The position numbers were made by a program, and so were the translations under genes. Under the pieces are notes generated by a model. It did not search any database and was not told the origin of the DNA. It saw only the letters and a list, made by a program, of their open reading frames with translations. Below are positions 1 through 64,000 of a DNA stretch of 64,000 nt, piece after piece. Location: the NCBI GenBank assembly GCA_015520265.1, contig WAQK01000030.1:134-64133 (forward strand), written 5' to 3'. This stretch comes from Pyrodictiaceae archaeon. GTDB lineage: Archaea; Thermoproteota; Thermoprotei_A; Sulfolobales; WAQK01. Numbering within the stretch: position 1 is the stretch's first letter; the number at the start of each line of letters is the position of its first letter.

Positions 1-37
1 ATGAGGACCAGTATTCCTCCCTTGACCTTGCGGCGCC

Positions 38-796
38 TCAATCCTCTCCGCCCACGTATCTCTGCAGTATGCTGTGGAGCTTGTAGGGGTCGCGGGCGTA
101 GAGCCTTATCTTGCCTCTGGCCTTCATCTTCTCGTCTTTGGGAACTAGCTCCACGAACTTCCTCTTAGGGTCCAGGACGAGCTCGTAGTCCTTTAGAGGG
201 AACCTCAGCGCGACCCTGGAGCCAAGGCTCTTCGATACTATGCCCTTGCTGGTCACCTTGTAGGAGTTGGGCATCACGATCATCTGGGCCTGCCTCACCC
301 TCCCCCGGAGGGCGACGGCCGAGATCCTGCTTATGATGAAGGACCCCTCGAAGAGGATTAGCGTTGATAGGAACCTGCCAGCGTTGCCGCCGAAGAGCGC
401 CTCCTCCACGGGGTTGAAGAGAAACTTGCCGTAGAGCCAGAACCAGGCTATGATTATGGGGAAGAGCGCTATGCTCAGGGTCATTCCCTTGAGCTGGGCC
501 TGTATCTCCTCGGTCAGTTTGGCGTCGGAAACCATGATCTGCTGCGCATTCTTCTCCTCGTAGAGGATGGCCCCCCTCTCGATCTCCTGGGGGTCGCCGC
601 CCTTGGCGCCGGGCCTCATGTTCATCTTTGAGATTATCACTGGCAGTATCAGGATGTACGCAACGATCAGCAGCATGTAGTACTGGCGCGGCAGGAAAGC
701 CATGGCGGCGGAGAACATTATGATCATGACTTGGCTTAGCAGCATCTGCTTGGGGCTCGTCATCTGCTGGAACGACACCGTCCACGCCCACCACAA
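38..796 (-). CDS. hypothetical multi-pass membrane protein with a C-terminal soluble domain
   Basis: 252-aa ORF with several hydrophobic helices (MLLSQVMIIMFSAAMAFL, YYMLLIVAYILILPVII, LSIALFPIIIAWFWLYG) and a charged C-terminal region. No family motif recognised. The overlapping ORFs 165..836 and 799..1245 look like GC-driven artefacts. The start could instead be at 763 (MTSPKQ). Confidence 0.5.
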   Translation of the reverse strand: MWWAWTVSFQQMTSPKQMLLSQVMIIMFSAAMAFLPRQYYMLLIVAYILILPVIISKMNMRPGAKGGDPQEIERGAILYEEKNAQQIMVSDAKLTEEIQAQLKGMTLSIALFPIIIAWFWLYGKFLFNPVEEALFGGNAGRFLSTLILFEGSFIISRISAVALRGRVRQAQMIVMPNSYKVTSKGIVSKSLGSRVALRFPLKDYELVLDPKRKFVELVPKDEKMKARGKIRLYARDPYKLHSILQRYVGGED

Positions 797-912
797 TTTC
801 AGGGCCAGGCATTATAAGAGTGATCACGCTGTGCACAAGCCGTGGCGGAACACTTAATTTGCCCTGCCCGACACTCCACCGGGAGCACCGGTGCCCGGAG
901 GGGGGCTGTAGT

Positions 913-2034
913 ATGGTGAGGCTCTCGAGGAGGCAGTTCCTGGCCCTGCTCGGCGCGGCTGTGGGAGCATCGCTCGCCAGCTACGGGGCCTACAGGATCC
1001 TCAGGAGGCCTGGCGGCGGGGGCGGGACCCTGAAGGTGTACAACTACAGCTACTATATTGATCCCAAGGTCATAGAGATGTTTGAGAACGAGTACGGGAT
1101 AACCGTGATCTACGACGAGTACGAGGCAGCCGAGGAGGCCTGGGGCAAGCTCCAGGTGGGCGGCGGAGGCTATGACCTCATAGTACTGGCCGACGCCTAC
1201 GTGCCCCAGGCCATAAAGGAGGGCCTCGTAAGGATGCTGGACCACTCGAGGCTAGAGAATCTAGGCAACTTGGACCCCGCCTTCATCGACAACCCCTTTG
1301 ACCCAGGCCTCAGCTACGCTGTACCCTACATGTGGGGAACCACAGGCATAGGCTATAACAGGGCCCTCGTCGATGACCAGGTTACAGCCTGGGCCCAGCT
1401 CTTCGACACGGAGAGTTTCCTGCCCAAATACAGCAAGAAGGTATCCATGCTGGAGGAGTTCGGAGAGGTCGTGGAGGCTGCCATGTACTACCTTGGCCTA
1501 GATCCCCAGAAGACGGAGTCGTGGACCCAGCATAAGGACGAGATCATCGAGCTGCTCAGAGCCCAGAAGCCCTTCCTAGCCGGCTACTACGGCGCCAGCG
1601 TCTACGTCCCAGACCTGGCTGCTGGCAGGCTCTACGTGGCCCAGGCGTGGAGCGGCGACGTCCTAACGGCGCAGGACGAGAACCCCAACGTAGCCTACGT
1701 CATCCCGGAAGAGGGGACTTGGAGGTGGATGGACATGATGGTGATACCCCGTGACGCTAGGAACGTGGAGGCTGCGTTGCTTTGGATAGACTACATGCTT
1801 AGACCCGAGATAGCGGCCCGCAATATAGCCTACGTCTACTACCCGGCATCGGTGAAGAAGGAACTAGTGGCCTCGGAGCTCTCCAGGCTTGCCGACGAGC
1901 TAGACGTTGACCCGGACGAGATCCTGGAGAATCCGGCCATATACCCCGACAGGGAGATCAAGGGCTTCTCCGCGGTAATGGACGAGGAGAAGCTGAAGGC
2001 CCTCGAGGAGATAGAGGTCAACGTCAAGACGTAG
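913..2034 (+). CDS. potD: ABC transporter substrate-binding protein, PotD/PotF (spermidine/putrescine) family
   Basis: Start trimmed to the ATG at 913, which gives MVRLSRRQFLALLGAAVGASLA, a twin-arginine-like signal. The body resembles polyamine-binding SBPs (YNYSYYIDP..., MWGTTGIGYN, WSGD). It converges on the potCBA genes. Confidence 0.85.
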   Translation: MVRLSRRQFLALLGAAVGASLASYGAYRILRRPGGGGGTLKVYNYSYYIDPKVIEMFENEYGITVIYDEYEAAEEAWGKLQVGGGGYDLIVLADAYVPQAIKEGLVRMLDHSRLENLGNLDPAFIDNPFDPGLSYAVPYMWGTTGIGYNRALVDDQVTAWAQLFDTESFLPKYSKKVSMLEEFGEVVEAAMYYLGLDPQKTESWTQHKDEIIELLRAQKPFLAGYYGASVYVPDLAAGRLYVAQAWSGDVLTAQDENPNVAYVIPEEGTWRWMDMMVIPRDARNVEAALLWIDYMLRPEIAARNIAYVYYPASVKKELVASELSRLADELDVDPDEILENPAIYPDREIKGFSAVMDEEKLKALEEIEVNVKT

Positions 2035-2037
2035 CTG

Positions 2038-2823
2038 CTACACCTCTTTTTCCCCGCCCACACCCACTATCTTAATGTAGATAAAGGCCACGGCCAGGGA
2101 CCATATTATCATCAGGAACGCCAATGCGTTCAGGTCCGGAGACGCCCTAGCCCTTGCCGCCCTTGTCCAGATCAGGAGGGGCAGGGTCTCGAAGCCTGGC
2201 CCGGTGGTGAAGACGGTTTTCACGAAGTCCTCGAAGCTGGAGATGAACGTTATCATGAGTGCAGCCACTATCCCTGGCATGGAGAGGGGCACCACTATTT
2301 CCCGGAAGACCCTGGCCGTCGAGGCGCCCATGACCCTGGCGGCGTCCTCTATGGAGGGGCTCAGCAGCTGGAGCTGGGACCTCACGGTCACGTAGGCGTA
2401 TGATATATTGAACGCCGTGTGGCCTATGAACACAGTGAGCCACCCCAGTTCCACGCCGGCCAGGTAGAAGAACATCATCAGCGACACGGCCTCCGCTATC
2501 TCCGGTATGACTATCGGCGTGTAGAAGTAGACTTTGAAGCCGGAGCCCCGGTATCCTCCCCTCACAGCCGAGTAGGCGAGCAGTAGGCCCAGAAGGCTGG
2601 AGACCAGGGCCGAGGCCAGGGCCACCGTCAGGCTGTTCCTCAGAGCACCCCAAACCTCGGCGTCGGCTAGGAGCCTCCTGTACCACTCGGTGGTGAAGCC
2701 TCCCCATACGCCGGTGTAGCGGGATGCGCTGAAACTGTAGACTACCAGGACGGCCACCGGTACATAGAGGAACACGAGGACTCCGGCCACGTAGAGTTTT
2801 AGGAGGAGCCTCCCCAGCTTCAA
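2038..2823 (-). CDS. potC: ABC transporter permease, PotC-like
   Basis: 261-aa polytopic membrane protein with the EAA-type loop of binding-protein-dependent permeases (IEDAARVMGASTARVFREIVVPLSMPG). It overlaps the upstream permease gene by 4 nt. Confidence 0.85.
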   Translation of the reverse strand: MKLGRLLLKLYVAGVLVFLYVPVAVLVVYSFSASRYTGVWGGFTTEWYRRLLADAEVWGALRNSLTVALASALVSSLLGLLLAYSAVRGGYRGSGFKVYFYTPIVIPEIAEAVSLMMFFYLAGVELGWLTVFIGHTAFNISYAYVTVRSQLQLLSPSIEDAARVMGASTARVFREIVVPLSMPGIVAALMITFISSFEDFVKTVFTTGPGFETLPLLIWTRAARARASPDLNALAFLMIIWSLAVAFIYIKIVGVGGEKEV

Positions 2824-3638
2824 CCCAGCACCACCTCTTCACCCACCTTCCTCACAGCCACCACTGCCGCCAGGAGGGCGGTCACGGTGACGAAGATGGT
2901 TAGGGCGGAGCCCCTCCAGTAGTCGCGGTACTTGAGGAACAGGTCGTATATCAGGTAGCCTACCGTGTAGCCCTCCGTGCCTCCTAGGATGGCAGGTATG
3001 ACAAACTCGGTGAAGCTCATAAGCGAAACCAGGACCGTGCCAGCAACCACCCCGGGCAGTGATAGGGGTAGCACTATGTCGAGCAGCCTCCTATGGGAGG
3101 GGGCTCCCAGGGTCCCGGCAGCGTCGACGAGGTTGCGCGGGATCTTCTCCATCGCAGCATAGATGGGTAGGAGCATGTAGGGGAGGTAGTCGTACACCAT
3201 GCCCAATATGAGGGCCCTGAAACCCAGCTCCACCCTGAGGGGGCCCGGCAGGAGTCGGTTGACCGGGTCCAGGAAGACCCTTAAAGCATAGGCCCTTAGC
3301 AGGAAGTCCACCCAGAAGGGGGCCACAAGCGCCACCACTAGGAGGCCCTTCTCCCTCCTAGACGCGACAAAGGAGAGGTAGTATGACACAGGGTAGGCCA
3401 GGACCAGCGTGGTTACTGTAGTTGTGAGCGATATGAGGAGAGAGTAGCCGGTCACCCTGAGGTAGGGGCCGCTTGTCAGCACGTGGACGTAGTTGGAGAG
3501 GGTGAAGCCTCCAGCCTTACCTGTGATGCTCTGGTAGAAGAGGAAGGCTAGGGGCGCGTAGAAGAACACGGCCAGGTATACCAGCGACGGGGCCAAGAGA
3601 ACCCAGTAGATTGCGCGCTTCACCGCCCCAGCACCCAC
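2820..3638 (-). CDS. potB: ABC transporter permease, PotB-like
   Basis: 272-aa polytopic protein with an EAA loop (LVDAAGTLGAPSHRRLLDIVLPLSLPG). It sits between the ATPase gene and potC on the same strand. Confidence 0.85.
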   Translation of the reverse strand: MGAGAVKRAIYWVLLAPSLVYLAVFFYAPLAFLFYQSITGKAGGFTLSNYVHVLTSGPYLRVTGYSLLISLTTTVTTLVLAYPVSYYLSFVASRREKGLLVVALVAPFWVDFLLRAYALRVFLDPVNRLLPGPLRVELGFRALILGMVYDYLPYMLLPIYAAMEKIPRNLVDAAGTLGAPSHRRLLDIVLPLSLPGVVAGTVLVSLMSFTEFVIPAILGGTEGYTVGYLIYDLFLKYRDYWRGSALTIFVTVTALLAAVVAVRKVGEEVVLG

Positions 3639-4666
3639 ATGTCCTTGCTGCGCCAGCCCACCCTGACCTTGGAGCCCCTGGAGAGCCTCATGCCGTCGGT
3701 CCTGGGCTGGATGCTTCTCAGCAGGACCCCGCCGACCCTGACCTCTATCCTCACCACCGGGCCCATGAAGGCCACGTCCTCGACGACGCCCTCAAACACG
3801 TAGTCAAGGGGCTCCTCAGGATCTATGGCCAGCTTCTCATACCTCACCACGATGTAGCCGTCGCCCTCGCCCCCCTCTAGTAAGGGGGTTGCCCGGCCGT
3901 CGAGCCTGGCTGGCAGTATGTTGGCGTCGCCGAAGAAGGATGCGACGAAGAGTGTGCGCGGCTTCTCGTAGACCTCGTCGGGCCTACCCACCTGCTCCAC
4001 CCTCCCTGCGTTCATGACAGCTATCCTGTCGGAGAGTAGCATAGCCTCCGTCTGGTCGTGGGTCACGTAGATCGTCGTTATGCCCAGCCTCTTCTGCAGC
4101 TTCTTGAACTCGGCCATCAACTCCTGCCTGATCTTATAGTCCAGATGGCTGAAGGGCTCGTCCAGGAGGAGGACTCTGGGCTCTATGACAAGGGCCCTGG
4201 CCAGAGCCACCCTCTGCTGCTGCCCCCCGCTAAGCTGGCCCGGCCTCCTGGAGGCGAACTCGCCGGGATCCAGCCTCACCAGCTCCAGGATCTCTCGGAC
4301 CCTCCTGCGCACCTCATCCTCAGGCACCCTCCTGACCCTAAGGCCGTAGGCCACGTTGTCGTACACAGTCATGTGGGGGAAGAGGGCCAGGTCCTGGAAA
4401 ACCATGCCCACGTTCCTCTTATGGGGCGGCACGCCTGTCACGTCGTCGCCGTCGAAGAAGATCCTGCCCTGGTCGGGCTCCAGGAGCCCAGCAACTATGC
4501 GGAGAAGCGTCGTCTTGCCGCAGCCGCTGGGGCCCAGCAGGGTGAAGAGCTCGCCCTCCCTAACAGTAAGTGAGACTCCTCTAAGCGCCTCCACACTTCC
4601 AAACCTCTTCCAGACCCTCTCGACCCGTACCTCTACCATTCCCGGGCCTCCGCCAAGCTTGTCCAC
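3620..4666 (-). CDS. potA: ABC transporter ATP-binding protein, PotA-like, with a C-terminal TOBE-like domain
   Basis: Walker A GPSGCGKTT, signature LSGGQQQRVALARAL, Walker B LLLDEP and an H-loop (THD). The start may instead be the internal Met at 4639 (MVEVRVERV). Confidence 0.9.
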   Translation of the reverse strand: MDKLGGGPGMVEVRVERVWKRFGSVEALRGVSLTVREGELFTLLGPSGCGKTTLLRIVAGLLEPDQGRIFFDGDDVTGVPPHKRNVGMVFQDLALFPHMTVYDNVAYGLRVRRVPEDEVRRRVREILELVRLDPGEFASRRPGQLSGGQQQRVALARALVIEPRVLLLDEPFSHLDYKIRQELMAEFKKLQKRLGITTIYVTHDQTEAMLLSDRIAVMNAGRVEQVGRPDEVYEKPRTLFVASFFGDANILPARLDGRATPLLEGGEGDGYIVVRYEKLAIDPEEPLDYVFEGVVEDVAFMGPVVRIEVRVGGVLLRSIQPRTDGMRLSRGSKVRVGWRSKDMWVLGR

Positions 4667-4812
4667 TGACCCGTGGTCATAGCGGATTTATAGGCTTGAC
4701 TATGACTGCTGTCTAGTTATGCTTCAGGTTTGCTGCTCTGAAGGTTTCCTCCTGCCGCCTCCTTATTAAAAGATTAAAGACGCGGACCGGTTATAGAGAC
4801 CGGTGCGCGTAT

Positions 4813-5274
4813 TTGGGGGATCCCGCTCGCCTATGGCTTCTCCCGGTGGCCGTGCTCTCCGCAGAGCTGGCGGTCGAGGTATACCTCTCCTCCTTCCTGG
4901 CCTGCGGCCCCTCCCAGCTGCTCCTCCCCGGCGCGGTGATCCTCCTGGTCTACACGGTCTTCGCATATATTCAGGGGAGGGGTGCCACAGCCCTCCTGGA
5001 GAACCCCCGGGCGGCCCTTGACGCTAGGGACAGCCTGCTGGCCCTGATAGCCTCCATCGAGCCACGCTGTAGGGCGGAGCTGCTGGAAAAGTACCTGGAG
5101 ATAAAGGGCCTCACACTTCTTCTCCTAGCCGTGGTTGCTGGTCTAGTGCCCTTGGTGTCGTGCCAGCCCCGCATGGTTCTACCGATATTCCTGGCAGCGG
5201 TGGCCATAGGCATGTACACGGCGTTCTTGAGGACCAGGCTGCTGGGCGAGGCCAGGTCCCGGGCCGAATGCTAG
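4813..5274 (+). CDS. hypothetical membrane protein
   Basis: 153-aa ORF with three to four hydrophobic segments. No motif recognised. The competing ORFs in the same region are Arg/Pro/Gly-rich artefacts. Confidence 0.4.
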   Translation: MGDPARLWLLPVAVLSAELAVEVYLSSFLACGPSQLLLPGAVILLVYTVFAYIQGRGATALLENPRAALDARDSLLALIASIEPRCRAELLEKYLEIKGLTLLLLAVVAGLVPLVSCQPRMVLPIFLAAVAIGMYTAFLRTRLLGEARSRAEC

Positions 5275-5495
5275 TAGAGACCTATCTTCTTGGCGAAGTC
5301 GAAGACGGTTAGGCTGACCACGCGGCCATTCTTTATCCTCACAGCCACATCGTTCTCCGTCAAGATGCTCTCATCGGCGTCCTCTATGTCGTAGCCGAAG
5401 TTTATGTACAGGATGTCGTTGTGCCTGTCGTACTCGAACCATATGTGCTCCACGTCCCCTATGAGAAGCTTCTCCTTCTCGTCCATCATGCACAC
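5271..5495 (-). CDS. DUF2283-like small protein
   Basis: 74-aa ORF with the pattern characteristic of this small family (DILYINFG...ENDVAVRIKNGRVVSLTV). Confidence 0.55.
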   Translation of the reverse strand: MCMMDEKEKLLIGDVEHIWFEYDRHNDILYINFGYDIEDADESILTENDVAVRIKNGRVVSLTVFDFAKKIGLY

Positions 5496-5580
5496 CGAGG
5501 GCTTAAGGGCTCCGGGAGTCCTATAAACCCTCCCCTGCGCGGTTTGGAACTAATACTAATTAGAGGGCTCAGCATAACGG

Positions 5581-5844
5581 GTGGACAGGTGCCGCTCCTT
5601 GACCGGGGACCACGGCGAGGTTCTGGACCTGACCAGCCAGGGCGAGGGATGCGACGACCAGCCCATACCAAGGCTCGTCAAGTTTCTTAGACGTACGGAG
5701 TCTAGGAGGATTACGGTAAAGCTGGAGCCGGGAATGGTGCCGCGCAGCGTGTTGAACCTGATAGTGGGCAGGCTGGGCTACAGTATTGTCGAGGAGCGCA
5801 GGGAGAGGGGAGTCAGAGTAATCGTGCTGGAGAAGGAGGCCTAG
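5581..5844 (+). CDS. small hypothetical protein (weak TusA/SirA-like resemblance)
   Basis: 87-aa ORF. The segment VLDLTSQGEGCDDQPIPRLVKFL followed by a beta-rich tail loosely recalls the TusA LDxxGxxCPxP fold motif. The resemblance is very tentative and the start is uncertain. Confidence 0.3.
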   Translation: MDRCRSLTGDHGEVLDLTSQGEGCDDQPIPRLVKFLRRTESRRITVKLEPGMVPRSVLNLIVGRLGYSIVEERRERGVRVIVLEKEA

Positions 5845-6356
5845 TCCAGCCTGAAGTCCTCGATGAAGGGCGTGTGGCCGGGGTTCCCCGCGTCTATTGC
5901 CTCCATGTTGGCCTCGATCCTGGGCACCGCTGTTTTCCTGAGCCTGTGCTTCGATGTCTTGGGCGGGTACTTGGAACCGCTCAGCCCTCTTTCGATAACG
6001 TCCACCTTGGTCACCTTGAAGTCCTTCCTGAAGCTCGTAACCGTAATCGTCCTGTCATCCGCGTAGTCGACGAAAAACACGGGTATGTACCGGTACCCCA
6101 GCTTCTTGGCGGCGTTGAGCCTGTGGTGCCCGTCCAGGACTGTGAGGGTCCTCGCATCCGCGAGGACCGGGTATTTGAGCACCCCCAGAGTGGCCAGTTC
6201 GCTGACCAGGCAGTATACCAGGGCGGGCTCCGTCTCCTCGTGCTCCCTGAGGAGCCGGGCGGGCACGAGAACTACTTTCCCGACCAGCTTCTGAATGTCA
6301 TAGCTGTGGAGCACGGTTCGCCCATACTTGTTGACAAGATGTGCGAGCAGGCTCAC
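5841..6356 (-). CDS. ParB/sulfiredoxin-like domain protein (candidate free-serine kinase SerK-like)
   Basis: 171-aa ORF with the ParB/Srx core motif VLDGHHRLNAAKKLG. It is the last gene in a same-strand string after the cysteine synthase and cysteine desulfurase genes. Confidence 0.6.
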   Translation of the reverse strand: MSLLAHLVNKYGRTVLHSYDIQKLVGKVVLVPARLLREHEETEPALVYCLVSELATLGVLKYPVLADARTLTVLDGHHRLNAAKKLGYRYIPVFFVDYADDRTITVTSFRKDFKVTKVDVIERGLSGSKYPPKTSKHRLRKTAVPRIEANMEAIDAGNPGHTPFIEDFRLD

Positions 6357-6370
6357 AGCACTACACCCTG

Positions 6371-7597
6371 CTAGGATTTAGACGCTATGCTGCTGAGGGC
6401 TTCGATGAAGTAGTCTATCTCCTCCACGGTGTTGTAGATGTACAGGCTCGCCCTGGCCGACCCCTTCTTTATGCCTAGGTACTCGTGGAGAGGCTGTGTG
6501 CAGTGGTACCCGCTCCTCACCGCTATGCCGTAGGCGTTCAGGGCTGCGGCGACTGCGTGGGGATCCATGCCCCTCACGTTGAAGGCGGCGAGGGCGGTCC
6601 TCCTCGAGGGGTCCCGCGGCCCGTAGACCTCGATCCTGTCGCCCAGCTCCTCCAGCCTCTTGAGCAGGTATGTTGTGAGCCTCCGCTCGTACTGCTCTAT
6701 GTTCTCCATGCCTATCCGCTCCAGGTACCTGACGGCCTCCATGAGCCCCACGCCGCCCACAATGTTGGGGGTGCCAGCCTCGTACTTCCATGGGAGCTCG
6801 TTCCACTTGGCCTCGACGCGGCCCTCCACGTAGTGGACGGCCCTCACCATGTCGCCGCCGTAGAGGAACGGGGGTAACTCCTCCAGGTGTTCGCGCTTGG
6901 CGTAAAGCACGCCGATGCCCGTGGGTCCCAGCATCTTGTGGCCGCTGAAGGCCAGGAAGTCCACGTCCATTTCCCTGACGTTGAGCTTCATGTGTGGCGC
7001 GCTTTGGGCCGCGTCCACCACCAGATATGCACCCACGCTGTGGGCTACCCTCGCAATCCGCCGGACATCATTGACGGTTCCCAGCATGTTGCTCACATGG
7101 GTGACCGCCATCACCCTGGTCCTATTATCCACGAGTTCCTCCAGCATCCCGTAGTCCAGCTCGCCGTCGCCCGTGACCTTGACCAGCCTCACCTCGAAGC
7201 CACGGAGCCTGGACAGGTAGATCCATGGGAGCATGCCGCTGTGATGCTCCATTATGGTGGTGACCACGTTGTCGCCGGGGCCTAGCCGGGAGAGGGCCAG
7301 CGTGTAGGCTACAAGGTTTAGGGACTCAGTGGTGTTCCTGGTGAACACGACCTCCGACATGTCGCGTGCTCCTATGAATCTGGCCACCACCCTGTGGGCC
7401 TCCTCGTATAGCTCGCTGGCCTCCTGGCTCAGGTCGTGGAGGCCCCTATGGATGTTGGCGTTGTGTCTCTCGTAGAACCGTTTGACAGCCTCTATGACCT
7501 GGCGCGGCTTCTGGGTGGTGGCGGCGTTGTCGAAGTAGACGATGCGGCGCTCCTTGAGGATGGGAAAATCCTCCCTGATCTTCTCTGGATCCAGCAT
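6371..7597 (-). CDS. sufS: cysteine desulfurase, class V aminotransferase (SufS/CsdA type)
   Basis: 408 aa. PLP-lysine region FSGHKMLGPTGIGVLY, active-site Cys region RSGYHCTQP, and an N-terminus FPILKERRIVYFDNAATTQKP typical of the SufS family. Confidence 0.9.
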   Translation of the reverse strand: MLDPEKIREDFPILKERRIVYFDNAATTQKPRQVIEAVKRFYERHNANIHRGLHDLSQEASELYEEAHRVVARFIGARDMSEVVFTRNTTESLNLVAYTLALSRLGPGDNVVTTIMEHHSGMLPWIYLSRLRGFEVRLVKVTGDGELDYGMLEELVDNRTRVMAVTHVSNMLGTVNDVRRIARVAHSVGAYLVVDAAQSAPHMKLNVREMDVDFLAFSGHKMLGPTGIGVLYAKREHLEELPPFLYGGDMVRAVHYVEGRVEAKWNELPWKYEAGTPNIVGGVGLMEAVRYLERIGMENIEQYERRLTTYLLKRLEELGDRIEVYGPRDPSRRTALAAFNVRGMDPHAVAAALNAYGIAVRSGYHCTQPLHEYLGIKKGSARASLYIYNTVEEIDYFIEALSSIASKS

Positions 7598-7600
7598 TTT

Positions 7601-8536
7601 TCAACCTCTCAACCTATTAGCGAATGCCTCGACGTATTTAAAGCCGTCATCGGGGAAGACGAGCACGTAGGTTCCCGGCCCATACTTCTCCCTTATCTTC
7701 TTGAAGCCCCTGACGACGGCGCCCGAGCTGAGGCCTACCAGGAGCCCCTCTGTCCTGGCCACGTTTATAGCCTCGTCTATGGCCTCCTCCCTGGAGACGT
7801 CCACCACCTCGTCTACACGTATCCAGTTGATCCACTTCGGCTGGGTCTCCAGCCTCTTTATCCCCGGTATACTGTTGCCCGGTGCAGGCTGTACACCCAC
7901 AACCTTGACGTCGTCGCCGAACCTTTCACGGAGCCTTCTGGTTATGGCCGCTATGTGGCCCGACGTCCCTATGCCTGCCACGAAAACGTGTGGCTTCTCT
8001 CCTACAGCCTCCAGCTGCTCCACAATCTCCCTGCCCGTGTACTCGTAGTGGGACTCGTAGTTGGCGTCGTTGTGGAACTGGTTCAGGTTGGTGGCGCCCT
8101 CCTCCTTGGCCAGGTTGGCTACGTACTCTATCATCTCGGGCCCTATGGTGGGGTAGTCTGTGGATACGTACTCGGCGCCCAGGACCCTTATCAGGGTCTT
8201 GGTTGTGTCGGGTGTAGGTGCGGGCAGGTAGGCCCTGAACTTGAGCCCGTGGATGGCTGCCATGGCTGAGAGGGCTATCGCCACATTGCCCGAGGAGGCC
8301 TCGTATAGCTTGTCGGAGAGCCTTCCCTCCTCCAGCGCCTTTCTCAGCATGTTCCAGACGGGCCTATCCTTGACGCTGTGGCTGAACGGGTTATAGAACT
8401 CCAGCTTAGCCCACACCCTGTAGCCGTTCTTGGAGAGGCTGTTGAGGAGGAGCAGGGGTGTGGGCCAGTTCTTGACGAGAAGCTCCAGGGGGTTTAGGAA
8501 GACTCTCCTCTGAATCCTGAGCTCGTCGCCCTTCAT
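7601..8536 (-). CDS. cysteine synthase family PLP enzyme (CysK/CysM/O-phosphoserine sulfhydrylase type)
   Basis: 311 aa. PLP-lysine motif NPFSHSVKDRP and glycine loop GIGTSGHI typical of fold-type II tryptophan-synthase-beta-like enzymes. It ends 4 nt upstream of the sufS start. Confidence 0.85.
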   Translation of the reverse strand: MKGDELRIQRRVFLNPLELLVKNWPTPLLLLNSLSKNGYRVWAKLEFYNPFSHSVKDRPVWNMLRKALEEGRLSDKLYEASSGNVAIALSAMAAIHGLKFRAYLPAPTPDTTKTLIRVLGAEYVSTDYPTIGPEMIEYVANLAKEEGATNLNQFHNDANYESHYEYTGREIVEQLEAVGEKPHVFVAGIGTSGHIAAITRRLRERFGDDVKVVGVQPAPGNSIPGIKRLETQPKWINWIRVDEVVDVSREEAIDEAINVARTEGLLVGLSSGAVVRGFKKIREKYGPGTYVLVFPDDGFKYVEAFANRLRG

Positions 8537-8580
8537 TGCTATACACAGTAGAGTTTCATATTTAACGTTGTTAATAAAAC

Positions 8581-9555
8581 TTATCTATCCCCCGGTTCCC
8601 CCAGAATACCTTTCAGCACGCCCTTATACCAGGATATGCTGCGGGTCTCCTCGGGATCCACGCCCCTCCTAACCCCCACCTCCACAGACACCAAACCGGC
8701 CACAAGGCTGCCTTGCAGGAGGCGGGCCAGCAGAGACGAGCCCTCCACGGCGAGCCTAGCCACCCGTCCTACGGCAGAGTAGTATTCGGCTAGCCTGGAG
8801 GTGAGGTGCGAGCAGGCGGCATCCTCCACCAGGAGGAACCTGTAGTCGCCGGGCGGGGGCAGCTCCCAGCCCACGATGTCGTTGTGACCCGCCTCAGGGT
8901 AAACCTCAAGCTTGGCCGGGAGCTTGCTGTTCTCGTTAAGCTCGTTCTTCCACCTCAACCCCAAGGCCCTGAGGCTGTTGCATGTTACCACTATTGGGAA
9001 CCCTGTGGATAGGTGCTCCACAAGCCGTCCATAATCCCGGCTAGCGGCGGTCCTCATCAGGCTCAGAGCCTCCTCATAGTCCCTGGGCTCGGCTATGTGT
9101 ACACCCGTGTTCTCTAAAACCCTTAGGGCGGAGAACAACATCTCAGGGAGGGCTGTACGCGGAGGGATACCCTCCACAAGCCTGACCAGAGGCAAGCGCC
9201 TCTCCTCAGCCAGACGGCCCAGCCTGCCGCCCGAGGTTATCACCACCACGGGGGAGCCTCGAGAGAGCACCTGCTCCACACAGCGGAGGGTCTCCAGGGT
9301 GTTCCCAGAGTAGCTGACCGCCAGCACCAGGTCCCGGTCTCCGACCCAGCCGGGAAGGTGGGGGCTCTTAACGGTGTAGACGGGGACCTTGTTGTAGGCC
9401 AGGGCCTCCAGGTAGTCGCCCAGTATCCCTGACCCGCCCATCCCTACAACGACTATGCTTCTAGGCTCGAAGAGTCCTGGGGAGACCTCTTCGGCGACGC
9501 TCAAGCCCCTCTCGGCTAGGCTGGGCCAGTCCAGGTAGATTTTACGCATCCTCAT
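8581..9555 (-). CDS. bifunctional phosphoglucose/phosphomannose isomerase (SIS domain, archaeal PGI/PMI family)
   Basis: 324 aa. SIS motifs VVVGMGGSGILGDYL and LVLAVSYSGNTLETL. The size and layout match crenarchaeal PGI/PMI enzymes. It is adjacent to a sugar-1-P nucleotidyltransferase gene. Confidence 0.75.
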   Translation of the reverse strand: MRMRKIYLDWPSLAERGLSVAEEVSPGLFEPRSIVVVGMGGSGILGDYLEALAYNKVPVYTVKSPHLPGWVGDRDLVLAVSYSGNTLETLRCVEQVLSRGSPVVVITSGGRLGRLAEERRLPLVRLVEGIPPRTALPEMLFSALRVLENTGVHIAEPRDYEEALSLMRTAASRDYGRLVEHLSTGFPIVVTCNSLRALGLRWKNELNENSKLPAKLEVYPEAGHNDIVGWELPPPGDYRFLLVEDAACSHLTSRLAEYYSAVGRVARLAVEGSSLLARLLQGSLVAGLVSVEVGVRRGVDPEETRSISWYKGVLKGILGEPGDR

Positions 9556-9564
9556 CCCGTATGC

Positions 9565-10263
9565 TCACCCTGAGACCTGGCGTGCCAACTCCTTGGCCGC
9601 CTCCTCTATATCCTTGTGAGTGTCTATGCTCCTCCAGAACACGCCCTCGTACTTAACCGCCTTGAGCAGCCCCTCGCGGGCGAGCTGAGGGAACCCGTTA
9701 CGCTCTATGTCCCCCCTCTGGGGCAGGTAGTTGAACACTCTGGGACTCATGGCGTAGACGCCGGCGTTTATCCAGTACTCGTGGAGCACCGGCTTCTCCC
9801 TGAAGGCTAGTATCTTGTCATCCTCCCCCAGCTCCAGTATGCCGTAGGGGCTTCTCAGAGGTACGGCGGCCACAGCGGCTGCCGCCTTGCCGCTTCTAAC
9901 GGTCTCTATGAGCCTGGAGGGGTCCAGGTTGGTTATTATGTCCCCGTTGAGCACAAGGAAGACATCCTCGTTCTTCAGGACGTGCTCCGCGTTTTTCAGG
10001 GCGCCGCCTGTGCCCAGGGGCTCCTCCTCCACCACGTAGACGACGCGGACACCGAACCTGGAGCCCCCGCCTATGTACTCCATTATCTTCTCCTTCAGGT
10101 AGCCTACCAGGAGCACTATCTCGTCAAAGCCGTGGTTCCGCAGCCAGTCGATCTGGTGGACAAGGATCGGCTTGCCGGCCACCTCAACGAGGGGTTTCGG
10201 CTTCTCGGAGGTTAGGGGGCGTAGCCGCTTCCCGAAGCCTCCGGCCAGAATGGCTACCTTCAA
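9565..10263 (-). CDS. sugar-1-phosphate nucleotidyltransferase (mannose-1-P guanylyl / glucose-1-P thymidylyltransferase family)
   Basis: The N-terminal signature MKVAILAGGFGKRLRPLT is the classic GxGxRLxPLT motif. At 232 aa it is a catalytic domain only. Confidence 0.85.
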   Translation of the reverse strand: MKVAILAGGFGKRLRPLTSEKPKPLVEVAGKPILVHQIDWLRNHGFDEIVLLVGYLKEKIMEYIGGGSRFGVRVVYVVEEEPLGTGGALKNAEHVLKNEDVFLVLNGDIITNLDPSRLIETVRSGKAAAAVAAVPLRSPYGILELGEDDKILAFREKPVLHEYWINAGVYAMSPRVFNYLPQRGDIERNGFPQLAREGLLKAVKYEGVFWRSIDTHKDIEEAAKELARQVSG

Positions 10264-10287
10264 AATATTGCACCGGGTCTAACCTGT

Positions 10288-11628
10288 TTAATTTAAGTTA
10301 TTTAATAATTTAGGGGCTAGAAAGTGGGTCTCAGCACCCACCCTCCCCAGGAACCCGGCGTCATGGGTTGCTATGACCACGATCCTTCCCGCCTCGACAA
10401 GGCTCCTCACCATTCGCTCCAGGAAGACCCTGGACTCCGGGTCGAGCCCGGCGGTGGGCTCATCCATCAACACTATCTCAGCACCGGAGGCAAGGGCCGC
10501 AGCCAGGGCTAGCCTGCGTAACTGGCCATGGCTCAGCCGGGCCACGCCCTCCTCGGCAAGGTCTCGGAGGCCCGCGGCCTTCAGGGCGGCTTCTGGCTCC
10601 ACGCCTCCGGGCCTGTGGGCCCTTCTAGTCTCGTCTATCACGCGGGGGCCGTGGATTCCCAGCAAGGGGTTCTGGGGCACGTAGTACACTCTGCCCCTCC
10701 GCTCCACCGAGCCTCTGGACGGCTTGTAGATCCCGGCCAGCAGTTTGAGGATCGTGGTTTTCCCGGAGCCATTGGGGCCCACCAGGGCGTGAACCTCGCC
10801 TCCCCTGGCTGAAAGGGAGAATCCACGCACCACGTAGTAGCTGCTCCTAGGGTACCTGTACCAGACGTCGGACGCCTCCAGCACGGGGCGGTTCTCGGCT
10901 ACCGGCATGCCAGCCGCTGGGGGTTCCTCGACTGCCTCCCTGACACGCTCCGTGGCGTCGACGGGTCTGCCGTCCCTTAGGATCAGGAGCCCGTCCGCCA
11001 GCCCATTGAAGTATCCCAGCTCCTGCTCCACCACTATGATGGTCCTACCCTCGTCCTTAAGGGTGCGTAGCGTGTTGACGAGCTGTGCCTTGGACTCCTG
11101 GTCGAGGAAAAGGAGGGGTTCGTCCAGCACGAGGATCTCGGGGCTAGTGGAGAGGACTGAGGCGAGGATGGTTTTCTGCGCTTCCCCGCTGCTTAGCTCG
11201 AATGTGGTTCTCTCGTAGAGGTTCTCCCCTCTTACCAGGCTCAGCGCCTCCAGCGCCCTCTTCCTGGCCTCCTCGGCGCCGCCTCCCAGCGCGAGGACGG
11301 GGTACGCCACCTCGTCGAGAACCGTGGGGAACACGAGCTGGGCCTCGGGGTCCTGGGAGACGTAGCCAACCCTCCCCAGCAGGGGGTCAGGCGTCTCCAC
11401 CGGGTTCGCCCCCAGGACCCGTACCTGGCCCTCCACGGCTGCGGGGTAAAAATGGGGTATGAGGCCAGCCAGGAGCCTGGCCAGCGTTGATTTCCCTCCA
11501 CCGTTGGGCCCTGTGACCAGCAGCAGGCTCCCCCTATCCACGTCTAGGGTGAGGCCAGCCAGCGCGTCCCTCTCCGAGCCCTTATACCTTACATGCACGC
11601 CTCTGAGGCTAACGGGTTTAGAGCTCAA
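10288..11628 (-). CDS. fused double ATPase of an ECF/CbiO-type ABC transporter
   Basis: 446 aa with two ABC cassettes: Walker A GPNGGGKST and GPNGSGKTT, signatures LSSGEAQK and LSHGQLRR, and Walker B LVLDEP and VLMDEP. Confidence 0.85.
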   Translation of the reverse strand: MSSKPVSLRGVHVRYKGSERDALAGLTLDVDRGSLLLVTGPNGGGKSTLARLLAGLIPHFYPAAVEGQVRVLGANPVETPDPLLGRVGYVSQDPEAQLVFPTVLDEVAYPVLALGGGAEEARKRALEALSLVRGENLYERTTFELSSGEAQKTILASVLSTSPEILVLDEPLLFLDQESKAQLVNTLRTLKDEGRTIIVVEQELGYFNGLADGLLILRDGRPVDATERVREAVEEPPAAGMPVAENRPVLEASDVWYRYPRSSYYVVRGFSLSARGGEVHALVGPNGSGKTTILKLLAGIYKPSRGSVERRGRVYYVPQNPLLGIHGPRVIDETRRAHRPGGVEPEAALKAAGLRDLAEEGVARLSHGQLRRLALAAALASGAEIVLMDEPTAGLDPESRVFLERMVRSLVEAGRIVVIATHDAGFLGRVGAETHFLAPKLLNNLN

Positions 11629-12382
11629 CGCCCATCCTCTTCAGCCTGTCCACGAGGGGTATGCTGACCACCAGGCCTATAAGAGCCTGGCCCACATTGA
11701 CGGGTATCTCCAGGGCAGCCACTATGGGGTCGTAGCCTAGCACCAGGACCTGGTAGGTGAAGTAGCCTAGCACCATCTCGGCACCGCCGATGATCACTCC
11801 CAGCAGCTCCAGCGCCCCCACCACGCCCCTCTTGGCGACCGATAGGGCTAGTAGCAAGTTGAATATCACCGCTATGGCTATCCAGCCCTCCGGAGGCATG
11901 TCGAAGATCAGCTGCCTGCCGCCCAGGCTGAGGATCGTGCCACCGGAGTAGTACCTATAGCCTATCGCCACCAGCACGACCGACGCCAGGAAGCCCACGG
12001 CCAGAAGATGCTCGCCGCGCCTCTCCAGCCTCCTAACCCTCCATGCGATATAGCCTACTATGAAGCCCTCCAACCCCTTGATGACCAGCGTTCCCGGAGC
12101 GTAGTGCCCGTATCCCAGGTAGAGATCTGCCAGCGCGGAGCCTACCCCGCCAGCAACGGCTCCCACCAAAGGGCCTCCCAGCAGGGCCGCCGTGTAAACC
12201 ATGGTCTCGCCGAAGTTGAAGAACCCCTTGGTGGCCGGAGTCTCCACGGCTATAATGGAGGTCGCCGCGAAGACAAGCGCTGTGAAGACGGCTACTGCCA
12301 CAGCTCGCCTAGCCACCTCGGCCCTCGCCGCAGCTCCGGCTCCAGCCATGACGACACCCCTTCGTGGAGGATATTTAGACAC
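11618..12382 (-). CDS. polytopic membrane protein, probable ECF transporter substrate-capture (S) component
   Basis: 254 aa with about six hydrophobic helices and an Ala-rich N-terminal extension. It overlaps the start of the ECF ATPase gene by 11 nt. The assignment rests on context and topology only. Confidence 0.45.
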   Translation of the reverse strand: MSKYPPRRGVVMAGAGAAARAEVARRAVAVAVFTALVFAATSIIAVETPATKGFFNFGETMVYTAALLGGPLVGAVAGGVGSALADLYLGYGHYAPGTLVIKGLEGFIVGYIAWRVRRLERRGEHLLAVGFLASVVLVAIGYRYYSGGTILSLGGRQLIFDMPPEGWIAIAVIFNLLLALSVAKRGVVGALELLGVIIGGAEMVLGYFTYQVLVLGYDPIVAALEIPVNVGQALIGLVVSIPLVDRLKRMGVEL

Positions 12383-12456
12383 TGTATTTAACGCCTGGCT
12401 TAACGAGTGATCAAAATTTAAATCCCAGAGCTTAAAGATGCAGGCGGGGGATATGG

Positions 12457-12699
12457 GTGGGAGAGCAGGTGGTTAAGGCCTACGTACTGCTGACCGTTGA
12501 GATAGGCAAGGAGTACGACATAGCCAGGGAGATAAGGAACCTGGATGTCAACGCGAAGATAGACGCCGACGTCGTCTACGGAGAGTACGACCTCGTGATA
12601 AGGCTGGAGGCCGAGAACCTAAAGGCCGTAGACAAAGTGGTGACGAAGATAAGGAGCATGCCGGGTGTGCTGAAGACCGTCACGCTGATAGCATCATAG
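12457..12699 (+). CDS. stand-alone Lrp/AsnC ligand-binding (RAM) domain protein
   Basis: 80 aa with a beta-alpha-beta-beta-alpha-beta pattern (VKAYVLLTVEIGKEYDI...GEYDLVIRLEAENLKAVDKVVTKIRSMPGVLKTVTLIA), typical of AsnC_trans_reg-only proteins. Confidence 0.7.
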   Translation: MGEQVVKAYVLLTVEIGKEYDIAREIRNLDVNAKIDADVVYGEYDLVIRLEAENLKAVDKVVTKIRSMPGVLKTVTLIAS

Positions 12700-12734
12700 T
12701 GGCTGCGCAACACTAATAACGATTAATACTTATA

Positions 12735-13385
12735 GTGAAGTTCGGGCCGATGAAGACAACCACCGGTCCGAGCAGAAGGGTTGAACCCATGAGGGAAGGT
12801 CGGCGTCGCGGAGGCCTCCCCTTTTTCATAGGCATCGACCTGGCCGGCTCTCCCCTCAGGAAAACCGGTGTAGCCGTTCTGGCCGGCGAGGCTCCCTGCA
12901 CCCTAGCCGAACTCGCTGTGCTCCGCGCCGACGAGGAGATCCTCTCGACGGTGAGACGCTACAGGCCCGGCGTGGTAGCCATAGACGCTCCCCTCACCCC
13001 TAGTAGCAGGGGGTACAGGAGGGTGGACGTCGAGGCCAAGAGGCTGGGCTTCAGGCTCCTCCCGCCCTCCTGGAGGGGCATGAGGATGCTCACGGAGAGG
13101 GGGATGAGGCTTGCCGAGATCCTCGAAAAGGAGGGGTACACCGTTGTCGAAACCCACCCGAGAAGCGCCCTGATCAGTGCCGGCTGCCAGCCGGAAGGGT
13201 GGACCGAATGCATAGAGTGGTGCGTGCACACTGTACCCAGGGCCCTGGCGGAGACCCACCTGGTCGACGCCCTCGTATCGGCGTGCGTGGCGTACCAGTA
13301 TCACCGGGGCGTGGCGCGGGTAGTGTCTGCTGAGGACGGCGAGATAGTACTCCTCAGCCCTTGGAGCCGCGGATCTCCTCCCTGA
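12735..13385 (+). CDS. DUF429 / RNase-H-fold predicted nuclease family protein
   Basis: Pattern FIGIDLAG...KTGVAVL...VVAIDAPL...VETHP. The start may be the internal Met at 12789. The 3' end overlaps the convergent gene by 32 nt. Confidence 0.5.
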   Translation: MKFGPMKTTTGPSRRVEPMREGRRRGGLPFFIGIDLAGSPLRKTGVAVLAGEAPCTLAELAVLRADEEILSTVRRYRPGVVAIDAPLTPSSRGYRRVDVEAKRLGFRLLPPSWRGMRMLTERGMRLAEILEKEGYTVVETHPRSALISAGCQPEGWTECIEWCVHTVPRALAETHLVDALVSACVAYQYHRGVARVVSAEDGEIVLLSPWSRGSPP

Positions 13386-14130
13386 GCATCCTCAGCATGG
13401 GTATGGCCTCCAGCTTCTCGGTGCTCAGCCGGTCCCAGAGGATCCCGGGAGGACGGGGAGGCCTGGACCCCACCTCTATGACCCTCCTCGGCGTCACTAT
13501 GATGTCGATGGCCACGTCGTGAGGCTCCACCGGTATCTCGGGGACCAGCTGGACCTCGTGCACCGTGGTTATTATCGGGGTTTCCTCACCCACGAGGCCC
13601 AGCTCCCTGAGGATCCCGTACTCCAGCTCGGCGTAGCCCTCACCCTTACCTATCCTGGCGCCCGTCCTCGGCGAAACGGCCACGGAACCCGTCACCACAA
13701 GGTCTATGGAGCCCAGCCTGGCCAGGCTCCGGGGCGTGGGGAGCTTCTCGCCTAGCCTGAAGGCGCCGCGAATGGTGGAAGCCTCCCCGAGGAGCCGGTA
13801 GGGTATCCTCCCCGGGTCTAGGAGCAGGAAGCCCTCCCTGAGCCTGGGAGTGGCCACCAGGAGTCTCTTACCCTGGAGCAGGGCCTCCATCCTTAGCCAG
13901 CGCTGGGGGCTGTCTGGATTTGCCTTCACAACCTCGGCGCTTCTGAAGACCCTCAGGCTGGCGGCCCTCCTGGCGGCGTCCTCGGCCCCCACGAAGTTGG
14001 GTATCCTCCCGTACACTGGGCGCGGAAACCTGGCTATGTTCCGCTCTTCCATGAGCCGCCATATCCTCTCCCTTATCCTGGCCTTCACATCACCCTCCAT
14101 CCTCCACCACCCGCTGCTCGGGGCGTGCAT
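13354..14130 (-). CDS. 5-formyltetrahydrofolate cyclo-ligase family protein
   Basis: N-terminal KARIRERIWRLMEER, NFVGAEDAA, and a C-terminal GKGEGYAELEYGIL that resembles the family GxGGGYYD region. The likely true start is the Met at 14100 (MEGDVKAR). Confidence 0.55.
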   Translation of the reverse strand: MHAPSSGWWRMEGDVKARIRERIWRLMEERNIARFPRPVYGRIPNFVGAEDAARRAASLRVFRSAEVVKANPDSPQRWLRMEALLQGKRLLVATPRLREGFLLLDPGRIPYRLLGEASTIRGAFRLGEKLPTPRSLARLGSIDLVVTGSVAVSPRTGARIGKGEGYAELEYGILRELGLVGEETPIITTVHEVQLVPEIPVEPHDVAIDIIVTPRRVIEVGSRPPRPPGILWDRLSTEKLEAIPMLRMLREEIRGSKG

Positions 14131-15122
14131 CCAGCCCTCCTAATAGCCTCAGCCACCCTCCTTTCAGCCCACCGCTCGAGGACCGCGGGGACGAGGAACC
14201 CGAGAACCCTGTGGAGCAGCCCCGGCCTCAGAGGAGCGCCAGCGGCTGCCGGGTGGCCGCCTCCCCCCAGCTCTACTGCTATCCTCCTCACATCAACCCT
14301 CCTAGACCGCAGCGACACCGAGCGGAAGCCCCTAGTTATGGCTACCACGTCGGCCCCCGTCTTGGAGAGGATATAGGAGGCCAGGAGGCTGTTATTGGGC
14401 GGGCCCCTGTGCCTGGCCAGGAAGGCTACACGGCACCCGTCCACGTCAAGCACCCTTACGTGGGATAACGCGTTGTTGTACCCCTCCAGCTCCCGGTCCA
14501 CGTAGTCCTCCAGGGCCTCCTGGAGCTGATCGCTCCAAAGGATCCCGCGAGCCATCTGTTCGAGGAGGCTCCGCTTCCACCTGTAGCCCCGCCCACCCCT
14601 ATACCTGCCAACGATGCGGAACAGCTTGCCAGCTAAGGGGTGATCCCATCTCCACAGGTCGGCCGCGCAGGTCGCGGCCACCAGCTCCTCCACCAGCTCG
14701 TCGCCGCCGCCAAGGTACTTGGCCACGACGCCTGCGCCACAGGTGGACCGGTCTACGTAGAGCTCCACGCCAGCGCTCCGCAGCCTCTCCACCCACTCCT
14801 CCTCCCAGACGTGGTGGTCGAACCACAGGATCCTGGCGCCGCGTCTGGCCATAGTGCTGGCGTGTCTGGCTATCTTGTCCACGGTGTCGCTGTTGACGCC
14901 CAGGTCGCTAATCGAGATCTCCACGCCCTGGCCAGCCCAGCGGGCCAGGTCCTTCATTAGGCTGGGCAACGCGTCGGGCTCCACGAAGAATATCCTGGCT
15001 TCGGCGGGGTCGCAGCCGCGGAGCCTGCAGTACACTGCACCCGCAGCCACTCCGTCGAGATCCGTGTGCGTCACGATGACGTGTTCCGCCATCCCTCTCC
15101 GCACCCACTCGCAGTGAATCAT
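14085..15122 (-). CDS. DHH-family phosphoesterase (DHH + DHHA1)
   Basis: DHH N-terminal motif VIVTHTDLDGVAAGA, an internal DHH (FDHHVWEE) and the DHHA1 motif GGGGHPAAAG near the C-terminus. Confidence 0.75.
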   Translation of the reverse strand: MIHCEWVRRGMAEHVIVTHTDLDGVAAGAVYCRLRGCDPAEARIFFVEPDALPSLMKDLARWAGQGVEISISDLGVNSDTVDKIARHASTMARRGARILWFDHHVWEEEWVERLRSAGVELYVDRSTCGAGVVAKYLGGGDELVEELVAATCAADLWRWDHPLAGKLFRIVGRYRGGRGYRWKRSLLEQMARGILWSDQLQEALEDYVDRELEGYNNALSHVRVLDVDGCRVAFLARHRGPPNNSLLASYILSKTGADVVAITRGFRSVSLRSRRVDVRRIAVELGGGGHPAAAGAPLRPGLLHRVLGFLVPAVLERWAERRVAEAIRRAGCTPRAAGGGGWRVM

Positions 15123-15200
15123 CTAACTTCGGCTTCCAGGCTTATTTAACTATGCCTCAGGCGGAACCCAAATAGCCGGGCTGGCCAATGTATTCATCGC

Positions 15201-16322
15201 GTGGTCGCGGTGCGCGTGGTTAGACCCAAGCTTTCCAAGCTCCTATCGTTCATCGAGGAGAAAGGCCTTGATGGAGCCGTGGTTGTGGGAATCAGCAACG
15301 TGCAGTACTTCACCGGGTTCAGGGGCGGGGGCGCCATACTGGTGGCTTCTAGGGAGGGTGCCACGCTCCTGGTGCCCCAGCTGGAGTACAGCAAGGCCTC
15401 CGCGGACGCGGTGGGCGTGGAGGTCAGGCCCTACTACAGGTATCCCGTCCCCGGGATAACCATGCCCGGCCTAATAGAGGGCACATGGCTCGACGCCGTG
15501 GCCAAGGTGGTGGAGGAGTATGGGCTGTCGAGACTGGGCGCCAACATCTCCTCGATACCTTACGGGGAGGCGGCGAAGCTTAAGGAGAAGCTGGGCGACA
15601 GGCTGGCCCTTGACCTGTCCAGCGACATCTCCAGGATGAGGAGCATCAAGGAAGACGACGAGGTGGAGGCCATGGTAGCTGCGGCGAGGGTGGCGGAAGC
15701 AGGGCTTAGGGCTGCCGTCGACGCCCTGGCCGAGGGTATGGGTGAGGTTGAGCTGGCAGGCGTGGTGGAGGAGGCTATGAGGAGGGCGGGCGCCGAGGAG
15801 TACTCGTTCCCAACCATAGTGGCCTTCGAGGAGAACGCAGCCTACCCACACACAAGCCCCACAGGGAGGAGGCTCGGGAAAGGCGAGGTGGTGCTCATAG
15901 ACCTGGGGGCCAGGCTCCACGGCTACTGTAGCGACATAACCAGGACCATGGCCTTCGGCCAGCTGCCGGAGCGGAGCCGCGAGATCGCTGAGGCCGTGCT
16001 GGAAGCCCAGCTCGCCGGGATAGACGCCATAGCTCCCGGCGTCAAGGCCGAGGAGCCCGACGCCGCCGCCCGCAGCATCCTGGAGAAGAGGGGCCTGGCC
16101 AAGTACTTCATCCACAGTCTGGGCCACGGGGTGGGGATAGACGTGCATGAGGCGCCCAGGCTCAGCAGGGCGTCGGAGGAGGAGCTGGAGCCGGGAATGG
16201 TGGTGACCGTGGAGCCCGGCGTCTACGTGGCTGGCGCGGTGGGCGTGAGGATAGAGGACATGGTGCTGGTCACCAAGAAGGGGAGGAGGTTGCTCACTAG
16301 TTTCGAGAGAAACCTGTTCTAG
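15201..16322 (+). CDS. Xaa-Pro aminopeptidase / M24B family metallopeptidase
   Basis: 373 aa with metal-ligand motifs DLGARLHGYCSDITRT, HSLGHGVGIDVHEAP and VEPGVY...RIED, plus a creatinase-like N-terminal domain. Confidence 0.85.
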   Translation: MVAVRVVRPKLSKLLSFIEEKGLDGAVVVGISNVQYFTGFRGGGAILVASREGATLLVPQLEYSKASADAVGVEVRPYYRYPVPGITMPGLIEGTWLDAVAKVVEEYGLSRLGANISSIPYGEAAKLKEKLGDRLALDLSSDISRMRSIKEDDEVEAMVAAARVAEAGLRAAVDALAEGMGEVELAGVVEEAMRRAGAEEYSFPTIVAFEENAAYPHTSPTGRRLGKGEVVLIDLGARLHGYCSDITRTMAFGQLPERSREIAEAVLEAQLAGIDAIAPGVKAEEPDAAARSILEKRGLAKYFIHSLGHGVGIDVHEAPRLSRASEEELEPGMVVTVEPGVYVAGAVGVRIEDMVLVTKKGRRLLTSFERNLF

Positions 16323-17137
16323 CCAGCCCTCTTCACGGCCTCCAACGCCTTTCTCCAGTACTCCTCGTCGAATCCAACCACCAGGCTCCTTATCCTCGTT
16401 ATCCTGTCAAACCCTATCTCAGGCATCCCTCCCGAGGCGTCGGAGAACCTGGAGCCGCATGTCTCCGCGAAGCCCAGAGGCGCTGCCACGTCAACGCTCC
16501 TGAGCTTGGCTCTGGCATCTATGAAGACCTCCGCCCTGCCCAGGGCCGTGTAAACTATCTCGAGGGCGGCGCTGCCCAGGCTCCTCACGGGCCCGGTGTG
16601 CCCCGTCAGGTCCCGGTAGTTCTTGACCGCCAGTGCCCCGGCAAAGTCCTCGAAGTAGGCGAGGACCGCTGGGAACGGCTTCTCGGGCCTCCTGACCCTG
16701 GAGCCGCCCTCCCAGCAGCCGGTGTCCCGATCGAAGCTGTAAACGGGGCCCTGGAATATGGGGGCTACGGCCCCGGCCACTATCCCCGAGATCCCGGGGC
16801 CTCTGGAGGGGTTGGCCACGGCTATGCTCACACTGCACCATGGGATACCTGCCAGGTAGTTCTTGCTCCCGTCCAGGGGATCCACTATGAAGACCAGGCG
16901 CCCCTCTCCTATCCTGACGACGCCCCTCTCCTCGGTGACCATGACTCCGCCCAGTCCCTCGCTTCTCAGGAGCTCCAGGATGAGGCCCTCAGCATCCCAG
17001 TCGGCCAGAACCGTGTCTGTGTTCTGGGCCTCGCTCACGGGCCTGGAGGCCTCGGCTGTGCCCCACATGTCCCTGAGGAGGCCAGCGGCCTCGCCCGCTA
17101 TCCTCACAACTATTCTTCTGAGTTCCTCCGGGCCCAA
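16319..17137 (-). CDS. inositol monophosphatase / fructose-1,6-bisphosphatase family (SuhB-like)
   Basis: IMPase motifs VTEERG and FIVDPLDGSKNY. 272 aa. Confidence 0.85.
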   Translation of the reverse strand: MGPEELRRIVVRIAGEAAGLLRDMWGTAEASRPVSEAQNTDTVLADWDAEGLILELLRSEGLGGVMVTEERGVVRIGEGRLVFIVDPLDGSKNYLAGIPWCSVSIAVANPSRGPGISGIVAGAVAPIFQGPVYSFDRDTGCWEGGSRVRRPEKPFPAVLAYFEDFAGALAVKNYRDLTGHTGPVRSLGSAALEIVYTALGRAEVFIDARAKLRSVDVAAPLGFAETCGSRFSDASGGMPEIGFDRITRIRSLVVGFDEEYWRKALEAVKRAG

Positions 17138-17143
17138 GGGGCG

Positions 17144-17893
17144 TCACCCGACGTATATGGGGTCGAAGAGGGTTCGGGCCGACGCGTACCTCTCTATGTA
17201 GGAGGCTGTGAGCTTGGCAGCCTCCACCACGAGGCTCTTGGAGACTCCCGGCACGCCGGCCGAGACCACTAGAACCCTCCTGGTGTCCTCCCTAATCATG
17301 GTTTCCCTGCTGTCCCTGTGTGGGTAGATGTGGAGTATCCTCCCCTCGGCGTCGGCCAGCACCACTTCGCCGCCTTCCAGCTCCTCGGGCTCGCCGCCTA
17401 TGGGGTTGAACCTCTCGCCGCGCCTGGCGTAGCGCAGGGTGAGGGGAGGGGTCAGGCGGTCCATGTCGTAGAGCCCTATAGGGACTAGGGTCTCCACGCT
17501 GGCGAAATTGCCGGAGTCCACCACGTTGTTTATGTGGGGGAACCTGCCGCGCCTCAGCAGCCTCCTTACCAGGGCCTCGCTGCTGGGCCTGGTCTTGGTG
17601 GGGTCTATCCCCAGCCTCCACATGAAGTCCCTGTAGGCCCTGACCACGGGGTGCTCCCGCAGCGACTCTAGTGTGTACCTCGACCTGGCCTCCTCGACTA
17701 GCCTCTCCCCGTGCTCCGAGAGGCCCTCAGCCTCTTTGGAGACCGTGACTCCTTCAAGAACCGTGTAGGCCACATGTACGCCCAGCCTGGCGACCTCCGG
17801 TTCTAGGGCAATAAGCCTCTCCCAGTCCAACCACAGGCACCCCGAAACACAGTGTAATTCCGGGTAAAGTGTTTTGAGCCTGGAGCACCACAT
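17144..17893 (-). CDS. B3/B4 tRNA-binding domain protein (PheT B3_4-like)
   Basis: The core SSEALVRRLLRRGRFPHINNVVDSGNFASVETLVPIGLYD matches the B3/4 domain pattern. The ORF-track start at 18013 adds a Pro/Arg-rich extension that overlaps the divergent gene, so I trimmed to the Met at 17893. Confidence 0.6.
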   Translation of the reverse strand: MWCSRLKTLYPELHCVSGCLWLDWERLIALEPEVARLGVHVAYTVLEGVTVSKEAEGLSEHGERLVEEARSRYTLESLREHPVVRAYRDFMWRLGIDPTKTRPSSEALVRRLLRRGRFPHINNVVDSGNFASVETLVPIGLYDMDRLTPPLTLRYARRGERFNPIGGEPEELEGGEVVLADAEGRILHIYPHRDSRETMIREDTRRVLVVSAGVPGVSKSLVVEAAKLTASYIERYASARTLFDPIYVG

Positions 17894-17922
17894 AGTTCCC
17901 AGAGGCTTGGAGGACGAGCCCC

Positions 17923-18450
17923 ATGGTGTCGGTGGCCCTTTCAGCCTACAGCGGCGAGCCCCCTGAGGGGGCCGTAAGGGAGGCGGAGAGGTTTGTGGAT
18001 GAGCTGGCGGCATCGGGCCGTAGGCCCGTGTTCTTCCTGGGAGGCTACCGGGGTCTCATGAAGGTGGCTGCCGACCTCCTCCTGGAAGCTGGCTTCACCG
18101 TGGTCTTCGTGATCCCGGTGGAGTACGAGGAGCTGGAGCACCCGTCGAAGGGGATCGTGGTGCGGACCGGGATGAGCTTCAAAGGCAGGAATACCGTAAT
18201 GGTTAGAAGCGGCGACGCACTGGTAGCGCTGGGCGGGGGCGCGGGGACCATCATGGAGATCTTCGCCGCCTACGGCGAGGGGAGGAGAGTGTTCCTCCTA
18301 ACAGGTCACGGCCTGCCAAGCGACAGGCTGGCGGAAGCCTACCCTGAGGGCAGGATATCGCGCGAGGCGCCGCCCCTGATCTCGTATCACCGGGACGGCC
18401 GGAGCCTCGCCAAGGCCTTGGTGAACCACCTGGACAGCCTCCAACCATAG
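17923..18450 (+). CDS. LOG/TIGR00725-type Rossmann-fold nucleotide-binding protein
   Basis: 175 aa with LGGGAGTIMEI, the PGGxGTxxE-like motif of the LOG / lysine-decarboxylase-like family. Confidence 0.6.
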   Translation: MVSVALSAYSGEPPEGAVREAERFVDELAASGRRPVFFLGGYRGLMKVAADLLLEAGFTVVFVIPVEYEELEHPSKGIVVRTGMSFKGRNTVMVRSGDALVALGGGAGTIMEIFAAYGEGRRVFLLTGHGLPSDRLAEAYPEGRISREAPPLISYHRDGRSLAKALVNHLDSLQP

Positions 18451-18467
18451 GTGAGGGGCGTGGCTTT

Positions 18468-19385
18468 TTGACCCCGGGTGGGCCGAGTGTCGCCGTGGTG
18501 CTGGCCGGAGGGCTTTCAAGGAGGTTCGGGAGGCCTAAGCCTCTCTTTAGCCCAGGCCATGGAACAGTTGTTGGATGGATAGCTGCCACGCTCAGGGGGT
18601 TGGGCTTAAGGGTTTACGTCTCGGCTCCCGACCAGGTTTTCGGCGAAGTCCTACGCGTAGCGGCTGGCCCCCTCACAGGACTGCTTGTCGACGAGGAGCT
18701 TCCCTGCGGCGGCCCCGCCAGGGCCATGGCCACGGCGCTGAGACTCGGCGAGGACACATACCTCTTCGTGCCCGGCGATATGCCCTGGTTCTCCCGCGAC
18801 ATGGCTTCGAAGCTTCTGCAGCTCTCGGCCCAAGAAGTATACTCCTCGACAGTCCCTGCGTGGCGGAACGGACACCTAGAGACCCTGCTCACCGTTGTGG
18901 GAGTTGAGGGTCTGAAAGCCCTCCGGACGGCGTGCACCGCTAAAGGCGCTGCCAAGGCCAGGCCCAGCGACGCGCTGAGGGCTTCCAGGAGGATCAGGGT
19001 GCTCCCGGCATCCCTCCTGCTCCACGGCTCCCTCGACGATAGGCCCCTGCTCCACATAAACACGCCTGAAGACTACCCGTACCCCTCCCCGAGGGGGGAG
19101 AGAGGCCCGCTGATGGGGCCCCTAGACATCGACAATACTGAGGCGAGCAGAACCTATCTTGAGGCGCTGAACTCCGCTGCCAGCGATCCGCGGCGCGCGG
19201 CCAGGCTGTTCGAGGAGGAGGCTGAACTTCTCCTGGAGGCCGGGCTACACTTCCTGGCAGCCCAGGCATACCGGGACGCGTACTACGTTGCGATGTCGGC
19301 TGAACTGCCCGACGCGGCCAGGCTGGCCGCGTTGTCCGGGAAGATCTATGATACACTGGAACAGGGTGGGGTCAAGCTATGGTAG
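18468..19385 (+). CDS. MobA-like NTP transferase (molybdenum cofactor guanylyltransferase family) with an extra C-terminal helical domain
   Basis: The N-terminal VAVVLAGGLSRRFGRPK matches the LAGGxxxRMG motif. The last roughly 100 aa are Ala/Leu/Glu-rich helices not normally part of MobA. Confidence 0.6.
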   Translation: MTPGGPSVAVVLAGGLSRRFGRPKPLFSPGHGTVVGWIAATLRGLGLRVYVSAPDQVFGEVLRVAAGPLTGLLVDEELPCGGPARAMATALRLGEDTYLFVPGDMPWFSRDMASKLLQLSAQEVYSSTVPAWRNGHLETLLTVVGVEGLKALRTACTAKGAAKARPSDALRASRRIRVLPASLLLHGSLDDRPLLHINTPEDYPYPSPRGERGPLMGPLDIDNTEASRTYLEALNSAASDPRRAARLFEEEAELLLEAGLHFLAAQAYRDAYYVAMSAELPDAARLAALSGKIYDTLEQGGVKLW

Positions 19386-19389
19386 TCCT

Positions 19390-19593
19390 CTAGCCTCGGG
19401 CCAGCCCGCCCAGGCCTAGGACAAGTATCAACGCCAAGCTCACCAGCACGAACTCCCAAACCGAGATCAGGGCTCTGAAGTAGAGGAACAGGACGGCTAG
19501 GATAAGGATGGCTGCCGGAACCACCATGAGCCTGTCCCGCTTGGGGCCCAGGAGTATGAAGGCTATGGCCAGCAGGATCACGAGTTCCAGCAT
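19390..19593 (-). CDS. small membrane protein (two predicted TM helices)
   Basis: 67-aa ORF that is almost entirely hydrophobic (LVILLAIAFILLGP, AAILILAVLFLYF, FVLVSLALILVLGLGG). Confidence 0.35.
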   Translation of the reverse strand: MLELVILLAIAFILLGPKRDRLMVVPAAILILAVLFLYFRALISVWEFVLVSLALILVLGLGGLARG

Positions 19594-19656
19594 AGGGCTC
19601 CCTCAGACCGGGAGATATATTCGGCACCACCAATAAAAACCCGCGGGGCTCGGAGG

Positions 19657-20541
19657 GTGTACCTAAGGATACGGCACGGCCGGGTTGAGGCTCTCGCCAA
19701 CGCGTTGCTACCCCTCGGCGTGGAGGGGGCTAAGAGGATAGAGAGGGGCGATCCCCAGTTTCACGCTGTCTCGAAGCTGGCCAGGGCCCTGGGCGACCCT
19801 GCCTTGGCCGCAGTGCTGGTTGTGGCCAACGCACTGGTCAGCTATAGGCTCACCCTTCCCGGGGAGGAGTACTGGGCGGAGTTCGCCGAGGCTGCCGCGA
19901 AGATATACGCTTCCGGCAGGCCCGGGCTCTACGGCTTCTTCTCCAGCTTCCTCCGGTCCTGCAGGGGCAACAGGCGGCTAGTGGATCAGAAGCTCGCCAG
20001 GATCAAGAAGCTTGAGGACTCGGGATTCCCTCGTCTCCTGGAGGAAAGCTTCCACCACTACGCGACGCCGGGCGGGCTCCTTGAACTCTGGGGGCGGCTA
20101 GCCAGTCTCTTCGGAAGCAGGGAGGCAAAGACCGTGGTCTTCGCGGTAAAGATGTTCTACTATGTGGCGTTAACCGTGGAGCCCGGCTTAACGGCGCCTG
20201 AGGAGATACTGATACCGGTGGACCTCAGAGTGGCGCTCCTCGCGGCAACCAGCGGTATAGTAGCTGATGGGGGTTGGCGGGAGACGTGGCACCGCGGCTA
20301 TGGCCGGGAGAAACAGGTGGTTCTCGAGGCGTGGCGCCTAGTTTCCGCGTCGTCCCGTATACCTCTCCTCCACCTGGACGCCGTGATATGGTTAGCTGGC
20401 CGGGCGGCGAGAGAGGCTGGGTACAAGGGCCGCGAGGCCAGGAGAAGAGCTGTGGCTCTCCTCTCCAAGTACTCGGAGAATACAGTAAAGCGGGCCGTCC
20501 TGGAAAGGGTTGCACAGGAGCTCTTCGCCCTCTTGGACTAG
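19657..20541 (+). CDS. candidate archaeal 8-oxoguanine DNA glycosylase (AGOG-type N-glycosylase/DNA lyase)
   Basis: 294 aa. The segment NALVSYRLTLPGEEYWAEF, the KLARIKKL helix and an all-helical composition recall the AGOG family as I remember it. This needs a profile search to confirm. Confidence 0.45.
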   Translation: MYLRIRHGRVEALANALLPLGVEGAKRIERGDPQFHAVSKLARALGDPALAAVLVVANALVSYRLTLPGEEYWAEFAEAAAKIYASGRPGLYGFFSSFLRSCRGNRRLVDQKLARIKKLEDSGFPRLLEESFHHYATPGGLLELWGRLASLFGSREAKTVVFAVKMFYYVALTVEPGLTAPEEILIPVDLRVALLAATSGIVADGGWRETWHRGYGREKQVVLEAWRLVSASSRIPLLHLDAVIWLAGRAAREAGYKGREARRRAVALLSKYSENTVKRAVLERVAQELFALLD

Positions 20542-21521
20542 CCTGTCATGTAGACTATGCCATCCGCCCAGGCCACATCACCCGAGTCCAGGCTGACCAC
20601 ACCCCTATCCGTTGACACCTTTAGCCTCCCCCTATCATCTATGCCCTCAGCCACACCCTCCAGCGTCTCGCCGTTCAGACGGATCCTCACCCTCCTCCCT
20701 CTGAGGATGTCGTATGATGATAGGGCCTCGAGCGCGGGGCCGCAGTCCTCGAAACAGCCGAGGATACGGGTAGCCAGCCTGGGGAGGATCAGTGCTAGAA
20801 GCGTGGCTCTAGGGGCCCGGAACCCCAGCTCGTCCGCAAGGGATGTGGCCATACTCCTCAGCTCTTTAGGCATCTGGGAGGCCGGGTTATTGACGTTGAG
20901 GCCAACGCCCACGTAGACCTCCAGCTCCTCGGGGCCCACCACGTTCTCCACCAGTATGCCTCCCAGCTTCCTCCCGCTGACGATGAGGTCGTTGGGCCAC
21001 TTGACCCCTACGGCGAGCCCTGTAAACGCGTCTAGGATCTCTGCCACCGCCAGGCCTGCCGCCAGGGACACCGGGGGTAGCTCTCCTCTTGGGAGCCGGA
21101 TGCCCAGGGTGAACCAGAGGCCTCCGGGCGGGCTGGTCCAGGTTCTGCCCAGTCTGCCCCTACCCCGTGACTGTTTCTCCGCTACTACGAGCACGTATCT
21201 CATCCCAGGTTTCAGGGCCCATCTTGCATCGTCCATGGTTGAGCCCGTCTCCCCGAGCATCGCCACGTTGCCCTCTCCGCCTAGAACGTTTTCGAGGAGC
21301 ACATTGATCTGGCGGGCCAGGAGGAGCGGCTCATCCACTGTTGCCACTGCCCAGCAATCGTCCTCCTTGGCTACGGCCAGCCCTGCGGGTCTCAAGGGTT
21401 CTAGGAGACCCCTAAGCCTGTCCGGGGGGTTGCAGAGTGTTTGTCCGGAGGCCAGTGTTTGTAGCGGGGAAACCAATTTCGACACCTGCCATATACTGTT
21501 TACAGCCATTGTCTTAGCCAA
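20538..21521 (-). CDS. birA: biotin--[acetyl-CoA-carboxylase] ligase BirA, with an N-terminal extension
   Basis: Diagnostic BPL motif QSRGRGRLGRTWTSPPGGLWFT plus the KWPNDL motif. The N-terminal roughly 90 aa are extra relative to the catalytic core. The gene is divergent from accC. Confidence 0.85.
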   Translation of the reverse strand: MAKTMAVNSIWQVSKLVSPLQTLASGQTLCNPPDRLRGLLEPLRPAGLAVAKEDDCWAVATVDEPLLLARQINVLLENVLGGEGNVAMLGETGSTMDDARWALKPGMRYVLVVAEKQSRGRGRLGRTWTSPPGGLWFTLGIRLPRGELPPVSLAAGLAVAEILDAFTGLAVGVKWPNDLIVSGRKLGGILVENVVGPEELEVYVGVGLNVNNPASQMPKELRSMATSLADELGFRAPRATLLALILPRLATRILGCFEDCGPALEALSSYDILRGRRVRIRLNGETLEGVAEGIDDRGRLKVSTDRGVVSLDSGDVAWADGIVYMTG

Positions 21522-21536
21522 TACTCATAAATATAT

Positions 21537-21550
21537 GGTCACCGGTGACC
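21537..21550. promoter_or_regulatory. perfect 14-bp palindrome GGTCACCGGTGACC in the birA-accC divergent intergenic region (candidate operator)
   Basis: Read directly from the sequence. It lies immediately downstream of an A/T-rich TATA-like element (cataaatatatgg, 21526-21538) and about 44 nt upstream of the accC ATG. Confidence 0.35.
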
Positions 21551-21593
21551 CCTCTCCACGGCCCGATATAAGTGTGGATCCGAGGAAGACGCC

Positions 21594-23087
21594 ATGCCCG
21601 AGAAGCTGCTTATAGCCACACGGGGAGAAATAGCGGTCAGGATAATCAGGGCTGCAAGGGAGCTAGGAATACCCACAGCCACCGTCTACACTGAGGACGA
21701 TCGCGACTCGCTCCACGTGCTCCTCGCCGACGAGGCCTACCCCGTGTCCAGCTACCTCTCCATAAGCGACGTGGTTGAGGCCGGGCTGAGGAGCGGCTCC
21801 ACACTGGTGCACCCCGGCTACGGCTTCCTGGCCGAGAGCCCCGAGTTCGCCGAGGCCGTGGAGCGGGCGGGGATGGTCTTCGTGGGACCCAGCCCGCGTG
21901 TCATGAGGCTGGCTGGCGACAAGGTGGAGGCCAAGAAGGCGGCTGAGGCTGCGGGGATAGAGGTGCTTCCCTGGAGCAGGAGGCCCATAATGGACGCCGA
22001 GGACGCCGTGGAGATCGCTAAGAAGCTTGGGTTCCCCGTGATGGTGAAGGCCGTGGCTGGGGGCGGCGGCATGGGCATGAGGGTTGCCAGAACACCTGAG
22101 GAGCTGGCCAGGATGGTGGAGCACGCCATGATCGAGGCCGAGAGGGCCTTCGGCAATCCTCTCGTCTACGTCGAGAAGTACCTGGAGAGTCCCAGGCACA
22201 TCGAGGTCCAGGTCCTGGGCGACGAGGCAGGAGGCCTGGTCCATCTGTACGAGAGAGAGTGCAGCGTCCAGAGGAGGTACCAGAAGATAGTGGAGGAGGC
22301 GCCCAGCCCCGCCCTGACGCCCAGGGAGAGGGAGGAGTTGGCCGAGAAGGCCGTGAGGCTGGCCGAGAGGATCGGCTACACCAACGCCGGCACCGTGGAG
22401 TTCCTCTACAAGGACGGCGAGTTCTACTTCACAGAGATAAACGCTAGGCTACAGGTGGAGCACGGCGTAACCGAGCTGATAACCGGCGTGGACATAGTGA
22501 AGACGCAGATCCTGGTGGCCATGGGGAGGGAGCTTCCCTTCGACCAGAGGGACGTGAAGACGAAGGGGTGGGCCTTCGAGGCAAGGATATACGCCGAGAA
22601 CCCCTTCGAGGGGTTCCAGGCCTCGCCGGGCAGGATAACCTTCTATCACGAGCCCGGAGGCCCCTGGATAAGAGTCGACACAGGGGTCTACGCGGGGTAC
22701 ACGGTCAACCCCCACTACAACACGCTTCTCCTGAAGGTCCTAGCCTGGGGGCCCAGCAGGGCGGAGGCCCTGGCCAGGATGAGGAGGGCCTTGGCCGAAA
22801 CAGTGGTGGGCGGCGTCGACACCAATATAGAGCTGCTGAGGGAGGTTCTGGCAGACCCGGATTTCGAGGCAGGCAGGGCCTATGTCGGCATGGTGGAGGA
22901 GAGGCTTGACCGTTATAGGAGGGCTGTGGAGAGGAGGCTTATAGTGAGGGCCGTAGCCGCTGCGCTGGCCTCGCGCACACCCACCCATGGCGGGCGGAGG
23001 CTCCGCGAGAAGGGCGTTGCTCCCATCTGGAAGTACTCGCCCCTCCTAAACATGTTTATGCAGGGTGACGGTGTTGAGGAATATTGA
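21594..23087 (+). CDS. accC: biotin carboxylase subunit of acetyl-CoA/propionyl-CoA carboxylase
   Basis: 497 aa with an ATP-grasp domain (GFPVMVKAVAGGGGMGMRV, ECSVQRRYQKIVEEAP, EINARLQVEH). The N-terminus KLLIATRGEIAVRIIRA is typical. Confidence 0.9.
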   Translation: MPEKLLIATRGEIAVRIIRAARELGIPTATVYTEDDRDSLHVLLADEAYPVSSYLSISDVVEAGLRSGSTLVHPGYGFLAESPEFAEAVERAGMVFVGPSPRVMRLAGDKVEAKKAAEAAGIEVLPWSRRPIMDAEDAVEIAKKLGFPVMVKAVAGGGGMGMRVARTPEELARMVEHAMIEAERAFGNPLVYVEKYLESPRHIEVQVLGDEAGGLVHLYERECSVQRRYQKIVEEAPSPALTPREREELAEKAVRLAERIGYTNAGTVEFLYKDGEFYFTEINARLQVEHGVTELITGVDIVKTQILVAMGRELPFDQRDVKTKGWAFEARIYAENPFEGFQASPGRITFYHEPGGPWIRVDTGVYAGYTVNPHYNTLLLKVLAWGPSRAEALARMRRALAETVVGGVDTNIELLREVLADPDFEAGRAYVGMVEERLDRYRRAVERRLIVRAVAAALASRTPTHGGRRLREKGVAPIWKYSPLLNMFMQGDGVEEY

Positions 23088-23595
23088 GGTCAGGATACGT
23101 GGCTCCGACGCGACGGTCGAGATAGTGTCGGATGGCTCCTCCTACAGAGTGAGGACGTCCCAGGGTGAGTACGAGGCCAGGGTGGAGGCCCTCGACGAAT
23201 CCACCTACCTGGTGGAGGTGGGCGGCGAGAGGCTCGTCGTCAAGAGGGGGCCGGAGGGCCTCGTTTTCGTGGGCGGGGAGCCCGTGGTTCTTGACGGCGT
23301 GTCTGTCAAGCCTAAGCTTCCCTCGGCTGGGGTCGAGGCGCCCAGGCGCGGAGCAGAGGGCGGAGGAGGCGGCGACCCCAGGGTGTATAGGTCCGGAATA
23401 GCTGGCAGGATAGTGGAGGTCAGGGTGAGGGAGGGTCAGAGGGTTGAGAGGGGCGACGTGCTGTTCCTCATGGAGTCGATGAAGATGATCAACGAGGTCA
23501 GATCTGACAGAAGCGGTGTTGTGGAAAAAGTGCTGGTGAAGGAGGGGGACTCGGTTAGGAGGGGCGACGTCCTCCTGGTTTTCTCCCAGGGCTAG
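23065..23595 (+). CDS. accB: biotin carboxyl carrier protein
   Basis: C-terminal biotinyl domain with the MKM motif (VLFLMESMKMINEVRSD...GDVLLV). It overlaps the end of accC by 23 nt. Confidence 0.85.
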   Translation: MTVLRNIEVRIRGSDATVEIVSDGSSYRVRTSQGEYEARVEALDESTYLVEVGGERLVVKRGPEGLVFVGGEPVVLDGVSVKPKLPSAGVEAPRRGAEGGGGGDPRVYRSGIAGRIVEVRVREGQRVERGDVLFLMESMKMINEVRSDRSGVVEKVLVKEGDSVRRGDVLLVFSQG

Positions 23596-25151
23596 AGCGG
23601 AATGTTCCCGTGCTTCTTGGGGACTAGGGTTATCTTCTTAGTCCTCAGAGCCTCCAGCGCCGCCGCCAGCCTGGCCCTGGTCTCGCGCGGCTCTATAACG
23701 TCGTCCACCAGGCCCAGCTCAGCCGCCCTGTAGGGGTTGGCGAAGAGGCTCCTGTACTCCTCTAGCTTCTCACGGTACAGCTTCTCGGGGTCCTCGGCTT
23801 TGGCCAGCTCCTTCCTGTAGAGTATCCTGACGGCACCCTCGGGCCCCATGACGGCCACCTCGGCGGTGGGCCAGGCGTAGACTATGTCGGCGCCGAGGGA
23901 CTTAGAGCCCATCGAGATGTATGCGCCGCCGTAGGCCTTCCTCAGTATCACTGTTATCTTGGGCACGCTGGCCTCGGCGTAGGCGTAGAGCATCTTGGCC
24001 CCGTGCCTGATTATGCCTCCGTGCTCTTGGTCTACCCCTGGCAGGTATCCGGGCACGTCTACGAACGTTATTATGGGCAGGTTGAAGGAGTCGCAGAACC
24101 TGACGAACCTGGCTGCCTTGTCGGAGGCGTCGATATCTATGGTGCCCGCCAGGTGCTGGGGCTGGTTAGCCACCACACAGACGGAGTGTCCGTCGAGCCT
24201 GGCGAAGCCTACTACCATGTTGGGGGCGAAGTCGCGGTGGACCTCGAGGAACTCGCCGCCGTCGAAGACCCTCAGTATGACCTCCCTCACATCGTAGGGC
24301 TTCATGGGGTCTGTGGGCACGAGGGTGTCCAGCTCGGGATCCGCCCTATCGGGCGGATCACCGGTCTTAAGCCTTGGCGGCTCCTGGAGATAGTTGGAGG
24401 GCAGGTAGGAGAGGAGTAGCCGTGTCAGCTGGAAAAGGTCGTCCTCGGAGTCGGCGATGAAGTGGGCTACACCGCTCCTCGACACGTGGATCTCCGCTCC
24501 ACCCAGCTCCTCGAAGCTCACCTCCTCTCCAGTCGCCGCCTTCACCACGTTGGGGCCCGTGATGAAGAGGTAGGAGATCCTGCGGGTCATGAGGGTGAAG
24601 TCCATGAGAGCTGGCGCGTATGCCGCGCCGCCAGCGCAGGGGCCCAGTATGAGGGCGAGCTGGGGCACCACGCCGCTGGCCCTCACTATGGCGCTGAAGA
24701 CGCGGCCGAACCCGTCTAGGCTGGCTACTCCCTCCTGAATCCTGGCCCCGCCTGAGTCGAACATGCCTATGAGGGGCGCCCCCGTCCTATGGGCCATGTT
24801 GATGACCTGCACTATCTTCTTGGCATGCATCTCGCCGAGGCTGCCGCCCATCACCGTGAAGTCCTGGGAGAACACGTAGACCTTCCTGCCGTCTATCCTG
24901 CCGAAGCCTGCGACGACGCCGTCGCCCAGGTACTTGACCCTGTCCAGGCCGAAGTGGGTGGAGCGGTGGGTGACCAGGGTTCCGAGCTCGTTGAAGCTGC
25001 CGGGATCCAGGAGCCTCTCCAGCCTCTCCCTTGCTGTGAGTTTGCCCTTCCTGTGCTGCGCCTCTATTCTCTCCCTGCCGCCCCCCAGCCTGGCCTTCTC
25101 CTTGAGACGCCTAAGCTCCTCTAGGAGCTGCTCCATGTCCCTGCCTTCCAT
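23592..25151 (-). CDS. pccB: acyl-CoA carboxylase carboxyltransferase subunit (PccB-like)
   Basis: 519 aa with two crotonase-like CT domains. Typical motifs are GKLTARERLERLLDPGSF, GGARIQEG and GGAYISMG. It converges on accB with a 4-nt overlap. Confidence 0.9.
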   Translation of the reverse strand: MEGRDMEQLLEELRRLKEKARLGGGRERIEAQHRKGKLTARERLERLLDPGSFNELGTLVTHRSTHFGLDRVKYLGDGVVAGFGRIDGRKVYVFSQDFTVMGGSLGEMHAKKIVQVINMAHRTGAPLIGMFDSGGARIQEGVASLDGFGRVFSAIVRASGVVPQLALILGPCAGGAAYAPALMDFTLMTRRISYLFITGPNVVKAATGEEVSFEELGGAEIHVSRSGVAHFIADSEDDLFQLTRLLLSYLPSNYLQEPPRLKTGDPPDRADPELDTLVPTDPMKPYDVREVILRVFDGGEFLEVHRDFAPNMVVGFARLDGHSVCVVANQPQHLAGTIDIDASDKAARFVRFCDSFNLPIITFVDVPGYLPGVDQEHGGIIRHGAKMLYAYAEASVPKITVILRKAYGGAYISMGSKSLGADIVYAWPTAEVAVMGPEGAVRILYRKELAKAEDPEKLYREKLEEYRSLFANPYRAAELGLVDDVIEPRETRARLAAALEALRTKKITLVPKKHGNIPL

Positions 25152-25155
25152 GGCG

Positions 25156-26418
25156 CTACACTCTCCTAGCAGCGCCCCTGCCGAGCCTCTCGTGGGCCTG
25201 GGCCAGGTGGCCCGCCGCCAGGGCCGCCAGGAGGTTGAGCTCGCCTGCCAGGACGGCGGCCGCTATGATCTCGGCGAACTTCTTGGCGTTGCTTCCGGGC
25301 GGGTCTCCTCCCCCGGCTACTCCCAGTATGCTCAGAGCCTCCCGCTGGGTTGGGAGGCGTGTACCTCCGCCCACGGTGCCCACCTCGAGGCTGGTGAGGG
25401 TGACCGATATGTAGAGGTCGCCTTCCCCTGTGAGCTCCGTCCACGTGTACCCCATGCTACTCTCCACCACCTGGGCGGCGTCCTGCCCTGTTGCCAGGAA
25501 TATGGCTGCCACTATGTTGGCATAGTGGGCGTTGTATGAGAGACTCCCGGCCCTAGCAGAGCCCAGCAGGTTTTTCCTGATGTTGACCTCATGGATCAGC
25601 TCCGGCTTGGCCTTGAGCACCTTCTCGGCGACGTCCCTCTTGATCACCGCTTCCGCGACGACGGTTTTGCCCCTCCCGTGGAGTGCGTTGATATATGCTG
25701 GCTTCTTGTCGACGCACATGTTCCCGCTCAGGGCCACGCAGCGGGCTGTGCCTGGAAACCTCTCCTCTATGTAGCGGCACGCCCTGTCGGTGGCTATGGT
25801 GGCCATGTTCATGCCCATGGCGTCGCCCGTGAAGTATACGAAACGAAGCCACACGTTGTTGCCCACCACATAGGGCTCCACCCTGAGCAACTTGCCGTGC
25901 CTCGTGGTGCTCTCAGCCTCCCTCTTGACCTCGTCGAAGTGCTCCTCAACCCACCTAGCCAGCTTAACAGCGGTATCCACGTCAGGGGTCCAGAAGACGG
26001 GGGCCCTAGCCATGCCGTCCGCCACTATCCTCACCCTGGCACCGCCGCTAAGTGTGACAGCCCTGCAACCCCTGTTGATGCTGGCCACCAGGGCGCCCTC
26101 GGTGGTGGCTAGGGGTATGAAGTATTCTCCGTGCGCGTACTCGCCTTGGACCAGGAGCGGACCAGCGACTCCTACGGGGATCTGGACGGCGCCTATAGGG
26201 TTCTCGATGTTCCTACCAACTAGCTCGTCAAAGTCAAGGATGGTTGAAGCCAAGCTCGTGAGATGCACGTTGAGCCTCTTCTCCAAGGCTCTGCGGCGCA
26301 CCAGTGTTGCCAAGTTGCTGCTGCCGCCCACGTGTTTCTCCACCTGGTGGAGCTTGACCTCTCCCCGGGCCACCTTCTCGGCCAGCTCCTCCACCACCTT
26401 GGATAGCTGGGGCTCCAA
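25156..26418 (-). CDS. hmgA: HMG-CoA reductase, class I
   Basis: 420 aa. Motifs ENPIGAVQIPVGVAGPLLV, TTEGALVAS, DAMGMNM and GTVGGGT are hallmarks of class I HMGR. Confidence 0.9.
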   Translation of the reverse strand: MEPQLSKVVEELAEKVARGEVKLHQVEKHVGGSSNLATLVRRRALEKRLNVHLTSLASTILDFDELVGRNIENPIGAVQIPVGVAGPLLVQGEYAHGEYFIPLATTEGALVASINRGCRAVTLSGGARVRIVADGMARAPVFWTPDVDTAVKLARWVEEHFDEVKREAESTTRHGKLLRVEPYVVGNNVWLRFVYFTGDAMGMNMATIATDRACRYIEERFPGTARCVALSGNMCVDKKPAYINALHGRGKTVVAEAVIKRDVAEKVLKAKPELIHEVNIRKNLLGSARAGSLSYNAHYANIVAAIFLATGQDAAQVVESSMGYTWTELTGEGDLYISVTLTSLEVGTVGGGTRLPTQREALSILGVAGGGDPPGSNAKKFAEIIAAAVLAGELNLLAALAAGHLAQAHERLGRGAARRV

Positions 26419-26481
26419 AACCCGTTCACCCTAACCTCTAGTCTCATATACGAGAATATGGGGTTAAAGAATGGTCTGGAC

Positions 26482-26886
26482 CTAGTACTCCATGGATGGG
26501 CGGAACTTTACCCCGTAGTAGATGACGCCGTGCTCACCGTCCTCCTGCACCCTCCTCAGCACAGCCTCGACCTTCATGCCCGTCCTAACCTCGTGGGGCA
26601 TGACGTCTGTTAGAGGCGCCACGACCCTGACCCCGTTCTCCAGCTCGACGAGCCCCAGTATCAGGGGCGCGTATTTCCTGAAGCCGTCCGGCACCGTGTA
26701 GATCACGGTGTAGGAGAGGACTCGGCCCCTCCTGGGCAGCTCCACCTCCTCAGTCTCCCTGTGGCCGCAGTAGGGGCAGACGGGCTTCGGCGGATAGGAT
26801 ATCTTGCCGCAGGACTTGCAGCGGGAACCCACGAGCCTGTAGTGGGAGGCCCTCTCCCTCCAGAACCTGGGTATGGAGAGTTTCAC
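26482..26886 (-). CDS. DUF35 OB-fold/zinc-ribbon protein (scaffold of the archaeal thiolase/HMG-CoA synthase complex)
   Basis: Zinc ribbon CKSCGKISYPPKPVCPYCG followed by an OB-fold. I trimmed the start to the GTG at 26886 (VKLSIPRFW), just after the thiolase stop. It is the third gene of the HMGCS-thiolase-DUF35 string. Confidence 0.8.
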   Translation of the reverse strand: MKLSIPRFWRERASHYRLVGSRCKSCGKISYPPKPVCPYCGHRETEEVELPRRGRVLSYTVIYTVPDGFRKYAPLILGLVELENGVRVVAPLTDVMPHEVRTGMKVEAVLRRVQEDGEHGVIYYGVKFRPSMEY

Positions 26887-26893
26887 TTCACCT

Positions 26894-28060
26894 TCACCTC
26901 CTAAGCACAACCACACTTATTGTTGCACCATGACCTCCAATGTTCTCTGCCAGCCCAACCTCAGGGTTCGACGCCTTGACGCCCGGGAAGTCCCCCCTCA
27001 GCTGCATGGCTATCTCCGCTATCTGGTAGACACCGGTAGCTCCCACAGGGTGTCCCCTTGCCTTGAGCCCGCCGCTCAGGTTGACCTCGGGCCTGTCGCC
27101 AGGCCTGAACCTCCCCTCTGCAACCAGCTTGGCTGCCTCGCCCCTTCCCGCCAGGCCGAGGGCCTCCAGTGACAGTAGGCCTGTTATGGTGAAGGCGTCG
27201 TGGACCTCAACCACATCTATGTCCCCGGCCTCCACGCCAGCCATCCTGTAGGCCTTCTCGGCGGCGAGCCTGGCGGCAGCTAGGTCGTCGAGTTCCAGGC
27301 GCGTGGAGAGATCCACGCTATCGGTGGCCAGGCCCACTCCAGCCACCCTAACTGGGGTGTCGGTAAGCTTCCTGGCTACCTCCTCACTAGCTATCATGAC
27401 TGCCGCCGCGCCGTCGCCCATGGGGCTACTGTCCAGCAGGGTTATGGGGTCAGCCACCACCATGGCGTTGAGCACCTGCTCCACCGTTATCTTGAAGCGA
27501 AGCTGGGCGAAGGGGTTCTGAGACGCGTTCTCGTGCATCAGCACGGGCCACGCCGCCATCTCCTCTCTGGAGACCCTGTACTTCTCCATGTAGTACCTCA
27601 TGAGGAGAGCGTTGAGCCCAGTGAAGCTGGCGCCGTAGAACAGCTCGTATTCTGCATCAGCCGCCTGCGCAAGGGCCCTGGTGACCGTGGCGGTTATGTG
27701 CTCCGTCATCTTCTCCACGCCGGCCACTAGGACGACGTCGAACATGCCGGAGGCCACCATATTGTAGGCCGCAAAGAATGCCGCGCCCCCGCTGCCGCAG
27801 GCCGCCTCAACCTTGAAGGCCGGTATACCCCTGAGGCCCGCGCTGTCGGCGAGGAGCGCTCCCAGGCTGTCCTGCTCCCCCATGCTGCTGCTAAGCATGT
27901 TGCCCACCACGAGGGCCTGGGGTTTCTCCCCCTTGGCGTCGTCTATGGCCTGGAGGGTTGCTTCGGCGAAGAGGTCCCTCATGCTCCTCTTATAGTGTCT
28001 CCCTATGCTGGTCATCCCGACTCCTACAACGTAAACCTTCCTCACGGCCCAGCACCTCAC
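26894..28060 (-). CDS. acetyl-CoA acetyltransferase (archaeal thiolase)
   Basis: 388 aa with the thiolase fold: active-site Cys region [11 protein letters not shown] and C-terminal [14 protein letters not shown]...NIGGHGAT. Confidence 0.9.
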
Positions 28061-29121
28061 GCGGTTATCCTCCTGATTATGCCGCGGAACCTGGAGTATA
28101 GTGAGTAGTCGATGTAGATCTTCCTCCTGATGTAGTCCTCCACCGTGGGCGCCAGCGGCTTCTTCTCCTCGATCTTGTCGGTCACCACTAGACTGTAGGC
28201 GTCGCTGCCAGCGCCGCTGCCGAAGGGTGCGACCAATATCCTCTGGCCCGGCCTGGCCTGGTCCAGGACCTTTGCAAGACCTATGAAGGCGGAGCCGTTG
28301 TAGGTGTTACCTATCCAGGGGGTTACGAGGCCCGGCATGACCTTCTCCTTTGGGAAGCCCAGCTTTTTGCCCACCCTGAGGGGGAACTTGCCGTTGGGCT
28401 GGTGGAAGACTGCGTAGTCGAAGTCCTCGGGACCCAAGCCTAGTTCCTCGAAGAGGCCCTTCACAGCGCTGATGATGTGGTGGAAATAGGCTGGTTCGCC
28501 GGTGAAGCCCTCGCCGTGGAGGGGGTAGGGGCTCAGGCCTCTGCGCCAGAAGTCGGGGGTGTCGGTGACGTAGGTGTATGATCCCTCGAAGTAGGCTACG
28601 CTCTCCTCCCGGGGCCCTACTATGAAGGCGGCTGCCCCAGAGGAGGCTGTGAACTCCAGCACGTCCCCGGGGTTGGCCTGGGCCGTGTCAGAGCCTATAG
28701 CCATGGCATACTTCATCATGCCCGAGGAGACGAGGCCTATGCTGGCCCTTAGCCCCTCGCTCCCGGCCCTGCAGGCGAACTCTAGGTCGGAGGCCATGGT
28801 GACCGGCGTTATGCCGAGGGCCTCGGCTATCACCGTGGCGCTGGGCTTTACCGCGTAGGGCTTGGACTCAGTGCCGAAGAAGACGGCCTTGATCTCGGCT
28901 GGGTCTACTTGGGCCCTCATGAGGGCATTCCTGGCGGCCTCCCAGCCTATGGTCAGCGCGTCCTCGTCGGGCCCGCCGACGGCCTTCTCGATGATGAACA
29001 GGTTTTGGGGCATGGATTTCTCGAAGCCCCAGACCCTGACAACCTCCTCGGCCTTCAACCTGTACCGGGGGACGTACGCTCCCCAGCCAACTATACCTGT
29101 CTTGGACTCGGGCCTCGTCAT
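28057..29121 (-). CDS. hydroxymethylglutaryl-CoA synthase
   Basis: 354 aa. N-terminus [13 protein letters not shown], catalytic Cys region [12 protein letters not shown], and HQPNGKFP. It overlaps the thiolase gene by 4 nt. Confidence 0.9.
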
Positions 29122-29254
29122 AGCTATGCGCCTCGGACTACACCCCCTACTGGCTGTTCCGCAAAATAAATTTAACCGCTGTCTAAATATGCTTAAGACA
29201 ATTGTCTTACCCGATGCTTATTAGAGCCTCGCCACGATCCCCTAGCGAGGACCC

Positions 29255-29899
29255 ATGACAATCCTATCCATGGGCATACCCTCGAAGAGGAGCGGCGTGT
29301 ACTGGATACCCTTCTACAACATCGTGCTCGATAGTGGCAAGATGTTCAGCGTAGACGCCTACTTCCTAGGCTCACTCCACTTCATGAACCGGGGCCTGCT
29401 GGCCAGGAGGTTCGAGGATAAGCTGGCCAGCAACCTGGAGGTGTCGGCCGACGATAGGGTGCTTCAACCCCTAGTTGAGCCTCAGAGGGCTGTGGACCTC
29501 CTCTACGATGGGTACCTGAGAACGCTGGAGATGTACGAGGATCTCTACAGCCAGGTCAAAGACAAGATGAAGGCGTCGCCGCTGGGCTTCGTCAAGGCCC
29601 TTTTCCTGGGCTTCAAGGCCTTCGCCAAGGATGTGCCGGAGGCCGAGATGGTGGGGAAGCTGAGGGCAGCCCTCATACTCTACGAGGAGCTTCTTGGGAA
29701 CTGGAGGGGCAGTGCGCCCCAGGTTAGGAGCCACGAGTTATTCTGGAAGCCCTACCTCATAGTCGAGGAGCAGGGTGGGTTGACCTTCCTTGACGCGTCG
29801 ACGGAGGCCCCGAGGAAGGACAAGTTCTACACGGGCCTCTACGAGATGGATGAAGGCATGAAGGAAGCTGTAGGGCGCCTCATATTAGGGCTTGCATGA
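29255..29899 (+). CDS. hypothetical protein
   Basis: 214-aa ORF with ordinary amino-acid composition. The antisense ORF is Arg/Pro/Leu-biased. No motif recognised. Confidence 0.4.
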   Translation: MTILSMGIPSKRSGVYWIPFYNIVLDSGKMFSVDAYFLGSLHFMNRGLLARRFEDKLASNLEVSADDRVLQPLVEPQRAVDLLYDGYLRTLEMYEDLYSQVKDKMKASPLGFVKALFLGFKAFAKDVPEAEMVGKLRAALILYEELLGNWRGSAPQVRSHELFWKPYLIVEEQGGLTFLDASTEAPRKDKFYTGLYEMDEGMKEAVGRLILGLA

Positions 29900-30104
29900 G
29901 GCTTGGCAGAAAACCCTTGGATTACGGCTTTTATTTCCGCCTTTAGAGGCTCTAAGTGTGCGCTCCCGCCGCGTAGATGGGCCTGCAGGGCGGTGGGTGC
30001 GACGCTCCGAGTCCGAGAAACGGGTTGTAGGCGGAGCCTATGGAGCCGAGGCGAATTACCAGTTGAAGTTATGGTAGGGAGGCGGTGCTAAAAACGGGTC
30101 TATT

Positions 30105-31229
30105 TCAGAGGCCAGCGCTCTGTCTAACCTTGTCGTACAGCCAACAGGCCACATAGTGGTCCTCCTCGACCTCGACGAGGGGCGGCACATGGACCGGGCA
30201 GAGGTTCTCCAGTGAAGCTTTTTCAGCCTCGTAGGGCAGGCATCTGGGGTGGAAGCGGCAGCCGGGCGGTATTAGTACGGCGCTGGGCACCTCTCCCTTG
30301 ATGGGCACCTCCCTGAGCTTAGCCTTGTTGGAGGGATCAGGCTCGGGGATCGCGGCTATCAGGGCTTTGGTGTAGGGGTGTAGCGGGTTCTCTATGAGCT
30401 CCGTAGCCTTGGCTATCTCCACTATCTTGCCCAGGTACATGACGGCGATCCTGTCGCAGATGTACCTCGCGACGGCCAGGTCATGGGTGATGAATACGTA
30501 GGTCAGGTTCCTCGATTGTTTCAGCTCCATCATTAGTTCGAGGATCTCGGCCCTGATGGATACGTCGAGCATCGAGACCGGCTCGTCGGCGACTATGAGC
30601 TGGGGGTTTAGCATCATCGCTCTGGCTACAGCGACTCTCTGTCTCTGGCCTCCGCTTAGCTGGTGGGGGAATCTGTTCATGAAGTCCTCGGGGGGTATCA
30701 GCTTCACCGACTCCAGGGCCTTTATGACTTGTTCCTCCCTTTCGTCGGGGGTCTCGCCGACGCCGTGGACTAGTAGGGGCTCCTCGAGGATCTCCTTGAT
30801 CTTGAATCTGGGGTTCAGGCTTCCGAAGGGGTCCTGGTATATCATCTGGAGCTCGCGGCGCAGTGGCTTCATCTTCTTGGGGGGGACAGCGGCTATGTCT
30901 ACGATCTCGCCGTCGATGACGTCTACTCCCATGGCCTCCAGCTCGGCTATGGTTTCCTTGGCCGGCTTGTAGTAGACGTGTCCGGCGTAGATGTCGACAA
31001 GCCTGAGGATGGCCTTGCCCGTAGTGGTCTTACCGCAGCCCGACTCCCCTACGAGGCAGAATGTTTCGCCACGCCGTATTTCGAAGTCTATGCCGTCGAC
31101 CGCGTGGACGTAGCGCCGCGGCTTCCTCCTTATAACATCGACGATGCTTCGTCTCAGCGGGAACCACACGGTGAGGTTCTCGACTTTGAGCACGGTATCG
31201 GGGGACATGTGTGCGGACATGGGTATCAC
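30105..31229 (-). CDS. oligopeptide/dipeptide ABC transporter ATP-binding protein (OppF/DppF-like)
   Basis: Walker [10 protein letters not shown], signature [14 protein letters not shown], Walker B IVADEP, and the C-terminal oligopeptide-transporter extension with a Cys cluster ([10 protein letters not shown]). Confidence 0.9.
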
Positions 31230-32206
31230 CTCTTGGAGTGTAGCCAGCAGGCTACGTAGTGGTCTTTACCAACTTCCACCATCTCGGGTTCCTCCCTCAT
31301 GCAGACGTCCATGGCGTAGGGGCATCTCGGGTAGAAGCGGCAGCCGGGCGGCGGCGACATCAGGTCGGGCGGTGTTCCAGGTATGTAGGCCAGCTTGTCT
31401 ATGGGGCCTCTCAGCCTTGGGATGGCTTTGAGGAGGAGCTGGGTGTATGGGTGCTGGGGGTTGTTGAAGATCTCCGAGGACGGCCCTATCTCCACTATCT
31501 TGCCAGCATACATTATGGCCACCTTGTCGGCCAGCTCGGCGATGATGCTGAGGTCGTGGGTGATCAGTATGATGGAGCGCTTCTTCTTCCACTGGAGCTC
31601 CTTCATCAGGTTCAGGATCTGCGCCTGCACGACGACGTCCAGAGCGGTTGTGGGCTCGTCTGCTATCACTATGTCGGGGTCTAGGGCTAGAGCCATGGCT
31701 ATGACTACCCTCTGCTTCTGGCCTCCGCTGAGCTCGTGGGGGTACCTCATGGCTATGGTGTCGTCTAGGCCTACCATGTTGAGGAGCTCTACAACCCTGT
31801 TCATGGCCTCTTCCTTGGTCATACCGGCGTGGAGGATGAGGGGCTCCGCTATCTGGTCGCCGACCCTGTGGACCGGTGTAAGGGCATTCATGGCTCCCTG
31901 GAACACCATGCTTATCTTGCGCCACCGGACCTTGGATCTGAGCTCCTCCTCGGCCATGTTGGCTATGTCGTAGGTTTCCCCAGCCTCGTCGTCGTGGAGG
32001 TAGATGTGGCCGCCAGCTATCCTGCCCGGAGAGGGCGGCATGCCCAGGAGGCTCCAGGCCACTGTGGACTTGCCACAGCCGCTCTCCCCGGCGAGGCCGA
32101 GAACTTCTCCCTTCTCCAGCGTGAAGCTTACGTCGTCGACGGCCTTGACCACTCCTCTGAGCGTGTAGTAGTATGTTTTCAGGTTCTTAACCTCGAGCAG
32201 GGGCAT
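31226..32206 (-). CDS. oligopeptide/dipeptide ABC transporter ATP-binding protein (OppD/DppD-like)
   Basis: Walker A GESGCGKST, signature LSGGQKQRVVIAMAL, Walker B IIADEPTTALD and C-terminal PPGCRFYPRCPYAMDVC. It overlaps the OppF-like gene by 4 nt. Confidence 0.9.
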   Translation of the reverse strand: MPLLEVKNLKTYYYTLRGVVKAVDDVSFTLEKGEVLGLAGESGCGKSTVAWSLLGMPPSPGRIAGGHIYLHDDEAGETYDIANMAEEELRSKVRWRKISMVFQGAMNALTPVHRVGDQIAEPLILHAGMTKEEAMNRVVELLNMVGLDDTIAMRYPHELSGGQKQRVVIAMALALDPDIVIADEPTTALDVVVQAQILNLMKELQWKKKRSIILITHDLSIIAELADKVAIMYAGKIVEIGPSSEIFNNPQHPYTQLLLKAIPRLRGPIDKLAYIPGTPPDLMSPPPGCRFYPRCPYAMDVCMREEPEMVEVGKDHYVACWLHSKR

Positions 32207-32216
32207 GTTTCACACC

Positions 32217-33665
32217 TCAAGCCCTCCTTCTCAGCCTGGGCTCGACTATGGTCTCTATGGCCATGCCTAGAAGCACGAAGGTGAGGGACATTAGGGACAG
32301 CAGGATGCCGGGTGGCATTATCCACCACCAGTACCATCCTGTGCCTCCGGCTTCGGCGATGGCGCTTCTCGCGTCGGCCAGTATCTTACCCCAGGTGGGC
32401 CACCCGTGCTCCAGGCCTATGACGCTGAGGCCAGCCTCGGCCAGCACTGCGCCGGGCACCGAGAATACCAGGGTGGCCATGGCGTATGGCAGAACCTGTG
32501 GCAGAATGTGGCGGAAGATTATTCTCCTGTTGCCGGCGCCGACGGCTCTGGCAGCCTCTATGTAGAGCTCCGACTTGATGCTGAGGGTCATGGACCTGAT
32601 GATTATGGCTAGGCCTCCCCAGCCGAACACTATTAGGACCAGCATGATCACCGTCAGCCTCTGCTCCACAGGGGTGATGTTGACTAGAAGTATCAGGAAT
32701 GGTAGCAGGGGCACATTGCCCATAACATCGATTATCCTCTGAAGAACCTCGTCTATCCAGCCGCCATAGTAGCCGCTAACTATGCCGACAAGCACGCCTA
32801 TAGCGGTAGCAGCAACCGCCGTTACGAGGCCTACAGCGAGGGCCACGGGAAAGCCGTAGAGCAGTCCCTCGGCAAGATCTCTACCAGTAGTATCTGTCCC
32901 CATGAGGCCATATATGTTGCCTACAACTACTATGCGCACATCCTCGGCTGGTAGCTCGCCTTGAGCAAGCTGGCCCTGCCCATACCTGATTTTAAGGATA
33001 ATGGTGTATGTTCCCTTGAAGGGTTGGTACTCCTCCCTTGTCTCGTTGACGAGCCGGCCGAAGAGGGCTCTTATCTCGTTGCCGGTGCTTACGGTTACAC
33101 CGTATATCTTGACGTATTCAGTCTTGATTATATTGGAGTCTATCTCCAGGTAGTAGGGCTCATCCACATACTTGATCGTCTCATTGGCCTCCGTCCTGAT
33201 AACGCTCTGCCCCACCTTTAATGTAACATTGTCAGGCCTCGTAACGTAAAGTTCCAGCACAGCGAATTTTTGCCCTTTATATCCCGGTATTTCAGGGAAT
33301 CTGAGCCCCTTTATCCCTACAACGATCCTCTGCGGATAGTCGTTAACGTCGAGCACATATGTTGTCTCATACACGAAGGTTCGGCCCTGCTGCGCGTTGG
33401 ACGGCTCGCTGAGATGCGTGTCGAAGTGGGGAGCGAGTTTTACGCCGAAAAACGACACCCATGAGGGGGGCGCGGCCTGGGGATTAGTTCTCCAGTACCT
33501 CGCGTCAGTCCATATGGTTCTATAGTTGGTTGGCATCACTATCAACGCGTAGAGCGATGTGGCTATGAATATCACCAGTAGCACTAGACCCACTTTTCCC
33601 GAGGTGTAGCTCCAGAGTTCGCGAAAGGATTTCCTCATATTCGCCATGAATTCTTCCAGCTTCAT
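32217..33665 (-). CDS. Opp/Dpp-type ABC permease (OppC/DppC-like) with a large extracytoplasmic insertion
   Basis: 482 aa. The C-terminal roughly 220 aa are a normal OppC core (GTDTTGRDL, EAARAVGAGNRRIIFRHILP). About 200 aa of beta-rich sequence are inserted after TM1. Confidence 0.85.
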   Translation of the reverse strand: MKLEEFMANMRKSFRELWSYTSGKVGLVLLVIFIATSLYALIVMPTNYRTIWTDARYWRTNPQAAPPSWVSFFGVKLAPHFDTHLSEPSNAQQGRTFVYETTYVLDVNDYPQRIVVGIKGLRFPEIPGYKGQKFAVLELYVTRPDNVTLKVGQSVIRTEANETIKYVDEPYYLEIDSNIIKTEYVKIYGVTVSTGNEIRALFGRLVNETREEYQPFKGTYTIILKIRYGQGQLAQGELPAEDVRIVVVGNIYGLMGTDTTGRDLAEGLLYGFPVALAVGLVTAVAATAIGVLVGIVSGYYGGWIDEVLQRIIDVMGNVPLLPFLILLVNITPVEQRLTVIMLVLIVFGWGGLAIIIRSMTLSIKSELYIEAARAVGAGNRRIIFRHILPQVLPYAMATLVFSVPGAVLAEAGLSVIGLEHGWPTWGKILADARSAIAEAGGTGWYWWWIMPPGILLSLMSLTFVLLGMAIETIVEPRLRRRA

Positions 33666-35146
33666 CCATACCTCACCCTGGGGTCAAGCAGTACATAGAG
33701 TACCTCTAGAATGAACCTAGCAATTATGTAGACCATGGTTAAAACGTAGGTCAGGCCCAGAATGGTGGGCACATCGCTTTCAAGGATTGCGGCATAGTAT
33801 AGTGAGCCCATTCCAGGCCAGTCGAAGACGGACTCGGTGATTATGTAGCCTCCAATGGAGCTGGCAAGGGCCAGTATAACGGAGGTTATAACAGGGGGTG
33901 CAGCTGTACGTAGCACGTGTTTCCTCTGTATAAGCCGTTCGGGCAGGCCCTTCGCTTTTGCAACTGTTACGAAGTCCTCCCTCACTACCCTGAGAAGCAT
34001 TGCTCTGACAGAGTAGAGCCAGCTTCCGAGCACCGTTATTATTATGGTTACGATGGGCAGCGTGGCATACCATAATATGTCTCTAAGATTGCCCAGGGGA
34101 TCTTCGTTGAACTTCTTGAGGGCCGAGATGACGCCTCTGTAATTTGTCGGGAATATGCCGAGTTCGTAGCCAAAGAAGAATATGAACACCATGCCCAGCC
34201 ACCATATCGGGATGGCGTTGGTGAGGGCCGCGTATGACACCGTCATCCTGTCTGCTAGGCTCCCATGCTTGTAGGCGATGTATGGTCCTAGGATAAGGGC
34301 TATAGCGGCGCACACGGCCTGGGCTATGGTGATCATCACGATCGTTCTTGGAAGGGCCAGTTTTATGGCCTCAGCCACGGACAGGGGTTTTGGCTTGCCC
34401 GCGACGTTAGCTACCTCGTCGCCCGTCACGTCGCCCAGGTCGAGCTTCAACGTGTTGATTGCTAGAGGGAGCATCCTGACATACCAGGGCTCGTCGAGCT
34501 TATAGGTCGCCCTCCTCTCCTGCCTGTACTCCTCGACGAGCCTGTCCACCTCGGCCTGGATTATGGCGTTGAAGCTGTTAGCGATGGCCTCTAGGTCGCT
34601 GTTAATACCTATGATCACGGCAGTTATCTTGGCGTCGTCCTGGGCCTGGATAGCCGCTTCTAGCTCGGGTATCCGCTGTTCCAGAATCTTGGTAGCAGTA
34701 GTGTTGATCTTCTGGGCGTTTGTCTTCAGCCTGTTCTTGGCGGCCTGCTCCCAGTCGGCTCTGGGCTTTATGGTTTCTGCGAACTCCAGTATCTCGATGG
34801 CCTTCTGCTTCGCTGTCTCGGCGCTGGTCCTCACGAGATTAACATAGGCCTGGGGGTCGAAGTTGGCCAAGTTTTGCTCTAAGAGCCTAGCGGTCTCCGC
34901 CCGCACTGGGTCGAGAGATGTTATGCCGTCGAGGGCGCTTTTACCAGCAGGGCTGGGTGGTGCACGGCGCTGCTGGAGCCCCATCCTATAGGCCCTAACC
35001 TCCTCGTCGATCTTGGCTTCCCAGATCATCTTGTCATACCCGGTGGCTCCCATAATGACGGTGGTCAGGAAGACCACTATGACAAGTGTTATTGATAACA
35101 TGACGGCTCTTCGTGCTAGTATCGTGCCAAGGCCCACATGGTACAC
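33662..35146 (-). CDS. Opp/Dpp-type ABC permease (OppB/DppB-like) with a large helical extracytoplasmic insertion
   Basis: 494 aa with a GTG start. It has an OppB-like core (VAKAKGLPERLIQRKHVLR). About 200 aa of helical, Ala/Glu/Lys-rich sequence lie between TM1 and TM2. Confidence 0.85.
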   Translation of the reverse strand: MYHVGLGTILARRAVMLSITLVIVVFLTTVIMGATGYDKMIWEAKIDEEVRAYRMGLQQRRAPPSPAGKSALDGITSLDPVRAETARLLEQNLANFDPQAYVNLVRTSAETAKQKAIEILEFAETIKPRADWEQAAKNRLKTNAQKINTTATKILEQRIPELEAAIQAQDDAKITAVIIGINSDLEAIANSFNAIIQAEVDRLVEEYRQERRATYKLDEPWYVRMLPLAINTLKLDLGDVTGDEVANVAGKPKPLSVAEAIKLALPRTIVMITIAQAVCAAIALILGPYIAYKHGSLADRMTVSYAALTNAIPIWWLGMVFIFFFGYELGIFPTNYRGVISALKKFNEDPLGNLRDILWYATLPIVTIIITVLGSWLYSVRAMLLRVVREDFVTVAKAKGLPERLIQRKHVLRTAAPPVITSVILALASSIGGYIITESVFDWPGMGSLYYAAILESDVPTILGLTYVLTMVYIIARFILEVLYVLLDPRVRYG

Positions 35147-35210
35147 CTCCTACAATTATCCGTCTGAGTCCTACTAGAAATCACGTATAGAGCCCTTTAA
35201 ATTTCTCCCC

Positions 35211-35218
35211 TTTATAAA
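35211..35218 (-). promoter_or_regulatory. candidate TATA box (TTTATAAA) for the permease/ATPase operon
   Basis: An A/T-rich palindromic octamer in the 131-nt gap between the SBP gene and the OppB-like gene, 65-72 nt upstream of the GTG at 35146. A second A/T box (ctttaaattt, 35195-35204) is closer to that start. Confidence 0.3.
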
Positions 35219-35256
35219 CAGAGTAGCAACGTTTCCTAAAATAAATCGAAATAGTT

Positions 35257-35270
35257 AAAAATGGAAAAAA
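35257..35270 (-). terminator. oligo-T tracts immediately downstream of the SBP gene (archaeal-type terminator)
   Basis: The minus strand reads caaaacTTTTTTccaTTTTT, starting 8 nt after the TAA stop at 35278-35280. Oligo-T runs are the known archaeal termination signal. Confidence 0.45.
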
Positions 35271-35277
35271 GTTTTGT

Positions 35278-38200
35278 TTAAGCCGCCCTCTTAAAGTAGA
35301 AGGTTAGACCCAGCAGCGCCAGCTGTAGCACCAGGATTACTGCTATTAGCATCTTCAGCGTGTTGAGCGCGTCGCTCACCTTCTTAGCGAAGGCGTCGAG
35401 GTTCTGTCCGAGGCTCTGTATGCCACTGTTAGCTGTGGTGACGTCCGTCTTCACGGTGTCCAGCGTGTCAGACACCGTGGTGACCTTGTTATCAACCGAC
35501 GCGATAGCGTTGCTAACCTGCTGTAGCGAGCTGGTGAACGTGTCGCCCAGCTGCTGGAACTGCTGTGCGATGGTGTTGCTCAGCTGCTGCTGGGCCGTGG
35601 TAAAGGTCTCACCCAGCTGTGCGATGGAGTCGCTTAGCTGCTGGAAGGATTGGGCCACGCTCTCGCCTAGGGCTTCCTGCACCTGCTGCAGCTGGCTCTG
35701 CAGCTGCTCTTGCAGGCTTGCCAGCTGCTCCTGGGTCTGCTGCTGCATCTGGTTCATCTGCTCCTGGAACTGCTCCTGGAGGCTTGCCAGCTGCTCCTGG
35801 GTCTGCTGCTGCATCTGGTTTAGCTGCTCCTGGAGGCGGGCCAGCGTGGTGGCGAAGGTAATGGTCACCAGGGTGGAGTACTCGTCAGGCATTGCTACCT
35901 GCTCGCTGTAGGCCAGCACTATCAGTTCATAGGTGACGCTGAACTCCGTCAGGCCAGCAGTGATCTCGCCAGGTATCACGGCCCTGAAGAGGCCTTCGCT
36001 GATCTCCTCGGCTTCACCGGTCACCAATATGTTGCCGGTAGCGGGATCCTTTAGGATGAACTTCACGTGTAGCGGCGGCAGACCGGTAACGGTCACGTTG
36101 ATGGGTATCGGGTCGCCAGGTGCCACCGTAGTTACAGCTTCAACGCTTATGATCTTGGTCAGTACAGGCTCACCGAAGTACCAGTCGCCGGGGCTGAACG
36201 GGTAAGTGGGGTCCCTGAAGGCCTCAAGGATCAGTTTCTGCTCATCGGTGTTCATGTATACCAGCTTGAAGGGGCCGTTGCTGATCCAGGCCAGTCCATA
36301 GGTGTCAATCCAGTTGATGAGGGCGTTGAGCCTCTCAACCCACTCGGTCTCGGTCATGAAGCTCTGTGTACCGATGGTGAACCAGTTGGCCGGGAACTGG
36401 GTCATTACCGCCTGCGCAGCGGCCTTCACGTCGGCCACGTGCTCAGGGATTATCAGGCTTAGCCAAGGTATCTGCTCCGACTCAGCCCTGGTCTCGCTGA
36501 GAGCATAGGTCTTGGCCTCGAACGCTAGGTAGAACTGCACGTACTGCAGCTCGGCGGGGTTGCTCATCCCGAAGAACGCGTAGCTGGCTATGTAGTTGGG
36601 GTCGAAGTGCCAGTAGTCTACGTAGATCTCGATCTTGTTCTGGTCAGGCAGTATTCTGATACCCTTGATGGTGTCCATGTAGGGTGCAAGAGGCCCAGCA
36701 ATAGAGGACTCTAGCTGGCTCTTCTCGGGGTCGTAGGCGATCTCGTAGCTGGTCACCCAGCTGGCCAGCACGTCGGCCCAAGTGATCTCGACGCCGTGGT
36801 GCCACTTGGCGCCGATGTACTTGCTCATGTCGAAGGTGACCTTGCTGGTCGCGGTCACGCCGGAGCCGACGGACACCCACTGGTCGTTCACAGCATCCCA
36901 CACGACGGCGTCACTGGGCACCTCAAGGGTCCCGGTGGGGCCAGCTGTCTCGACCTCGAAGTCGGCCCTGAAGGGTATGGGCTCACCGTTGAATGGGTGG
37001 AACCACATCATGTAGTCGTAGGTGGCCCTCATCGGGTCTACGCTGTACACGTCGTCGAAGCCGCCGAACGGGTTCCACACGCTGGTCGCGGTCCAGGCCC
37101 AGCGGTGGCCGACCTTGACGGTATCACTACCAGGAATGTATACTTCCCTGGTGAAGTACAGGCTCCTGAATCCGGCACCTAGGTCGACGGTAACACCCTG
37201 GACCTCGGCCCTGGCCGGGTATATGTTCTGGATTGTGGCTACCCAGACCCTCACGGACTCCTGTATTATCAGCTCGGTTGCCTGCCTGTAAAGTTCGACA
37301 TACTCGTCGAAGCTGTTGAACTTACCGAAGTAGATCTTCTGGCCTAGCTCGTCAATGGTCTCGTTCTTATAGTTCCAGTATTCAGGGTCGGCCCAGCCGG
37401 GTAGCCAGCCGAACCAGGGAGCGCCGAACTGGTTGATGGTGCCCATGTCCCACCTGTCGAGGGCTCCCTTACCCCAGCCCTCGGTGTAGATGTGCCACTG
37501 GAAGTCGGCGGGGTTGGTCAGGTAGACCTTCCTGATGGCGATGGCGAAGGTTACCTCCTGCTTCTCGATGGTGAAACCTATCCTCTCCAGCTCGTTGGCC
37601 AGCAGGAGGCCTATCTCGTGTCTCTCGTCCTCGATCCTGATGATGAATGTTAGCTTAATCGGCTGGTCAGCATAGTACCACTTGTCGCCGATCTTGTAGG
37701 CGCCAACAGCCTCAAGCACGCTGGTTATCATCTGCTCGGCGAGCCCAGGGTTATACTCGAACTTGTACTTGGCAACGATGTCAGCAATAATGGTGTAGGT
37801 GGGGTCGGCGGGTGCCAGGAAGGTGTACATGGGTATAGCATAGCCGTTGTAGATGTGGTCGGCTATAAACTTCCTGTCAACTAAGTAGTTAAGAGCGAAC
37901 CTTATCTGCCTGAACGCTAGAGGGTTGATACCATAGTCAGGATGGGCTCCCAGCTCCACGTAGGTGTTGCCATCCTCGGTATGGCTCAGATAGGTAATGG
38001 CAGCCTCGGGCACGCCCAGCTGGAGAGCGGCAAGCCTCTTGTCAAGCGTGCCCTCTAGTGTCGTTGTGTACACTGGCGCCGGGTTGAGGCCGAAGTCGAC
38101 AAGGCCAGCGGGAGCCGTGTAGAGCTTTATGCCGGGCTTACCGGCCAGCTCCTGCGCAGTTCTCGCCCTGATGCCGTAGACGTAGACATCTATTGCTCCA

Positions 38201-38373
38201 GTCTCGAGGGCTGTGCCGACCTCCTCCAGCGTGACCCTGGTCCACTCGATCCTATCGGTGGCAGGTCCGGGTCCAGCCGCTTGCGCGTGAGCTGTTGGTG
38301 CCAACAGCATTATGGGTGTTATTACCATTAGTGCAACTAGTATTATAGATGATAATATCTTGGTACGATTCAC
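35278..38373 (-). CDS. family-5 (OppA/DppA-type) extracellular substrate-binding protein with a Gln-rich repeat stalk and C-terminal membrane anchor
   Basis: 1031 aa with a GTG start preceded by GAGGTG. It has an N-terminal signal/TM (ILSSIILVALMVITPIMLLAPTAHA), a long SBP_bac_5-like body, and a C-terminal 189 aa made of a Q/L/S/T-rich heptad-like repeat region plus a TM (MLIAVILVLQLALLGLTFYF) and KRAA. Confidence 0.9.
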   Translation of the reverse strand: MNRTKILSSIILVALMVITPIMLLAPTAHAQAAGPGPATDRIEWTRVTLEEVGTALETGAIDVYVYGIRARTAQELAGKPGIKLYTAPAGLVDFGLNPAPVYTTTLEGTLDKRLAALQLGVPEAAITYLSHTEDGNTYVELGAHPDYGINPLAFRQIRFALNYLVDRKFIADHIYNGYAIPMYTFLAPADPTYTIIADIVAKYKFEYNPGLAEQMITSVLEAVGAYKIGDKWYYADQPIKLTFIIRIEDERHEIGLLLANELERIGFTIEKQEVTFAIAIRKVYLTNPADFQWHIYTEGWGKGALDRWDMGTINQFGAPWFGWLPGWADPEYWNYKNETIDELGQKIYFGKFNSFDEYVELYRQATELIIQESVRVWVATIQNIYPARAEVQGVTVDLGAGFRSLYFTREVYIPGSDTVKVGHRWAWTATSVWNPFGGFDDVYSVDPMRATYDYMMWFHPFNGEPIPFRADFEVETAGPTGTLEVPSDAVVWDAVNDQWVSVGSGVTATSKVTFDMSKYIGAKWHHGVEITWADVLASWVTSYEIAYDPEKSQLESSIAGPLAPYMDTIKGIRILPDQNKIEIYVDYWHFDPNYIASYAFFGMSNPAELQYVQFYLAFEAKTYALSETRAESEQIPWLSLIIPEHVADVKAAAQAVMTQFPANWFTIGTQSFMTETEWVERLNALINWIDTYGLAWISNGPFKLVYMNTDEQKLILEAFRDPTYPFSPGDWYFGEPVLTKIISVEAVTTVAPGDPIPINVTVTGLPPLHVKFILKDPATGNILVTGEAEEISEGLFRAVIPGEITAGLTEFSVTYELIVLAYSEQVAMPDEYSTLVTITFATTLARLQEQLNQMQQQTQEQLASLQEQFQEQMNQMQQQTQEQLASLQEQLQSQLQQVQEALGESVAQSFQQLSDSIAQLGETFTTAQQQLSNTIAQQFQQLGDTFTSSLQQVSNAIASVDNKVTTVSDTLDTVKTDVTTANSGIQSLGQNLDAFAKKVSDALNTLKMLIAVILVLQLALLGLTFYFKRAA
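35714..35820. repeat. tandem direct repeat, 66-bp period, inside the SBP stalk-coding region
   Basis: The 41-nt string aggcttgccagctgctcctgggtctgctgctgcatctggtt occurs identically at 35714-35754 and 35780-35820. It encodes the repeated peptide NQMQQQTQEQLASLQEQ. Confidence 0.9.
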
Positions 38374-38495
38374 TAATATCCACCTCTGTATCTTGAAAAG
38401 TACAGGGCACTATATTTAAGGTTTTTTCCAACGCTCATTCCATTCCTTTGATAAAGAAATTATTTACCTAAAAAACGGGCGTCATAGTGTATAGG

Positions 38496-38765
38496 TTACC
38501 CGATTAGTTTAACACTAAGTAGAATATTAATACAGGCCCATCGAATCACATTGTTTAACCACCGCCCAACCTCACCAAGTATTCTCTCCGTAGCACTTAT
38601 AAACACCAAAGCCATGCCGGCCAGGGAGAAGCCGAAGGCCAGCAGCATGAGCCAGATGTTCCCCCAGTCCATAGAGACGTAGAGGAGACCGAGGGCAATA
38701 GCCATGAGTACGAAGCCTACCGCAATGTTGCGCCTATACCCTGGAGACAACCAGTCGTTCCCCAC
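38496..38765 (-). CDS. small membrane protein
   Basis: 89-aa ORF with two clear hydrophobic helices (IAVGFVLMAIALGLLYV, IWLMLLAFGFSLAGMALVFI). GC is lower than in the flanking genes. Confidence 0.35.
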   Translation of the reverse strand: MGNDWLSPGYRRNIAVGFVLMAIALGLLYVSMDWGNIWLMLLAFGFSLAGMALVFISATERILGEVGRWLNNVIRWACINILLSVKLIG

Positions 38766-38812
38766 TCCCGATATAAGGCTCGACCAATAATAACCTGTAC
38801 GGAGGCCCAGGT

Positions 38813-39835
38813 GTGAGAGGGTCCAGGCTGGTGGAGATCAGGAGACCGCTACCCCTAACTGGACACGTAGCCTTCGGCATCCTGGACCGAGGCACCAACG
38901 TACTCCAGGTTAGGGTCACCACGCTCTGCCCCCTCAGCTGCATCTTCTGCAGCGTCGACGCCGGGCCCAGGACCCGGATGCGGGCAACAGAATACATTGT
39001 TACAGATATAGAGTGGCTGCAGGAGTGGGTTGCCCGCTTCGCCACCCTCAAGGGCGGGGGCGTCGAGGCCCTCCTGGACGGCGTCGGCGACCCCCTCTCA
39101 CACCCCCGGATAGCGGAGATCGTGGAGGCCTTGAAGAAGATCCCCGGCGTCTCCGCCGTGGCCTTGGAGACCCATGGCTACCACCTCACCAAAAACATGG
39201 TGGACAGGCTATGGGAGGCGGGGTTGGACAGGGTCAACCTCAGCATAGACTCGCTAGACCCGGAGCTGGCCAGAAGACTGGCGAGAACCCCTGGCTACGA
39301 TGTGGCGAGAGTGGTGGAGGCGGCCGAATACCTGGTCAAGGAGACGGAGATAGACCTGCACATAGCGCCGGTCTGGCTCCCCGGGGTTAACGACCGGGAG
39401 ATCGAGCGGATAGTTGAGTGGGGCACCAGGATAGGGGCTGGCAAGCGGTGGCCCCCCTTCGGGATCCAGAAATACGTGGCACACAAGTACGGGAGGAAAC
39501 CCCGAGGGGTCAGAGAGGTTTCCTGGGACGAGTTCTACAGGTGGCTTGACAGGCTGGGCGAGAAGCTGGGGGTGAATCTAAGGCCCCGCAGCGAAGATTT
39601 CGGCATAAGGCCGGCGCCGCGGGTGCCTCCGGCCTTCAACGTAGGCGAACACGTCAAGCTAGACATAGTGTTGCCGGGCTGGCTGAGGGGCGAGGTGATA
39701 GGTGTACCCCTTAGAGGGGCCAAGGTACTGGTAACAGTAGTCGGGGCTTCCAGAATCGGCCTAGAAGTTGGCGACAGGGTGCTAGTGAAAATAACATCTA
39801 ACAAGGACGGCATATATCTCGCAAAACCATACTAG
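38813..39835 (+). CDS. radical SAM protein (archaeal COG2100-like) with a C-terminal OB/TRAM-like domain
   Basis: CxxxCxxC cluster CPLSCIFCS, followed by GDPL and a TIM-like body. The C-terminal roughly 70 aa are beta-rich (VGEHVKLDIVLPGWLRGEVIGVPL...VLVKITS). Confidence 0.75.
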   Translation: MRGSRLVEIRRPLPLTGHVAFGILDRGTNVLQVRVTTLCPLSCIFCSVDAGPRTRMRATEYIVTDIEWLQEWVARFATLKGGGVEALLDGVGDPLSHPRIAEIVEALKKIPGVSAVALETHGYHLTKNMVDRLWEAGLDRVNLSIDSLDPELARRLARTPGYDVARVVEAAEYLVKETEIDLHIAPVWLPGVNDREIERIVEWGTRIGAGKRWPPFGIQKYVAHKYGRKPRGVREVSWDEFYRWLDRLGEKLGVNLRPRSEDFGIRPAPRVPPAFNVGEHVKLDIVLPGWLRGEVIGVPLRGAKVLVTVVGASRIGLEVGDRVLVKITSNKDGIYLAKPY

Positions 39836-40148
39836 GGGTTCAGGCTTCATCGTTGCTTCTGAAGGCTTTAACCTTTCCCGGGACTCGCTCATAACTACTA
39901 TACATCCGCCCTGCGCACTCCCGAAGAGCGTGCCTCTCCTGTACATACTGAGGGCTCCATCCAACGGCTCTCATCGCCTAACCCACCGAGTTTGTCCAAG
40001 CACCAAATACAGGAAACCCCATAAAACTTTACAGAGGATGAAAGATGACTAAAAAGTCCGGAAAGTATAGAAATTTCCAACAGTGGTGCAACCTATAATA
40101 GGAGGCCACACCCTATAGTATCGATAAAGTGTTGAGGCACGATCTGCT

Positions 40149-40538
40149 ATGAAACTCCCCGATGAGTGGGTGGAAAAGGCACAAACCTTTCTAAGGGACG
40201 CTCACCGCCACCTCGAAGAGGGCGACTACTGGTTAACATGCTTTGAGGCACAGCAAGCGGCTGAACTCTACTTGAAAGCTCTAATAGTAGCCGAAACCGG
40301 TGTCCACCCCTTCACCCATGATCTTGTTGAGCTCCTGGATACCCTAAACGATATTGGTTACAGTGTTCCCGAGCAACTCTATACGCTATGTGACGCTTTG
40401 ACGCCTCACTACACTCTGGCCAGGTACCCTGGCAGGAAACCGGTAACTTATACTAAGGGGCTGGGTGAGAGGTGCTTGAAGTATGCAGAAGAAGTCGTTA
40501 GGTGGGTTGAGGAAAAGGCTTCTGAAGCGCTTAGCTGA
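40149..40538 (+). CDS. HEPN domain protein
   Basis: 129 aa. The helical pattern FEAQQAAELYLKALI...HDLVELL...LARYPG is the HEPN pattern. It lies directly upstream of, and overlaps, an MNT gene. Confidence 0.8.
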   Translation: MKLPDEWVEKAQTFLRDAHRHLEEGDYWLTCFEAQQAAELYLKALIVAETGVHPFTHDLVELLDTLNDIGYSVPEQLYTLCDALTPHYTLARYPGRKPVTYTKGLGERCLKYAEEVVRWVEEKASEALS

Positions 40539-40989
40539 GAAGAAGAGGAAGAGGAAACAGCTACTAGAGGAGTATGTTAGGATTCTGAGCAACATGTACC
40601 CTAAGTCCCTTATACTTCTCTTCGGCTCACGTTCACGGGGCGAGGAGCTACCCTACAGCGACTATGATCTCGCAGTGGTCCTAGAGGAGATTAACGACTA
40701 TATAGAAGAAACCCATAGGATGCGTCTTCTAAAACCTCGGGGTATAAGTGTAGATCTATTAGCGTTGACGGTCAGGGACCTTGAGGATCCCCTAATCTTC
40801 AAGATGCTTCAAGACGCCATCCCCATCTACAACGGCCTAAACCTAGGCTGGCCTCCAGGGAGGCGTGCTCCTCCGAAAAAAAAAGTAGCCAGTAGGCCAG
40901 TCTACTGTACAATTAGCTTGCATCCACCCCTTCTCTTAGCCTTTCTCAAGAGCTTAGCTGCAAGCCTCCTGCCCGGAGTGCCCATATAG
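40483..40989 (+). CDS. minimal nucleotidyltransferase (MNT) domain protein, partner of the HEPN gene
   Basis: Pol-beta-type NTase motif LLFGSRSRGEELPYSDYDLAVV. The start is uncertain and the ORF overlaps HEPN by 56 nt. The C-terminal 35 aa after an A9 run look non-native and overlap the convergent gene. Confidence 0.7.
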   Translation: MQKKSLGGLRKRLLKRLAEKKRKRKQLLEEYVRILSNMYPKSLILLFGSRSRGEELPYSDYDLAVVLEEINDYIEETHRMRLLKPRGISVDLLALTVRDLEDPLIFKMLQDAIPIYNGLNLGWPPGRRAPPKKKVASRPVYCTISLHPPLLLAFLKSLAASLLPGVPI

Positions 40990-41327
40990 GCTTCCCTGCG
41001 GCCTGAGGCTGGAAGACCTACATGCGCTTTGACAGCAACTATCGATATGCAGGCACCGAGCCTTTTCACCTCCTCCAGTATCCTGCGCAGGTCATCTTCC
41101 AGTTCCTCCGGGGAGACCCCTGGAACCTCCAACACCACTTCCTCGGTTCCCCGCTTGGGATCAAGGCCGTAGAGCACCAGGGCGCTCCACTTGGAGACGA
41201 ACTCCTCCACAAGTCTGGTGAGGGTCCCGGTGACAGGGTTGGGGCTATACTCGCTCCACCCCTTCTCCCTCACCATGTCGCCGAACCGGTCCAGGTCCAT
41301 GATCACGATAGTGCCTTCGACCAGCAT
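40902..41327 (-). CDS. minimal palm-domain protein (GGDEF / GTP cyclohydrolase III / mCpol-like nucleotide cyclase fold)
   Basis: 141 aa. IVIMDLDRFGD corresponds to the DxDxF metal site, GTEEVVLEVPG sits where GGDEF would be, ISIVAVKA is the following beta-strand, and RRLAAKLLRKAKRRGGCKLIV resembles the ADxALYxAKxxGRNxV tail. The SPNP segment recalls archaeal GCH-III. Confidence 0.55.
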   Translation of the reverse strand: MLVEGTIVIMDLDRFGDMVREKGWSEYSPNPVTGTLTRLVEEFVSKWSALVLYGLDPKRGTEEVVLEVPGVSPEELEDDLRRILEEVKRLGACISIVAVKAHVGLPASGRREAYMGTPGRRLAAKLLRKAKRRGGCKLIVQ

Positions 41328-41370
41328 GCTCCCGATAACTTGAATAACGCCCGGCAGGGATAATTCTTCC

Positions 41371-41427
41371 CGCGATGATGACGTGGGCAGCCAGGGAGTA
41401 GTGACAGGCCTAGTCTCACACTGAGCG
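41371..41427 (+). ncRNA. weak candidate C/D-box sRNA
   Basis: C-box-like AUGAUGA at 41375-41381 and D-box CUGA at 41421-41424. The 57-nt span is typical of archaeal C/D sRNAs. The internal D'/C' boxes are degenerate and the terminal stem is poor. Confidence 0.25.
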
Positions 41428-41717
41428 TTTCTCAGCCCATGTTCACGTGGATGCCTTAGGCATTATGCTAGTCTACCCAATCTGTCTTCGGGAAAGTTTC
41501 CATAATGCAATGCCATGAAAAATACTCTTACCATGGACGGCCTAGAGTTCCTTGGATAGAGATGGTGGATTAATAAAGCTCTTAGTTAGGAGTATGGGAG
41601 CCTGTGAAAGGTGCGGTGCTTCAGGAAGACGAGATGGAAACCCTGGTTACCGTTGGGCCAGGGCACCCTGCCTCCTGTAGCACCATGCCTATCTAGACTA
41701 ATTTATGGAGCCAAAAC

Positions 41718-42278
41718 CTAGTACTCCTCCCTTATGCAGCCTAGCTCTTTTAACTTGTCGTAGATCCTGTAGACAGCTTCTTCGACCTCCTCCTCCCTCT
41801 TGGCGCCCGTGATCACCATTTTGCCGCTACTGAAGACGAGAAGCACGACCCTGGGCTGGGACATCCTGTGGATAAGGCCGGGGAACTGCTCGGGTTCATA
41901 CATGTTGTCCTCGAGGAGGAAGGCGGCCTTCTCTAGGTTCACCTCCACGTTGAGATTGGCCGAAGCGACTATGTTCTGTATCTGGATCTTGGGCCTTCCC
42001 GTTATGATTATGTTGTGCCTTCGGAGGGTCCTGATGATCTTCTTGACCGCCTTGATGAGCTCCTCTGTACTCTTGGCACCTGTGACAACCATTTTACCAG
42101 ACTTGAATATCAGCGCGGTGACCTTGGGGTTCTCAAGCCTCATGATGAGGCCGGGGAACTGGTCGGGGTTGTACTCCACGTACTCGACGCTCCTCTCAAT
42201 GGCGTTAAGGTCAAGCGTCTGGTCAAGGGTAACCGTGGCTACAATGTTCTCTATGCGGTAAACGGGTTTAGATGCCAT
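41718..42278 (-). CDS. tbp: TATA-box binding protein
   Basis: 186 aa from the ATG at 42278 ([16 protein letters not shown]...). It has two TBP repeats with FPGLIMRL / FPGLIHRM and [11 protein letters not shown] / [11 protein letters not shown]. The ORF-track extension to 42575 is Gly/Pro/Arg-rich and is rejected. Confidence 0.95.
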
Positions 42279-42306
42279 AATGTTATCTCCTCCGCTCATA
42301 CAAGGC

Positions 42307-42314
42307 TTTATAAA
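42307..42314 (-). promoter_or_regulatory. TATA box TTTATAAA upstream of tbp
   Basis: It lies 29-36 nt upstream of the tbp ATG. That spacing fits a near-leaderless crenarchaeal transcript. Confidence 0.5.
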
Positions 42315-42349
42315 CCTAGTATAAAAGGACTTTGCAGCACGCCTAGACG

Positions 42350-43105
42350 CTAAGCCAGCATGTCGCCGAGGAGGCCCAGCTCGGGGAACTCGTAGAGGCC
42401 AACCTCCTCGTCCACGATTATGGGTCTGGCCCGCTCCACCACCCCCATCTCCTTTACTATCGGGGACAGGTATTTGGAGGGATCCAGGCCCACGGGGTTC
42501 CCCGACTGGTAGGCCCCCGCGGCTGGCAGCACAAGGGCCTCCGCCCCGTTCCTGAGGGGCACATGGAGGAAGCAAGGGAACCTGGCAACGACACCTATAG
42601 AGTCCCTCAGGGCTATGCTGGGATGCTCATGCCCCATGATCACAAGGTCCCCCTCACGCATCTCGACCCCCACGTGGCCGTGTATTATCAGTACGTCGCC
42701 CAGGCGGAGGCTGGGCACTATCTCGACGCCATACGCCTCGGCCACGGCGGCCAGGTAGTTGTCATGGTTCCCCCTAACCACCACTACCTCCTCCACCCTC
42801 TCCTTAAGGAAGGAGAACAGGCCGCCAACCTCTGTCCTCTCCTGCCAGGTGAGCCTGGAGAACACGTGTTTAACGTCGCCCGCGATCACTACTCTACTAG
42901 CCCTGGTCTTCTCCAGCGCTTCTCTCAGCAGCCCGACCGCCTTCTCGTACTGGACTCTGGGGAGGTACACGCCCTTCGACGCCATGTCGTCCTCGAAGCC
43001 CAAGTGGAGATCCGCGAGGACCAGTGTACCCGTACCTCTGAGAAGCACAACCGGGAGCCCGGGCACCAGTTCTACTCCAGGCCTTATCTCCACGACCAGT
43101 CCCAC
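42350..43105 (-). CDS. calcineurin-like metallophosphoesterase (archaeal SbcD/ICC-like, TIGR00024-type)
   Basis: Metallophosphatase motifs [29 protein letters not shown] and MGHEHP, in canonical order. Confidence 0.75.
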
Positions 43106-43160
43106 CAGTGTGTCGGTTAAAAGTTGTTGAGGAGAGTATAGGAGCCCGGAGCGGCGGGTG

Positions 43161-43279
43161 TGGCGGGCCCGCCGGGATTTGAACCCGGGACCTACGGGTT
43201 TCTCCCCGCACCCTCCTGGTTAAGAGCCTCGGCCAGCAGCCAGGCTGTCCGCCGCTCTACCAGGCTGAGCTACGGGCCC
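43161..43279 (-). tRNA. tRNA-Lys (anticodon CUU) with encoded CCA and two putative 21-nt introns
   Basis: The reverse complement gives GGGCCCGUAGCUCAGCCUGGUAGAGCG... ...GGUCCCGGGUUCAAAUCCCGGCGGGCCCGCCA. It has a 7-bp acceptor, a GCUC/GAGC D-stem and a CCGGG/CCCGG T-stem. Removing 43228-43248 and 43200-43220 yields the anticodon arm GCGGG-CUCUUAA-CCCGU. Confidence 0.8.
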
Positions 43280-43307
43280 TTGCCAGGACGTATCGAGATG
43301 GTGAGGG

Positions 43308-43319
43308 CATAAAAATTTT
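43308..43319 (-). promoter_or_regulatory. A/T-rich TATA-like box upstream of the tRNA
   Basis: The minus strand reads aaaatttttatg, 29-40 nt upstream of the tRNA 5' end at 43279. Confidence 0.35.
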
Positions 43320-43384
43320 GCCTCAATCTCCACCGAACGGAAGGCAACGCATGAAAAAACCATTGTGCCTAAAACCCTTTTCGA

Positions 43385-44398
43385 CTAACGTCTCCTAGCT
43401 CTCCTTATCGCCAGCAGAGCTATTCCGAAGACGGCGACGCTGGCGACTACTAGGTGTATGCCTGTGCCCCCGCCCGGTTGCACAAGCTGCCCACCCACAA
43501 CAGGTCCCACCATGGCGAAGGCTCTTGCAGTGTTGTTCTCCAGCTCGTCCAGCGTGTCCCCTGAGGCGAAAACAGTGTAGAGGGTCCTAGACTGGCCTGG
43601 GGCTAGGGTCCCGAGGTACCAGTCGAACACTACTGCGCCATCAAATGCCGCCTCCGCGGTTCCGTCTGCTCGTATATAATACACTGTTGGTGAGGGAAGC
43701 CCCCTGCTATAGTAGTCATCCCAGTCAAGATCCACGCCCGTGGGGTCGGGCATCACTGCAAGACCCATATATGCCGTCCCCGAAGCTATGGTTGTATTGA
43801 CAAAAGCTACCGCCAGGTTCAGCTCGGGGTGCCTAATGCTGTCGAGTCCCCAGTAGTTGGTGAAGGATGACCACACATCCCAGTCGGTAATCTTCTTGAA
43901 CTCGAGATCCGTTATTGTGTCCGCTCCAAGGTTTTCAATCGTTATCTCTTGGACCACGAATTTGGAGTCCAGCGGGAACATTGTTTTAATGGTTATTCCT
44001 AGGACGCCGTCATTGGTTGTCATCCTGGTCACATGTATGACGGTGTTGTTCCAGATGGTCCAGGAGGTGAGTGGCGTTACACCTGTAAGGGTACCCCAGG
44101 GATCATCGTCGGGGGAGAACCCGGCGCTGTTCGCCCCGTAGAATACGGACCACCCGTCACCCCACCATCCCACAGCGAGCGACTCATACCCTGAACCGAT
44201 AGGATACTGGAACCCTACGCTACCTACAGTCGCATCCTGTATCCCTAGGGCTCCATAGTCGTTCACGCCTATGCGGAGATAGGTGCCGGTAAAGTAGTCG
44301 CCATTATAGTAGGCCGAGACGGCAACTGGAAGTGCGAGAAGCATTACTATGCTGAGCAGCATTAAAATTCTTGTAAATGGTTTGTCTAATGTATTCAC
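43385..44398 (-). CDS. secreted hypothetical protein with a C-terminal membrane anchor
   Basis: 337 aa with an N-terminal signal (ILMLLSIVMLLALPVAVSA), a beta-rich Gly/Thr/Tyr/Trp/Asp-rich body, and a C-terminal TM plus basic tail (IHLVVASVAVFGIALLAIRRARRR). Confidence 0.55.
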   Translation of the reverse strand: MNTLDKPFTRILMLLSIVMLLALPVAVSAYYNGDYFTGTYLRIGVNDYGALGIQDATVGSVGFQYPIGSGYESLAVGWWGDGWSVFYGANSAGFSPDDDPWGTLTGVTPLTSWTIWNNTVIHVTRMTTNDGVLGITIKTMFPLDSKFVVQEITIENLGADTITDLEFKKITDWDVWSSFTNYWGLDSIRHPELNLAVAFVNTTIASGTAYMGLAVMPDPTGVDLDWDDYYSRGLPSPTVYYIRADGTAEAAFDGAVVFDWYLGTLAPGQSRTLYTVFASGDTLDELENNTARAFAMVGPVVGGQLVQPGGGTGIHLVVASVAVFGIALLAIRRARRR

Positions 44399-44615
44399 GG
44401 GTGTCCCCTCAAGCCACTATATGACCTTATTAACCAATTTTTGACTCTACTCTACTATAAGAATTTTGGTTCCTTATACAAATCCGCCCAATACGAGGAC
44501 AAAACAACTGGCACGCGAGGGTTTCAGACTATCGACCCCTCTTCATGGCCTAGGGGCTCCGACTATGTCGGCATCATCATGTCCACCGATACTCTTGGAG
44601 CCTCCCCCTTTATAT

Positions 44616-44822
44616 TCACAGCTCGTAGAGCCTGGCGACAGCCTCTTCCGGAAGCTCCTCCTCCCTGAGCACCGGGTATGTGAGGGGAGGCTCCCGGGTC
44701 TTGGGGCCTACCACGATGTATCTCTCAGGGTCGTCCTCGGGCCTGCTCTTGACAACCCTTACCTTAACATACCAGCCATCGCTCCTGAGCACGTAGGCGT
44801 ACTTGCCGTGCTTGCCACCCAT
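44616..44822 (-). CDS. small hypothetical protein
   Basis: 68-aa ORF with balanced composition (GKYAYVLRSDGWYVKVRVVKSRPEDDPERYIVVGPKT). No family recognised. Confidence 0.35.
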   Translation of the reverse strand: MGGKHGKYAYVLRSDGWYVKVRVVKSRPEDDPERYIVVGPKTREPPLTYPVLREEELPEEAVARLYEL

Positions 44823-44862
44823 GCCTCATCCCCTCAGCGGTTCTGGAGAACTCCTTAATATT

Positions 44863-45858
44863 ATGTGTTGCCACCCACACGCCTGGAGGTGCCCCAGGAT
44901 CCGCGGCATCATTGTGGGTGTGGACGGCGGGGCCTCAAGGACCCGGGCTGCCGCCGTCAGGCTGGAGGGGAGCCTGGTGGGGCTGGGAGTCTCGGGTCCC
45001 AGCAACTATCACAACGTGGGTGTCGAGCGGGCTGTCGGCAATATAGTTAAGGCCCTGGAGCAGGCCCTCCGAGGAGAGGAGTACGACGTGGCCGTCGTGG
45101 CCCTGGCAGGCATGGATACACGGTTCGACCGCGAGGTCATGGGGGAGGCCTTGGGGAGAAGGCTGAAGGGCAGAGTCCTGGTGGAGCACGACGCCCACGC
45201 AGCCCTATACGCGGCCACTGGGGGCGCTCCGGGCGTGGTAGTGATCGCCGGGACGGGCAGCATAGTGTACGGCTACAGGGACGGTGAGAGGATAGTCTAC
45301 GGCGACAGGGGCTGGCTCCTGGGGGACGAGGGCTCGGCCTATTGGGTGGGCGCCGAGGCGCTGAGGGCCGCAGTGAGGAGACTGCAGGAGGGAGAGCGCA
45401 CTAGGCTGGCCGAGCTGGTGCTCGGCAAGATGGGTGCCAGGGACCTCGAGGAGCTTGTATGGAGGACCTACAGCACCCCCCACAGCGTCGAACGCGTAGC
45501 GGCGCTGGCCCCCCTGGTTTCGAGGGCCGCCGAGGAGGGCGACGCCGACGCCCTCGAGATCCTGGTGCGTGGAGCCTCCATACTGGCCTCCTACGCCGCT
45601 AAGGCCGCCAGGAGGGTGGGTGTCGACAAGGTCTACTACACGGCCGGCATGTTCAGCTCACCCATCTATGAGGACATTTTCCTGAGGGAGACCGAGAGGA
45701 GGATGGTGAGGGCCGAGAGGCTCCTGACCCCTCCACTGGTGGGGTGCCTGATAATGGCGCTGGAAGCGCTGGGGCTCGAGGTGCCCCGCGGCTTCGCGGA
45801 GAAGGCGTCGAGGCTGGTGGCCCCCTTATACTCTCCTCGACTCGACGAGAAGCCTTAG
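44863..45858 (+). CDS. BadF/BadG/BcrA/BcrD-type ATPase (N-acetylglucosamine kinase-like, ASKHA fold)
   Basis: Phosphate-1 motif IVGVDGGASRTRAA, plus VVIAGTGSI and GWLLGDEGSAYW. The start is trimmed to the Met at 44863, and a start nearer IVGVDGG is also possible. Confidence 0.7.
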   Translation: MCCHPHAWRCPRIRGIIVGVDGGASRTRAAAVRLEGSLVGLGVSGPSNYHNVGVERAVGNIVKALEQALRGEEYDVAVVALAGMDTRFDREVMGEALGRRLKGRVLVEHDAHAALYAATGGAPGVVVIAGTGSIVYGYRDGERIVYGDRGWLLGDEGSAYWVGAEALRAAVRRLQEGERTRLAELVLGKMGARDLEELVWRTYSTPHSVERVAALAPLVSRAAEEGDADALEILVRGASILASYAAKAARRVGVDKVYYTAGMFSSPIYEDIFLRETERRMVRAERLLTPPLVGCLIMALEALGLEVPRGFAEKASRLVAPLYSPRLDEKP

Positions 45859-46536
45859 CAGCTGTGAGGCGAAGGCCCAGACGATCCCTATGCTCAGCTT
45901 GCTGGCTCCCCGGCTCCGGGGCCTGAACACGTAGGGGACGTCGCGGACCCTGGCCGAGGGGTTCCTGGCCAGGAGCTCTAACAGTATTTTGAACCCCTGC
46001 ACCCTGAGACCCGGGTCCAGGAGGAGCCTCCGTCTGGCAGCGAAGAAACCGCTCAGAGGGTCGGTGGACCTCCTAGCCGGAGGCACCAGCATCCTTGTCA
46101 ACAGGGTGCCCCCTCGGCTGGCAATATGACGTAAAGCATTCCACCCCTCGACACCGCCGCCCCGCGTGTAGCGGCTCGCCACCACTATGTCGTAGCCCAG
46201 CATGGCTGCAAGCGCGAGGAGGCGGGCTACCCTGGGTGGGTGCTGGAGGTCCGCGTCCATCACTATGACCAGCTCATGCCTAGCCTCGGCCGCGCCCCGC
46301 ACCACGGCGGAGGCCAGGCCCATCCTGCCGGGGCGTACCACCACCCTGACCGGGTACTTCTCGGCCAGCCTCCTAGCCTCCTCGGCAGTGCCATCGGGGC
46401 TGTTGTCGTCCACCACCACTACCTCGTAGCCCAGGTCCCTGAGGGCCTCGTCAAGCCCCCTTATAAGGGGCTCCATGTTCTCCCTCTCATTATAGGTAGG
46501 CACTACGACGGTCACCGCCATACGTTGCCCCTCCAA
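45826..46536 (-). CDS. GT2 glycosyltransferase, dolichyl/polyprenyl-phosphate mannose synthase (Dpm1-like)
   Basis: VVVPTYNERENM, VVVDDNSPDGT and DADLQHPP are signature GT2/Dpm1 motifs. 236 aa. Confidence 0.85.
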   Translation of the reverse strand: MEGQRMAVTVVVPTYNERENMEPLIRGLDEALRDLGYEVVVVDDNSPDGTAEEARRLAEKYPVRVVVRPGRMGLASAVVRGAAEARHELVIVMDADLQHPPRVARLLALAAMLGYDIVVASRYTRGGGVEGWNALRHIASRGGTLLTRMLVPPARRSTDPLSGFFAARRRLLLDPGLRVQGFKILLELLARNPSARVRDVPYVFRPRSRGASKLSIGIVWAFASQLLRLLVESRRV

Positions 46537-47276
46537 GCCAACCTCCTACTAAGAGTATAGTTCCAGATGAAGGTGACCAGTATGGCCGCCAGGTAGGACA
46601 GGCGAGGCGAGAAGGGTGTTAGCAACATGAAGGCGAAGTGGCTGGCCGTCAGCACGGCCAGGCCGGCCAGGCTCACAGCGTTGTAGGCAACCAGCCTCCT
46701 AGCCACGCTCCAGGCGTCGCGGGGCAGCCTTAGGTCTGCGAAGGTCCAGACCTCGTTGAGGGCGAAGTTCCAGAGGGTTGCCACCTCGGTGGCTAGGGCG
46801 TCGGGCAACGCGTAGCCCGCGATCCTGCCCGACAATATGAGGTGGAGGCCTAGGAAGTCGACGAAGAAGCTCCAGGCAGCCAGGTTCACCAGCACCCCCG
46901 TGGCGCCGACCAGGGCGAACCTAGCCATGTAGCCGAACTCGGTGTAGAACGCCATCTCGAGGAGAACAGCCAGGCCCCCAAGGAGCCCCAAATCCAGTGT
47001 CTCGGTGCACCCACCCCTCCGCCTGGCCGCCACAACACCCCCTGACTCCACAGGCAGCCCGAACAGCCTGGAAGCCAGGAGGAGTATGCCGGGAAGCCTT
47101 ACGGAGACGCTGCACCCCTGCCTCACGGCGAGGTCAACGACGCGGACATTGCTGGTATACAGGATGACGTCGGCATCATCAGGGCTGGACGAAGCCTGGA
47201 TCCCGTATTTCTCCCGGAGCTTGGCGGCTAGCCGCTGGTGGGCCGCCACGTTCTCCTCCAACCCAGGGGCCTCCAA
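46512..47276 (-). CDS. GtrA-like membrane protein with an N-terminal soluble extension
   Basis: The C-terminal roughly 140 aa have four TM helices with a GtrA pattern (RFALVGATGVLVNLAAW...NFALNEVWTF...NYTLSRRLAWR). The 3' end overlaps the start of the Dpm1-like gene by 25 nt. Confidence 0.6.
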   Translation of the reverse strand: MEAPGLEENVAAHQRLAAKLREKYGIQASSSPDDADVILYTSNVRVVDLAVRQGCSVSVRLPGILLLASRLFGLPVESGGVVAARRRGGCTETLDLGLLGGLAVLLEMAFYTEFGYMARFALVGATGVLVNLAAWSFFVDFLGLHLILSGRIAGYALPDALATEVATLWNFALNEVWTFADLRLPRDAWSVARRLVAYNAVSLAGLAVLTASHFAFMLLTPFSPRLSYLAAILVTFIWNYTLSRRLAWRGNVWR

Positions 47277-47326
47277 GGGATAAGTGGAGAGCGGTTCCTA
47301 TTATAGGCTGGGCCGCTACACTGTAG

Positions 47327-47944
47327 ATGGGGCTGTCTTTGGACCCGTGGGAGTTGGTAGAGGAGGAGATCAGGTCCTGCAGAAGGTGCCCCCTCCACGC
47401 ATATAGGAGGAACGCCGTGCCGGGCGAGGGGAGAAGGGACGCCGAACTCGTGTTCATAGGGGAGGCTCCGGGCAGGGTCGAGGACGAGACCGGCAGGCCC
47501 TTCGTGGGAGCTGCAGGCAAGCTCCTCACCAGTCTGATAGAGGGTATGGGCCTGAGGAGGGAGGACGTCTACATCACCAACATAGTGAAGTGCAGGCCTC
47601 CCAACAACAGGGATCCGGAGCCAGGCGAGATAGAGGCGTGCATACCGTATCTCAAAAGGCAGCTCAACATGATCAGGCCCCGCGTAGTGGTGGCCCTAGG
47701 CAGGCACGCCGCCCGCACCCTCTTCGAGGCAGCCGGGCTGAGATGGAGAAGCATGGCCCGCGACCACGGAAGGCCCGTAGAGGCGGAGCTCTGGGGTGTG
47801 AGGGTCACCCTGTATCCCACCTACCACCCGGCGGCTGCCCTCTACAATCCTAAGCTGAGGGAGAGCTTGGAGAAGGACTTCGAGAAGCTGGCCAAGCTCC
47901 TCGGCTCTAGGAGGAGGACCGGGACCCTTCTCGACTACCTCTAG
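47327..47944 (+). CDS. udg: uracil-DNA glycosylase, family 4 (thermostable Fe-S UDG)
   Basis: CRRCPL, the GEAPG motif (FIGEAPGRVEDETGRPFVGAAG), NIVKCRPPNNR and HPAAALYNP are typical of family 4 UDG. Confidence 0.85.
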   Translation: MGLSLDPWELVEEEIRSCRRCPLHAYRRNAVPGEGRRDAELVFIGEAPGRVEDETGRPFVGAAGKLLTSLIEGMGLRREDVYITNIVKCRPPNNRDPEPGEIEACIPYLKRQLNMIRPRVVVALGRHAARTLFEAAGLRWRSMARDHGRPVEAELWGVRVTLYPTYHPAAALYNPKLRESLEKDFEKLAKLLGSRRRTGTLLDYL

Positions 47945-49694
47945 CCAATACGGCGATGGTGGCGATGGCCGACGCTGCCAGCAGGAGGGCAGAGGTGACT
48001 GTGAGGGCCCGGCCAGCCTCCGGACTACCCGTGGGCACGGCACCCGGCGCTGGACGCGGAGCTTCCATCCTTACAAGAGCATAGCGGAGCGCCAGCAGCT
48101 CGCAGGAAGCCATGCCCAGTATAGCTATGCCGCTTGTATAGTTCCCATTGCCTGCAAGGTAGGATCCATATTCATAGTATAGTGAGGCCTGTAGGGGCTC
48201 GTACCCTCTGAACTTGGAGAGAGCGTACAGGGTTTCCACCACCTTTTCCAGTCCACTACTATAGAGGGCAAGAATCTCGCGGCTCCTCTCATGTATCGGG
48301 GCCTCGACCCAGCCTGAAAGCGTGGACACCAGTTCCAAGGCTAGGCCGAATGCCAGATGGTAGTCGCCCCTACTGTAGGCGTCTTTGGCATCCTCCAGCT
48401 CCCCCCTGTACTCGGAGAGGTAGGCTTCGGGGCTCCTGCCCAGCACGCTTTGCGCGAACTGCTCCAGTATCCCTGAGACATAGGTGAGGGTAAGCTCGGC
48501 GAGGTCCAGGGCCGAGCGGGCTACTAGTGCCTCCATGTAGGGCGAGAACCCAGGCCCCTCCTCGGGATGCGCGCGAAGCCAGGCCAGGGCTGTCTCAGCC
48601 CTGGCCAGCGAGAGGGTGGCGTTGCCAGCCGCCGACCTATAGTCTCCCCGATCCAGGGAGTCACGCGCCTTTCCGAGGTACTTCTCCGCCACATAGATCC
48701 TGTAGGCGGCAGCCGCCTTGACCTCGAAGCCCCAGAGCCCGGCGGCGTTGGTCTCATTGTAGGCTAGACGCGCATCCCTGACCCTCCCCTCAGCCTCCTT
48801 TAAAAGATCCTCAACATAGCCTCGGGGATCGGCTGTGGAGTTCACGGTTAGGGACACGTTGGTCAGGAGGACGCGTATCTTGGCCGTGAAGGCCAGGCTT
48901 GCTGCAGCGTAGGCCAGGCCCCTCTCGAGGGCCTCGCGGGCCATGCGGATCTCCGCGTCAACGCCCGCCGCCTTTATCAACCAGCGCCCAGCATCCTCTA
49001 ACAGTGAAAGGTCGGAACGTGCGCTCTCGGCGAAAGCCGCTGAAGCTCCTGGAGGAACCGTTATGTTCGCCTCGATATACCCATCCCTTATTCCGGCCAG
49101 CCTGTAGTAGGCTTCCAGGGCTGTGGCGGCTGGCTCGGCCCCCCTCCTGCCAGCCATCTCATCCATGTTGCCGAGAGGGTAGACAAACAGGCCAGCGGTA
49201 GAGGAGGCTGCCGCGTACTTCTCGGCCACGCCTCCCACGGTTACGTCTAGGAGGGTGGGTGACAGCGTGCCGGTCGCCACTCCCTCTATCTTGGTGTTTG
49301 AGAGGAGTGAGAGCACTGCGGAGAACACGGTTATGCTGGCACTGGGCCCCTCCACCCTCTCACCGCCCGTGTCGAGGATTATAGTCACATCCACGCTGGA
49401 TGGATCAACGCCCGCCACTATGCATGCAAGGGTGGCTGCCAGCCTGAAGGAGGCCTCGGTATCGCTTCCGACGAATAGGTCCGGCTTGGCCTCGAACCTC
49501 CCGGACCCCGGGTACCTGAGGATCACCTTGGCCTTGAACAACTGGCCGAGACCGTCCTCGGTAACCGCTGCCAGCCAAACATCGAGGCTCCGCTCCCCCT
49601 GCTCCACTGCGAGCACGTGGATTGAGGGGAGAAGCACGAGGAGCGAGACGAGCAGGGCTGCCGCGAGCCTGGCTTTCCTCACTGCGGGCATCAT
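47907..49694 (-). CDS. secreted, C-terminally anchored protein with a Lon-like S16 peptidase domain and a long helical repeat region
   Basis: 595 aa with an N-terminal signal (AAALLVSLLVLLPSIHVLA). The segment VEGPSASITVFSAVLSLLSNTKIEGVATGTLSPTLLDVTVGGVAEKYAAA aligns with the Lon catalytic region GPSAG...MTGEI...IGGxxEK. It also has an Ala/Leu/Arg/Glu-rich helical half and a C-terminal TM (LTVTSALLLAASAIATIAVLA). Confidence 0.6.
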   Translation of the reverse strand: MMPAVRKARLAAALLVSLLVLLPSIHVLAVEQGERSLDVWLAAVTEDGLGQLFKAKVILRYPGSGRFEAKPDLFVGSDTEASFRLAATLACIVAGVDPSSVDVTIILDTGGERVEGPSASITVFSAVLSLLSNTKIEGVATGTLSPTLLDVTVGGVAEKYAAASSTAGLFVYPLGNMDEMAGRRGAEPAATALEAYYRLAGIRDGYIEANITVPPGASAAFAESARSDLSLLEDAGRWLIKAAGVDAEIRMAREALERGLAYAAASLAFTAKIRVLLTNVSLTVNSTADPRGYVEDLLKEAEGRVRDARLAYNETNAAGLWGFEVKAAAAYRIYVAEKYLGKARDSLDRGDYRSAAGNATLSLARAETALAWLRAHPEEGPGFSPYMEALVARSALDLAELTLTYVSGILEQFAQSVLGRSPEAYLSEYRGELEDAKDAYSRGDYHLAFGLALELVSTLSGWVEAPIHERSREILALYSSGLEKVVETLYALSKFRGYEPLQASLYYEYGSYLAGNGNYTSGIAILGMASCELLALRYALVRMEAPRPAPGAVPTGSPEAGRALTVTSALLLAASAIATIAVLARGSREGSRSSS

Positions 49695-49813
49695 CCCCTA
49701 CGGGATCTGCGGCGGCCCGGGCATTATTAGGGTTTCCCGGGGAGGAGCGGTAGCATTATGTATGATGGGCCCAGCTATGTTACCTGGGCCCCGGAGGCCC
49801 GCAGGGCTAGAGG

Positions 49814-50356
49814 GTGGAGGGATTCATGGCCGACCAGAGGCCCGTGGAGAGGCTGAAGGAGTTCCTGGAGAAGAAGGTGGCGGAGCTTAAGAAGGAGCTG
49901 GAGTTCTACGAACTCCTCCTAGGACTACTCGAGTCCAACGTGGTTAGAAGCCTCATGAGCCCGGAGCCTAAGCCCGGCGAGGACCTGATAACCGTCAGGT
50001 CCAGGAAAGGGGACATCGTCGGATACATCTATGTGGGGAGAAGCTACGTCAGGATGGTCCCGGTGAAGCCCATCAAGGTGGACTCCAGGTTTGTCAGGCT
50101 CTCCATACTCAACTACCTGGAGGAGACCAAGAAGAGGATGATGGAGGAGGCAGAGGCGGGGATCAGGAAACAGAGCGAGGTCATGGACTATAACTACGTG
50201 GAGGACCCGGAGGGCAATCTCCGCGAAATAGTGGTCAAGAACCTGGTGGACGAGGTGGACCTGGAGGACGTCAAGGAGACTTTGAGACACAGTCTCATGG
50301 TTTACGCTAACAGGTACCTGGAGGCACCCGTGAAGCCTAGGGAGGGGTCGGCGTAA
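49814..50356 (+). CDS. hypothetical protein (N-terminal coiled coil plus alpha/beta domain)
   Basis: 180-aa ORF with good coding composition (VERLKEFLEKKVAELKKELEFYELLLGLLE...). The long antisense ORF 49925..50692 is rejected. No family recognised. Confidence 0.45.
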   Translation: MEGFMADQRPVERLKEFLEKKVAELKKELEFYELLLGLLESNVVRSLMSPEPKPGEDLITVRSRKGDIVGYIYVGRSYVRMVPVKPIKVDSRFVRLSILNYLEETKKRMMEEAEAGIRKQSEVMDYNYVEDPEGNLREIVVKNLVDEVDLEDVKETLRHSLMVYANRYLEAPVKPREGSA

Positions 50357-50467
50357 CACTGAGCATTCATGCCGAGCCCGGATCCTACTTGCCGGGTAGT
50401 CCTCATCCCCCAGGCGATATTTTAACAAGGCGCGGCCCTTATAGATTCTTATGGAGAGTGTTCCGGG

Positions 50468-52258
50468 TTGGAGTTCAGGATAGTGGCCGAAACCTTCGAC
50501 CGGCTTGAACGGGAGACCGCCAGGACACAGATGACCATGGACCTCGTCAACCTCTTCAAACAGGCCGAGCCCAGGGTCGTCGGGAAGCTGGTCTACCTCC
50601 TCATGGGTAAGCTCTGGCCCGACTGGAAGGGCCTGCCCGAGCTGGGGATGGGGGAGAAGCTCATCATCAAGTCCATAGCCATGGCGACCCACGTCAGCGA
50701 ATCCGTGGTGGTGGACCTCTACAAGAAGCTGGGCGACCTAGGCCTCGTCGCCGAGAAGCTGAAGACCGAGAAGAAGCAGACGGTCTCCCTCCTAATGTTC
50801 GCCGCCGGGGGTCCCGGGGCTGGAAGCCTCACGGTGGACAAGGTCTACGACACCCTGGCCAGGATCGCCATGGCCACGGGGGAGGGGAGCAGGGACCTCA
50901 AGCTCAAGCTTCTGGCGGGCCTCCTAACCGACGCCACACCCCTGGAGGCCAGGTTCATAGTGAGGTTCGTGCAGGGTAGGCTGAGGCTCGGCGTGGGGGA
51001 CGCCACCATAATGGACGCCCTCGCAATAGTCTACACGGGCTCGGCCAGCAACAGGCCCCTGATAGAGAGGGCCTATAACCTCCGGGCCGACCTGGGGAGG
51101 ATAGCGGAGATCCTAGCCACCGAGGGCCCCGAGGCCCTGAAGGGGATAAAGCCGGAGGTCGGCATACCGATAAGACCCATGCTGGCCGAGAGGCTCAGCG
51201 ACCCCGAGGAGATACTGAAGAAGACGGGCGGCAAGGCGATAGTGGAGTACAAGTACGACGGCGAGAGGGGGCAGATCCACAAGAAGGGAGACAAAGTATG
51301 GATATTCTCCAGGAGGCTGGAGAACATCACCCACATGTACCCCGACGTCCAGGAGTATGCCAGGAAGCACCTGAAGGCAGAGGAGGCCATAGTGGAGGGC
51401 GAAATAGTGGCAGTAGACCCCGAGACAGGCGAACTCAGGCCATTCCAAGAACTCATGCATAGGAGGAGAAAGTACGACATCCACAGGATGATGAAGGAAT
51501 ACCCGGTCAACGTGAGGCTCTTCGACGTCCTCTACGTCGACGGGGAGGACTACACCACGAGGCCCCTCACCGAGAGGAGGAAGAAGCTGGAGGAGATCGT
51601 CGAGGCCTCCGAGGAGTTCAGGCCAGCCGAGTACATTGTGGCGGAGAGCCCTGAGGACCTTGAGAAGTTCTTCCTCCAAGCAGTCTCGGACGGCGCCGAG
51701 GGCGTGGTGGTCAAGGCGATCCACGGCAACGCCGTGTACCAGGCCGGCTCCAGGGGCTGGCTCTGGATCAAGTATAAGCGCGACTACAAGAGCGAGATGA
51801 TAGACACCGTCGACCTCGTGGCGGTGGGCGCCTTCTATGGCAGGGGCAAGAGGGGAGGCACCTACGGGGCCCTCCTCATGGCGGCCTACGACCCCGAGGC
51901 GGACATGTTCCGCACCGTCTGTAAGGTGGGCACAGGGTTCACCGACGAGGACCTGGCCAAGCTTCCCGAGATGTTCAAGGAATACGTGATCGACCATAAG
52001 CACCCCAGAGTGGACTCCAGGATGGAGGCGGACGTCTGGTTCGTCCCGGCGCTGGTGGCCGAGATCATAGGCGCGGAGATAACCCTGTCACCCCTACACA
52101 CCTGCTGCCTCGACGTGGTGAAGCCCGGGGCAGGCCTATCCATCAGGTTCCCCAGATTCATAAGGTGGAGGCCCGACAAGGGCCCCGAGGACGCGACGAC
52201 CACAAAGGAAATACTGGAAATGTACCAGAGGCAGCTCAGAAAAGTGGAGGAGGCCTAG
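50468..52258 (+). CDS. lig: ATP-dependent DNA ligase
   Basis: 596 aa. Adenylation motif [13 protein letters not shown], motif [13 protein letters not shown], motif IV EGVVVK, motif [11 protein letters not shown] and motif [17 protein letters not shown]. It has a TTG start with the typical MEFxxxAExFxxLE N-terminus. Confidence 0.95.
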
Positions 52259-52521
52259 GCCTTTAGCCTAAACTCTTTCCCTATGGCCTGGCCCGGCAGG
52301 TTAGGCTTGAAAACTATCCTTACAACACCCTTCCTACCGTGGACGCCCACCACTTTGCCATGGTACGTGTTGCCATGTTCATCCACATAGATTGCCTTCT
52401 TCCCGACCAGCCTGCACGCCTCCTTGTAGCTGCCTACGCCCCTGACCAGGGCCAACACCTCGCTGGTATACTGGGTGTTGCTGCCACGTCTATAGCCGAG
52501 GATGACGCCTGAAAGTTCCAT
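52255..52521 (-). CDS. rpl35ae: 50S ribosomal protein L35Ae
   Basis: 88 aa from the ATG at 52521: [18 protein letters not shown]...[27 protein letters not shown] matches the L35Ae pattern. The ORF-track N-terminal extension is rejected. Confidence 0.8.
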
Positions 52522-52721
52522 TCCAACCACCCGGATGCCTGTGATAAGCCTGTTGGAATATATGTTTTGTTTCACGGAGACGTGTCGCCGGCCGAGAGCG
52601 CCCCCTCCCGACACCGTGTTCTTCTAACCAGTATGGTCTCATTCATAAACCACATCATTTCCCGTGCTAATGGGTGAGGTTTATATTTGAAAACATACAA
52701 TTAGTGGACAGGTGCAAGAAC

Positions 52722-53180
52722 ATGGTTCTGAAAGAGGGAGAACCCGCGCCCGACTTCGAACTCCAAGACCACACGGGCAAGACAGTGAGGCTGAGCGACT
52801 ACCGGGGCAGGATAGTAGTGCTCTACTTCTACCCGCGGGCCATGACGTCGGGCTGCACCAGGGAAACTGCCAGGTTCAACGAGTTGCTCGACGAGTTCGA
52901 GAAGCTGGGAGCGGTGGTGCTGGGCGCCAGCACTGACAGCGTGTCCAAGAACGCCAAGTTCGCCGAGAAGCTGGGCGTCAGGTTCAGCCTCCTCTCCGAT
53001 AAGGGCGGCAAGGTGGCCGACGCCTACGGGGCCCTTAGGAAGGGTAAGTGTCCCAGCGCCCTCAGGGTGACCTTCATCATAGGCCCCGACGGCAGGATAG
53101 CCAGGGTGCTTAAGGATCTTAGGCCAGCCGACAAGCACGCGGAAGAAGCCCTCAACGTGGTTAGGAGCCTGGCAGGCTAG
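52722..53180 (+). CDS. bcp: peroxiredoxin, Bcp (thiol peroxidase) type
   Basis: PAPDFEL...VVLYFYPRAMTSGCTRE contains the peroxidatic Cys motif. The start is trimmed to the Met at 52722. Confidence 0.9.
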   Translation: MVLKEGEPAPDFELQDHTGKTVRLSDYRGRIVVLYFYPRAMTSGCTRETARFNELLDEFEKLGAVVLGASTDSVSKNAKFAEKLGVRFSLLSDKGGKVADAYGALRKGKCPSALRVTFIIGPDGRIARVLKDLRPADKHAEEALNVVRSLAG

Positions 53181-53227
53181 CGGAACCCCAATTAACCTCT
53201 CCCACAATTTTTGCCTCGAGGTGCGAC

Positions 53228-54364
53228 GTGTTGGCATCTTACCCCGGAGCACTATTTCTATCCGCTCTCCACAAGTACGCATCGATCCTCGTGGACTACA
53301 GTGTACACGTGGGGAAGGGGGAGGAGGTAGCCATACGGGGCACAGTAGAGGCCCTCCCCTTGCTGAAGGAGATATACAGGGCCATCCTGGAAAAGGGAGC
53401 CTATCCAACACTCCTCATAAGCGATGACACATTGACCGAGATATTCTATAAGCATGCATCCGAGGACCATCTCAAGCACATATCACCCATTACTAGGGTG
53501 TTGTACGAGGAATACGACGTGTTCATAAACATACTGAGCCCAACCCACACCAAGACGCTGGTAGGCATAGACCCCGCTAAGCAGGCCCTGATGAGCCAGA
53601 CCCTCCGCCCCCTAAACGAGAGGTTCTTCAAGGAAGCTGCTGAGGGCAAGAAGAAGTGGACGGTGGCGCCCTACCCCACCCTAGCCATGGCCCAGGAGGC
53701 GGGCATGTCGCCAGGAGACTTCGAGGAATTCGTGTATCGGGCCCTCAAGCTCGACGAGGAGGACCCTGTTAAGGCGTGGAGGGAGCAGTCTGAGAGGCAG
53801 AAGAGGCTCATAGAGGAGCTGCTCTCGAAGGCCGACGAACTACGCTTCCAGGGGCCAGGCATAGACCTCACCGTGAAGGTGGGTGGGAGGAGATGGATCA
53901 GCGACGACGGCCACGAGAACATGCCGGGAGGCGAGGTGTTCACAGGCCCGGTCGAGGACTCCGTGGACGGCTGCGTGGAGTTCGACTACCCGGCAGTCTA
54001 CAGAGGCGTCGAGGTTGAAGGCGTGAAGCTCTGCTTCAGGAACGGCAGGGTCTACGAGTACAGCGCCGTCAAGGGCCGCGACTTCCTGGAGAAGATGGTG
54101 AACCTGGATGAGGGGTCGGCGAGGCTGGGCGAGCTGGCCTTCGGCCTCAACTACAGTATAACCAGGGCTACTAAGGAGATCCTCTTCGACGAGAAGATAG
54201 GTGGCACAGTTCACATGGCCCTCGGGGCAGGCTACCCTGAAACAGGCTCCCAGAACAAGAGCGCCATCCACTGGGACATGATAAAAGACATGAAGAGCCC
54301 CGAAGCCAGGGTCTACGTAGACGGCGAGCTAGCATACCGCGCTGGTAGATTCCTTCTATGGTGA
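53228..54364 (+). CDS. aminopeptidase, M29 family (AmpS/PepS/aminopeptidase T-like)
   Basis: 378 aa. The N-terminus KYASILVDYSVHVGKGEEVAIRG and C-terminal ELAFGLN...GGTVHMALGAGY...HWDMI match thermophilic M29 aminopeptidases. Confidence 0.8.
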   Translation: MLASYPGALFLSALHKYASILVDYSVHVGKGEEVAIRGTVEALPLLKEIYRAILEKGAYPTLLISDDTLTEIFYKHASEDHLKHISPITRVLYEEYDVFINILSPTHTKTLVGIDPAKQALMSQTLRPLNERFFKEAAEGKKKWTVAPYPTLAMAQEAGMSPGDFEEFVYRALKLDEEDPVKAWREQSERQKRLIEELLSKADELRFQGPGIDLTVKVGGRRWISDDGHENMPGGEVFTGPVEDSVDGCVEFDYPAVYRGVEVEGVKLCFRNGRVYEYSAVKGRDFLEKMVNLDEGSARLGELAFGLNYSITRATKEILFDEKIGGTVHMALGAGYPETGSQNKSAIHWDMIKDMKSPEARVYVDGELAYRAGRFLLW

Positions 54365-54443
54365 TGAACATGGATGCCCCCAACAATTCTATCTCCAGTA
54401 TTCATCAGGTATTAAACAGTGAAGAAAAGCGGGCAACGGCGAA

Positions 54444-54856
54444 TTGGTAGTGACGCTTAAACATAGAGCTTTAAGCATGCTACGACCCGCCAAGCTCAGG
54501 ATCGAGTGGGGCGACAATGACCTAGCATGCTTCGACGCCGAACAAGCAGTCCAGCTTAGATTGAAGACCATACTACTAAAACTCTTCGGCGAGGAGACGA
54601 GGGTCTACGGCGTTCTAGAGCACCTGTCGTTGCTTAGACGAAGGCTTGAGGATGCAGGGTTTAAGAAGGAGGCCGAGGCTCTTTCGGGCTCGTTCGGAGG
54701 AACCGGACATTAATAGAACTTCTCGACGAGTCGTACATTATGGCTAGATACGGTTCGCCTGGACTTTACCGGAGGAGCGATGCGGAGAAAGCTGTAGAAT
54801 TTGCTGAAGAGTTAGTCAAAACCCTAGAAAAACTGGAGAAGGGCGTCCTTGGTTGA
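54444..54856 (+). pseudogene. HEPN domain gene interrupted by a frameshift
   Basis: The N-terminal HEPN half (FDAEQAVQLRLKTILLKLFG...) runs in one frame to the TAA at 54711. The C-terminal half (LVRRNRTLIELLDESYIMARYGSPG...EKGVLG*) continues in the adjacent frame to the TGA at 54854-54856. The frames switch near 54680-54700. Confidence 0.6.
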
Positions 54857-55215
54857 GATACATGGTCGAACGTCTAAGGATGCTCATGGCTTGGAGACGC
54901 CATGCAGACCTCATAGCCACCGCGGTCAGAAGGGTTCTGCCCGGCGCAGAGGTTTACGTGGTTGGCGGGGCCACCGAGGAAAGGCTTACTGCGGTCAGTG
55001 ACATCGATATTCTTGTGGTCACGGAGACTGCGCCTAGAACCGCGATGAAGAGAGCAGAAATCATCGCAAGGAACAGGGAGGAGATGAAGAGACTCGGAAT
55101 TCAGAATTCATATCTCTACGAGATACACCTGGTTGGCCAGGCTGAGGCCCAAGAAATACCTAGAAAAGTCTGGAAGTATGAAAATAACATAGAGGCTGGC
55201 TCCAGTATTCATTAA
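54853..55215 (+). CDS. minimal nucleotidyltransferase (MNT) domain protein
   Basis: NTase motif VYVVGGATEERLTAVSDIDILVV. The TTG start overlaps the stop of the HEPN C-terminal fragment (ggTTGAga). Confidence 0.7.
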   Translation: MRYMVERLRMLMAWRRHADLIATAVRRVLPGAEVYVVGGATEERLTAVSDIDILVVTETAPRTAMKRAEIIARNREEMKRLGIQNSYLYEIHLVGQAEAQEIPRKVWKYENNIEAGSSIH

Positions 55216-55257
55216 TGTTCAACGTAATACTACAAGCAATGCGTTTGGAGGTGTACC

Positions 55258-56016
55258 GTGATGTTTGTAGTCATCATCGGGACTGCTGGTTCAGGGAAGA
55301 CCAGCCTGGTAGCGGCCTACTCGGAGTGGCTGGAGGGCCAGGGATACAGGGTGGCAAGGGTTAACCTGGACCCCGGGGCCGAGGGCCTCCCCTACTCCGC
55401 GGATTTCGACGTAAGGAACATGTTCACGGTCTCGGAGATCATGAGACGCTACAGACTGGGCCCCAACGGCGCCCTCATCAAGGCCAGCGACCTGATAGCC
55501 GGGAAAGTCTCGGAGATCCTGAGGCACAGGGTTTTCCGCAGGCTACACGACTTCGTCCTTATAGACACGCCTGGCCAGATGGAGATCTTCGTCTTCAGGG
55601 CCAGCGGGCCCAGGTTCATAGAGGGGCTCAAGACCCGGGGCCCCGTAGTGGGCGTCTTCCTGGTGGACGGCGAACTGGTCAAGTCGCCGGTCGACCTGGT
55701 GGTGGCGTGGCTCACGGGCCTCATAGTCCAAATGAAGATGGACATACCGGTGGTACCCGTGGTTAACAAGATGGACCTGGTGAGGGACGTGGAGGTTGTG
55801 GAGAAGCTGATAGAGGACCCCCTCTCGCTCCGCGAAGAGATAGCCGAGAAGGCGTCAGGCCTTATAGCCGACGTGGCCCTCGACATGGCCGAGATCCTCC
55901 ACAAGTCCACCAGCGCCTTCAGGCTCGTCGGCATCTCCGCCACGAGGAGGGAAGGGCTAGACGAGCTGCACAGCCTGGTGCACGAGGCCTTCTGCACATG
56001 CGGCGACCTGTCCTAG
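55258..56016 (+). CDS. GPN-loop GTPase (Npa3/XAB1/PAB0955 family)
   Basis: P-loop IIGTAGSGKTS, the diagnostic GPN motif (RLGPNGALI), DTPGQMEIF and NKMDL. Confidence 0.85.
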   Translation: MMFVVIIGTAGSGKTSLVAAYSEWLEGQGYRVARVNLDPGAEGLPYSADFDVRNMFTVSEIMRRYRLGPNGALIKASDLIAGKVSEILRHRVFRRLHDFVLIDTPGQMEIFVFRASGPRFIEGLKTRGPVVGVFLVDGELVKSPVDLVVAWLTGLIVQMKMDIPVVPVVNKMDLVRDVEVVEKLIEDPLSLREEIAEKASGLIADVALDMAEILHKSTSAFRLVGISATRREGLDELHSLVHEAFCTCGDLS

Positions 56017-56052
56017 CCTGGCAACATATATACACGGCGACACAAACATTAT

Positions 56053-56069
56053 TAGGCCTTTAGGCCTTT
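56053..56069. promoter_or_regulatory. tandem TAGGCCTT repeat (two AGGCCT palindromes) upstream of vapB, candidate operator
   Basis: The sequence taggcctttaggccttt was read directly, 18-34 nt upstream of the vapB ATG and downstream of an atatatac TATA-like box. Confidence 0.2.
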
Positions 56070-56086
56070 AGTTCTTAGGGTCCAAT

Positions 56087-56359
56087 ATGGGGAGCCTCAA
56101 AATCTACATTTCCAGCGAAACCGAGAAGAAGTTCAGAATGCTGGCAATGAAGCTATACGGCTACGGCAAAGGATCGCTGAGCGTGGCCGCCGAAAAAGCG
56201 CTAAGCGAGTGGATAGCCAAGGTCTCCGAGGCACTGGAGGTTGTGGGTCCCTTGGAAGACCCTGTCGAGGCCATCTATGGTATGCTGAAACACGTGAAGA
56301 AGAGCGGCGTCGAACTCCAACATGAGGCCAGGAGAATAAGGGCCGGAAAAACCAGGTGA
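56087..56359 (+). CDS. vapB: ribbon-helix-helix antitoxin (VapB-like)
   Basis: 90 aa. The N-terminal beta-strand plus two helices (LKIYISSETEKKFRMLAMKLYG...SLSVAAEKALSEWI) are typical of RHH/CopG. It ends 6 nt before a PIN gene. Confidence 0.6.
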   Translation: MGSLKIYISSETEKKFRMLAMKLYGYGKGSLSVAAEKALSEWIAKVSEALEVVGPLEDPVEAIYGMLKHVKKSGVELQHEARRIRAGKTR

Positions 56360-56365
56360 CATGGA

Positions 56366-56773
56366 ATGTTCGTTGACTCCAACATATTCCTGGAGGTCGA
56401 GCTAGCTCAGGAACACGGCGATGCCGCTAAGAGCTTCCTGAAAAAGATCCAGAAGGGCTCACTTAGCGCATATACAAGCGAGTTTCATGTCGACAGCGTA
56501 GTTGTAGTGATGGAGAACTACGGTGCCACCTGGAGAGACATAGCGGTCTTTCTGACCTCGCTCATACAGTACAGGGGTTTGACTATCTACCCGCTAACGG
56601 TGTACGATAAGATCAAGGCCACGGAACTGATGCGGGACTGGAACCTAGACTTCGATGATGCCTTGGCCGCGTACGTTGCCAAGAAGCTGGGCCTCAAAAC
56701 CATAGTCTCCTATGACGCCGATTTCGACAAGATACCGTGGCTCGAAAGACTAACCCCCGAAGACCTCCTCTAA
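56366..56773 (+). CDS. vapC: PIN-domain ribonuclease toxin (VapC)
   Basis: 135 aa. MFVDSNIFLE carries the first acidic residue, and later acidic residues (FDDALA, SYDADF) sit in the canonical PIN arrangement. Confidence 0.8.
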   Translation: MFVDSNIFLEVELAQEHGDAAKSFLKKIQKGSLSAYTSEFHVDSVVVVMENYGATWRDIAVFLTSLIQYRGLTIYPLTVYDKIKATELMRDWNLDFDDALAAYVAKKLGLKTIVSYDADFDKIPWLERLTPEDLL

Positions 56774-56783
56774 CCCAGCGATC

Positions 56784-57464
56784 CTAGTTCTCCTGCAGCT
56801 GCTTCTCCGACCCCCAGAACTGTCTGAACTCTTCCTCCAGGCTCCTCTCCTCGACCTCGCCGTAGGGCTCTTTTTCGCGGAAGACTCTAGCCTCATACCT
56901 GTAGAACTCGACGTCGGGGTCCAGCCAGCAGTGGGGAGGCATGCCCGCCTTGAGACAGGTCTCGGAGAGGAAGGTTTCGGGGTCCCAGCCGTACTCCACG
57001 GGTACCTGGGGGAGGAGGAGGCCCCTATAGATCCCCTTGGCCGCCACCAGGCCGTCGCGCCCTATCCTGACGCTGCGAAGCCTCTCCTCCGGCGTCCTGG
57101 GCATGGGTATGAGGGGTGAGAGCACGCTCACCTCGAAGGTCACATTGTCGAGTTCGGCGCTGCTCATGGGCGGGAACCTCGGGTCGCTCACAGCAGACTC
57201 CACGGCCACCCTGGCGACGGTCTCGGCCAGGGGGTCCCGCGGCTCTATGAAACCTATGCATCCCCGGAGGCTCCTATGCCTGTAGTCCTCGTAGACCTCT
57301 ATGGTGACGAACGCCGCTCCCGGCCTCATAAGCTTCTCAGGAGCGTCGCTGGGTTTAAGCACCTCGCCCTTCTCGAAGTAGTGCTCCACACTCCTCCTGG
57401 CAAGCCTGACCAGGTAGACGCCATCCTCCAGGCTGAGCTCCGACGGGTAGATGGGCTCGCTCAA
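56784..57464 (-). CDS. AMMECR1 domain protein
   Basis: 226 aa with the family-defining LRGCIGF motif and PxxxL(S/T)xxEL context. Confidence 0.85.
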   Translation of the reverse strand: MSEPIYPSELSLEDGVYLVRLARRSVEHYFEKGEVLKPSDAPEKLMRPGAAFVTIEVYEDYRHRSLRGCIGFIEPRDPLAETVARVAVESAVSDPRFPPMSSAELDNVTFEVSVLSPLIPMPRTPEERLRSVRIGRDGLVAAKGIYRGLLLPQVPVEYGWDPETFLSETCLKAGMPPHCWLDPDVEFYRYEARVFREKEPYGEVEERSLEEEFRQFWGSEKQLQEN

Positions 57465-57467
57465 CGG

Positions 57468-57959
57468 TCATCCCTCTTCTTCTAATCTGCTTCGGACACG
57501 TATAAGGGTCTCCTCTATCCCCCTCCAGTGACTGCCCCTCCAGTAGACCTTGCCGCACCTGATGCAACGCCAGAACTCGTCGTAGGCCTCGTAGACCCTC
57601 TGGGGCACCAGTCCCTTTATGTCAGGCTTATACATCCTGGCCAGCTCTCCGTTGCAGGCGGGGCACCTGCTCCTATCAGGGTCTATGCCCAGTCTTATAC
57701 CGGTGCCCCTCGCCACCTCCAGCAGGTACTCCTCTACACTGCTACCATCTATGAATATGCAGCGTCTCCCCCTCCTGCGAGCCCTTCTGCAGAGACCCCT
57801 ATCCTTGGTCAGCAGTATCCTGTCGGGCTCTTTGTCTAGCTGGCGGAGAACCCACCAGTCCTCCCTGTTGCCAGCATATATGGTGTCATAGCCCAGCATC
57901 CTGAGCCAGCGCGCCAGGTCGCCCAGCATGGCGTCGGCTATGAATCTCGGCTCACCCAT
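57468..57959 (-). CDS. Mut7-C / DUF82 PIN-like RNase domain protein with a C-terminal zinc ribbon
   Basis: RFIADAMLGDLARWLRMLGYDT and ILLTKDRGL, plus Cys pairs CPACNGEL ... CIRCGKVYWRGSHW. Confidence 0.8.
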   Translation of the reverse strand: MGEPRFIADAMLGDLARWLRMLGYDTIYAGNREDWWVLRQLDKEPDRILLTKDRGLCRRARRRGRRCIFIDGSSVEEYLLEVARGTGIRLGIDPDRSRCPACNGELARMYKPDIKGLVPQRVYEAYDEFWRCIRCGKVYWRGSHWRGIEETLIRVRSRLEEEG

Positions 57960-58021
57960 AATCTCCCGCCTCTCGTCTGCGCGGGAAAAGGGTTGGTGTG
58001 GGGGCTAATTAGAATGAGTGC

Positions 58022-58834
58022 CTAGGCCTTGAGGCTCAGGTGGAGGGCCACCTCGTCTAGACTCACCAGGCCGGTGGGGTCGCCGTCGCTGGTGACTATG
58101 ACTCCGCGGAGCTTCTTCTCCTTCATCATTCTCGCAGCCTCGCCCAGCGTGGCGTCGCCGGGCAGCGTGGGGGATCCCATTCTCATGGCATCCATCACTA
58201 GGAGCTTGGTGATCCTCTCCTTCATGTACTTGGCTGGCACCAGGTCGTGGAGCTGGAAGATCACGTATGCAAGCTCGTCTACGCTTACAGTGCCTACAAC
58301 CCTGTTAGCCTCGTCGACCACGGGGAGTATAGGGATATTGTTGTCCAGTATCAGCCTCCTGGCGTGGAGCACCTTGTCTCCAGGCCTCAGCCTGGCCGGT
58401 AGGGCGACGGCTATGTGGGTTAGAGGCGTGTCGTCATCCACAACTAGGTCCAGCAGCTGCCACTTGGTGATCAGGCCCACAACATCCTCGCCGTCCACCA
58501 CAGGGAGGCTGCTTATCCCGCGGGCCACCATGAGCTTGGCCGCCTCGTAGACCTCGACGTCGGGACCTATGATCTCTAGGTTTATGGACATGAAGCTGGA
58601 GACGTGGAGCCTGCCGGGCTTGGCTCCGCGGGTCCTCAGCGTGGCTAGCTTCGACAGGATATCCTTCTTGGTCATGATGCCCACCAGCTTCTTGTCCTCG
58701 AAGACCAGGACTCTGTCCATGCCCTTCTTCTCCATAACCCTTACAGCGTGGAGCAGGGTCTCATCCTTGTCCACCGACGCATAGTCCTCCACCATTATCT
58801 TGGACACCATCATGGCTTCACACCTCTTCTTCAT
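58022..58834 (-). CDS. CBS-domain-only protein (4 CBS motifs)
   Basis: 270 aa with four CBS repeats, for example VRVMEKKGMDRVLVFEDKKLVGIMTKKDIL and AKLMVARGISSLPVVDGEDVVGLITKWQLL. No other domain is present. It overlaps the upstream CBS gene by 4 nt. Confidence 0.85.
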   Translation of the reverse strand: MKKRCEAMMVSKIMVEDYASVDKDETLLHAVRVMEKKGMDRVLVFEDKKLVGIMTKKDILSKLATLRTRGAKPGRLHVSSFMSINLEIIGPDVEVYEAAKLMVARGISSLPVVDGEDVVGLITKWQLLDLVVDDDTPLTHIAVALPARLRPGDKVLHARRLILDNNIPILPVVDEANRVVGTVSVDELAYVIFQLHDLVPAKYMKERITKLLVMDAMRMGSPTLPGDATLGEAARMMKEKKLRGVIVTSDGDPTGLVSLDEVALHLSLKA

Positions 58835-59685
58835 AGTTTGGAGAGGGCTTGGAGTATGCTTAGCTTGGAAACTAGGCCTACAAGTCTTCCATCCTGATCG
58901 ACTACTGGGAGGCCCCCTATATTGTTGGCGACCATGGTGGATGCAGCCACGGCGAGGTCCTCGTCGGGCCGCGTCGTTATGGGGTCGGGTGTCATGACGT
59001 CGCCGGCTAGGGGGACGGTGTAGAACCTCACGGCCCCTGTACGGCCCTTCTCCAGCATGCTCACCCTCTTAATGAAGGTAGGCTTCCTACCCGCTAGTAG
59101 CGATGCGTCCATGAAGGCTAGATCGCTCTTCGTTATGATCCCTACGGGCTTGCCTCCCTCCACCACGACCACCTTGCCCACCTCGCTCATCTCGAGGAGC
59201 TCGGCGACGTAGAGGGCGGTGTGCATGCGCCCGACGGTGGGCACCTCCACGTGCATGTAGTCCTCCACCCTGGCCTTTCCAGGGTACCTTTCAGCGTAGG
59301 CCCTGGCCAGGTCGGTCCTGGTGATTATGCCTACCAGCATCCCGTCCTTGTCGACCACGGGGAGCCCGCTGATCCCGTGCCTCAGCATGGTCTCGGCGGC
59401 GGTCTTTATGCTGGCCGTGTCGGGTATCGTGGCTGGGTCGCGGGCCATTATCTGCTCCACAGTTATCGTGTCGAGGGGCCTGCGGGCCATCCTCCTGTCG
59501 GCCAGGATCTTTACGAAGTCGTGCTTCGTGACTATGCCCACGGGTCTGAGGCCCTCCACCACCACTACCCTTCCTATGTTGGACCTTATCATTAGGTTCC
59601 TGACATAGGCCAGGGTGTCTGTGGGCCTGACCACTAGTACAGGGAACGACATGTAGTCTCTGACCCTAGGCGCCATGCTGGTCAC
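58831..59685 (-). CDS. CBS-domain-only protein (4 CBS motifs)
   Basis: 284 aa with four CBS repeats (..MLRHGISGLPVVDKDGMLVGIITRTDL.., ..MVANNIGGLPVVDQDGRLVGLVSKLSIL..). It has 4-nt overlaps at both ends. Confidence 0.85.
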   Translation of the reverse strand: MTSMAPRVRDYMSFPVLVVRPTDTLAYVRNLMIRSNIGRVVVVEGLRPVGIVTKHDFVKILADRRMARRPLDTITVEQIMARDPATIPDTASIKTAAETMLRHGISGLPVVDKDGMLVGIITRTDLARAYAERYPGKARVEDYMHVEVPTVGRMHTALYVAELLEMSEVGKVVVVEGGKPVGIITKSDLAFMDASLLAGRKPTFIKRVSMLEKGRTGAVRFYTVPLAGDVMTPDPITTRPDEDLAVAASTMVANNIGGLPVVDQDGRLVGLVSKLSILQALSKL

Positions 59686-60632
59686 CTCCCAGCCGCGAGG
59701 GCGTATAGAACATCCCTCTCGGTTATAATCCCCTTAAGCCTGTCGTCCTCCACCACCAGGAGGCTGCTAACACCCTTGTCCATCATTTCGGTAGCCGCAT
59801 CGCCCACGTCGGCGTCGGGGCTTATGGTGTAGTAGTCGCTCCTCATCACCTCGTTGACGCTCACCTTCATGGCGTCCTCCATTCTGCCGGAGACGGCGTG
59901 CTTGTAGGCCTCGTGGCTGCCGAAGAACCTGATGATGTCCTTCGCCGTTATCATGCCCTTCACGACGCCCTCACTGCTGACCACTGGGAGCCTCCTGAAG
60001 CTGTACTTGATCATGGTCCTGGCGGCGTCGAGCAGGGTGGCCTCCACGTTTATGGTGACCACGTTCCTGGACATTACCTCACCCACAGTGACGCCCACCT
60101 TCTTCTCCACAAGCCTCCGGACTATGTCATGCTCGGTTATCACGCCGTACAGCCTGCCGTCAGGCTCTACCACCACTACAACGCCCACACCCTCTATCAC
60201 CATCCGCTCCAACACCTTGCTGAGCTTCTCATGGGTCGTCGCCACGACTGGGTGGGGGTCCATGATGCTGGAGACCGGCTCAGAGAGGGCGCCGTATATG
60301 GAGCCCTGATGCCTCTCCACCACTATTTTGTGGAGCTCGCCACCGCCCAGGTACTCCACGACCCTGGACGCGGTGACGAGGCCCTCCAGCATCCTGTCAC
60401 TGGGCTTCGCCACTGGGAGCACCCTCACGTTCTTCTCGTACATGGTGTCTATGGCTTCACCCACCGGGGTGGTCGGCGACACGTAGTAGACGGGCCTGGT
60501 AGCCAGGATCTCCAGCTCCCCCTCACGCCTGTACAGCCTGTTGGAGAAGTTGGGCTTTCCGTCGCTTCTCAGCCACCTAATCCCCTCAGGCCTCCTAACC
60601 ACCGGTCTGAAACCCCTGCTCACGTGTATCAC
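59682..60632 (-). CDS. CBS-domain-only protein (4 CBS motifs) with a 45-aa basic N-terminal extension
   Basis: 316 aa with four CBS repeats (..MYEKNVRVLPVA.., ..MVIEGVGVVVVVEPDGRLYGVITEHDIV.., ..MIKYSFRRLPVVSSEGVVKGMITAKDII.., ..MMDKGVSSLLVVEDDRLKGIITERDVL..). Confidence 0.85.
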   Translation of the reverse strand: MIHVSRGFRPVVRRPEGIRWLRSDGKPNFSNRLYRREGELEILATRPVYYVSPTTPVGEAIDTMYEKNVRVLPVAKPSDRMLEGLVTASRVVEYLGGGELHKIVVERHQGSIYGALSEPVSSIMDPHPVVATTHEKLSKVLERMVIEGVGVVVVVEPDGRLYGVITEHDIVRRLVEKKVGVTVGEVMSRNVVTINVEATLLDAARTMIKYSFRRLPVVSSEGVVKGMITAKDIIRFFGSHEAYKHAVSGRMEDAMKVSVNEVMRSDYYTISPDADVGDAATEMMDKGVSSLLVVEDDRLKGIITERDVLYALAAGR

Positions 60633-60641
60633 CTCAGGAAC

Positions 60642-61424
60642 CTACCTCTCTAGGCCCAGTAGTGCCCGGGCCACGTCCTCCCTGTCAACAATGCCGAGGA
60701 GCTTCTGCCCCTCGGCTATGAGCACTCTGCCTATATCGCGGTCCAGCATGAGCCTAGCGGCCTCGCCCACCGTGGCGGTGGGCGGGAGGGTTATGGGTGA
60801 GGTGTTCATTACCCGCCTCACCTGGGGCCCGCTGCGGGGCGACTCGAGTTCGGCGCGGGTAAGCCTCCTCCTGATCAGGTCTATCTGGGTGACTATGCCT
60901 ACCAGCCTCCCCTTCCTGTCCAGTATGGGGATGCCGGCGTACCTGTGGCGCATCATGTCGGCCCATATCTTGCCTATAGGGTCGTCCAGTGTTGCCGTTT
61001 TGACGTCCCTGGTCATTATCTCCTCGACCCTCCTGGCCTCGGCCCTGGGGTTCCTGCCCAGGTAGGCGCGGATAACGTCCTCCAGGCCCAGGATGCCCAG
61101 GTACCTGCCAGCCTCTGAGACCGGGGCGTACCACTCGTCTATGCTGAGCATCCTGGAGACGGCTGAGACAACATCGTCCTCAGGGGACACTGTTATGACG
61201 GGTGGCACCATTATGTCCTTGACCAGGAGGTTGGACCTGGTCTCGGTGACCCCGAGGACCTCCACCCTCCCCACGGTGCCCTGGATCCTTTCGTCCTCGA
61301 CCACGGGGATGATCCTGACGCCCGTGTCCCTCATCAGGGAGCGGGCACGGGTGGCCAGATCGTCTGGCCTAAGGGTGGGGAAGCGGGTGTTTAGAAATAG
61401 TCTAACCTCCAAACAGGTGTTCAC
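60642..61424 (-). CDS. CBS-domain-only protein (4 CBS motifs)
   Basis: 260 aa with four CBS repeats (..MRDTGVRIIPVVEDERIQGTV.., ..MMRHRYAGIPILDRKGRLVGIVTQIDL.., ..MLDRDIGRVLIAEGQKLLGIVDREDV..). Confidence 0.85.
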   Translation of the reverse strand: MNTCLEVRLFLNTRFPTLRPDDLATRARSLMRDTGVRIIPVVEDERIQGTVGRVEVLGVTETRSNLLVKDIMVPPVITVSPEDDVVSAVSRMLSIDEWYAPVSEAGRYLGILGLEDVIRAYLGRNPRAEARRVEEIMTRDVKTATLDDPIGKIWADMMRHRYAGIPILDRKGRLVGIVTQIDLIRRRLTRAELESPRSGPQVRRVMNTSPITLPPTATVGEAARLMLDRDIGRVLIAEGQKLLGIVDREDVARALLGLER

Positions 61425-61480
61425 CGTGTTACCTATGTTTGTGGGGTCTAAAATTGGTTTACGCCGGGAAACCTCCGGGT

Positions 61481-61921
61481 TCAGAAGCCCCGTGCGGAGC
61501 CCGAGCCTACGTAGAGGAGTTCTATAAGCTCAGGGGCCAGCCTCACTATGTCGTGTTCGGCCAGGATGCCTATGAGCTTGGAGCCCTGCACCACGGGGAG
61601 GTGGCCTATCCCCTTGTCGGCCATTATCTTGGCGGCGTCCTTGAGCGGCATGTCGGGGTCCACCATTATCAACGGGGAGCTCATGACGTCCTTGGCCCTC
61701 ACCTCGGCGGGGTGCCTCTTGACCGCGAGGACCCTGGCTATAAGGTCTTGCTCCGTTATGATGCCTACAGGGTTGCCGTCCTTGTCCACCACGATGACGC
61801 TGCCTATACCGTTGTCCATCATTATCCTCGCCACGTCGGTGACCGGCGTGTCGGGGGTAACCGTGATGGGGTCGGGTGTCATTATGTCCCTGACCCTGAG
61901 TCCTGTAAGCTCCTCGCTCAT
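61481..61921 (-). CDS. CBS-pair (single Bateman module) protein
   Basis: 146 aa with two CBS repeats (RIMMDNGIGSVIVVDKDGNPVGIITEQDLI; KIMADKGIGHLPVVQGSKLIGILAEHDIV). Confidence 0.85.
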   Translation of the reverse strand: MSEELTGLRVRDIMTPDPITVTPDTPVTDVARIMMDNGIGSVIVVDKDGNPVGIITEQDLIARVLAVKRHPAEVRAKDVMSSPLIMVDPDMPLKDAAKIMADKGIGHLPVVQGSKLIGILAEHDIVRLAPELIELLYVGSGSARGF

Positions 61922-61990
61922 AAGTCGCTCATCCCCGGGTTAGTCTCTACGGCTGGGTATTTAAACCTGTGTTTAATAGTTCGTTGAAGC

Positions 61991-63901
61991 CTAGCGCAGC
62001 ACTCTGGAGGGGCCTGGCACCCTGGACTCTATCTCCTGGTCGGGCAGCGCCTCCACCAGCTCCGCGTGCTCGCCAGCCTTGCGGGCCAGTGCTTTCTTGA
62101 TCTTCTCCACCAGCTCCTTGCCCTTCAGGTCGCCGGGTACCAGAACCACGTAGATGCTGGTCCGCTTCTCCACGAGGCTAGGTGGACCCACTATGACCCT
62201 GGCATACTCGTCGAGAAGCTCCACTCCAAGGGCCAGCTCCAGCCTTACCCCGCGGATATAGTTTCTCTTGCCATACACCATGAAGGCGCCCTTGGATAAG
62301 TATTCGCCGGGCGGAGGCGACTTGGAGACCTGCTCGCCCCAAGCCCAGTAGACGTCCAGTGCGGCGACACTGCTCTTCCAGGCCTTGGAGTAGCACGCTG
62401 CAAGAGTCGCTGCCTCCCTGAGGGTCTCCTCGCCCGGCTGCTTGCCGCCACACTTGATCACCACGGCTGGCGCGCCGTGTATCTCGGCATGCATGAAGAC
62501 GTCGCGGGGGCCCAGCTGCTTCTTGACCAGGCTCTCGTTCTGGTCGGCGTTCCGGCCGCCCAGCACCAGGAGGCCCTCGCTGCTTATGAGCCAGTGGTAC
62601 TTCTCGAACCACTCCCTGGGCCTGGAGGCCAGCCTTGTCCTGAGGGCGCGTAGCCTTGCCTTCCTCCTGATGTCCTCCAGCCTCTTCTCGGCGTCCCTGA
62701 GCGCCTCCTCGGCCTTCCTGGCCTTGCCCCTGAGCTCGCCAGCCCTCCTGTACATTTGGAGCAGGTTGTCCTGGGCCGGGAGCCTCACGTCGAGTTCCAC
62801 GTCTACACCATCGATCTTTGCCACCACGATCCCCTGCTTGGGCCTGGCCTCCACGACTCCGGGGCACCGCTCCTTCACCGCCTTCCAGCCCTCCCTCTCC
62901 CTCACCTTCGATACGCATTCCAGCAGCCTCTCGGCTTCCAGAATATTGGCTGCCAGCTTGTTGGCCTTCTCCTCCAGCTCGGCCGCCTTTTCCAGGTACT
63001 CCTCGGCCCTCCTCCTAGCCTCCTCTATGGAGCGGAGGAGCCTGGCCTCCTCAGGCGACGGTGTCTCCCTCGGCCCTCCTGAGGCATGGAAGTACTCGTC
63101 GAGGGCCTCGTTGAAGAGGCCGTAGGTCCTGTGCTCCCCGGCCAGGAACGTCGGCTTGAAGGGCGTAACGGTCTCGTACCTACCGTCCACCACAGTTATG
63201 GTGGGCTCCGGCCTCTCCGTGGAGGCCTTGTAGATCCTTCTAGCCTCCTCCAGAATCCTCTCGGCGGCTTCTGCGTCCAGCTGGCCGGGCTCCATGGACT
63301 TGTCTATGCCGAGCCTGTGGAGGACTTCCTCCGCCAGCTCGGGGGGCCAGCCCGCGCCCCTTATCAGGCCCCTGACCAGGTCCCTCCCCTCCCTCACCCG
63401 CTCCAGGAGCTGCTGAGCCGTGGCCTCCAGAGGGCTGAGCGCCACCCGGGGAGGCGCCACATATTTCTCGCCCCTTCTTATCGCCCTGTCCCTCATCTCC
63501 ACGTAGCGTGTAGCGTAGATTATCCTCCCCTCAGGGTCCAGGAGGGCGGCGACGCCGCGGGGCAGGAGTTCTACAACAAGCCTGTAGCCTCCGGGCTGGA
63601 AGACCAGCTGTACCACCCGCTCGAAGCCCTGCTGTTCTATCTGCTCCAGAACCTTGCCCCTCAGGTATTTGCGGAGAACCATGCCTGCCTGGCCCAGCTT
63701 CTCCCCCCTTATCGTCCTGCTGGTCAGGTGTATCCTCCTACCCGGCTCCACCAGCAGCTCCCTTAGATGGGTCTGAGCCTTAAACTTCACTATGATCATG
63801 TCCCCAACAGTGTAAATGTTGCCAACCCGGCTCCTGCCCAGGAGCCTCAGGGTCTCAGCCTTCCAAGCCGCGACGTCGAGGCTGCTCATACTCCGCTTCA
63901 A
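61991..63901 (-). CDS. NFACT-family protein (archaeal Rqc2/NEMF/FbpA homolog, NFACT-N + coiled coil + NFACT-R/DUF814)
   Basis: 636 aa. The N-terminus SLDVAAWKAETLRLLGRSRVGNIYTV...LLVEPGRRIHLT is NFACT-N-like. It has a central Glu/Arg/Ala-rich coiled coil and a C-terminal DVFMHAEIHGAPAVVIK, which is the DUF814/NFACT-R motif. Confidence 0.85.
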   Translation of the reverse strand: MKRSMSSLDVAAWKAETLRLLGRSRVGNIYTVGDMIIVKFKAQTHLRELLVEPGRRIHLTSRTIRGEKLGQAGMVLRKYLRGKVLEQIEQQGFERVVQLVFQPGGYRLVVELLPRGVAALLDPEGRIIYATRYVEMRDRAIRRGEKYVAPPRVALSPLEATAQQLLERVREGRDLVRGLIRGAGWPPELAEEVLHRLGIDKSMEPGQLDAEAAERILEEARRIYKASTERPEPTITVVDGRYETVTPFKPTFLAGEHRTYGLFNEALDEYFHASGGPRETPSPEEARLLRSIEEARRRAEEYLEKAAELEEKANKLAANILEAERLLECVSKVREREGWKAVKERCPGVVEARPKQGIVVAKIDGVDVELDVRLPAQDNLLQMYRRAGELRGKARKAEEALRDAEKRLEDIRRKARLRALRTRLASRPREWFEKYHWLISSEGLLVLGGRNADQNESLVKKQLGPRDVFMHAEIHGAPAVVIKCGGKQPGEETLREAATLAACYSKAWKSSVAALDVYWAWGEQVSKSPPPGEYLSKGAFMVYGKRNYIRGVRLELALGVELLDEYARVIVGPPSLVEKRTSIYVVLVPGDLKGKELVEKIKKALARKAGEHAELVEALPDQEIESRVPGPSRVLR

Positions 63902-64000
63902 GCCTGCGCCCTGGCAGAATTAAATAGCCGGGCCCTATAATTAATGGCCCGCGGGAACCGCCGTGGACGCCAAGGACCTGATCTACGTAGCGAGAAGCCT

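Follow-up and report, generated by a model that had tools for sequence, protein, structure and literature searches.

Does a nucleotide-cyclase-like palm protein encoded beside a HEPN-minimal nucleotidyltransferase (MNT) pair in a Pyrodictiaceae archaeon work together with that pair, or do the three genes adjoin each other by accident? The question arises in a 64-kb window (the whole stretch of DNA analysed, 64,000 nucleotides), in which three open reading frames lie where the initial annotation had placed them: the gene of a 129-aa HEPN-domain protein (40149-40538, plus strand), the MNT gene (40483-40989, plus strand) and, on the minus strand, the gene of a 141-aa stand-alone GGDEF-like palm protein (40902-41327). 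On one side stands a radical-SAM gene with a MoaA-like core (38813-39835, plus strand; Pfam Radical_SAM 2e-27, all NCBIfam MoaA-like matches sub-threshold), which is convergent with the palm gene. On the other side, upstream of the palm gene and on the same strand, is the gene of the TATA-binding protein, tbp (41718-42275, minus strand; Pfam TBP 3.7e-66), for which the 285-aa frame in the list of open reading frames is over-extended at its 5' end. Upstream of tbp lies a metallophosphoesterase gene (42350-43105, minus strand), whose product is an SbcD-related archaeal, PdeM-like protein (TIGR00024, 150 bits, above the cutoff of 115). The non-coding gaps flanking the three genes are indeed unusually long, as had been noted: at 313 and 390 bp they rank 6th and 4th in length among the 41 gaps in the window, for which the median is 50 bp. 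For tRNA genes, ARAGORN finds none and Rfam finds one.

The three genes had been described as a single islet of lower GC, a description that fits two of them. The stretch 39836-40880 has a GC content of 0.497, which falls in the lowest 0.6% of 1045-bp windows, whereas the palm gene, at 0.58 (window mean 0.60), stands at the 28th percentile. This ordinary GC content places the palm gene outside the low-GC islet, and GC3 is likewise 0.70 in the palm gene versus 0.54-0.60 in HEPN and MNT. In the closest relative, locus L004 (87% at the amino-acid level), tbp, the palm gene and the radical-SAM gene are all present and the same site holds no cassette. L004 aligns to window positions 42273-41720, 41429-40909 and 39834-38841, and the interval between the palm and radical-SAM genes, 59 bp in L004, corresponds to 1074 unaligned bp in the window. 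Relative to L004, the window thus has ~1,066 extra bases (39836-40901), which carry HEPN and MNT, and the radical-SAM gene is part of the conserved flank, outside the insertion. The flanks of the insertion, searched for target-site duplications and inverted repeats, contain only short repeats at chance level, and no other homologs of HEPN, MNT, PHP, RsmB/F, TRAM or Toprim are found elsewhere in the 64-kb window.

The initial annotation had proposed that a nucleotide signal produced by the palm protein acts on the adjoining HEPN/MNT proteins, the three genes forming a small signalling or defence module, and their physical adjacency, the palm fold shared with signal-producing enzymes such as the Panoptes mCpol OptS and weak matches of MNT to the PADLOC candidate system PDC-S09 all speak for such an arrangement. 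We consider it hardly credible. Not only is the cassette missing from the same site in L004 and different from the palm gene in base composition, but HEPN and MNT each occur in just 1 of 150 palm-family loci (a set that is not phylogenetically independent and in which some metagenome loci duplicate each other), and that single locus is the window itself. The initial annotation had named absence of co-occurrence with HEPN/MNT or other conflict genes as grounds for refuting its module, and judged in this way the module reading fails. Four contigs reached via two MNT homologs (L095-L098) contain no palm gene. In L097 and L098, a gene of 136 aa that converges on MNT was considered as the third member of a second trio and rejected, its product being wHTH/transmembrane-like and not a palm. 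Moreover, the cassette and the palm gene are convergent, with no co-transcription, and in the 129-aa HEPN protein Pfam detects nothing beyond the HEPN domain itself, neither CARF nor SAVED nor any other. PADLOC gives no match to the palm protein and only generic, domain-level matches to its conserved neighbours, and a scan of 2.9 million viral contigs found no relatives. As a separate 1-kb insertion beside the palm gene in this genome only, HEPN-MNT does not make one module of the three genes. We put at roughly 80% the probability that the palm gene is a core gene of an archaeal mini-palm family and HEPN-MNT an unrelated cassette inserted alongside it. The cassette would be a self-contained two-gene unit that entered, in this lineage only, the short gap in which the convergent palm and radical-SAM genes terminate.

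The identification of the inserted genes as a HEPN and minimal-nucleotidyltransferase pair is borne out by Pfam (PF05168 at 1.1e-31 for HEPN; PF01909, NTP_transf_2, at 5.9e-9 and Polbeta at 1e-7 for MNT). The catalytic GS...DxD residues of MNT (G48, S49, D60 and D62) are invariant across its homologs. In L095 and L096 the same 129-aa HEPN precedes MNT and overlaps it by 56 nt, and all four loci L095-L098 keep this overlap between the two genes. The pair had been labelled a type VII toxin-antitoxin module. With HepT-MntA it shares overlapping HEPN and MNT genes and the GS...DxD core, and with such pairs its occurrence in different genomic contexts at deviant GC. The label is nonetheless loose: the HEPN domain belongs to PF05168 and not to DUF86/HepT, the order HEPN then MNT counts as a difference from HepT-MntA, and the score with the NCBIfam MntA model, 34 bits, is short of its cutoff of 60. 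Inspection by eye found no Rx4-6H motif in the C-terminal half of the HEPN protein, which we take to be its position in HepT; the sole R-x4-H lies at residues 16-21, in the N-terminal helix. By its sequence features, the pair resembles a toxin-antitoxin pair. The 313-bp leader (39836-40148, GC 0.482) presumably carries its promoter. Rfam gives it no match at E<=1, and blastn and blastx searches of both non-coding gaps, in the window and in the fetched loci, returned only the palm gene's own edge.

A further feature that had seemed to tie MNT to the palm gene is the overlap of their 3' ends. An overlap of 88 nt is present in the frames as read, but the part of MNT that produces it is not conserved. 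MNT homologs are all 106-145 aa long, the conserved part of the gene runs from 40483 to ~40860, and residues ~127 to 168 form a read-through tail antisense to the palm gene 3' end. This tail follows a run of nine A residues (40876-40884, read directly from the sequence), and P0192, a 99% identical MNT copy, terminates in APPKKSSQ at 136 aa. The frame giving the P0192 ending, which implies a different A-run length, reaches a stop at 40893-40895, ahead of the palm stop codon at 40902-40904. The apparent MNT/palm overlap is thus a frame artefact of the A9 run; the run length itself might be a real variant and not an assembly error. The homopolymer sets the reading frame of MNT on the plus strand, and as T9 on the minus strand, 17 nt past the palm stop codon, it is likely an archaeal terminator.

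If the palm protein does not belong with HEPN and MNT, to what does it belong? Its AlphaFold model has a pLDDT of 96.9, and Foldseek matches the model with a probability of 1.00 to cyclase, GGDEF, GCH III, mCpol and Cas10 palms, so that structure prediction and structure and profile searches uphold the nucleotide-cyclase (GGDEF-like) fold first suspected from the sequence. The best structural matches are to class III adenylyl/guanylyl cyclases (Ma1120, Rv1900c), led by the Ma1120 adenylyl cyclase (E 3.4e-5, TMq 0.66) and followed by the WspR GGDEF domain (E 1.4e-4), GCH III (2qv6; E 1e-3, TMq 0.55), OptS (PDB 9pd0; E 2.5e-3, TMq 0.50) and Cas10 (E 2.7e-3). The palm motifs, however, align with GGDEF and not with the class III cyclase signatures, and no class III cyclase appears among the Pfam results listed or in the PDB profile searches for the protein or its family. 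Indeed, PDB searches with palm-family profiles retrieve GGDEF structures alone among enzyme families, ~20 distinct ones (E 4e-5 to 2e-4): profile A1 matches 3ign at E 1.7e-4, and profile A6 matches DosC at E 3.9e-5 and ~20 more GGDEF chains, aligned from strand 1 to the C-terminus.

The family so defined is represented by 110 homologs and, among 1.84 billion proteins, by 42 clusters at 50% identity, nearly all of them stand-alone proteins of 130-175 aa. It occurs in at least 112 archaeal species, with members in Thermoproteota, Methanopyrus and Asgard archaea. Compared with L004, the palm gene has a dN/dS of 0.053 and is under strong purifying selection. The palm protein is a member of an uncharacterised, strongly conserved archaeal family with a nucleotide-cyclase fold, and one that the Pfam GGDEF model (PF00990) passes over. 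The window protein has no Pfam match at E<=1 and reaches no NCBIfam threshold; of 46 family members, 2 match PF00990 below threshold (best 0.0038), and one distant member, at 23.7 bits, narrowly misses the cutoff of 23.8.

The residues invariant in the family are D11, D13, P29, N30, G54, R59, G60, T61, E62, E63 and K131. In alignments to solved GGDEF domains, the DLDxF, GTEE and AKRRGG(N) motifs fall on DxDxFK, GGEEF and AKxxGRN, a line-up already drawn in the initial annotation, and D11, D13, G60-T61-E62-E63 and K131 coincide with GGDEF catalytic positions. Judged by these alignments, D11/D13, E62/E63 and K131 would supply the metal-binding strand-1 Asp, the signature Glu and the transition-state Lys of AKxxGRN. 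The family has the β-α-β-β-α-β palm fold in common with PleD, WspR and DosC, and its (S)I(G)VA and AKRRGGN segments match the TxSxGxA strand and AKxxGRN of GGDEF domains. It differs from them in falling below the Pfam gathering score, in a ~10-14-residue insertion with W..Y.PN, in the lack of an RxxD I-site and of a sensor domain, and in being confined to archaea. The hairpin signature itself departs from GG[DE]EF: the RGTEE motif contains the invariant G60-T61-E62-E63, located in the model between strands 50-53 and 63-69, and is followed by Val or Ala in place of Phe. The position of the FK lysine is Gly, Glu or Ser16 and that of the GRN arginine is Gly135. PleD N335 and D344, which we take to be the Asn and Asp that bind guanine, correspond to a non-conserved position and to Asn30, respectively.

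Because the second Gly of the signature is an invariant Thr and the GRN Arg is a Gly, altered chemistry, or its loss, is possible. Taken furthest, these departures would make the protein an inactive palm that only binds nucleotide or a partner, as degenerate GGDEF domains do, and the absence of the FK lysine and of a sensor domain would suit such a role. We regard this as unlikely, since members from Thermoproteota, Methanopyrus and Asgard archaea all retain the β1 aspartates, hairpin glutamates and lysine and selection on the gene is strongly purifying, while a degenerate domain would, in our expectation, have lost part of the acidic set. The family appears GGDEF-derived and looks catalytically intact as far as its conserved residues tell. 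The palm gene would be vertically inherited, with the GGDEF diguanylate cyclases as its nearest known relatives, and the family keeps, in the β1 aspartates, the acidic pair of the hairpin and the C-terminal lysine, the residues that bind metal and NTP in those enzymes. This retention points to an NTP-using nucleotidyl transferase or cyclase as the most likely identity of the palm protein, presumably homodimeric by analogy. With an invariant Asn at the guanine-binding Asp position and no FK lysine, it probably has a base specificity other than GTP.

Two other palm families, both raised by the initial annotation, invite comparison. The mCpol proteins (PF18182, a model that we confirmed to be mCpol; OptS of Panoptes) are likewise small stand-alone palms of similar size and the same fold without a sensor domain. 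PF18182, however, gives no match to the window protein at E<=1 and is absent among the families listed (25 of 31 matched) for 46 palm-family members. The palm family also differs in having no conserved effector partner (CARF, HEPN or 2TM) and in residing in core-genome contexts and not in defence islands. With neither a PF18182 match nor conserved linkage to conflict genes (HEPN/MNT in 1/150 loci), mCpol membership of the palm protein is rejected.

The second family is GTP cyclohydrolase III (PF05165; MJ0145, PDB 2qv6), which is archaeal, has the same palm fold and carries an [ST]PNP-like segment after strand 1. Were the palm protein GCH III-like, it would open the GTP ring for riboflavin or F420 biosynthesis and would not be a transferase. 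Besides the Foldseek match, the TPNP segment that follows the first GCH III strand, set beside the invariant PN of the palm family, and a short TGTLT match at the start of the second GCH III domain are in keeping with this, yet we judge it very improbable. The likeness of the SPNP segment to GCH III, pointed out in the initial annotation, finds no statistical support, as aligning the family with GCH III in hhalign yields a probability of 0.45% (E 0.13). PF05165 has no match to the window protein at E<=1 and is absent among the 25 families listed for other members. GCH III, at ~250 aa, consists of two tandem domains and has TRFDN and GGDNF motifs, whereas the palm family has RGTEE in a single domain of ~140 aa. 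PDB profile searches match GGDEF only, and no riboflavin genes are found among the conserved palm neighbours. With no Pfam match, a single domain and this hhalign probability, membership in PF05165 is rejected.

What the palm protein might work with can be sought among its recurrent neighbours, counted over the same 150 loci and subject to the same lack of independence. A TBP gene lies <=1.5 kb from the palm gene in 54 loci, an adjacency that may be inherited synteny without functional meaning. Relatives of the metallophosphoesterase are found in 42 loci (34 of them <=1 kb away, and four directly divergent from the palm gene) and relatives of the radical-SAM gene in 35 (19 of them <=1 kb away). 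A PHP phosphoesterase resembling RNase AM or pAp phosphatase occurs in 18 loci, in 14 of which it is immediately downstream on the same strand, with a 4-bp overlap in L081, where the PHP gene spans 8438-9034. The operonic PHP gene in other lineages and the metallophosphoesterase gene here suggest, by inference, a synthase/hydrolase pair with the palm protein, a partnership that is guilt by association. The GTEE mini-palm would then be an archaea-specific synthase acting with a phosphoesterase in a housekeeping messenger circuit, or else part of a nucleotidyl-transfer system for RNA ends, a proposal that we advance tentatively, as possible and short of probable. In Asgard archaea and Methanomethylicota, the operonic PHP protein would fill the phosphoesterase role in the circuit, and in Desulfurococcales possibly the metallophosphoesterase encoded next to tbp.

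Many neighbours are related to RNA, and the palm protein could instead add nucleotides to RNA as the Thg1 palm does, serving tRNA or rRNA maturation and producing no free messenger. RsmB/F m5C methyltransferase genes recur in 22/150 loci (15 of them together with TRAM), TRAM in 17 and class I LysRS in 16. In one of two Methanopyrus loci, RsmB/F is co-directional 6 bp downstream of the palm gene, and in the other it overlaps the palm gene end. In L081, arcTGT overlaps the palm gene, and in L088 a Toprim-palm fusion is followed by PHP; the resemblance of the PHP protein to RNase AM or pAp phosphatase would fit as well. In the window, a candidate conserved C/D-box sRNA (41371-41428, plus strand) adjoins the palm gene in the gap upstream of it, between tbp and palm. 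It comprises a C box ATGATGA (41375-41381), the guide CGTGGGCAGCCA, a D' box GGGA, a C'-like AGTGACA and a D box CTGA (41421-41424). Its boxes and guide are kept in six related loci in which the flanks diverge, seven sequences share the guide GTGGGCAGCCA unchanged, and its 14-mer is unique in the window. Its score against Rfam sR17 is 18.2 bits (E 0.35), below the gathering threshold of 36 bits. We nevertheless find a Thg1-like role doubtful: no Thg1 family is present among the Pfam results listed or in PDB profile matches to E 10, nearly all members are bare palms without an added RNA-binding domain, and the lineage-specific contexts may reflect no more than chance synteny with abundant housekeeping genes.

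For the locus, the reading that we favour makes the adjacency of HEPN-MNT to the palm gene an accident of insertion. Such cassettes can land beside unrelated genes, and the neighbourhood seen in a single genome therefore does not define a system. For the palm family, the background is set by reviews (PMC10249747, PMC8646023, PMC5847659) that describe diguanylate cyclases as nearly exclusive to bacteria, archaea as having yielded no c-di-GMP, and Crenarchaeota as lacking diadenylate cyclases as well. The family missed by the Pfam GGDEF model offers a concrete protein in which to probe for a new archaeal nucleotide product. If the proposed synthase and phosphoesterase do form a circuit, it would be a previously unrecognised messenger circuit in lineages that the reviews regard as devoid of GGDEF and c-di-GMP signalling.

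The AlphaFold model of the palm protein, the 141-aa product of an ORF at 40902-41327 on the minus strand, has a pLDDT of 96.9 and a pTM of 0.90 and displays a β1-α-α1-β2-β3-α2-β4-α-α3-β5 topology in which GTEE lies in the β2-β3 hairpin. A Foldseek search of the PDB with this model gave nucleotide-cyclase palms throughout the matches listed: the adenylyl cyclases Ma1120 and Rv1900c (E 3e-5, TMq 0.66), WspR, PleD and other GGDEF domains (E 1.4e-4 and weaker), GCH III (2qv6; E 1e-3), the Panoptes mCpol OptS (9pd0; E 2.5e-3) and Cas10 (E 2.7e-3). When the PDB was searched with palm-family profiles, GGDEF was the sole enzyme family matched. The family profile matched 3ign at E 1.7e-4, and a broader profile with distant members matched DosC at E 3.9e-5 as well as ~20 further GGDEF chains, in alignments spanning strand 1 through the C-terminus. 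In these profile alignments the palm motifs DLDxF, GTEE and AKRRGGN correspond to DxDxFK, GGEEF and AKxxGRN, respectively. The fold and the motif alignments therefore bear out the initial annotation's assignment to the cyclase palm and most of its motif line-up, but not the proposed link of an SPNP segment to GCH III: with the N-terminal sequence of MJ0145 checked against 2qv6 and aligned with homologues, comparison with the palm-family profile gave an hhalign probability of 0.45%.

The palm family nevertheless differs from GGDEF domains, as neither the lysine of FK nor the arginine of GRN is conserved and the invariant Asn30 aligns with the Asp of the GGDEF 'GHxxGD' segment, which we take to be the guanine-binding residue D344 of PleD. 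In Pfam-level tests, formal membership in GGDEF, mCpol and GCH III failed in each case; the palm protein itself has no Pfam match at E ≤ 1 and, in NCBIfam, a faint hint of the SiaD diguanylate cyclase (E 0.13). Some databases automatically label some members 'GGDEF domain-containing protein'. At E ≤ 0.01 we found 110 homologues, in Pyrodictiaceae, Desulfurococcales, Aeropyrum, Methanopyrus and Nezhaarchaeales; 112 GTDB species, Acidilobaceae and Ignicoccus among them, encode relatives. Remoter members come from Heimdallarchaeota, Hodarchaeales and Methanomethylicota. When 1.84 billion representatives were searched exhaustively by HMM, only 42 clusters emerged, nearly all of stand-alone proteins of 130-175 aa, one being a Toprim-palm fusion. 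Columns D11, D13, P29, N30, G54, R59, G60, T61, E62, E63 and K131 are invariant, and distant members keep DLDxF, N, T, GTEE and AK as an invariant core, with an additional SxG strand motif; the acidic and lysine catalytic positions are conserved in the family. Moreover, the dN/dS of 0.053 between the palm gene and that of its closest relative, at locus L004, shows purifying selection. This is a real, conserved palm protein, which adds a new variant to the GGDEF/cyclase palm superfamily. We infer, at a probability of roughly 0.6-0.7, that it works as an active dimer, a transferase or cyclase that uses NTPs and whose specificity is altered or for a base other than guanine.

Beside the palm gene lie a HEPN gene (40149-40538, plus strand, 129 aa; PF05168, 1.1e-31) and an MNT (minimal nucleotidyltransferase) ORF (40483-40989, plus strand, 168 aa; NTP_transf_2 6e-9, Polbeta 1e-7), so all three ORFs of the initial annotation are present in the ORF list and its HEPN-MNT call is upheld. 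The two flanking gaps are indeed unusually long: at 313 and 390 bp they rank 6th and 4th in length among the window's 41 (median 50 bp). Comparison with L004, whose palm protein is 87% identical to the window's, shows that HEPN-MNT is an insertion. L004 matches the window in three blocks, namely tbp (42273-41720), the palm gene with ~100 bp upstream (41429-40909) and the radical-SAM gene (39834-38841), but its palm and radical-SAM stop codons are 59 bp apart versus 1074 bp in the window, and the window's surplus of ~1,066 bp (39836-40901) corresponds exactly to the 313-bp gap, HEPN and MNT. The supposed low-GC islet of three genes shrinks: the GC content of 39836-40880 is 0.497, within the lowest 0.6% of equal-sized windows, but that of the palm gene is an unremarkable 0.58 against a window mean of 0.60. 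GC3 rises from 0.54-0.60 in HEPN and MNT through 0.70 in the palm gene to 0.76-0.79 in the flanking genes. The lowest local GC content (0.40-0.45, below that of the 'islet') is at 38250-38812, upstream of the radical-SAM gene, a stretch containing a 439-bp gap without any ORF of at least 90 aa (38374-38812).

The initial annotation had read the trio as a signalling or defence module. HEPN and the MNT core accompany the palm family in this window only, among 150 family-bearing loci from 80 GTDB species, from 55 metagenome contigs and from targeted look-ups; four other 'MNT' matches arose only because the conserved palm gene was translated in antisense. The HEPN-MNT pair, with HEPN again 129 aa long and the 56-nt overlap retained, also occurs elsewhere without a palm gene, for example beside an epimerase gene and heme-synthesis genes or beside a PALP enzyme; a convergent 136-aa gene at one such locus encodes a wHTH/membrane-like protein, not a palm. 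HEPN-MNT and the palm family thus co-occur at no other of these loci, and the module falls while the fold call holds, leaving the original observation partly confirmed and its interpretation partly supported. Elements like HEPN-MNT are already known and, by analogy to HepT-MntA, this one may be a TA-like selfish or defence cassette in which MNT would modify HEPN. It differs from HepT-MntA in that this HEPN belongs to another subfamily, without the C-terminal Rx4-6H motif, and the MNT scores 34 bits against the NCBIfam MntA model (cutoff 60). No relative turned up among 2.9 million viral contigs, and defence models matched nothing beyond generic domains in the palm protein and its conserved neighbours.

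The overlap of MNT with the palm gene proved to be a frame artefact. MNT homologues span 106-145 aa and terminate just past the YNGLNL segment, and a 99%-identical copy (P0192) ends at 136 aa with '...APPKKSSQ'. An A9 run at 40876-40884, which differs in length from that of P0192 through either assembly error or natural variation, takes the window's frame into palm-gene antisense; the frame giving the P0192 ending has its stop at 40893-40895, short of the palm stop codon by seven bases. Read on the minus strand, the run becomes a T9 tract lying 17 nt past the palm stop, plausibly an archaeal terminator for the palm gene. The MNT N-terminus is conserved, and 40483 is therefore the true start. 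In another homologue (P0197, 145 aa) a HEPN C-terminal peptide (ARYPGRKPVSY...) is fused in frame at the N-terminus, which suggests frameshifting or mis-calling inside the conserved HEPN/MNT overlap.

The trio is flanked by radical-SAM, tbp and metallophosphoesterase genes (Pfam, NCBIfam). The tbp ORF as mechanically listed (285 aa, 41718-42575, minus strand) is over-extended, its first ~100 residues being Gly/Pro/Arg-rich and overlapping the metallophosphoesterase gene; homology begins at ~42275. Just upstream of the latter gene, Rfam (50.9 bits) places a 116-nt tRNA at 43164-43279 (minus strand), presumably intron-containing, that ARAGORN misses. Part of the long tbp-palm gap is explained by a candidate C/D-box sRNA at 41371-41428 (plus strand), with a C box (ATGATGA, 41375-41381), a guide of about 11-12 nt, D' (GGGA), a C'-like box (AGTGACA), a second guide and a D box (CTGA, 41421-41424). 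Six related loci (L004, L005, L006, L007, L012 and L017) keep the boxes and the guide GTGGGCAGCCA without change although their flanks have diverged, and the motif occurs once in the window; Rfam sR17 scores 18 bits here, below its gathering score. No homologue was detected for the remaining ~290 bp (41430-41717) or for the 313-bp cassette leader.

Palm-gene contexts differ by lineage across the 150 loci, which are not independent events. In 54 of them tbp is found no more than 1.5 kb from the palm gene, in varying orientation: upstream and co-directional in 31, divergent in 13, convergent in 8, and downstream and co-directional in 2. Its usual companion, a TIGR00024 metallophosphoesterase gene, is present in 42 loci, and in four it adjoins the palm gene in divergent orientation. 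Fifteen loci combine a divergent upstream RsmB/F m5C methyltransferase with a convergent downstream TRAM gene, an arrangement seen in Nezhaarchaeales; in Methanopyrus, RsmB/F is on the palm strand, 6 bp downstream or overlapping, within a co-directional PGDH-palm-RsmB/F cluster whose genes are separated by a few bp or overlap (RsmB/F adjoins the palm gene at L084 1049-4404, L087 4439-7811 and L085 4572-6681). Pyrodictiaceae loci have glutamate dehydrogenase and 2-hydroxyacid dehydrogenase genes nearby. The 2-hydroxyacid/phosphoglycerate dehydrogenase gene directly upstream of palm in Methanopyrus (L084/L087) is 47-50% identical to that ~1.5 kb from palm in Pyrodictiaceae (L003, L018, L024 and others), and the neighbourhood could be a block transferred between hyperthermophiles.

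A PHP/PHP_C phosphoesterase of ~200 aa occurs in 18 loci, in 14 of them immediately downstream on the same strand; its NCBIfam matches are of CehA/McbA type and, more weakly, to 3',5'-bisphosphate nucleotidase and RNase RNM (RNase AM-like). PHP follows palm in Methanomethylicota and Asgard-type contigs, often overlapping it (L081 6397-9034, L088 4782-6237, L091 5001-6124, L093 3529-6076): by 4 bp in L081, where arcTGT also overlaps the palm-gene start, and after the Toprim-palm fusion in L088. Four of the 18 loci encode a RelA/SpoT-type HD hydrolase; L093 has one together with a Polβ-like NTase. None of these contexts bears the mark of a conflict system. By association, across loci that are not independent, these neighbourhoods point to a housekeeping role and hint that the palm protein is paired, as a synthase, with a phosphoesterase or is tied to RNA maturation. 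The palm protein may make a free nucleotide messenger degraded by a PHP or metallophosphoesterase, though this is less likely than not.

According to reviews, c-di-GMP is undetected in archaea, GGDEF proteins are almost exclusively bacterial and Crenarchaeota are without diadenylate cyclases (PMC10249747, PMC8646023, PMC5847659). Literature text searches found no published description of the palm family. As a candidate archaeal enzyme that forms nucleotides, the palm protein lends itself to testing.

Follow-up and report, generated by a model that had tools for sequence, protein, structure and literature searches.

What do five consecutive genes do when CBS is the only domain type that can be recognized in their products? 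The question is raised by positions 58022-61921 (minus strand) of a 64,000-nucleotide stretch from a Pyrodictiaceae archaeon, hereafter the window, in which an earlier note had described five adjacent CBS-only genes of 146, 260, 316, 284 and 270 aa, in exact agreement with the ORF coordinates. The 18 CBS motifs that it counted were recovered by Pfam as 18 stretches of PF00571, the sole family above threshold (2, 4, 4, 4 and 4 per protein, with E-values between 2e-37 and 4e-57), and the same search found nothing catalytic in the five proteins. Its view of them as divergent paralogues also holds, with pairwise protein identities of 25-35% and DNA repeats within the array that are only motif-sized and 60-70% identical, and Pfam and NCBIfam profiles agree with the NFACT/Rqc2-like, Mut7-C and AMMECR1 genes that it placed on the flanks. 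We consider it very probable that genes 2 to 5 of this Desulfurococcales archaeon form the sriA-sriB-sriC-sriD operon, coding for CBS-tetrad ribosome hibernation factors. The genes of the region are the following:

61991..63901, minus strand: rqcH, 636 aa, coding for the archaeal ribosome rescue protein NFACT/RqcH and lying immediately upstream of the array (NF041120 RqcH_arch at 598 bits, with the cut-off at 400; NFACT_N and NFACT-R_1 in Pfam)
61481..61921, minus strand: CBS-pair gene 'E', 146 aa (two CBS stretches in Pfam)
60642..61424, minus strand: sriA orthologue, 260 aa, or 256 aa from an alternative TTG start at 61412 (best PDB chain 9ZNF_4)
59682..60632, minus strand: sriB orthologue, a CBS tetrad preceded by a basic N-terminal extension, longest ORF 316 aa, 313 aa from the likely GTG start at 60623 (best PDB chain 9ZNF_5)
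58831..59685, minus strand: sriC orthologue, longest ORF 284 aa, 281 aa from the likely ATG start at 59676 (best PDB chain 9ZNI_6)
58022..58834, minus strand: sriD orthologue, longest ORF 270 aa, 263 aa from the likely ATG start at 58813 (best PDB chains 9ZNG_7 and 9ZNI_7)
57468..57959, minus strand: Mut7-C (PIN-fold RNase), 62 nt downstream of sriD (PF01927, E 1e-46)
56784..57464, minus strand: AMMECR1, 3 nt after Mut7-C (PF01871, E 4e-56; TIGR04335 and TIGR00296)

The operon sriABCD was described in M. acetivorans (MA4648-4651; Nissley et al., Nat Commun 2026, PMC13454478), and synteny of its genes has been reported for 529 archaeal species. Its products plug idle archaeal ribosomes in starvation, SriA and SriB on the large subunit and SriC and SriD on the small one, the two pairs being mutually exclusive (PMC13454478). 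The array is thus not the undescribed arrangement that the earlier note took it for, since its four tetrads correspond to this published operon. Nor does it lack an effector: judging by the orthologues, the effector is the ribosome, and binding of the two pairs to different subunits speaks against the single five-part hetero-oligomer that had been suggested. In contrast, the idea that the products are partners that sense adenosine nucleotides fared well, as AMP and ATP regulate the orthologues of SriC and SriD, published as ARC-P and ARC-A (Zhu et al. 2026, bioRxiv 10.64898/2026.01.19.700304; orthology according to Nissley et al., PMC13454478), with AMP retaining them on the ribosome and ATP releasing them.

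The four tetrad proteins match the M. acetivorans SriA, SriB, SriC and SriD chains of PDB 9ZNF, 9ZNG and 9ZNI (identified from the data-availability statement of PMC13454478) one to one, over nearly their full length and in the same gene order. The product of gene 2 aligns with SriA (E 1.7e-34, 123 bits, residues 17-255 against 13-258) and with the next Sri chain at 64 bits at most; that of gene 3 with SriB (E 1.6e-44, 156 bits); that of gene 4 with SriC (E 5.2e-34, 121 bits, residues 8-280 against 3-279); and that of gene 5 with SriD (E 1.8e-30, 110 bits, residues 6-247 against 15-252). Identity to the characterized proteins is only about 30-38%, and each protein prefers its own Sri chain over the others by margins of 36 to 100 bits. 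Chance does not account for the array, since the block is found, colinear, at 23 further loci spread over several phyla; the groups that carry it include Pyrodictiaceae, Methanomicrobiales, Methanobacteriaceae and Methanococcoides. When scored by position across these 23 independent five-gene loci, the diagonal mean was the highest for every protein, also in the 20 loci outside Pyrodictiaceae. The CBS-pair protein and SriA found their best matches at the first and second position, respectively, in 23 of 23 loci, and SriD at its own position in just 13. Mut7-C also recurs beside sri genes (in L009-L011, L013, L018-L020, L023, L024, L026 and L088).

The description of the array as CBS-only stands for its domain types but passes over basic non-CBS parts of SriB and SriC, which are their functional elements. 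SriB carries, outside any CBS domain, a conserved basic N-terminal extension of ~40 residues (net charge +5). Its motif RRPEGIRWLRSDGxPN is conserved and aligns to the methanogen extension, although the crenarchaeal and methanogen versions, RRPEGIRWLRSDG and LLKMPGKLDRGP respectively, do not have the same sequence. In the SriB model, residues 1-40 have pLDDT values below about 55 and the remainder is a confident tetrad; the extension was also predicted to be disordered by Nissley et al. (PMC13454478). SriC has, besides its CBS domains, a basic loop insertion at about residues 195-229 (net charge +4), aligned to M. acetivorans positions of about 191-225, in which the model predicts a beta-hairpin (strands 204-210 and 216-222). 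The top Foldseek hit of this model in the PDB is SriC itself (9ZNI_6); MJ1225, Dri and SriA all reach TM 0.75-0.8, fold searches drawing no sharp line between CBS tetrads. In SriD, a basic loop at residues 60-80 has a net charge of +5, and the loops align to the SriD chain without deletion.

Several signals bear on how these genes are expressed:

61958..61965, minus strand: TATA-like box TTTAAATA, 37 nt ahead of the start codon (ATG) of the CBS-pair gene, kept in the related MAG L008; putative promoter
61447..61454, minus strand: TATA-like element ATTTTAGA in the gap that separates the CBS-pair gene from sriA, 22 nt ahead of the GTG codon at 61424; putative promoter
60628..60635, minus strand: Shine-Dalgarno motif GAGGTGAT ahead of sriB, with GGTGAT kept in L008
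59682..59689, minus strand: Shine-Dalgarno motif GGAGGTGA ahead of sriC, overlapping the sriB stop codon
58821..58826, minus strand: Shine-Dalgarno-like GAGGTG ahead of sriD, with GGGGTG before the equivalent ATG in L008

The spacing reported earlier (gaps of 56 and 9 nt, then two overlaps of 4 nt) is correct for the longest ORFs but not for the starts supported by Shine-Dalgarno motifs and by L008. The GTG codons at 60632 and 59685 fall within the motifs ahead of sriB and sriC, and L008 supports starts at 60623 (GTG), 59676 (ATG) and 58813 (ATG), which are also those of the public gene calls (313, 281 and 263 aa). The true starts of sriB, sriC and sriD thus likely lie 9-21 nt further in, leaving still tight spacings of about 56-68, 18, 5 and 17 nt. 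Given the internal Shine-Dalgarno motifs, the 5-18 nt spacing and the gene order conserved across phyla, the four tetrad genes very likely form one operon. The proposed operon of five genes can be maintained for these four but probably not for the first gene. The block CGGCGTAAACCAATTTTAGACCC around the TATA-like element before sriA is identical in L008, where its flanks differ, and MA4647, the M. acetivorans gene of which 'E' is the positional homologue, is not co-transcribed with sriABCD (PMC13454478). Because of this conserved element and the behavior of MA4647, co-transcription of the CBS-pair gene is improbable here; the gene probably has its own promoter and may form a transcription unit by itself.

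No specific partner of the CBS-pair protein was found among PDB chains. Its family shows a consistent linkage to sri genes, to RqcH or to both, and 49 of 55 positional homologues possess a C-terminal CxxC..CxxC motif that is missing from the window protein, which ends after the CBS pair. A C-terminal Zn ribbon is usual in this family and has been lost in the window member. The same layout, a CBS pair followed by CxxC..CxxC, is found in TA0289 of Thermoplasma acidophilum (PDB 1PVM, 2QH1), reportedly described by Proudfoot and colleagues in 2008 as a fusion of a CBS pair with a Zn-ribbon-like domain. The similarity of the window protein to TA0289 (E 6e-14) is generic for CBS domains and implies no family membership.

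Comparison with characterized systems places the cluster closest to that of M. acetivorans. In both, four CBS-tetrad genes follow one another on one strand in the same order, with every gene best matched by its counterpart. Both also share the SriB extension, the basic loops of SriC (a hairpin) and SriD, and a CBS-pair gene immediately upstream. By contrast, the window cluster belongs to the Thermoproteota (Desulfurococcales), has a different SriB motif and a CBS-pair gene without Zn ribbon, and lies between RqcH and Mut7-C-AMMECR1. ARC-P/ARC-A of Methanolobus is a module of two CBS-tetrad proteins that sits on the small subunit, as SriC/SriD would by orthology. In window SriC, the canonical ribose-binding motif [ST]xx[DN] is present in both CBS1 and CBS2, the two sites where ARC-P holds AMP (bioRxiv 10.64898/2026.01.19.700304). 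ARC-A has an Asn substitution in CBS1, whereas window SriD has TKKD there and the non-canonical SVDE in CBS3, so its nucleotide occupancy may differ. Dri of Pyrobaculum calidifontis (dual ribosomal subunit inhibitor; PDB 9E6Q, 9E7F), also from the Thermoproteota, is a single protein of 655 aa in which two tetrads are fused; the N-lobe is related to SriA and the C-lobe (residues 332-634) is the second-best match of window SriC (111 bits), but in the window the lobes are separate genes with SriB and SriD as additional partners.

The earlier comparison with MJ1225 and AMPK-gamma was apt at the level of the fold. MJ1225 of Methanocaldococcus jannaschii (PDB 3KH5, 3LFZ), which has been described as an archaeal gamma-AMPK homologue, matches window SriB almost as closely as M. 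acetivorans SriB does (154 against 156 bits; TM 0.9, rmsd 2.0 Å, 31% identity). Having 280 aa and aligning from its residue 8, it is devoid of the ribosome-reaching extension and would belong to the SriB-short category of PMC13454478. This fold (TM about 0.7 to AMPK-gamma), the canonical ribose-binding motifs in 9 of the 18 CBS domains, and the close structural match SSO3205 (3DDJ), crystallized with AMP, would all suit a soluble hetero-oligomeric adenosyl-ligand sensor that regulates a non-ribosomal target. Nevertheless, the neighborhood holds no kinase or other effector partner, every tetrad has a specific, solved, ribosome-bound orthologue, the conserved non-CBS elements are precisely those that contact the ribosome, and the M. 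acetivorans pairs bind apart (PMC13454478), making such a sensor very unlikely. Unlikely too is that the CBS proteins, instead of being hibernation factors themselves, are nucleotide-sensing regulators of the flanking RqcH-Mut7-C-AMMECR1 pathway (RNase or ribosome rescue). The block lies exactly between these genes, a known archaeal neighborhood (PMC4075521), and the linkage recurs, rearranged, in L010, L011, L018-L024, L026, L050, L088, L089 and L092. However, methanogens keep the full cluster with RqcH, Mut7-C and AMMECR1 absent within 10 kb, and the characterized orthologues work directly on ribosomes. A role in this pathway is compatible with hibernation, as an extra layer and not a replacement.

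We give hardly any credence to the tetrads being transcription regulators like HhpR, the CBS-tetrad factor of Pyrococcus yayanosii. HhpR and Sri share the same archaeal CBS-tetrad sequence core (PMC12934967) and all five proteins match the NCBIfam HhpR family (NF053603), but at 48-67 bits against a cut-off of 520, far below the full-length matches to the Sri chains. Just as implausible are functionally unrelated paralogues left by old tandem duplications. One domain type throughout and low mutual identity would be expected of such relics, yet the order is conserved, with position-specific orthologues across Thermoproteota, Halobacteriota and Methanobacteriota, and the genes are tightly spaced with Shine-Dalgarno motifs at the internal ones; this reading is already contradicted by the synteny data.

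Orthology, conserved gene order, ribosome-binding elements and operon-type signals were all observed in this analysis. By homology to the M. acetivorans proteins, the window Sri proteins would bind ribosomes under nucleotide control and have the same physiological role, with energy shortage as the trigger. The basic, disordered SriB extension would pass through the peptidyl-transferase center into the exit tunnel. SriD and SriC would act on other ribosomes, SriD blocking the small-subunit A site and mRNA channel and SriC occupying the P/E sites, its basic beta-hairpin gripping the 16S 3' end. Idle ribosomes would thereby be silenced and their rRNA shielded from nucleases, and adenine nucleotides in the CBS pockets would probably set occupancy, AMP retaining the factors and ATP releasing them.

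The array thus represents an already known kind of system, four of its five genes being covered by sriABCD. RqcH(NFACT)-Mut7-C-AMMECR1 is a conserved archaeal neighborhood (Burroughs and Aravind 2014, PMC4075521), and the window has all three genes on one strand in the described association, but with RqcH and Mut7-C parted by 3.9 kb of CBS genes, which have no occurrences in that paper. The location of the sri block inside this neighborhood is possibly unreported, as are the Zn-ribbon first-gene family and its linkage to sri genes and RqcH.

Our sequence and synteny comparisons identify four of the five genes in the CBS array of this Pyrodictiaceae archaeon as sriA, sriB, sriC and sriD, since their best-matching PDB chains are the ribosome-bound Sri proteins of Methanosarcina acetivorans. 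The ORF listing bore out the five consecutive ORFs that the earlier note had reported on the minus strand.

Genes of the CBS array in transcription order, with assignments from sequence and synteny and best PDB chains (all chain matches near full-length)
61481-61921, minus strand, gene 1, CBS pair (E), ORF of 146 aa
60642-61424, minus strand, gene 2, assigned to sriA, ORF of 260 aa; 9ZNF_4 (SriA), E 1.7e-34, 123 bits
59682-60632, minus strand, gene 3, assigned to sriB, longest ORF of 316 aa; 9ZNF_5 (SriB), E 1.6e-44, 156 bits
58831-59685, minus strand, gene 4, assigned to sriC, longest ORF of 284 aa; 9ZNI_6 (SriC), E 5.2e-34, 121 bits
58022-58834, minus strand, gene 5, assigned to sriD, longest ORF of 270 aa; 9ZNG_7 / 9ZNI_7 (SriD), E 1.8e-30, 110 bits

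These chains belong to structures of the M. acetivorans 70S ribosome with SriA and SriB (9ZNF), with SriD (9ZNG) and with SriC and SriD (9ZNI) (PMC13454478). In phmmer comparisons with the PDB chains, the Sri chain proper to each tetrad beat the best other Sri chain by at least 36 bits. The four tetrad genes are adjacent on one strand in the order sriA-sriB-sriC-sriD, and a purely position-based score matrix was diagonal over 23 five-gene loci. Fold searches confirm the CBS tetrad but split the subfamilies poorly, so that the subfamily call rests on the phmmer scores and the position matrix, the criterion of the Sri paper being the best-scoring Sri model and subtree. At 260–316 aa and four CBS each, the tetrad proteins fall inside the Sri length range of 100–500 aa. 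Pfam searches found 2, 4, 4, 4 and 4 CBS stretches in genes 1 to 5 (18 in total), with no other domain passing the threshold in these proteins and hence no catalytic domain, as expected from the CBS-only architecture first proposed. NCBIfam matches were only to generic CBS models such as IMPDH, PrdR, HhpR, CbpB and the DS11 antiphage protein, each far below cut-off, and were all discarded; a transcription factor of the HhpR type was rejected, its scores lying far under threshold. Pairwise protein identity is just 25–35%, and DNA repeats within the array are motif-sized stretches of 60–70% identity. The genes are thus old paralogues and not recent duplicates, in agreement with the earlier note.

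Other systems built on CBS tetrads fit the array less well. Dri is a single polypeptide of >500 aa carrying two tetrads, whereas the lobes in the window are separate genes encoding 260–316 aa with stop codons between them, and the array is therefore not Dri. Nor is it HibA/AHA, in which a CBS tetrad is fused to an HPF/RaiA domain, since Pfam found no HPF domain in the window proteins. No further CBS, HPF-fusion or Dri-like gene occurs anywhere else in the 64-kb window. MJ1225 has long been cited as an archaeal AMPK-gamma homologue, and it has the closest fold to the window SriB tetrad (TM 0.9, 31% identity); AMPK gamma chains share the tetrad fold (Foldseek TM 0.70–0.72). The likeness to MJ1225 and AMPK gamma drawn in the earlier note is therefore right at the structural level, but no kinase partner adjoins the array: the 20 kb gene table holds no kinase (alpha) or scaffold (beta) gene beside it, and a RIO2-type kinase gene lies unlinked, about 8 kb away. 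Against PDB chains, the window SriB scored 154 bits with MJ1225 (3KH5/3LFZ) and 156 bits with M. acetivorans SriB; MJ1225, which has no N-terminal extension, may on this comparison be a ‘SriB-short’ protein.

With gene 3 as query, well-conserved orthologues (45–60% identity) were found throughout the Desulfurococcales, among them those of Pyrolobus, Pyrodictium, Hyperthermus and Stetteria. The window matches contigs of the Desulfurococcales-type MAG GCA_015521955.1 and of several metagenome assemblies, all of which share its gene order. We scanned one genome per species with the SriB orthologue alignment, assigning neighbouring ORFs by best match. Synteny in related archaea was borne out: the colinear five-gene block recurs in Pyrodictiaceae, Methanocellaceae, Methanococcoides, Methanobacteriaceae, Methanoregula, Methanoculleus, Methanospirillum and Methanolinea. 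Reduced versions retain genes 2-3-4 (Acidilobaceae, Aeropyrum, Sulfolobales, Caldisphaera), genes 1-3 (Archaeoglobi, Aenigmatarchaeota), genes 3-5 (Methanobrevibacter, Pyrolobus) or just gene 3, with Mut7-C and AMMECR1 after it (Thermogladius, Thermosphaera). The cultured Pyrolobus fumarii (CP002838, 1696305-1713264; locus L007) has two genes only, sriB and then a tetrad scoring best as sriD, with no RqcH, Mut7-C or AMMECR1 nearby; cluster make-up thus varies even inside the Pyrodictiaceae. The published survey counts sri genes in 1,636 species of 15 phyla, with the syntenic A-D order in 529 species (PMC13454478).

The window proteins also carry features of the Sri family outside the CBS core. 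An SriB extension is defined by >15 residues aligned, with the hmmalign procedure, to positions 27-56 of M. acetivorans SriB (PMC13454478). P27 of the window SriB pairs with P47 of that protein, and a further 23–26 residues upstream, basic and with a net charge of +5, line up with the methanogen extension, so that the long N-terminal extension is present. Its AlphaFold model (mean pLDDT 86) is a confident tetrad apart from residues 1-40, whose low confidence agrees with the disorder also predicted for the M. acetivorans extension (PMC13454478). In the alignment of SriB orthologues, the N-terminal motif RRPEGIRWLRSDGxPN, which lies outside the CBS domains, is invariant. Thermoproteota extensions (window 60510-60632; alignment A1 of SriB) share the invariant RRPEGIRWLRSDGxPNFS, unlike the methanogen motif K/Q-x-D-x-LLKMPGKLDRGPVEFKS, and this difference in sequence suggests lineage-specific contacts in the peptidyl-transferase centre and exit tunnel. 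In SriC, the loop equivalent to M. acetivorans 191-225 has alignment gaps of just 2 and 4–5 residues and a net charge of +4, and is modelled as a beta-hairpin (strands 204-210 and 216-222); the top Foldseek PDB match of the model is SriC itself, then Dri. Two SriD loops engage the decoding centre according to the Sri criterion (PMC13454478); both corresponding regions align without deletion in the window SriD, the first being basic (charge +5). Canonical ribose-binding [ST]xx[DN] motifs are found in CBS3 of SriA, CBS2-4 of SriB, CBS1-3 of SriC and CBS1 of SriD.

The mode of action of the orthologues has recently been described. In M. acetivorans, sriABCD form one operon and each protein blocks translation in vitro; a mutant lacking the four genes has a longer lag after an extended stationary phase and a depleted small subunit (Nissley et al., Nat Commun 2026, PMC13454478). 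SriA fills the A and P sites of the large subunit and the N-terminal extension of SriB passes through the peptidyl-transferase centre into the exit tunnel, SriD obstructs the A site and mRNA channel of the small subunit, and SriC occupies the P/E sites, its beta-hairpin touching uS11 and sequestering the 16S 3' end; the SriA/SriB and SriC/SriD pairs are mutually exclusive (PMC13454478). ARC-P and ARC-A, orthologues of SriC and SriD, hold AMP in their CBS pockets, and ATP leads to their release from the ribosome (Zhu et al., bioRxiv 10.64898/2026.01.19.700304). The window SriA-D would most likely work like these orthologues, through paired ribosome binding, translation inhibition and AMP/ATP control. 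The earlier note had taken the array for an undescribed arrangement, a view overtaken by the 2026 publications, which make it the sri ribosome-hibernation operon. Its reading is right in part, as to an operon, partner proteins and a probable sensing of adenine nucleotides; the effector that it missed is the ribosome. A single complex of all five subunits was rejected because the A/B and C/D pairs of the characterised system bind to different ribosomal subunits and are mutually exclusive.

The tight coupling of the genes is retained, although in a different form from that first described. The GTG at 60632, the longest-ORF start of sriB, falls within GAGGTGAT, and the GTG at 59685, that of sriC, within GGAGGTGA, which also holds the upstream stop codon. 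The internal ATG of sriD at 58813 is preceded by GAGGTG. In the related MAG L008 (~90% protein identity), the sriC ORF begins at the equivalent of 59676 and the sriD ORF at that of 58813, the extension “MKKRCEA” not being conserved; public gene calls agree with the starts backed by L008. Neither the 316-aa longest ORF nor the homologues from Hyperthermus and Stetteria gave a match in exact-sequence look-ups, because the called starts differ. With starts revised from Shine-Dalgarno placement, L008 and the public calls, the real spacings between genes 1 to 5 are likely ~56–68, 18, 5 and 17 nt. The two “ATGA-type overlaps” of the earlier note, which assumed longest-ORF starts, are probably not real; coupling is nonetheless still tight, since each of the three internal genes (3, 4 and 5) has a Shine-Dalgarno motif and the spacings are short. 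The organism being archaeal, TATA and Shine-Dalgarno motifs were identified from the sequence itself rather than with a sigma-70 promoter/terminator scanner.

Putative promoter elements of the array, both conserved in L008
Upstream of gene 1, minus strand, TATA-like box TTTAAATA
Between genes 1 and 2, minus strand, 22 nt upstream of the GTG at 61424, TATA-like element ATTTTAGA

Gene 1 has no specific structural counterpart in the PDB, and a PDB search with one of its Zn-ribbon homologues returned generic CBS matches only and no ribosome-bound structure. Its genomic position is nevertheless recurrent. In a sample of 81 SriB-seeded loci, which is biased to loci with sriB, 55 have a CBS-pair gene immediately upstream of sriA or sriB; these 55 come from Thermoproteota, Halobacteriota, Methanobacteriota, Archaeoglobi and Aenigmatarchaeota. 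In 49 of the 55 positional homologues the CBS pair is followed by a C-terminal CxxC..CxxC Zn ribbon, an architecture that we take to be TA0289-like, and 18 of the 55 show an overlap of exactly 4 nt with the following sri gene. In the window and in five other Desulfurococcales copies the ribbon has been lost, and a gap of 56–192 nt precedes the next gene. Seven context look-ups seeded with gene 1 placed all four Zn-ribbon homologues beside RqcH and/or sri genes (L088, with Mut7-C and AMMECR1 divergent from E-A-B-C-D; L089 and L092, with RqcH-E-SriD-amidohydrolase-AMMECR1; L093, with RqcH-E), compared with none of three ribbon-less generic CBS pairs. Family loci were tallied in the window (61481-61921) and in the compared loci L026-L086, L088, L089, L092 and L093. 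Proteins as short or as weak-scoring as its members were excluded from the Sri, ARC and AHA surveys; the criteria of the Sri survey (E <1e-35; PMC13454478) and of the AHA survey (length >200 aa) would leave the family out. MA4647, the M. acetivorans counterpart of gene 1, is mentioned in the Sri paper just as not co-transcribed (PMC13454478).

Domain searches confirmed the flanking genes proposed earlier, namely archaeal RqcH (598 bits, with the cut-off at 400), Mut7-C and AMMECR1, which in the window lie on one strand, interrupted by the five CBS genes. The RqcH(NFACT)-Mut7-C-AMMECR1 neighbourhood is conserved in archaea; Burroughs and Aravind, who described it in 2014, do not mention CBS genes (PMC4075521), and neither the Sri paper (PMC13454478) nor the ARC paper (bioRxiv 10.64898/2026.01.19.700304) mentions these neighbours. 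The CBS block lies inside this neighbourhood in the window (56784-63901) and in L010, and a sri block lies inside or beside it in L010, L011, L018-L024, L026, L050, L088, L089 and L092. In other lineages the linkage is kept but rearranged, either divergent or with sriD as the only sri gene; it is missing from the methanogen loci. These ties of gene 1 and of RqcH, Mut7-C and AMMECR1 are associations only, from which we infer a functional meaning. Speculatively, and with the balance of our judgement somewhat against it, the CBS-pair family, normally with its Zn ribbon, could be a fifth regulatory or adaptor part of archaeal idle-ribosome management that ties ribosome rescue by RqcH to hibernation by Sri, with RqcH-E-sriABCD-Mut7-C-AMMECR1 forming one ‘ribosome care’ supercluster.

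Other segments of the window also drew attention. Convergent to AMMECR1, two ORFs (56087-56773, plus strand), the first of 90 aa and the second a PIN-domain ORF of 135 aa, look like a VapBC-type toxin-antitoxin pair. At 54444-55215 (plus strand), an NTP_transf_2 nucleotidyltransferase gene forms a pair with a HEPN gene, here in an 89-aa form; among the near-identical contigs L001-L005 the HEPN gene is called at 137 aa in some and 89 aa in others and is uncalled in L001, and the two genes may make up a HEPN-MNT toxin-antitoxin module that is decaying or variable. The stretch 32001-44000, with a G+C content of 0.52–0.57 versus 0.59–0.64 in the remaining window, may be of foreign origin or under different constraints.

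What appeared to be a block of sensor domains is thus clarified as a sri ribosome-hibernation operon in an uncultured hyperthermophilic Desulfurococcales lineage, which places the sri system in Thermoproteota beside Dri and allows loci labelled just “CBS domain-containing protein” to receive a proper annotation. The sri system itself is known; the fifth-gene family and the embedding among RqcH, Mut7-C and AMMECR1 may be new. According to the Sri authors, an “additional protein” may regulate ribosome binding, a role for which the product of the CBS-pair/Zn-ribbon gene is a candidate, and the occurrence of sri genes within or beside RqcH-Mut7-C-AMMECR1 in several lineages hints at a coordination of hibernation, stalled-subunit rescue and RNase activity.
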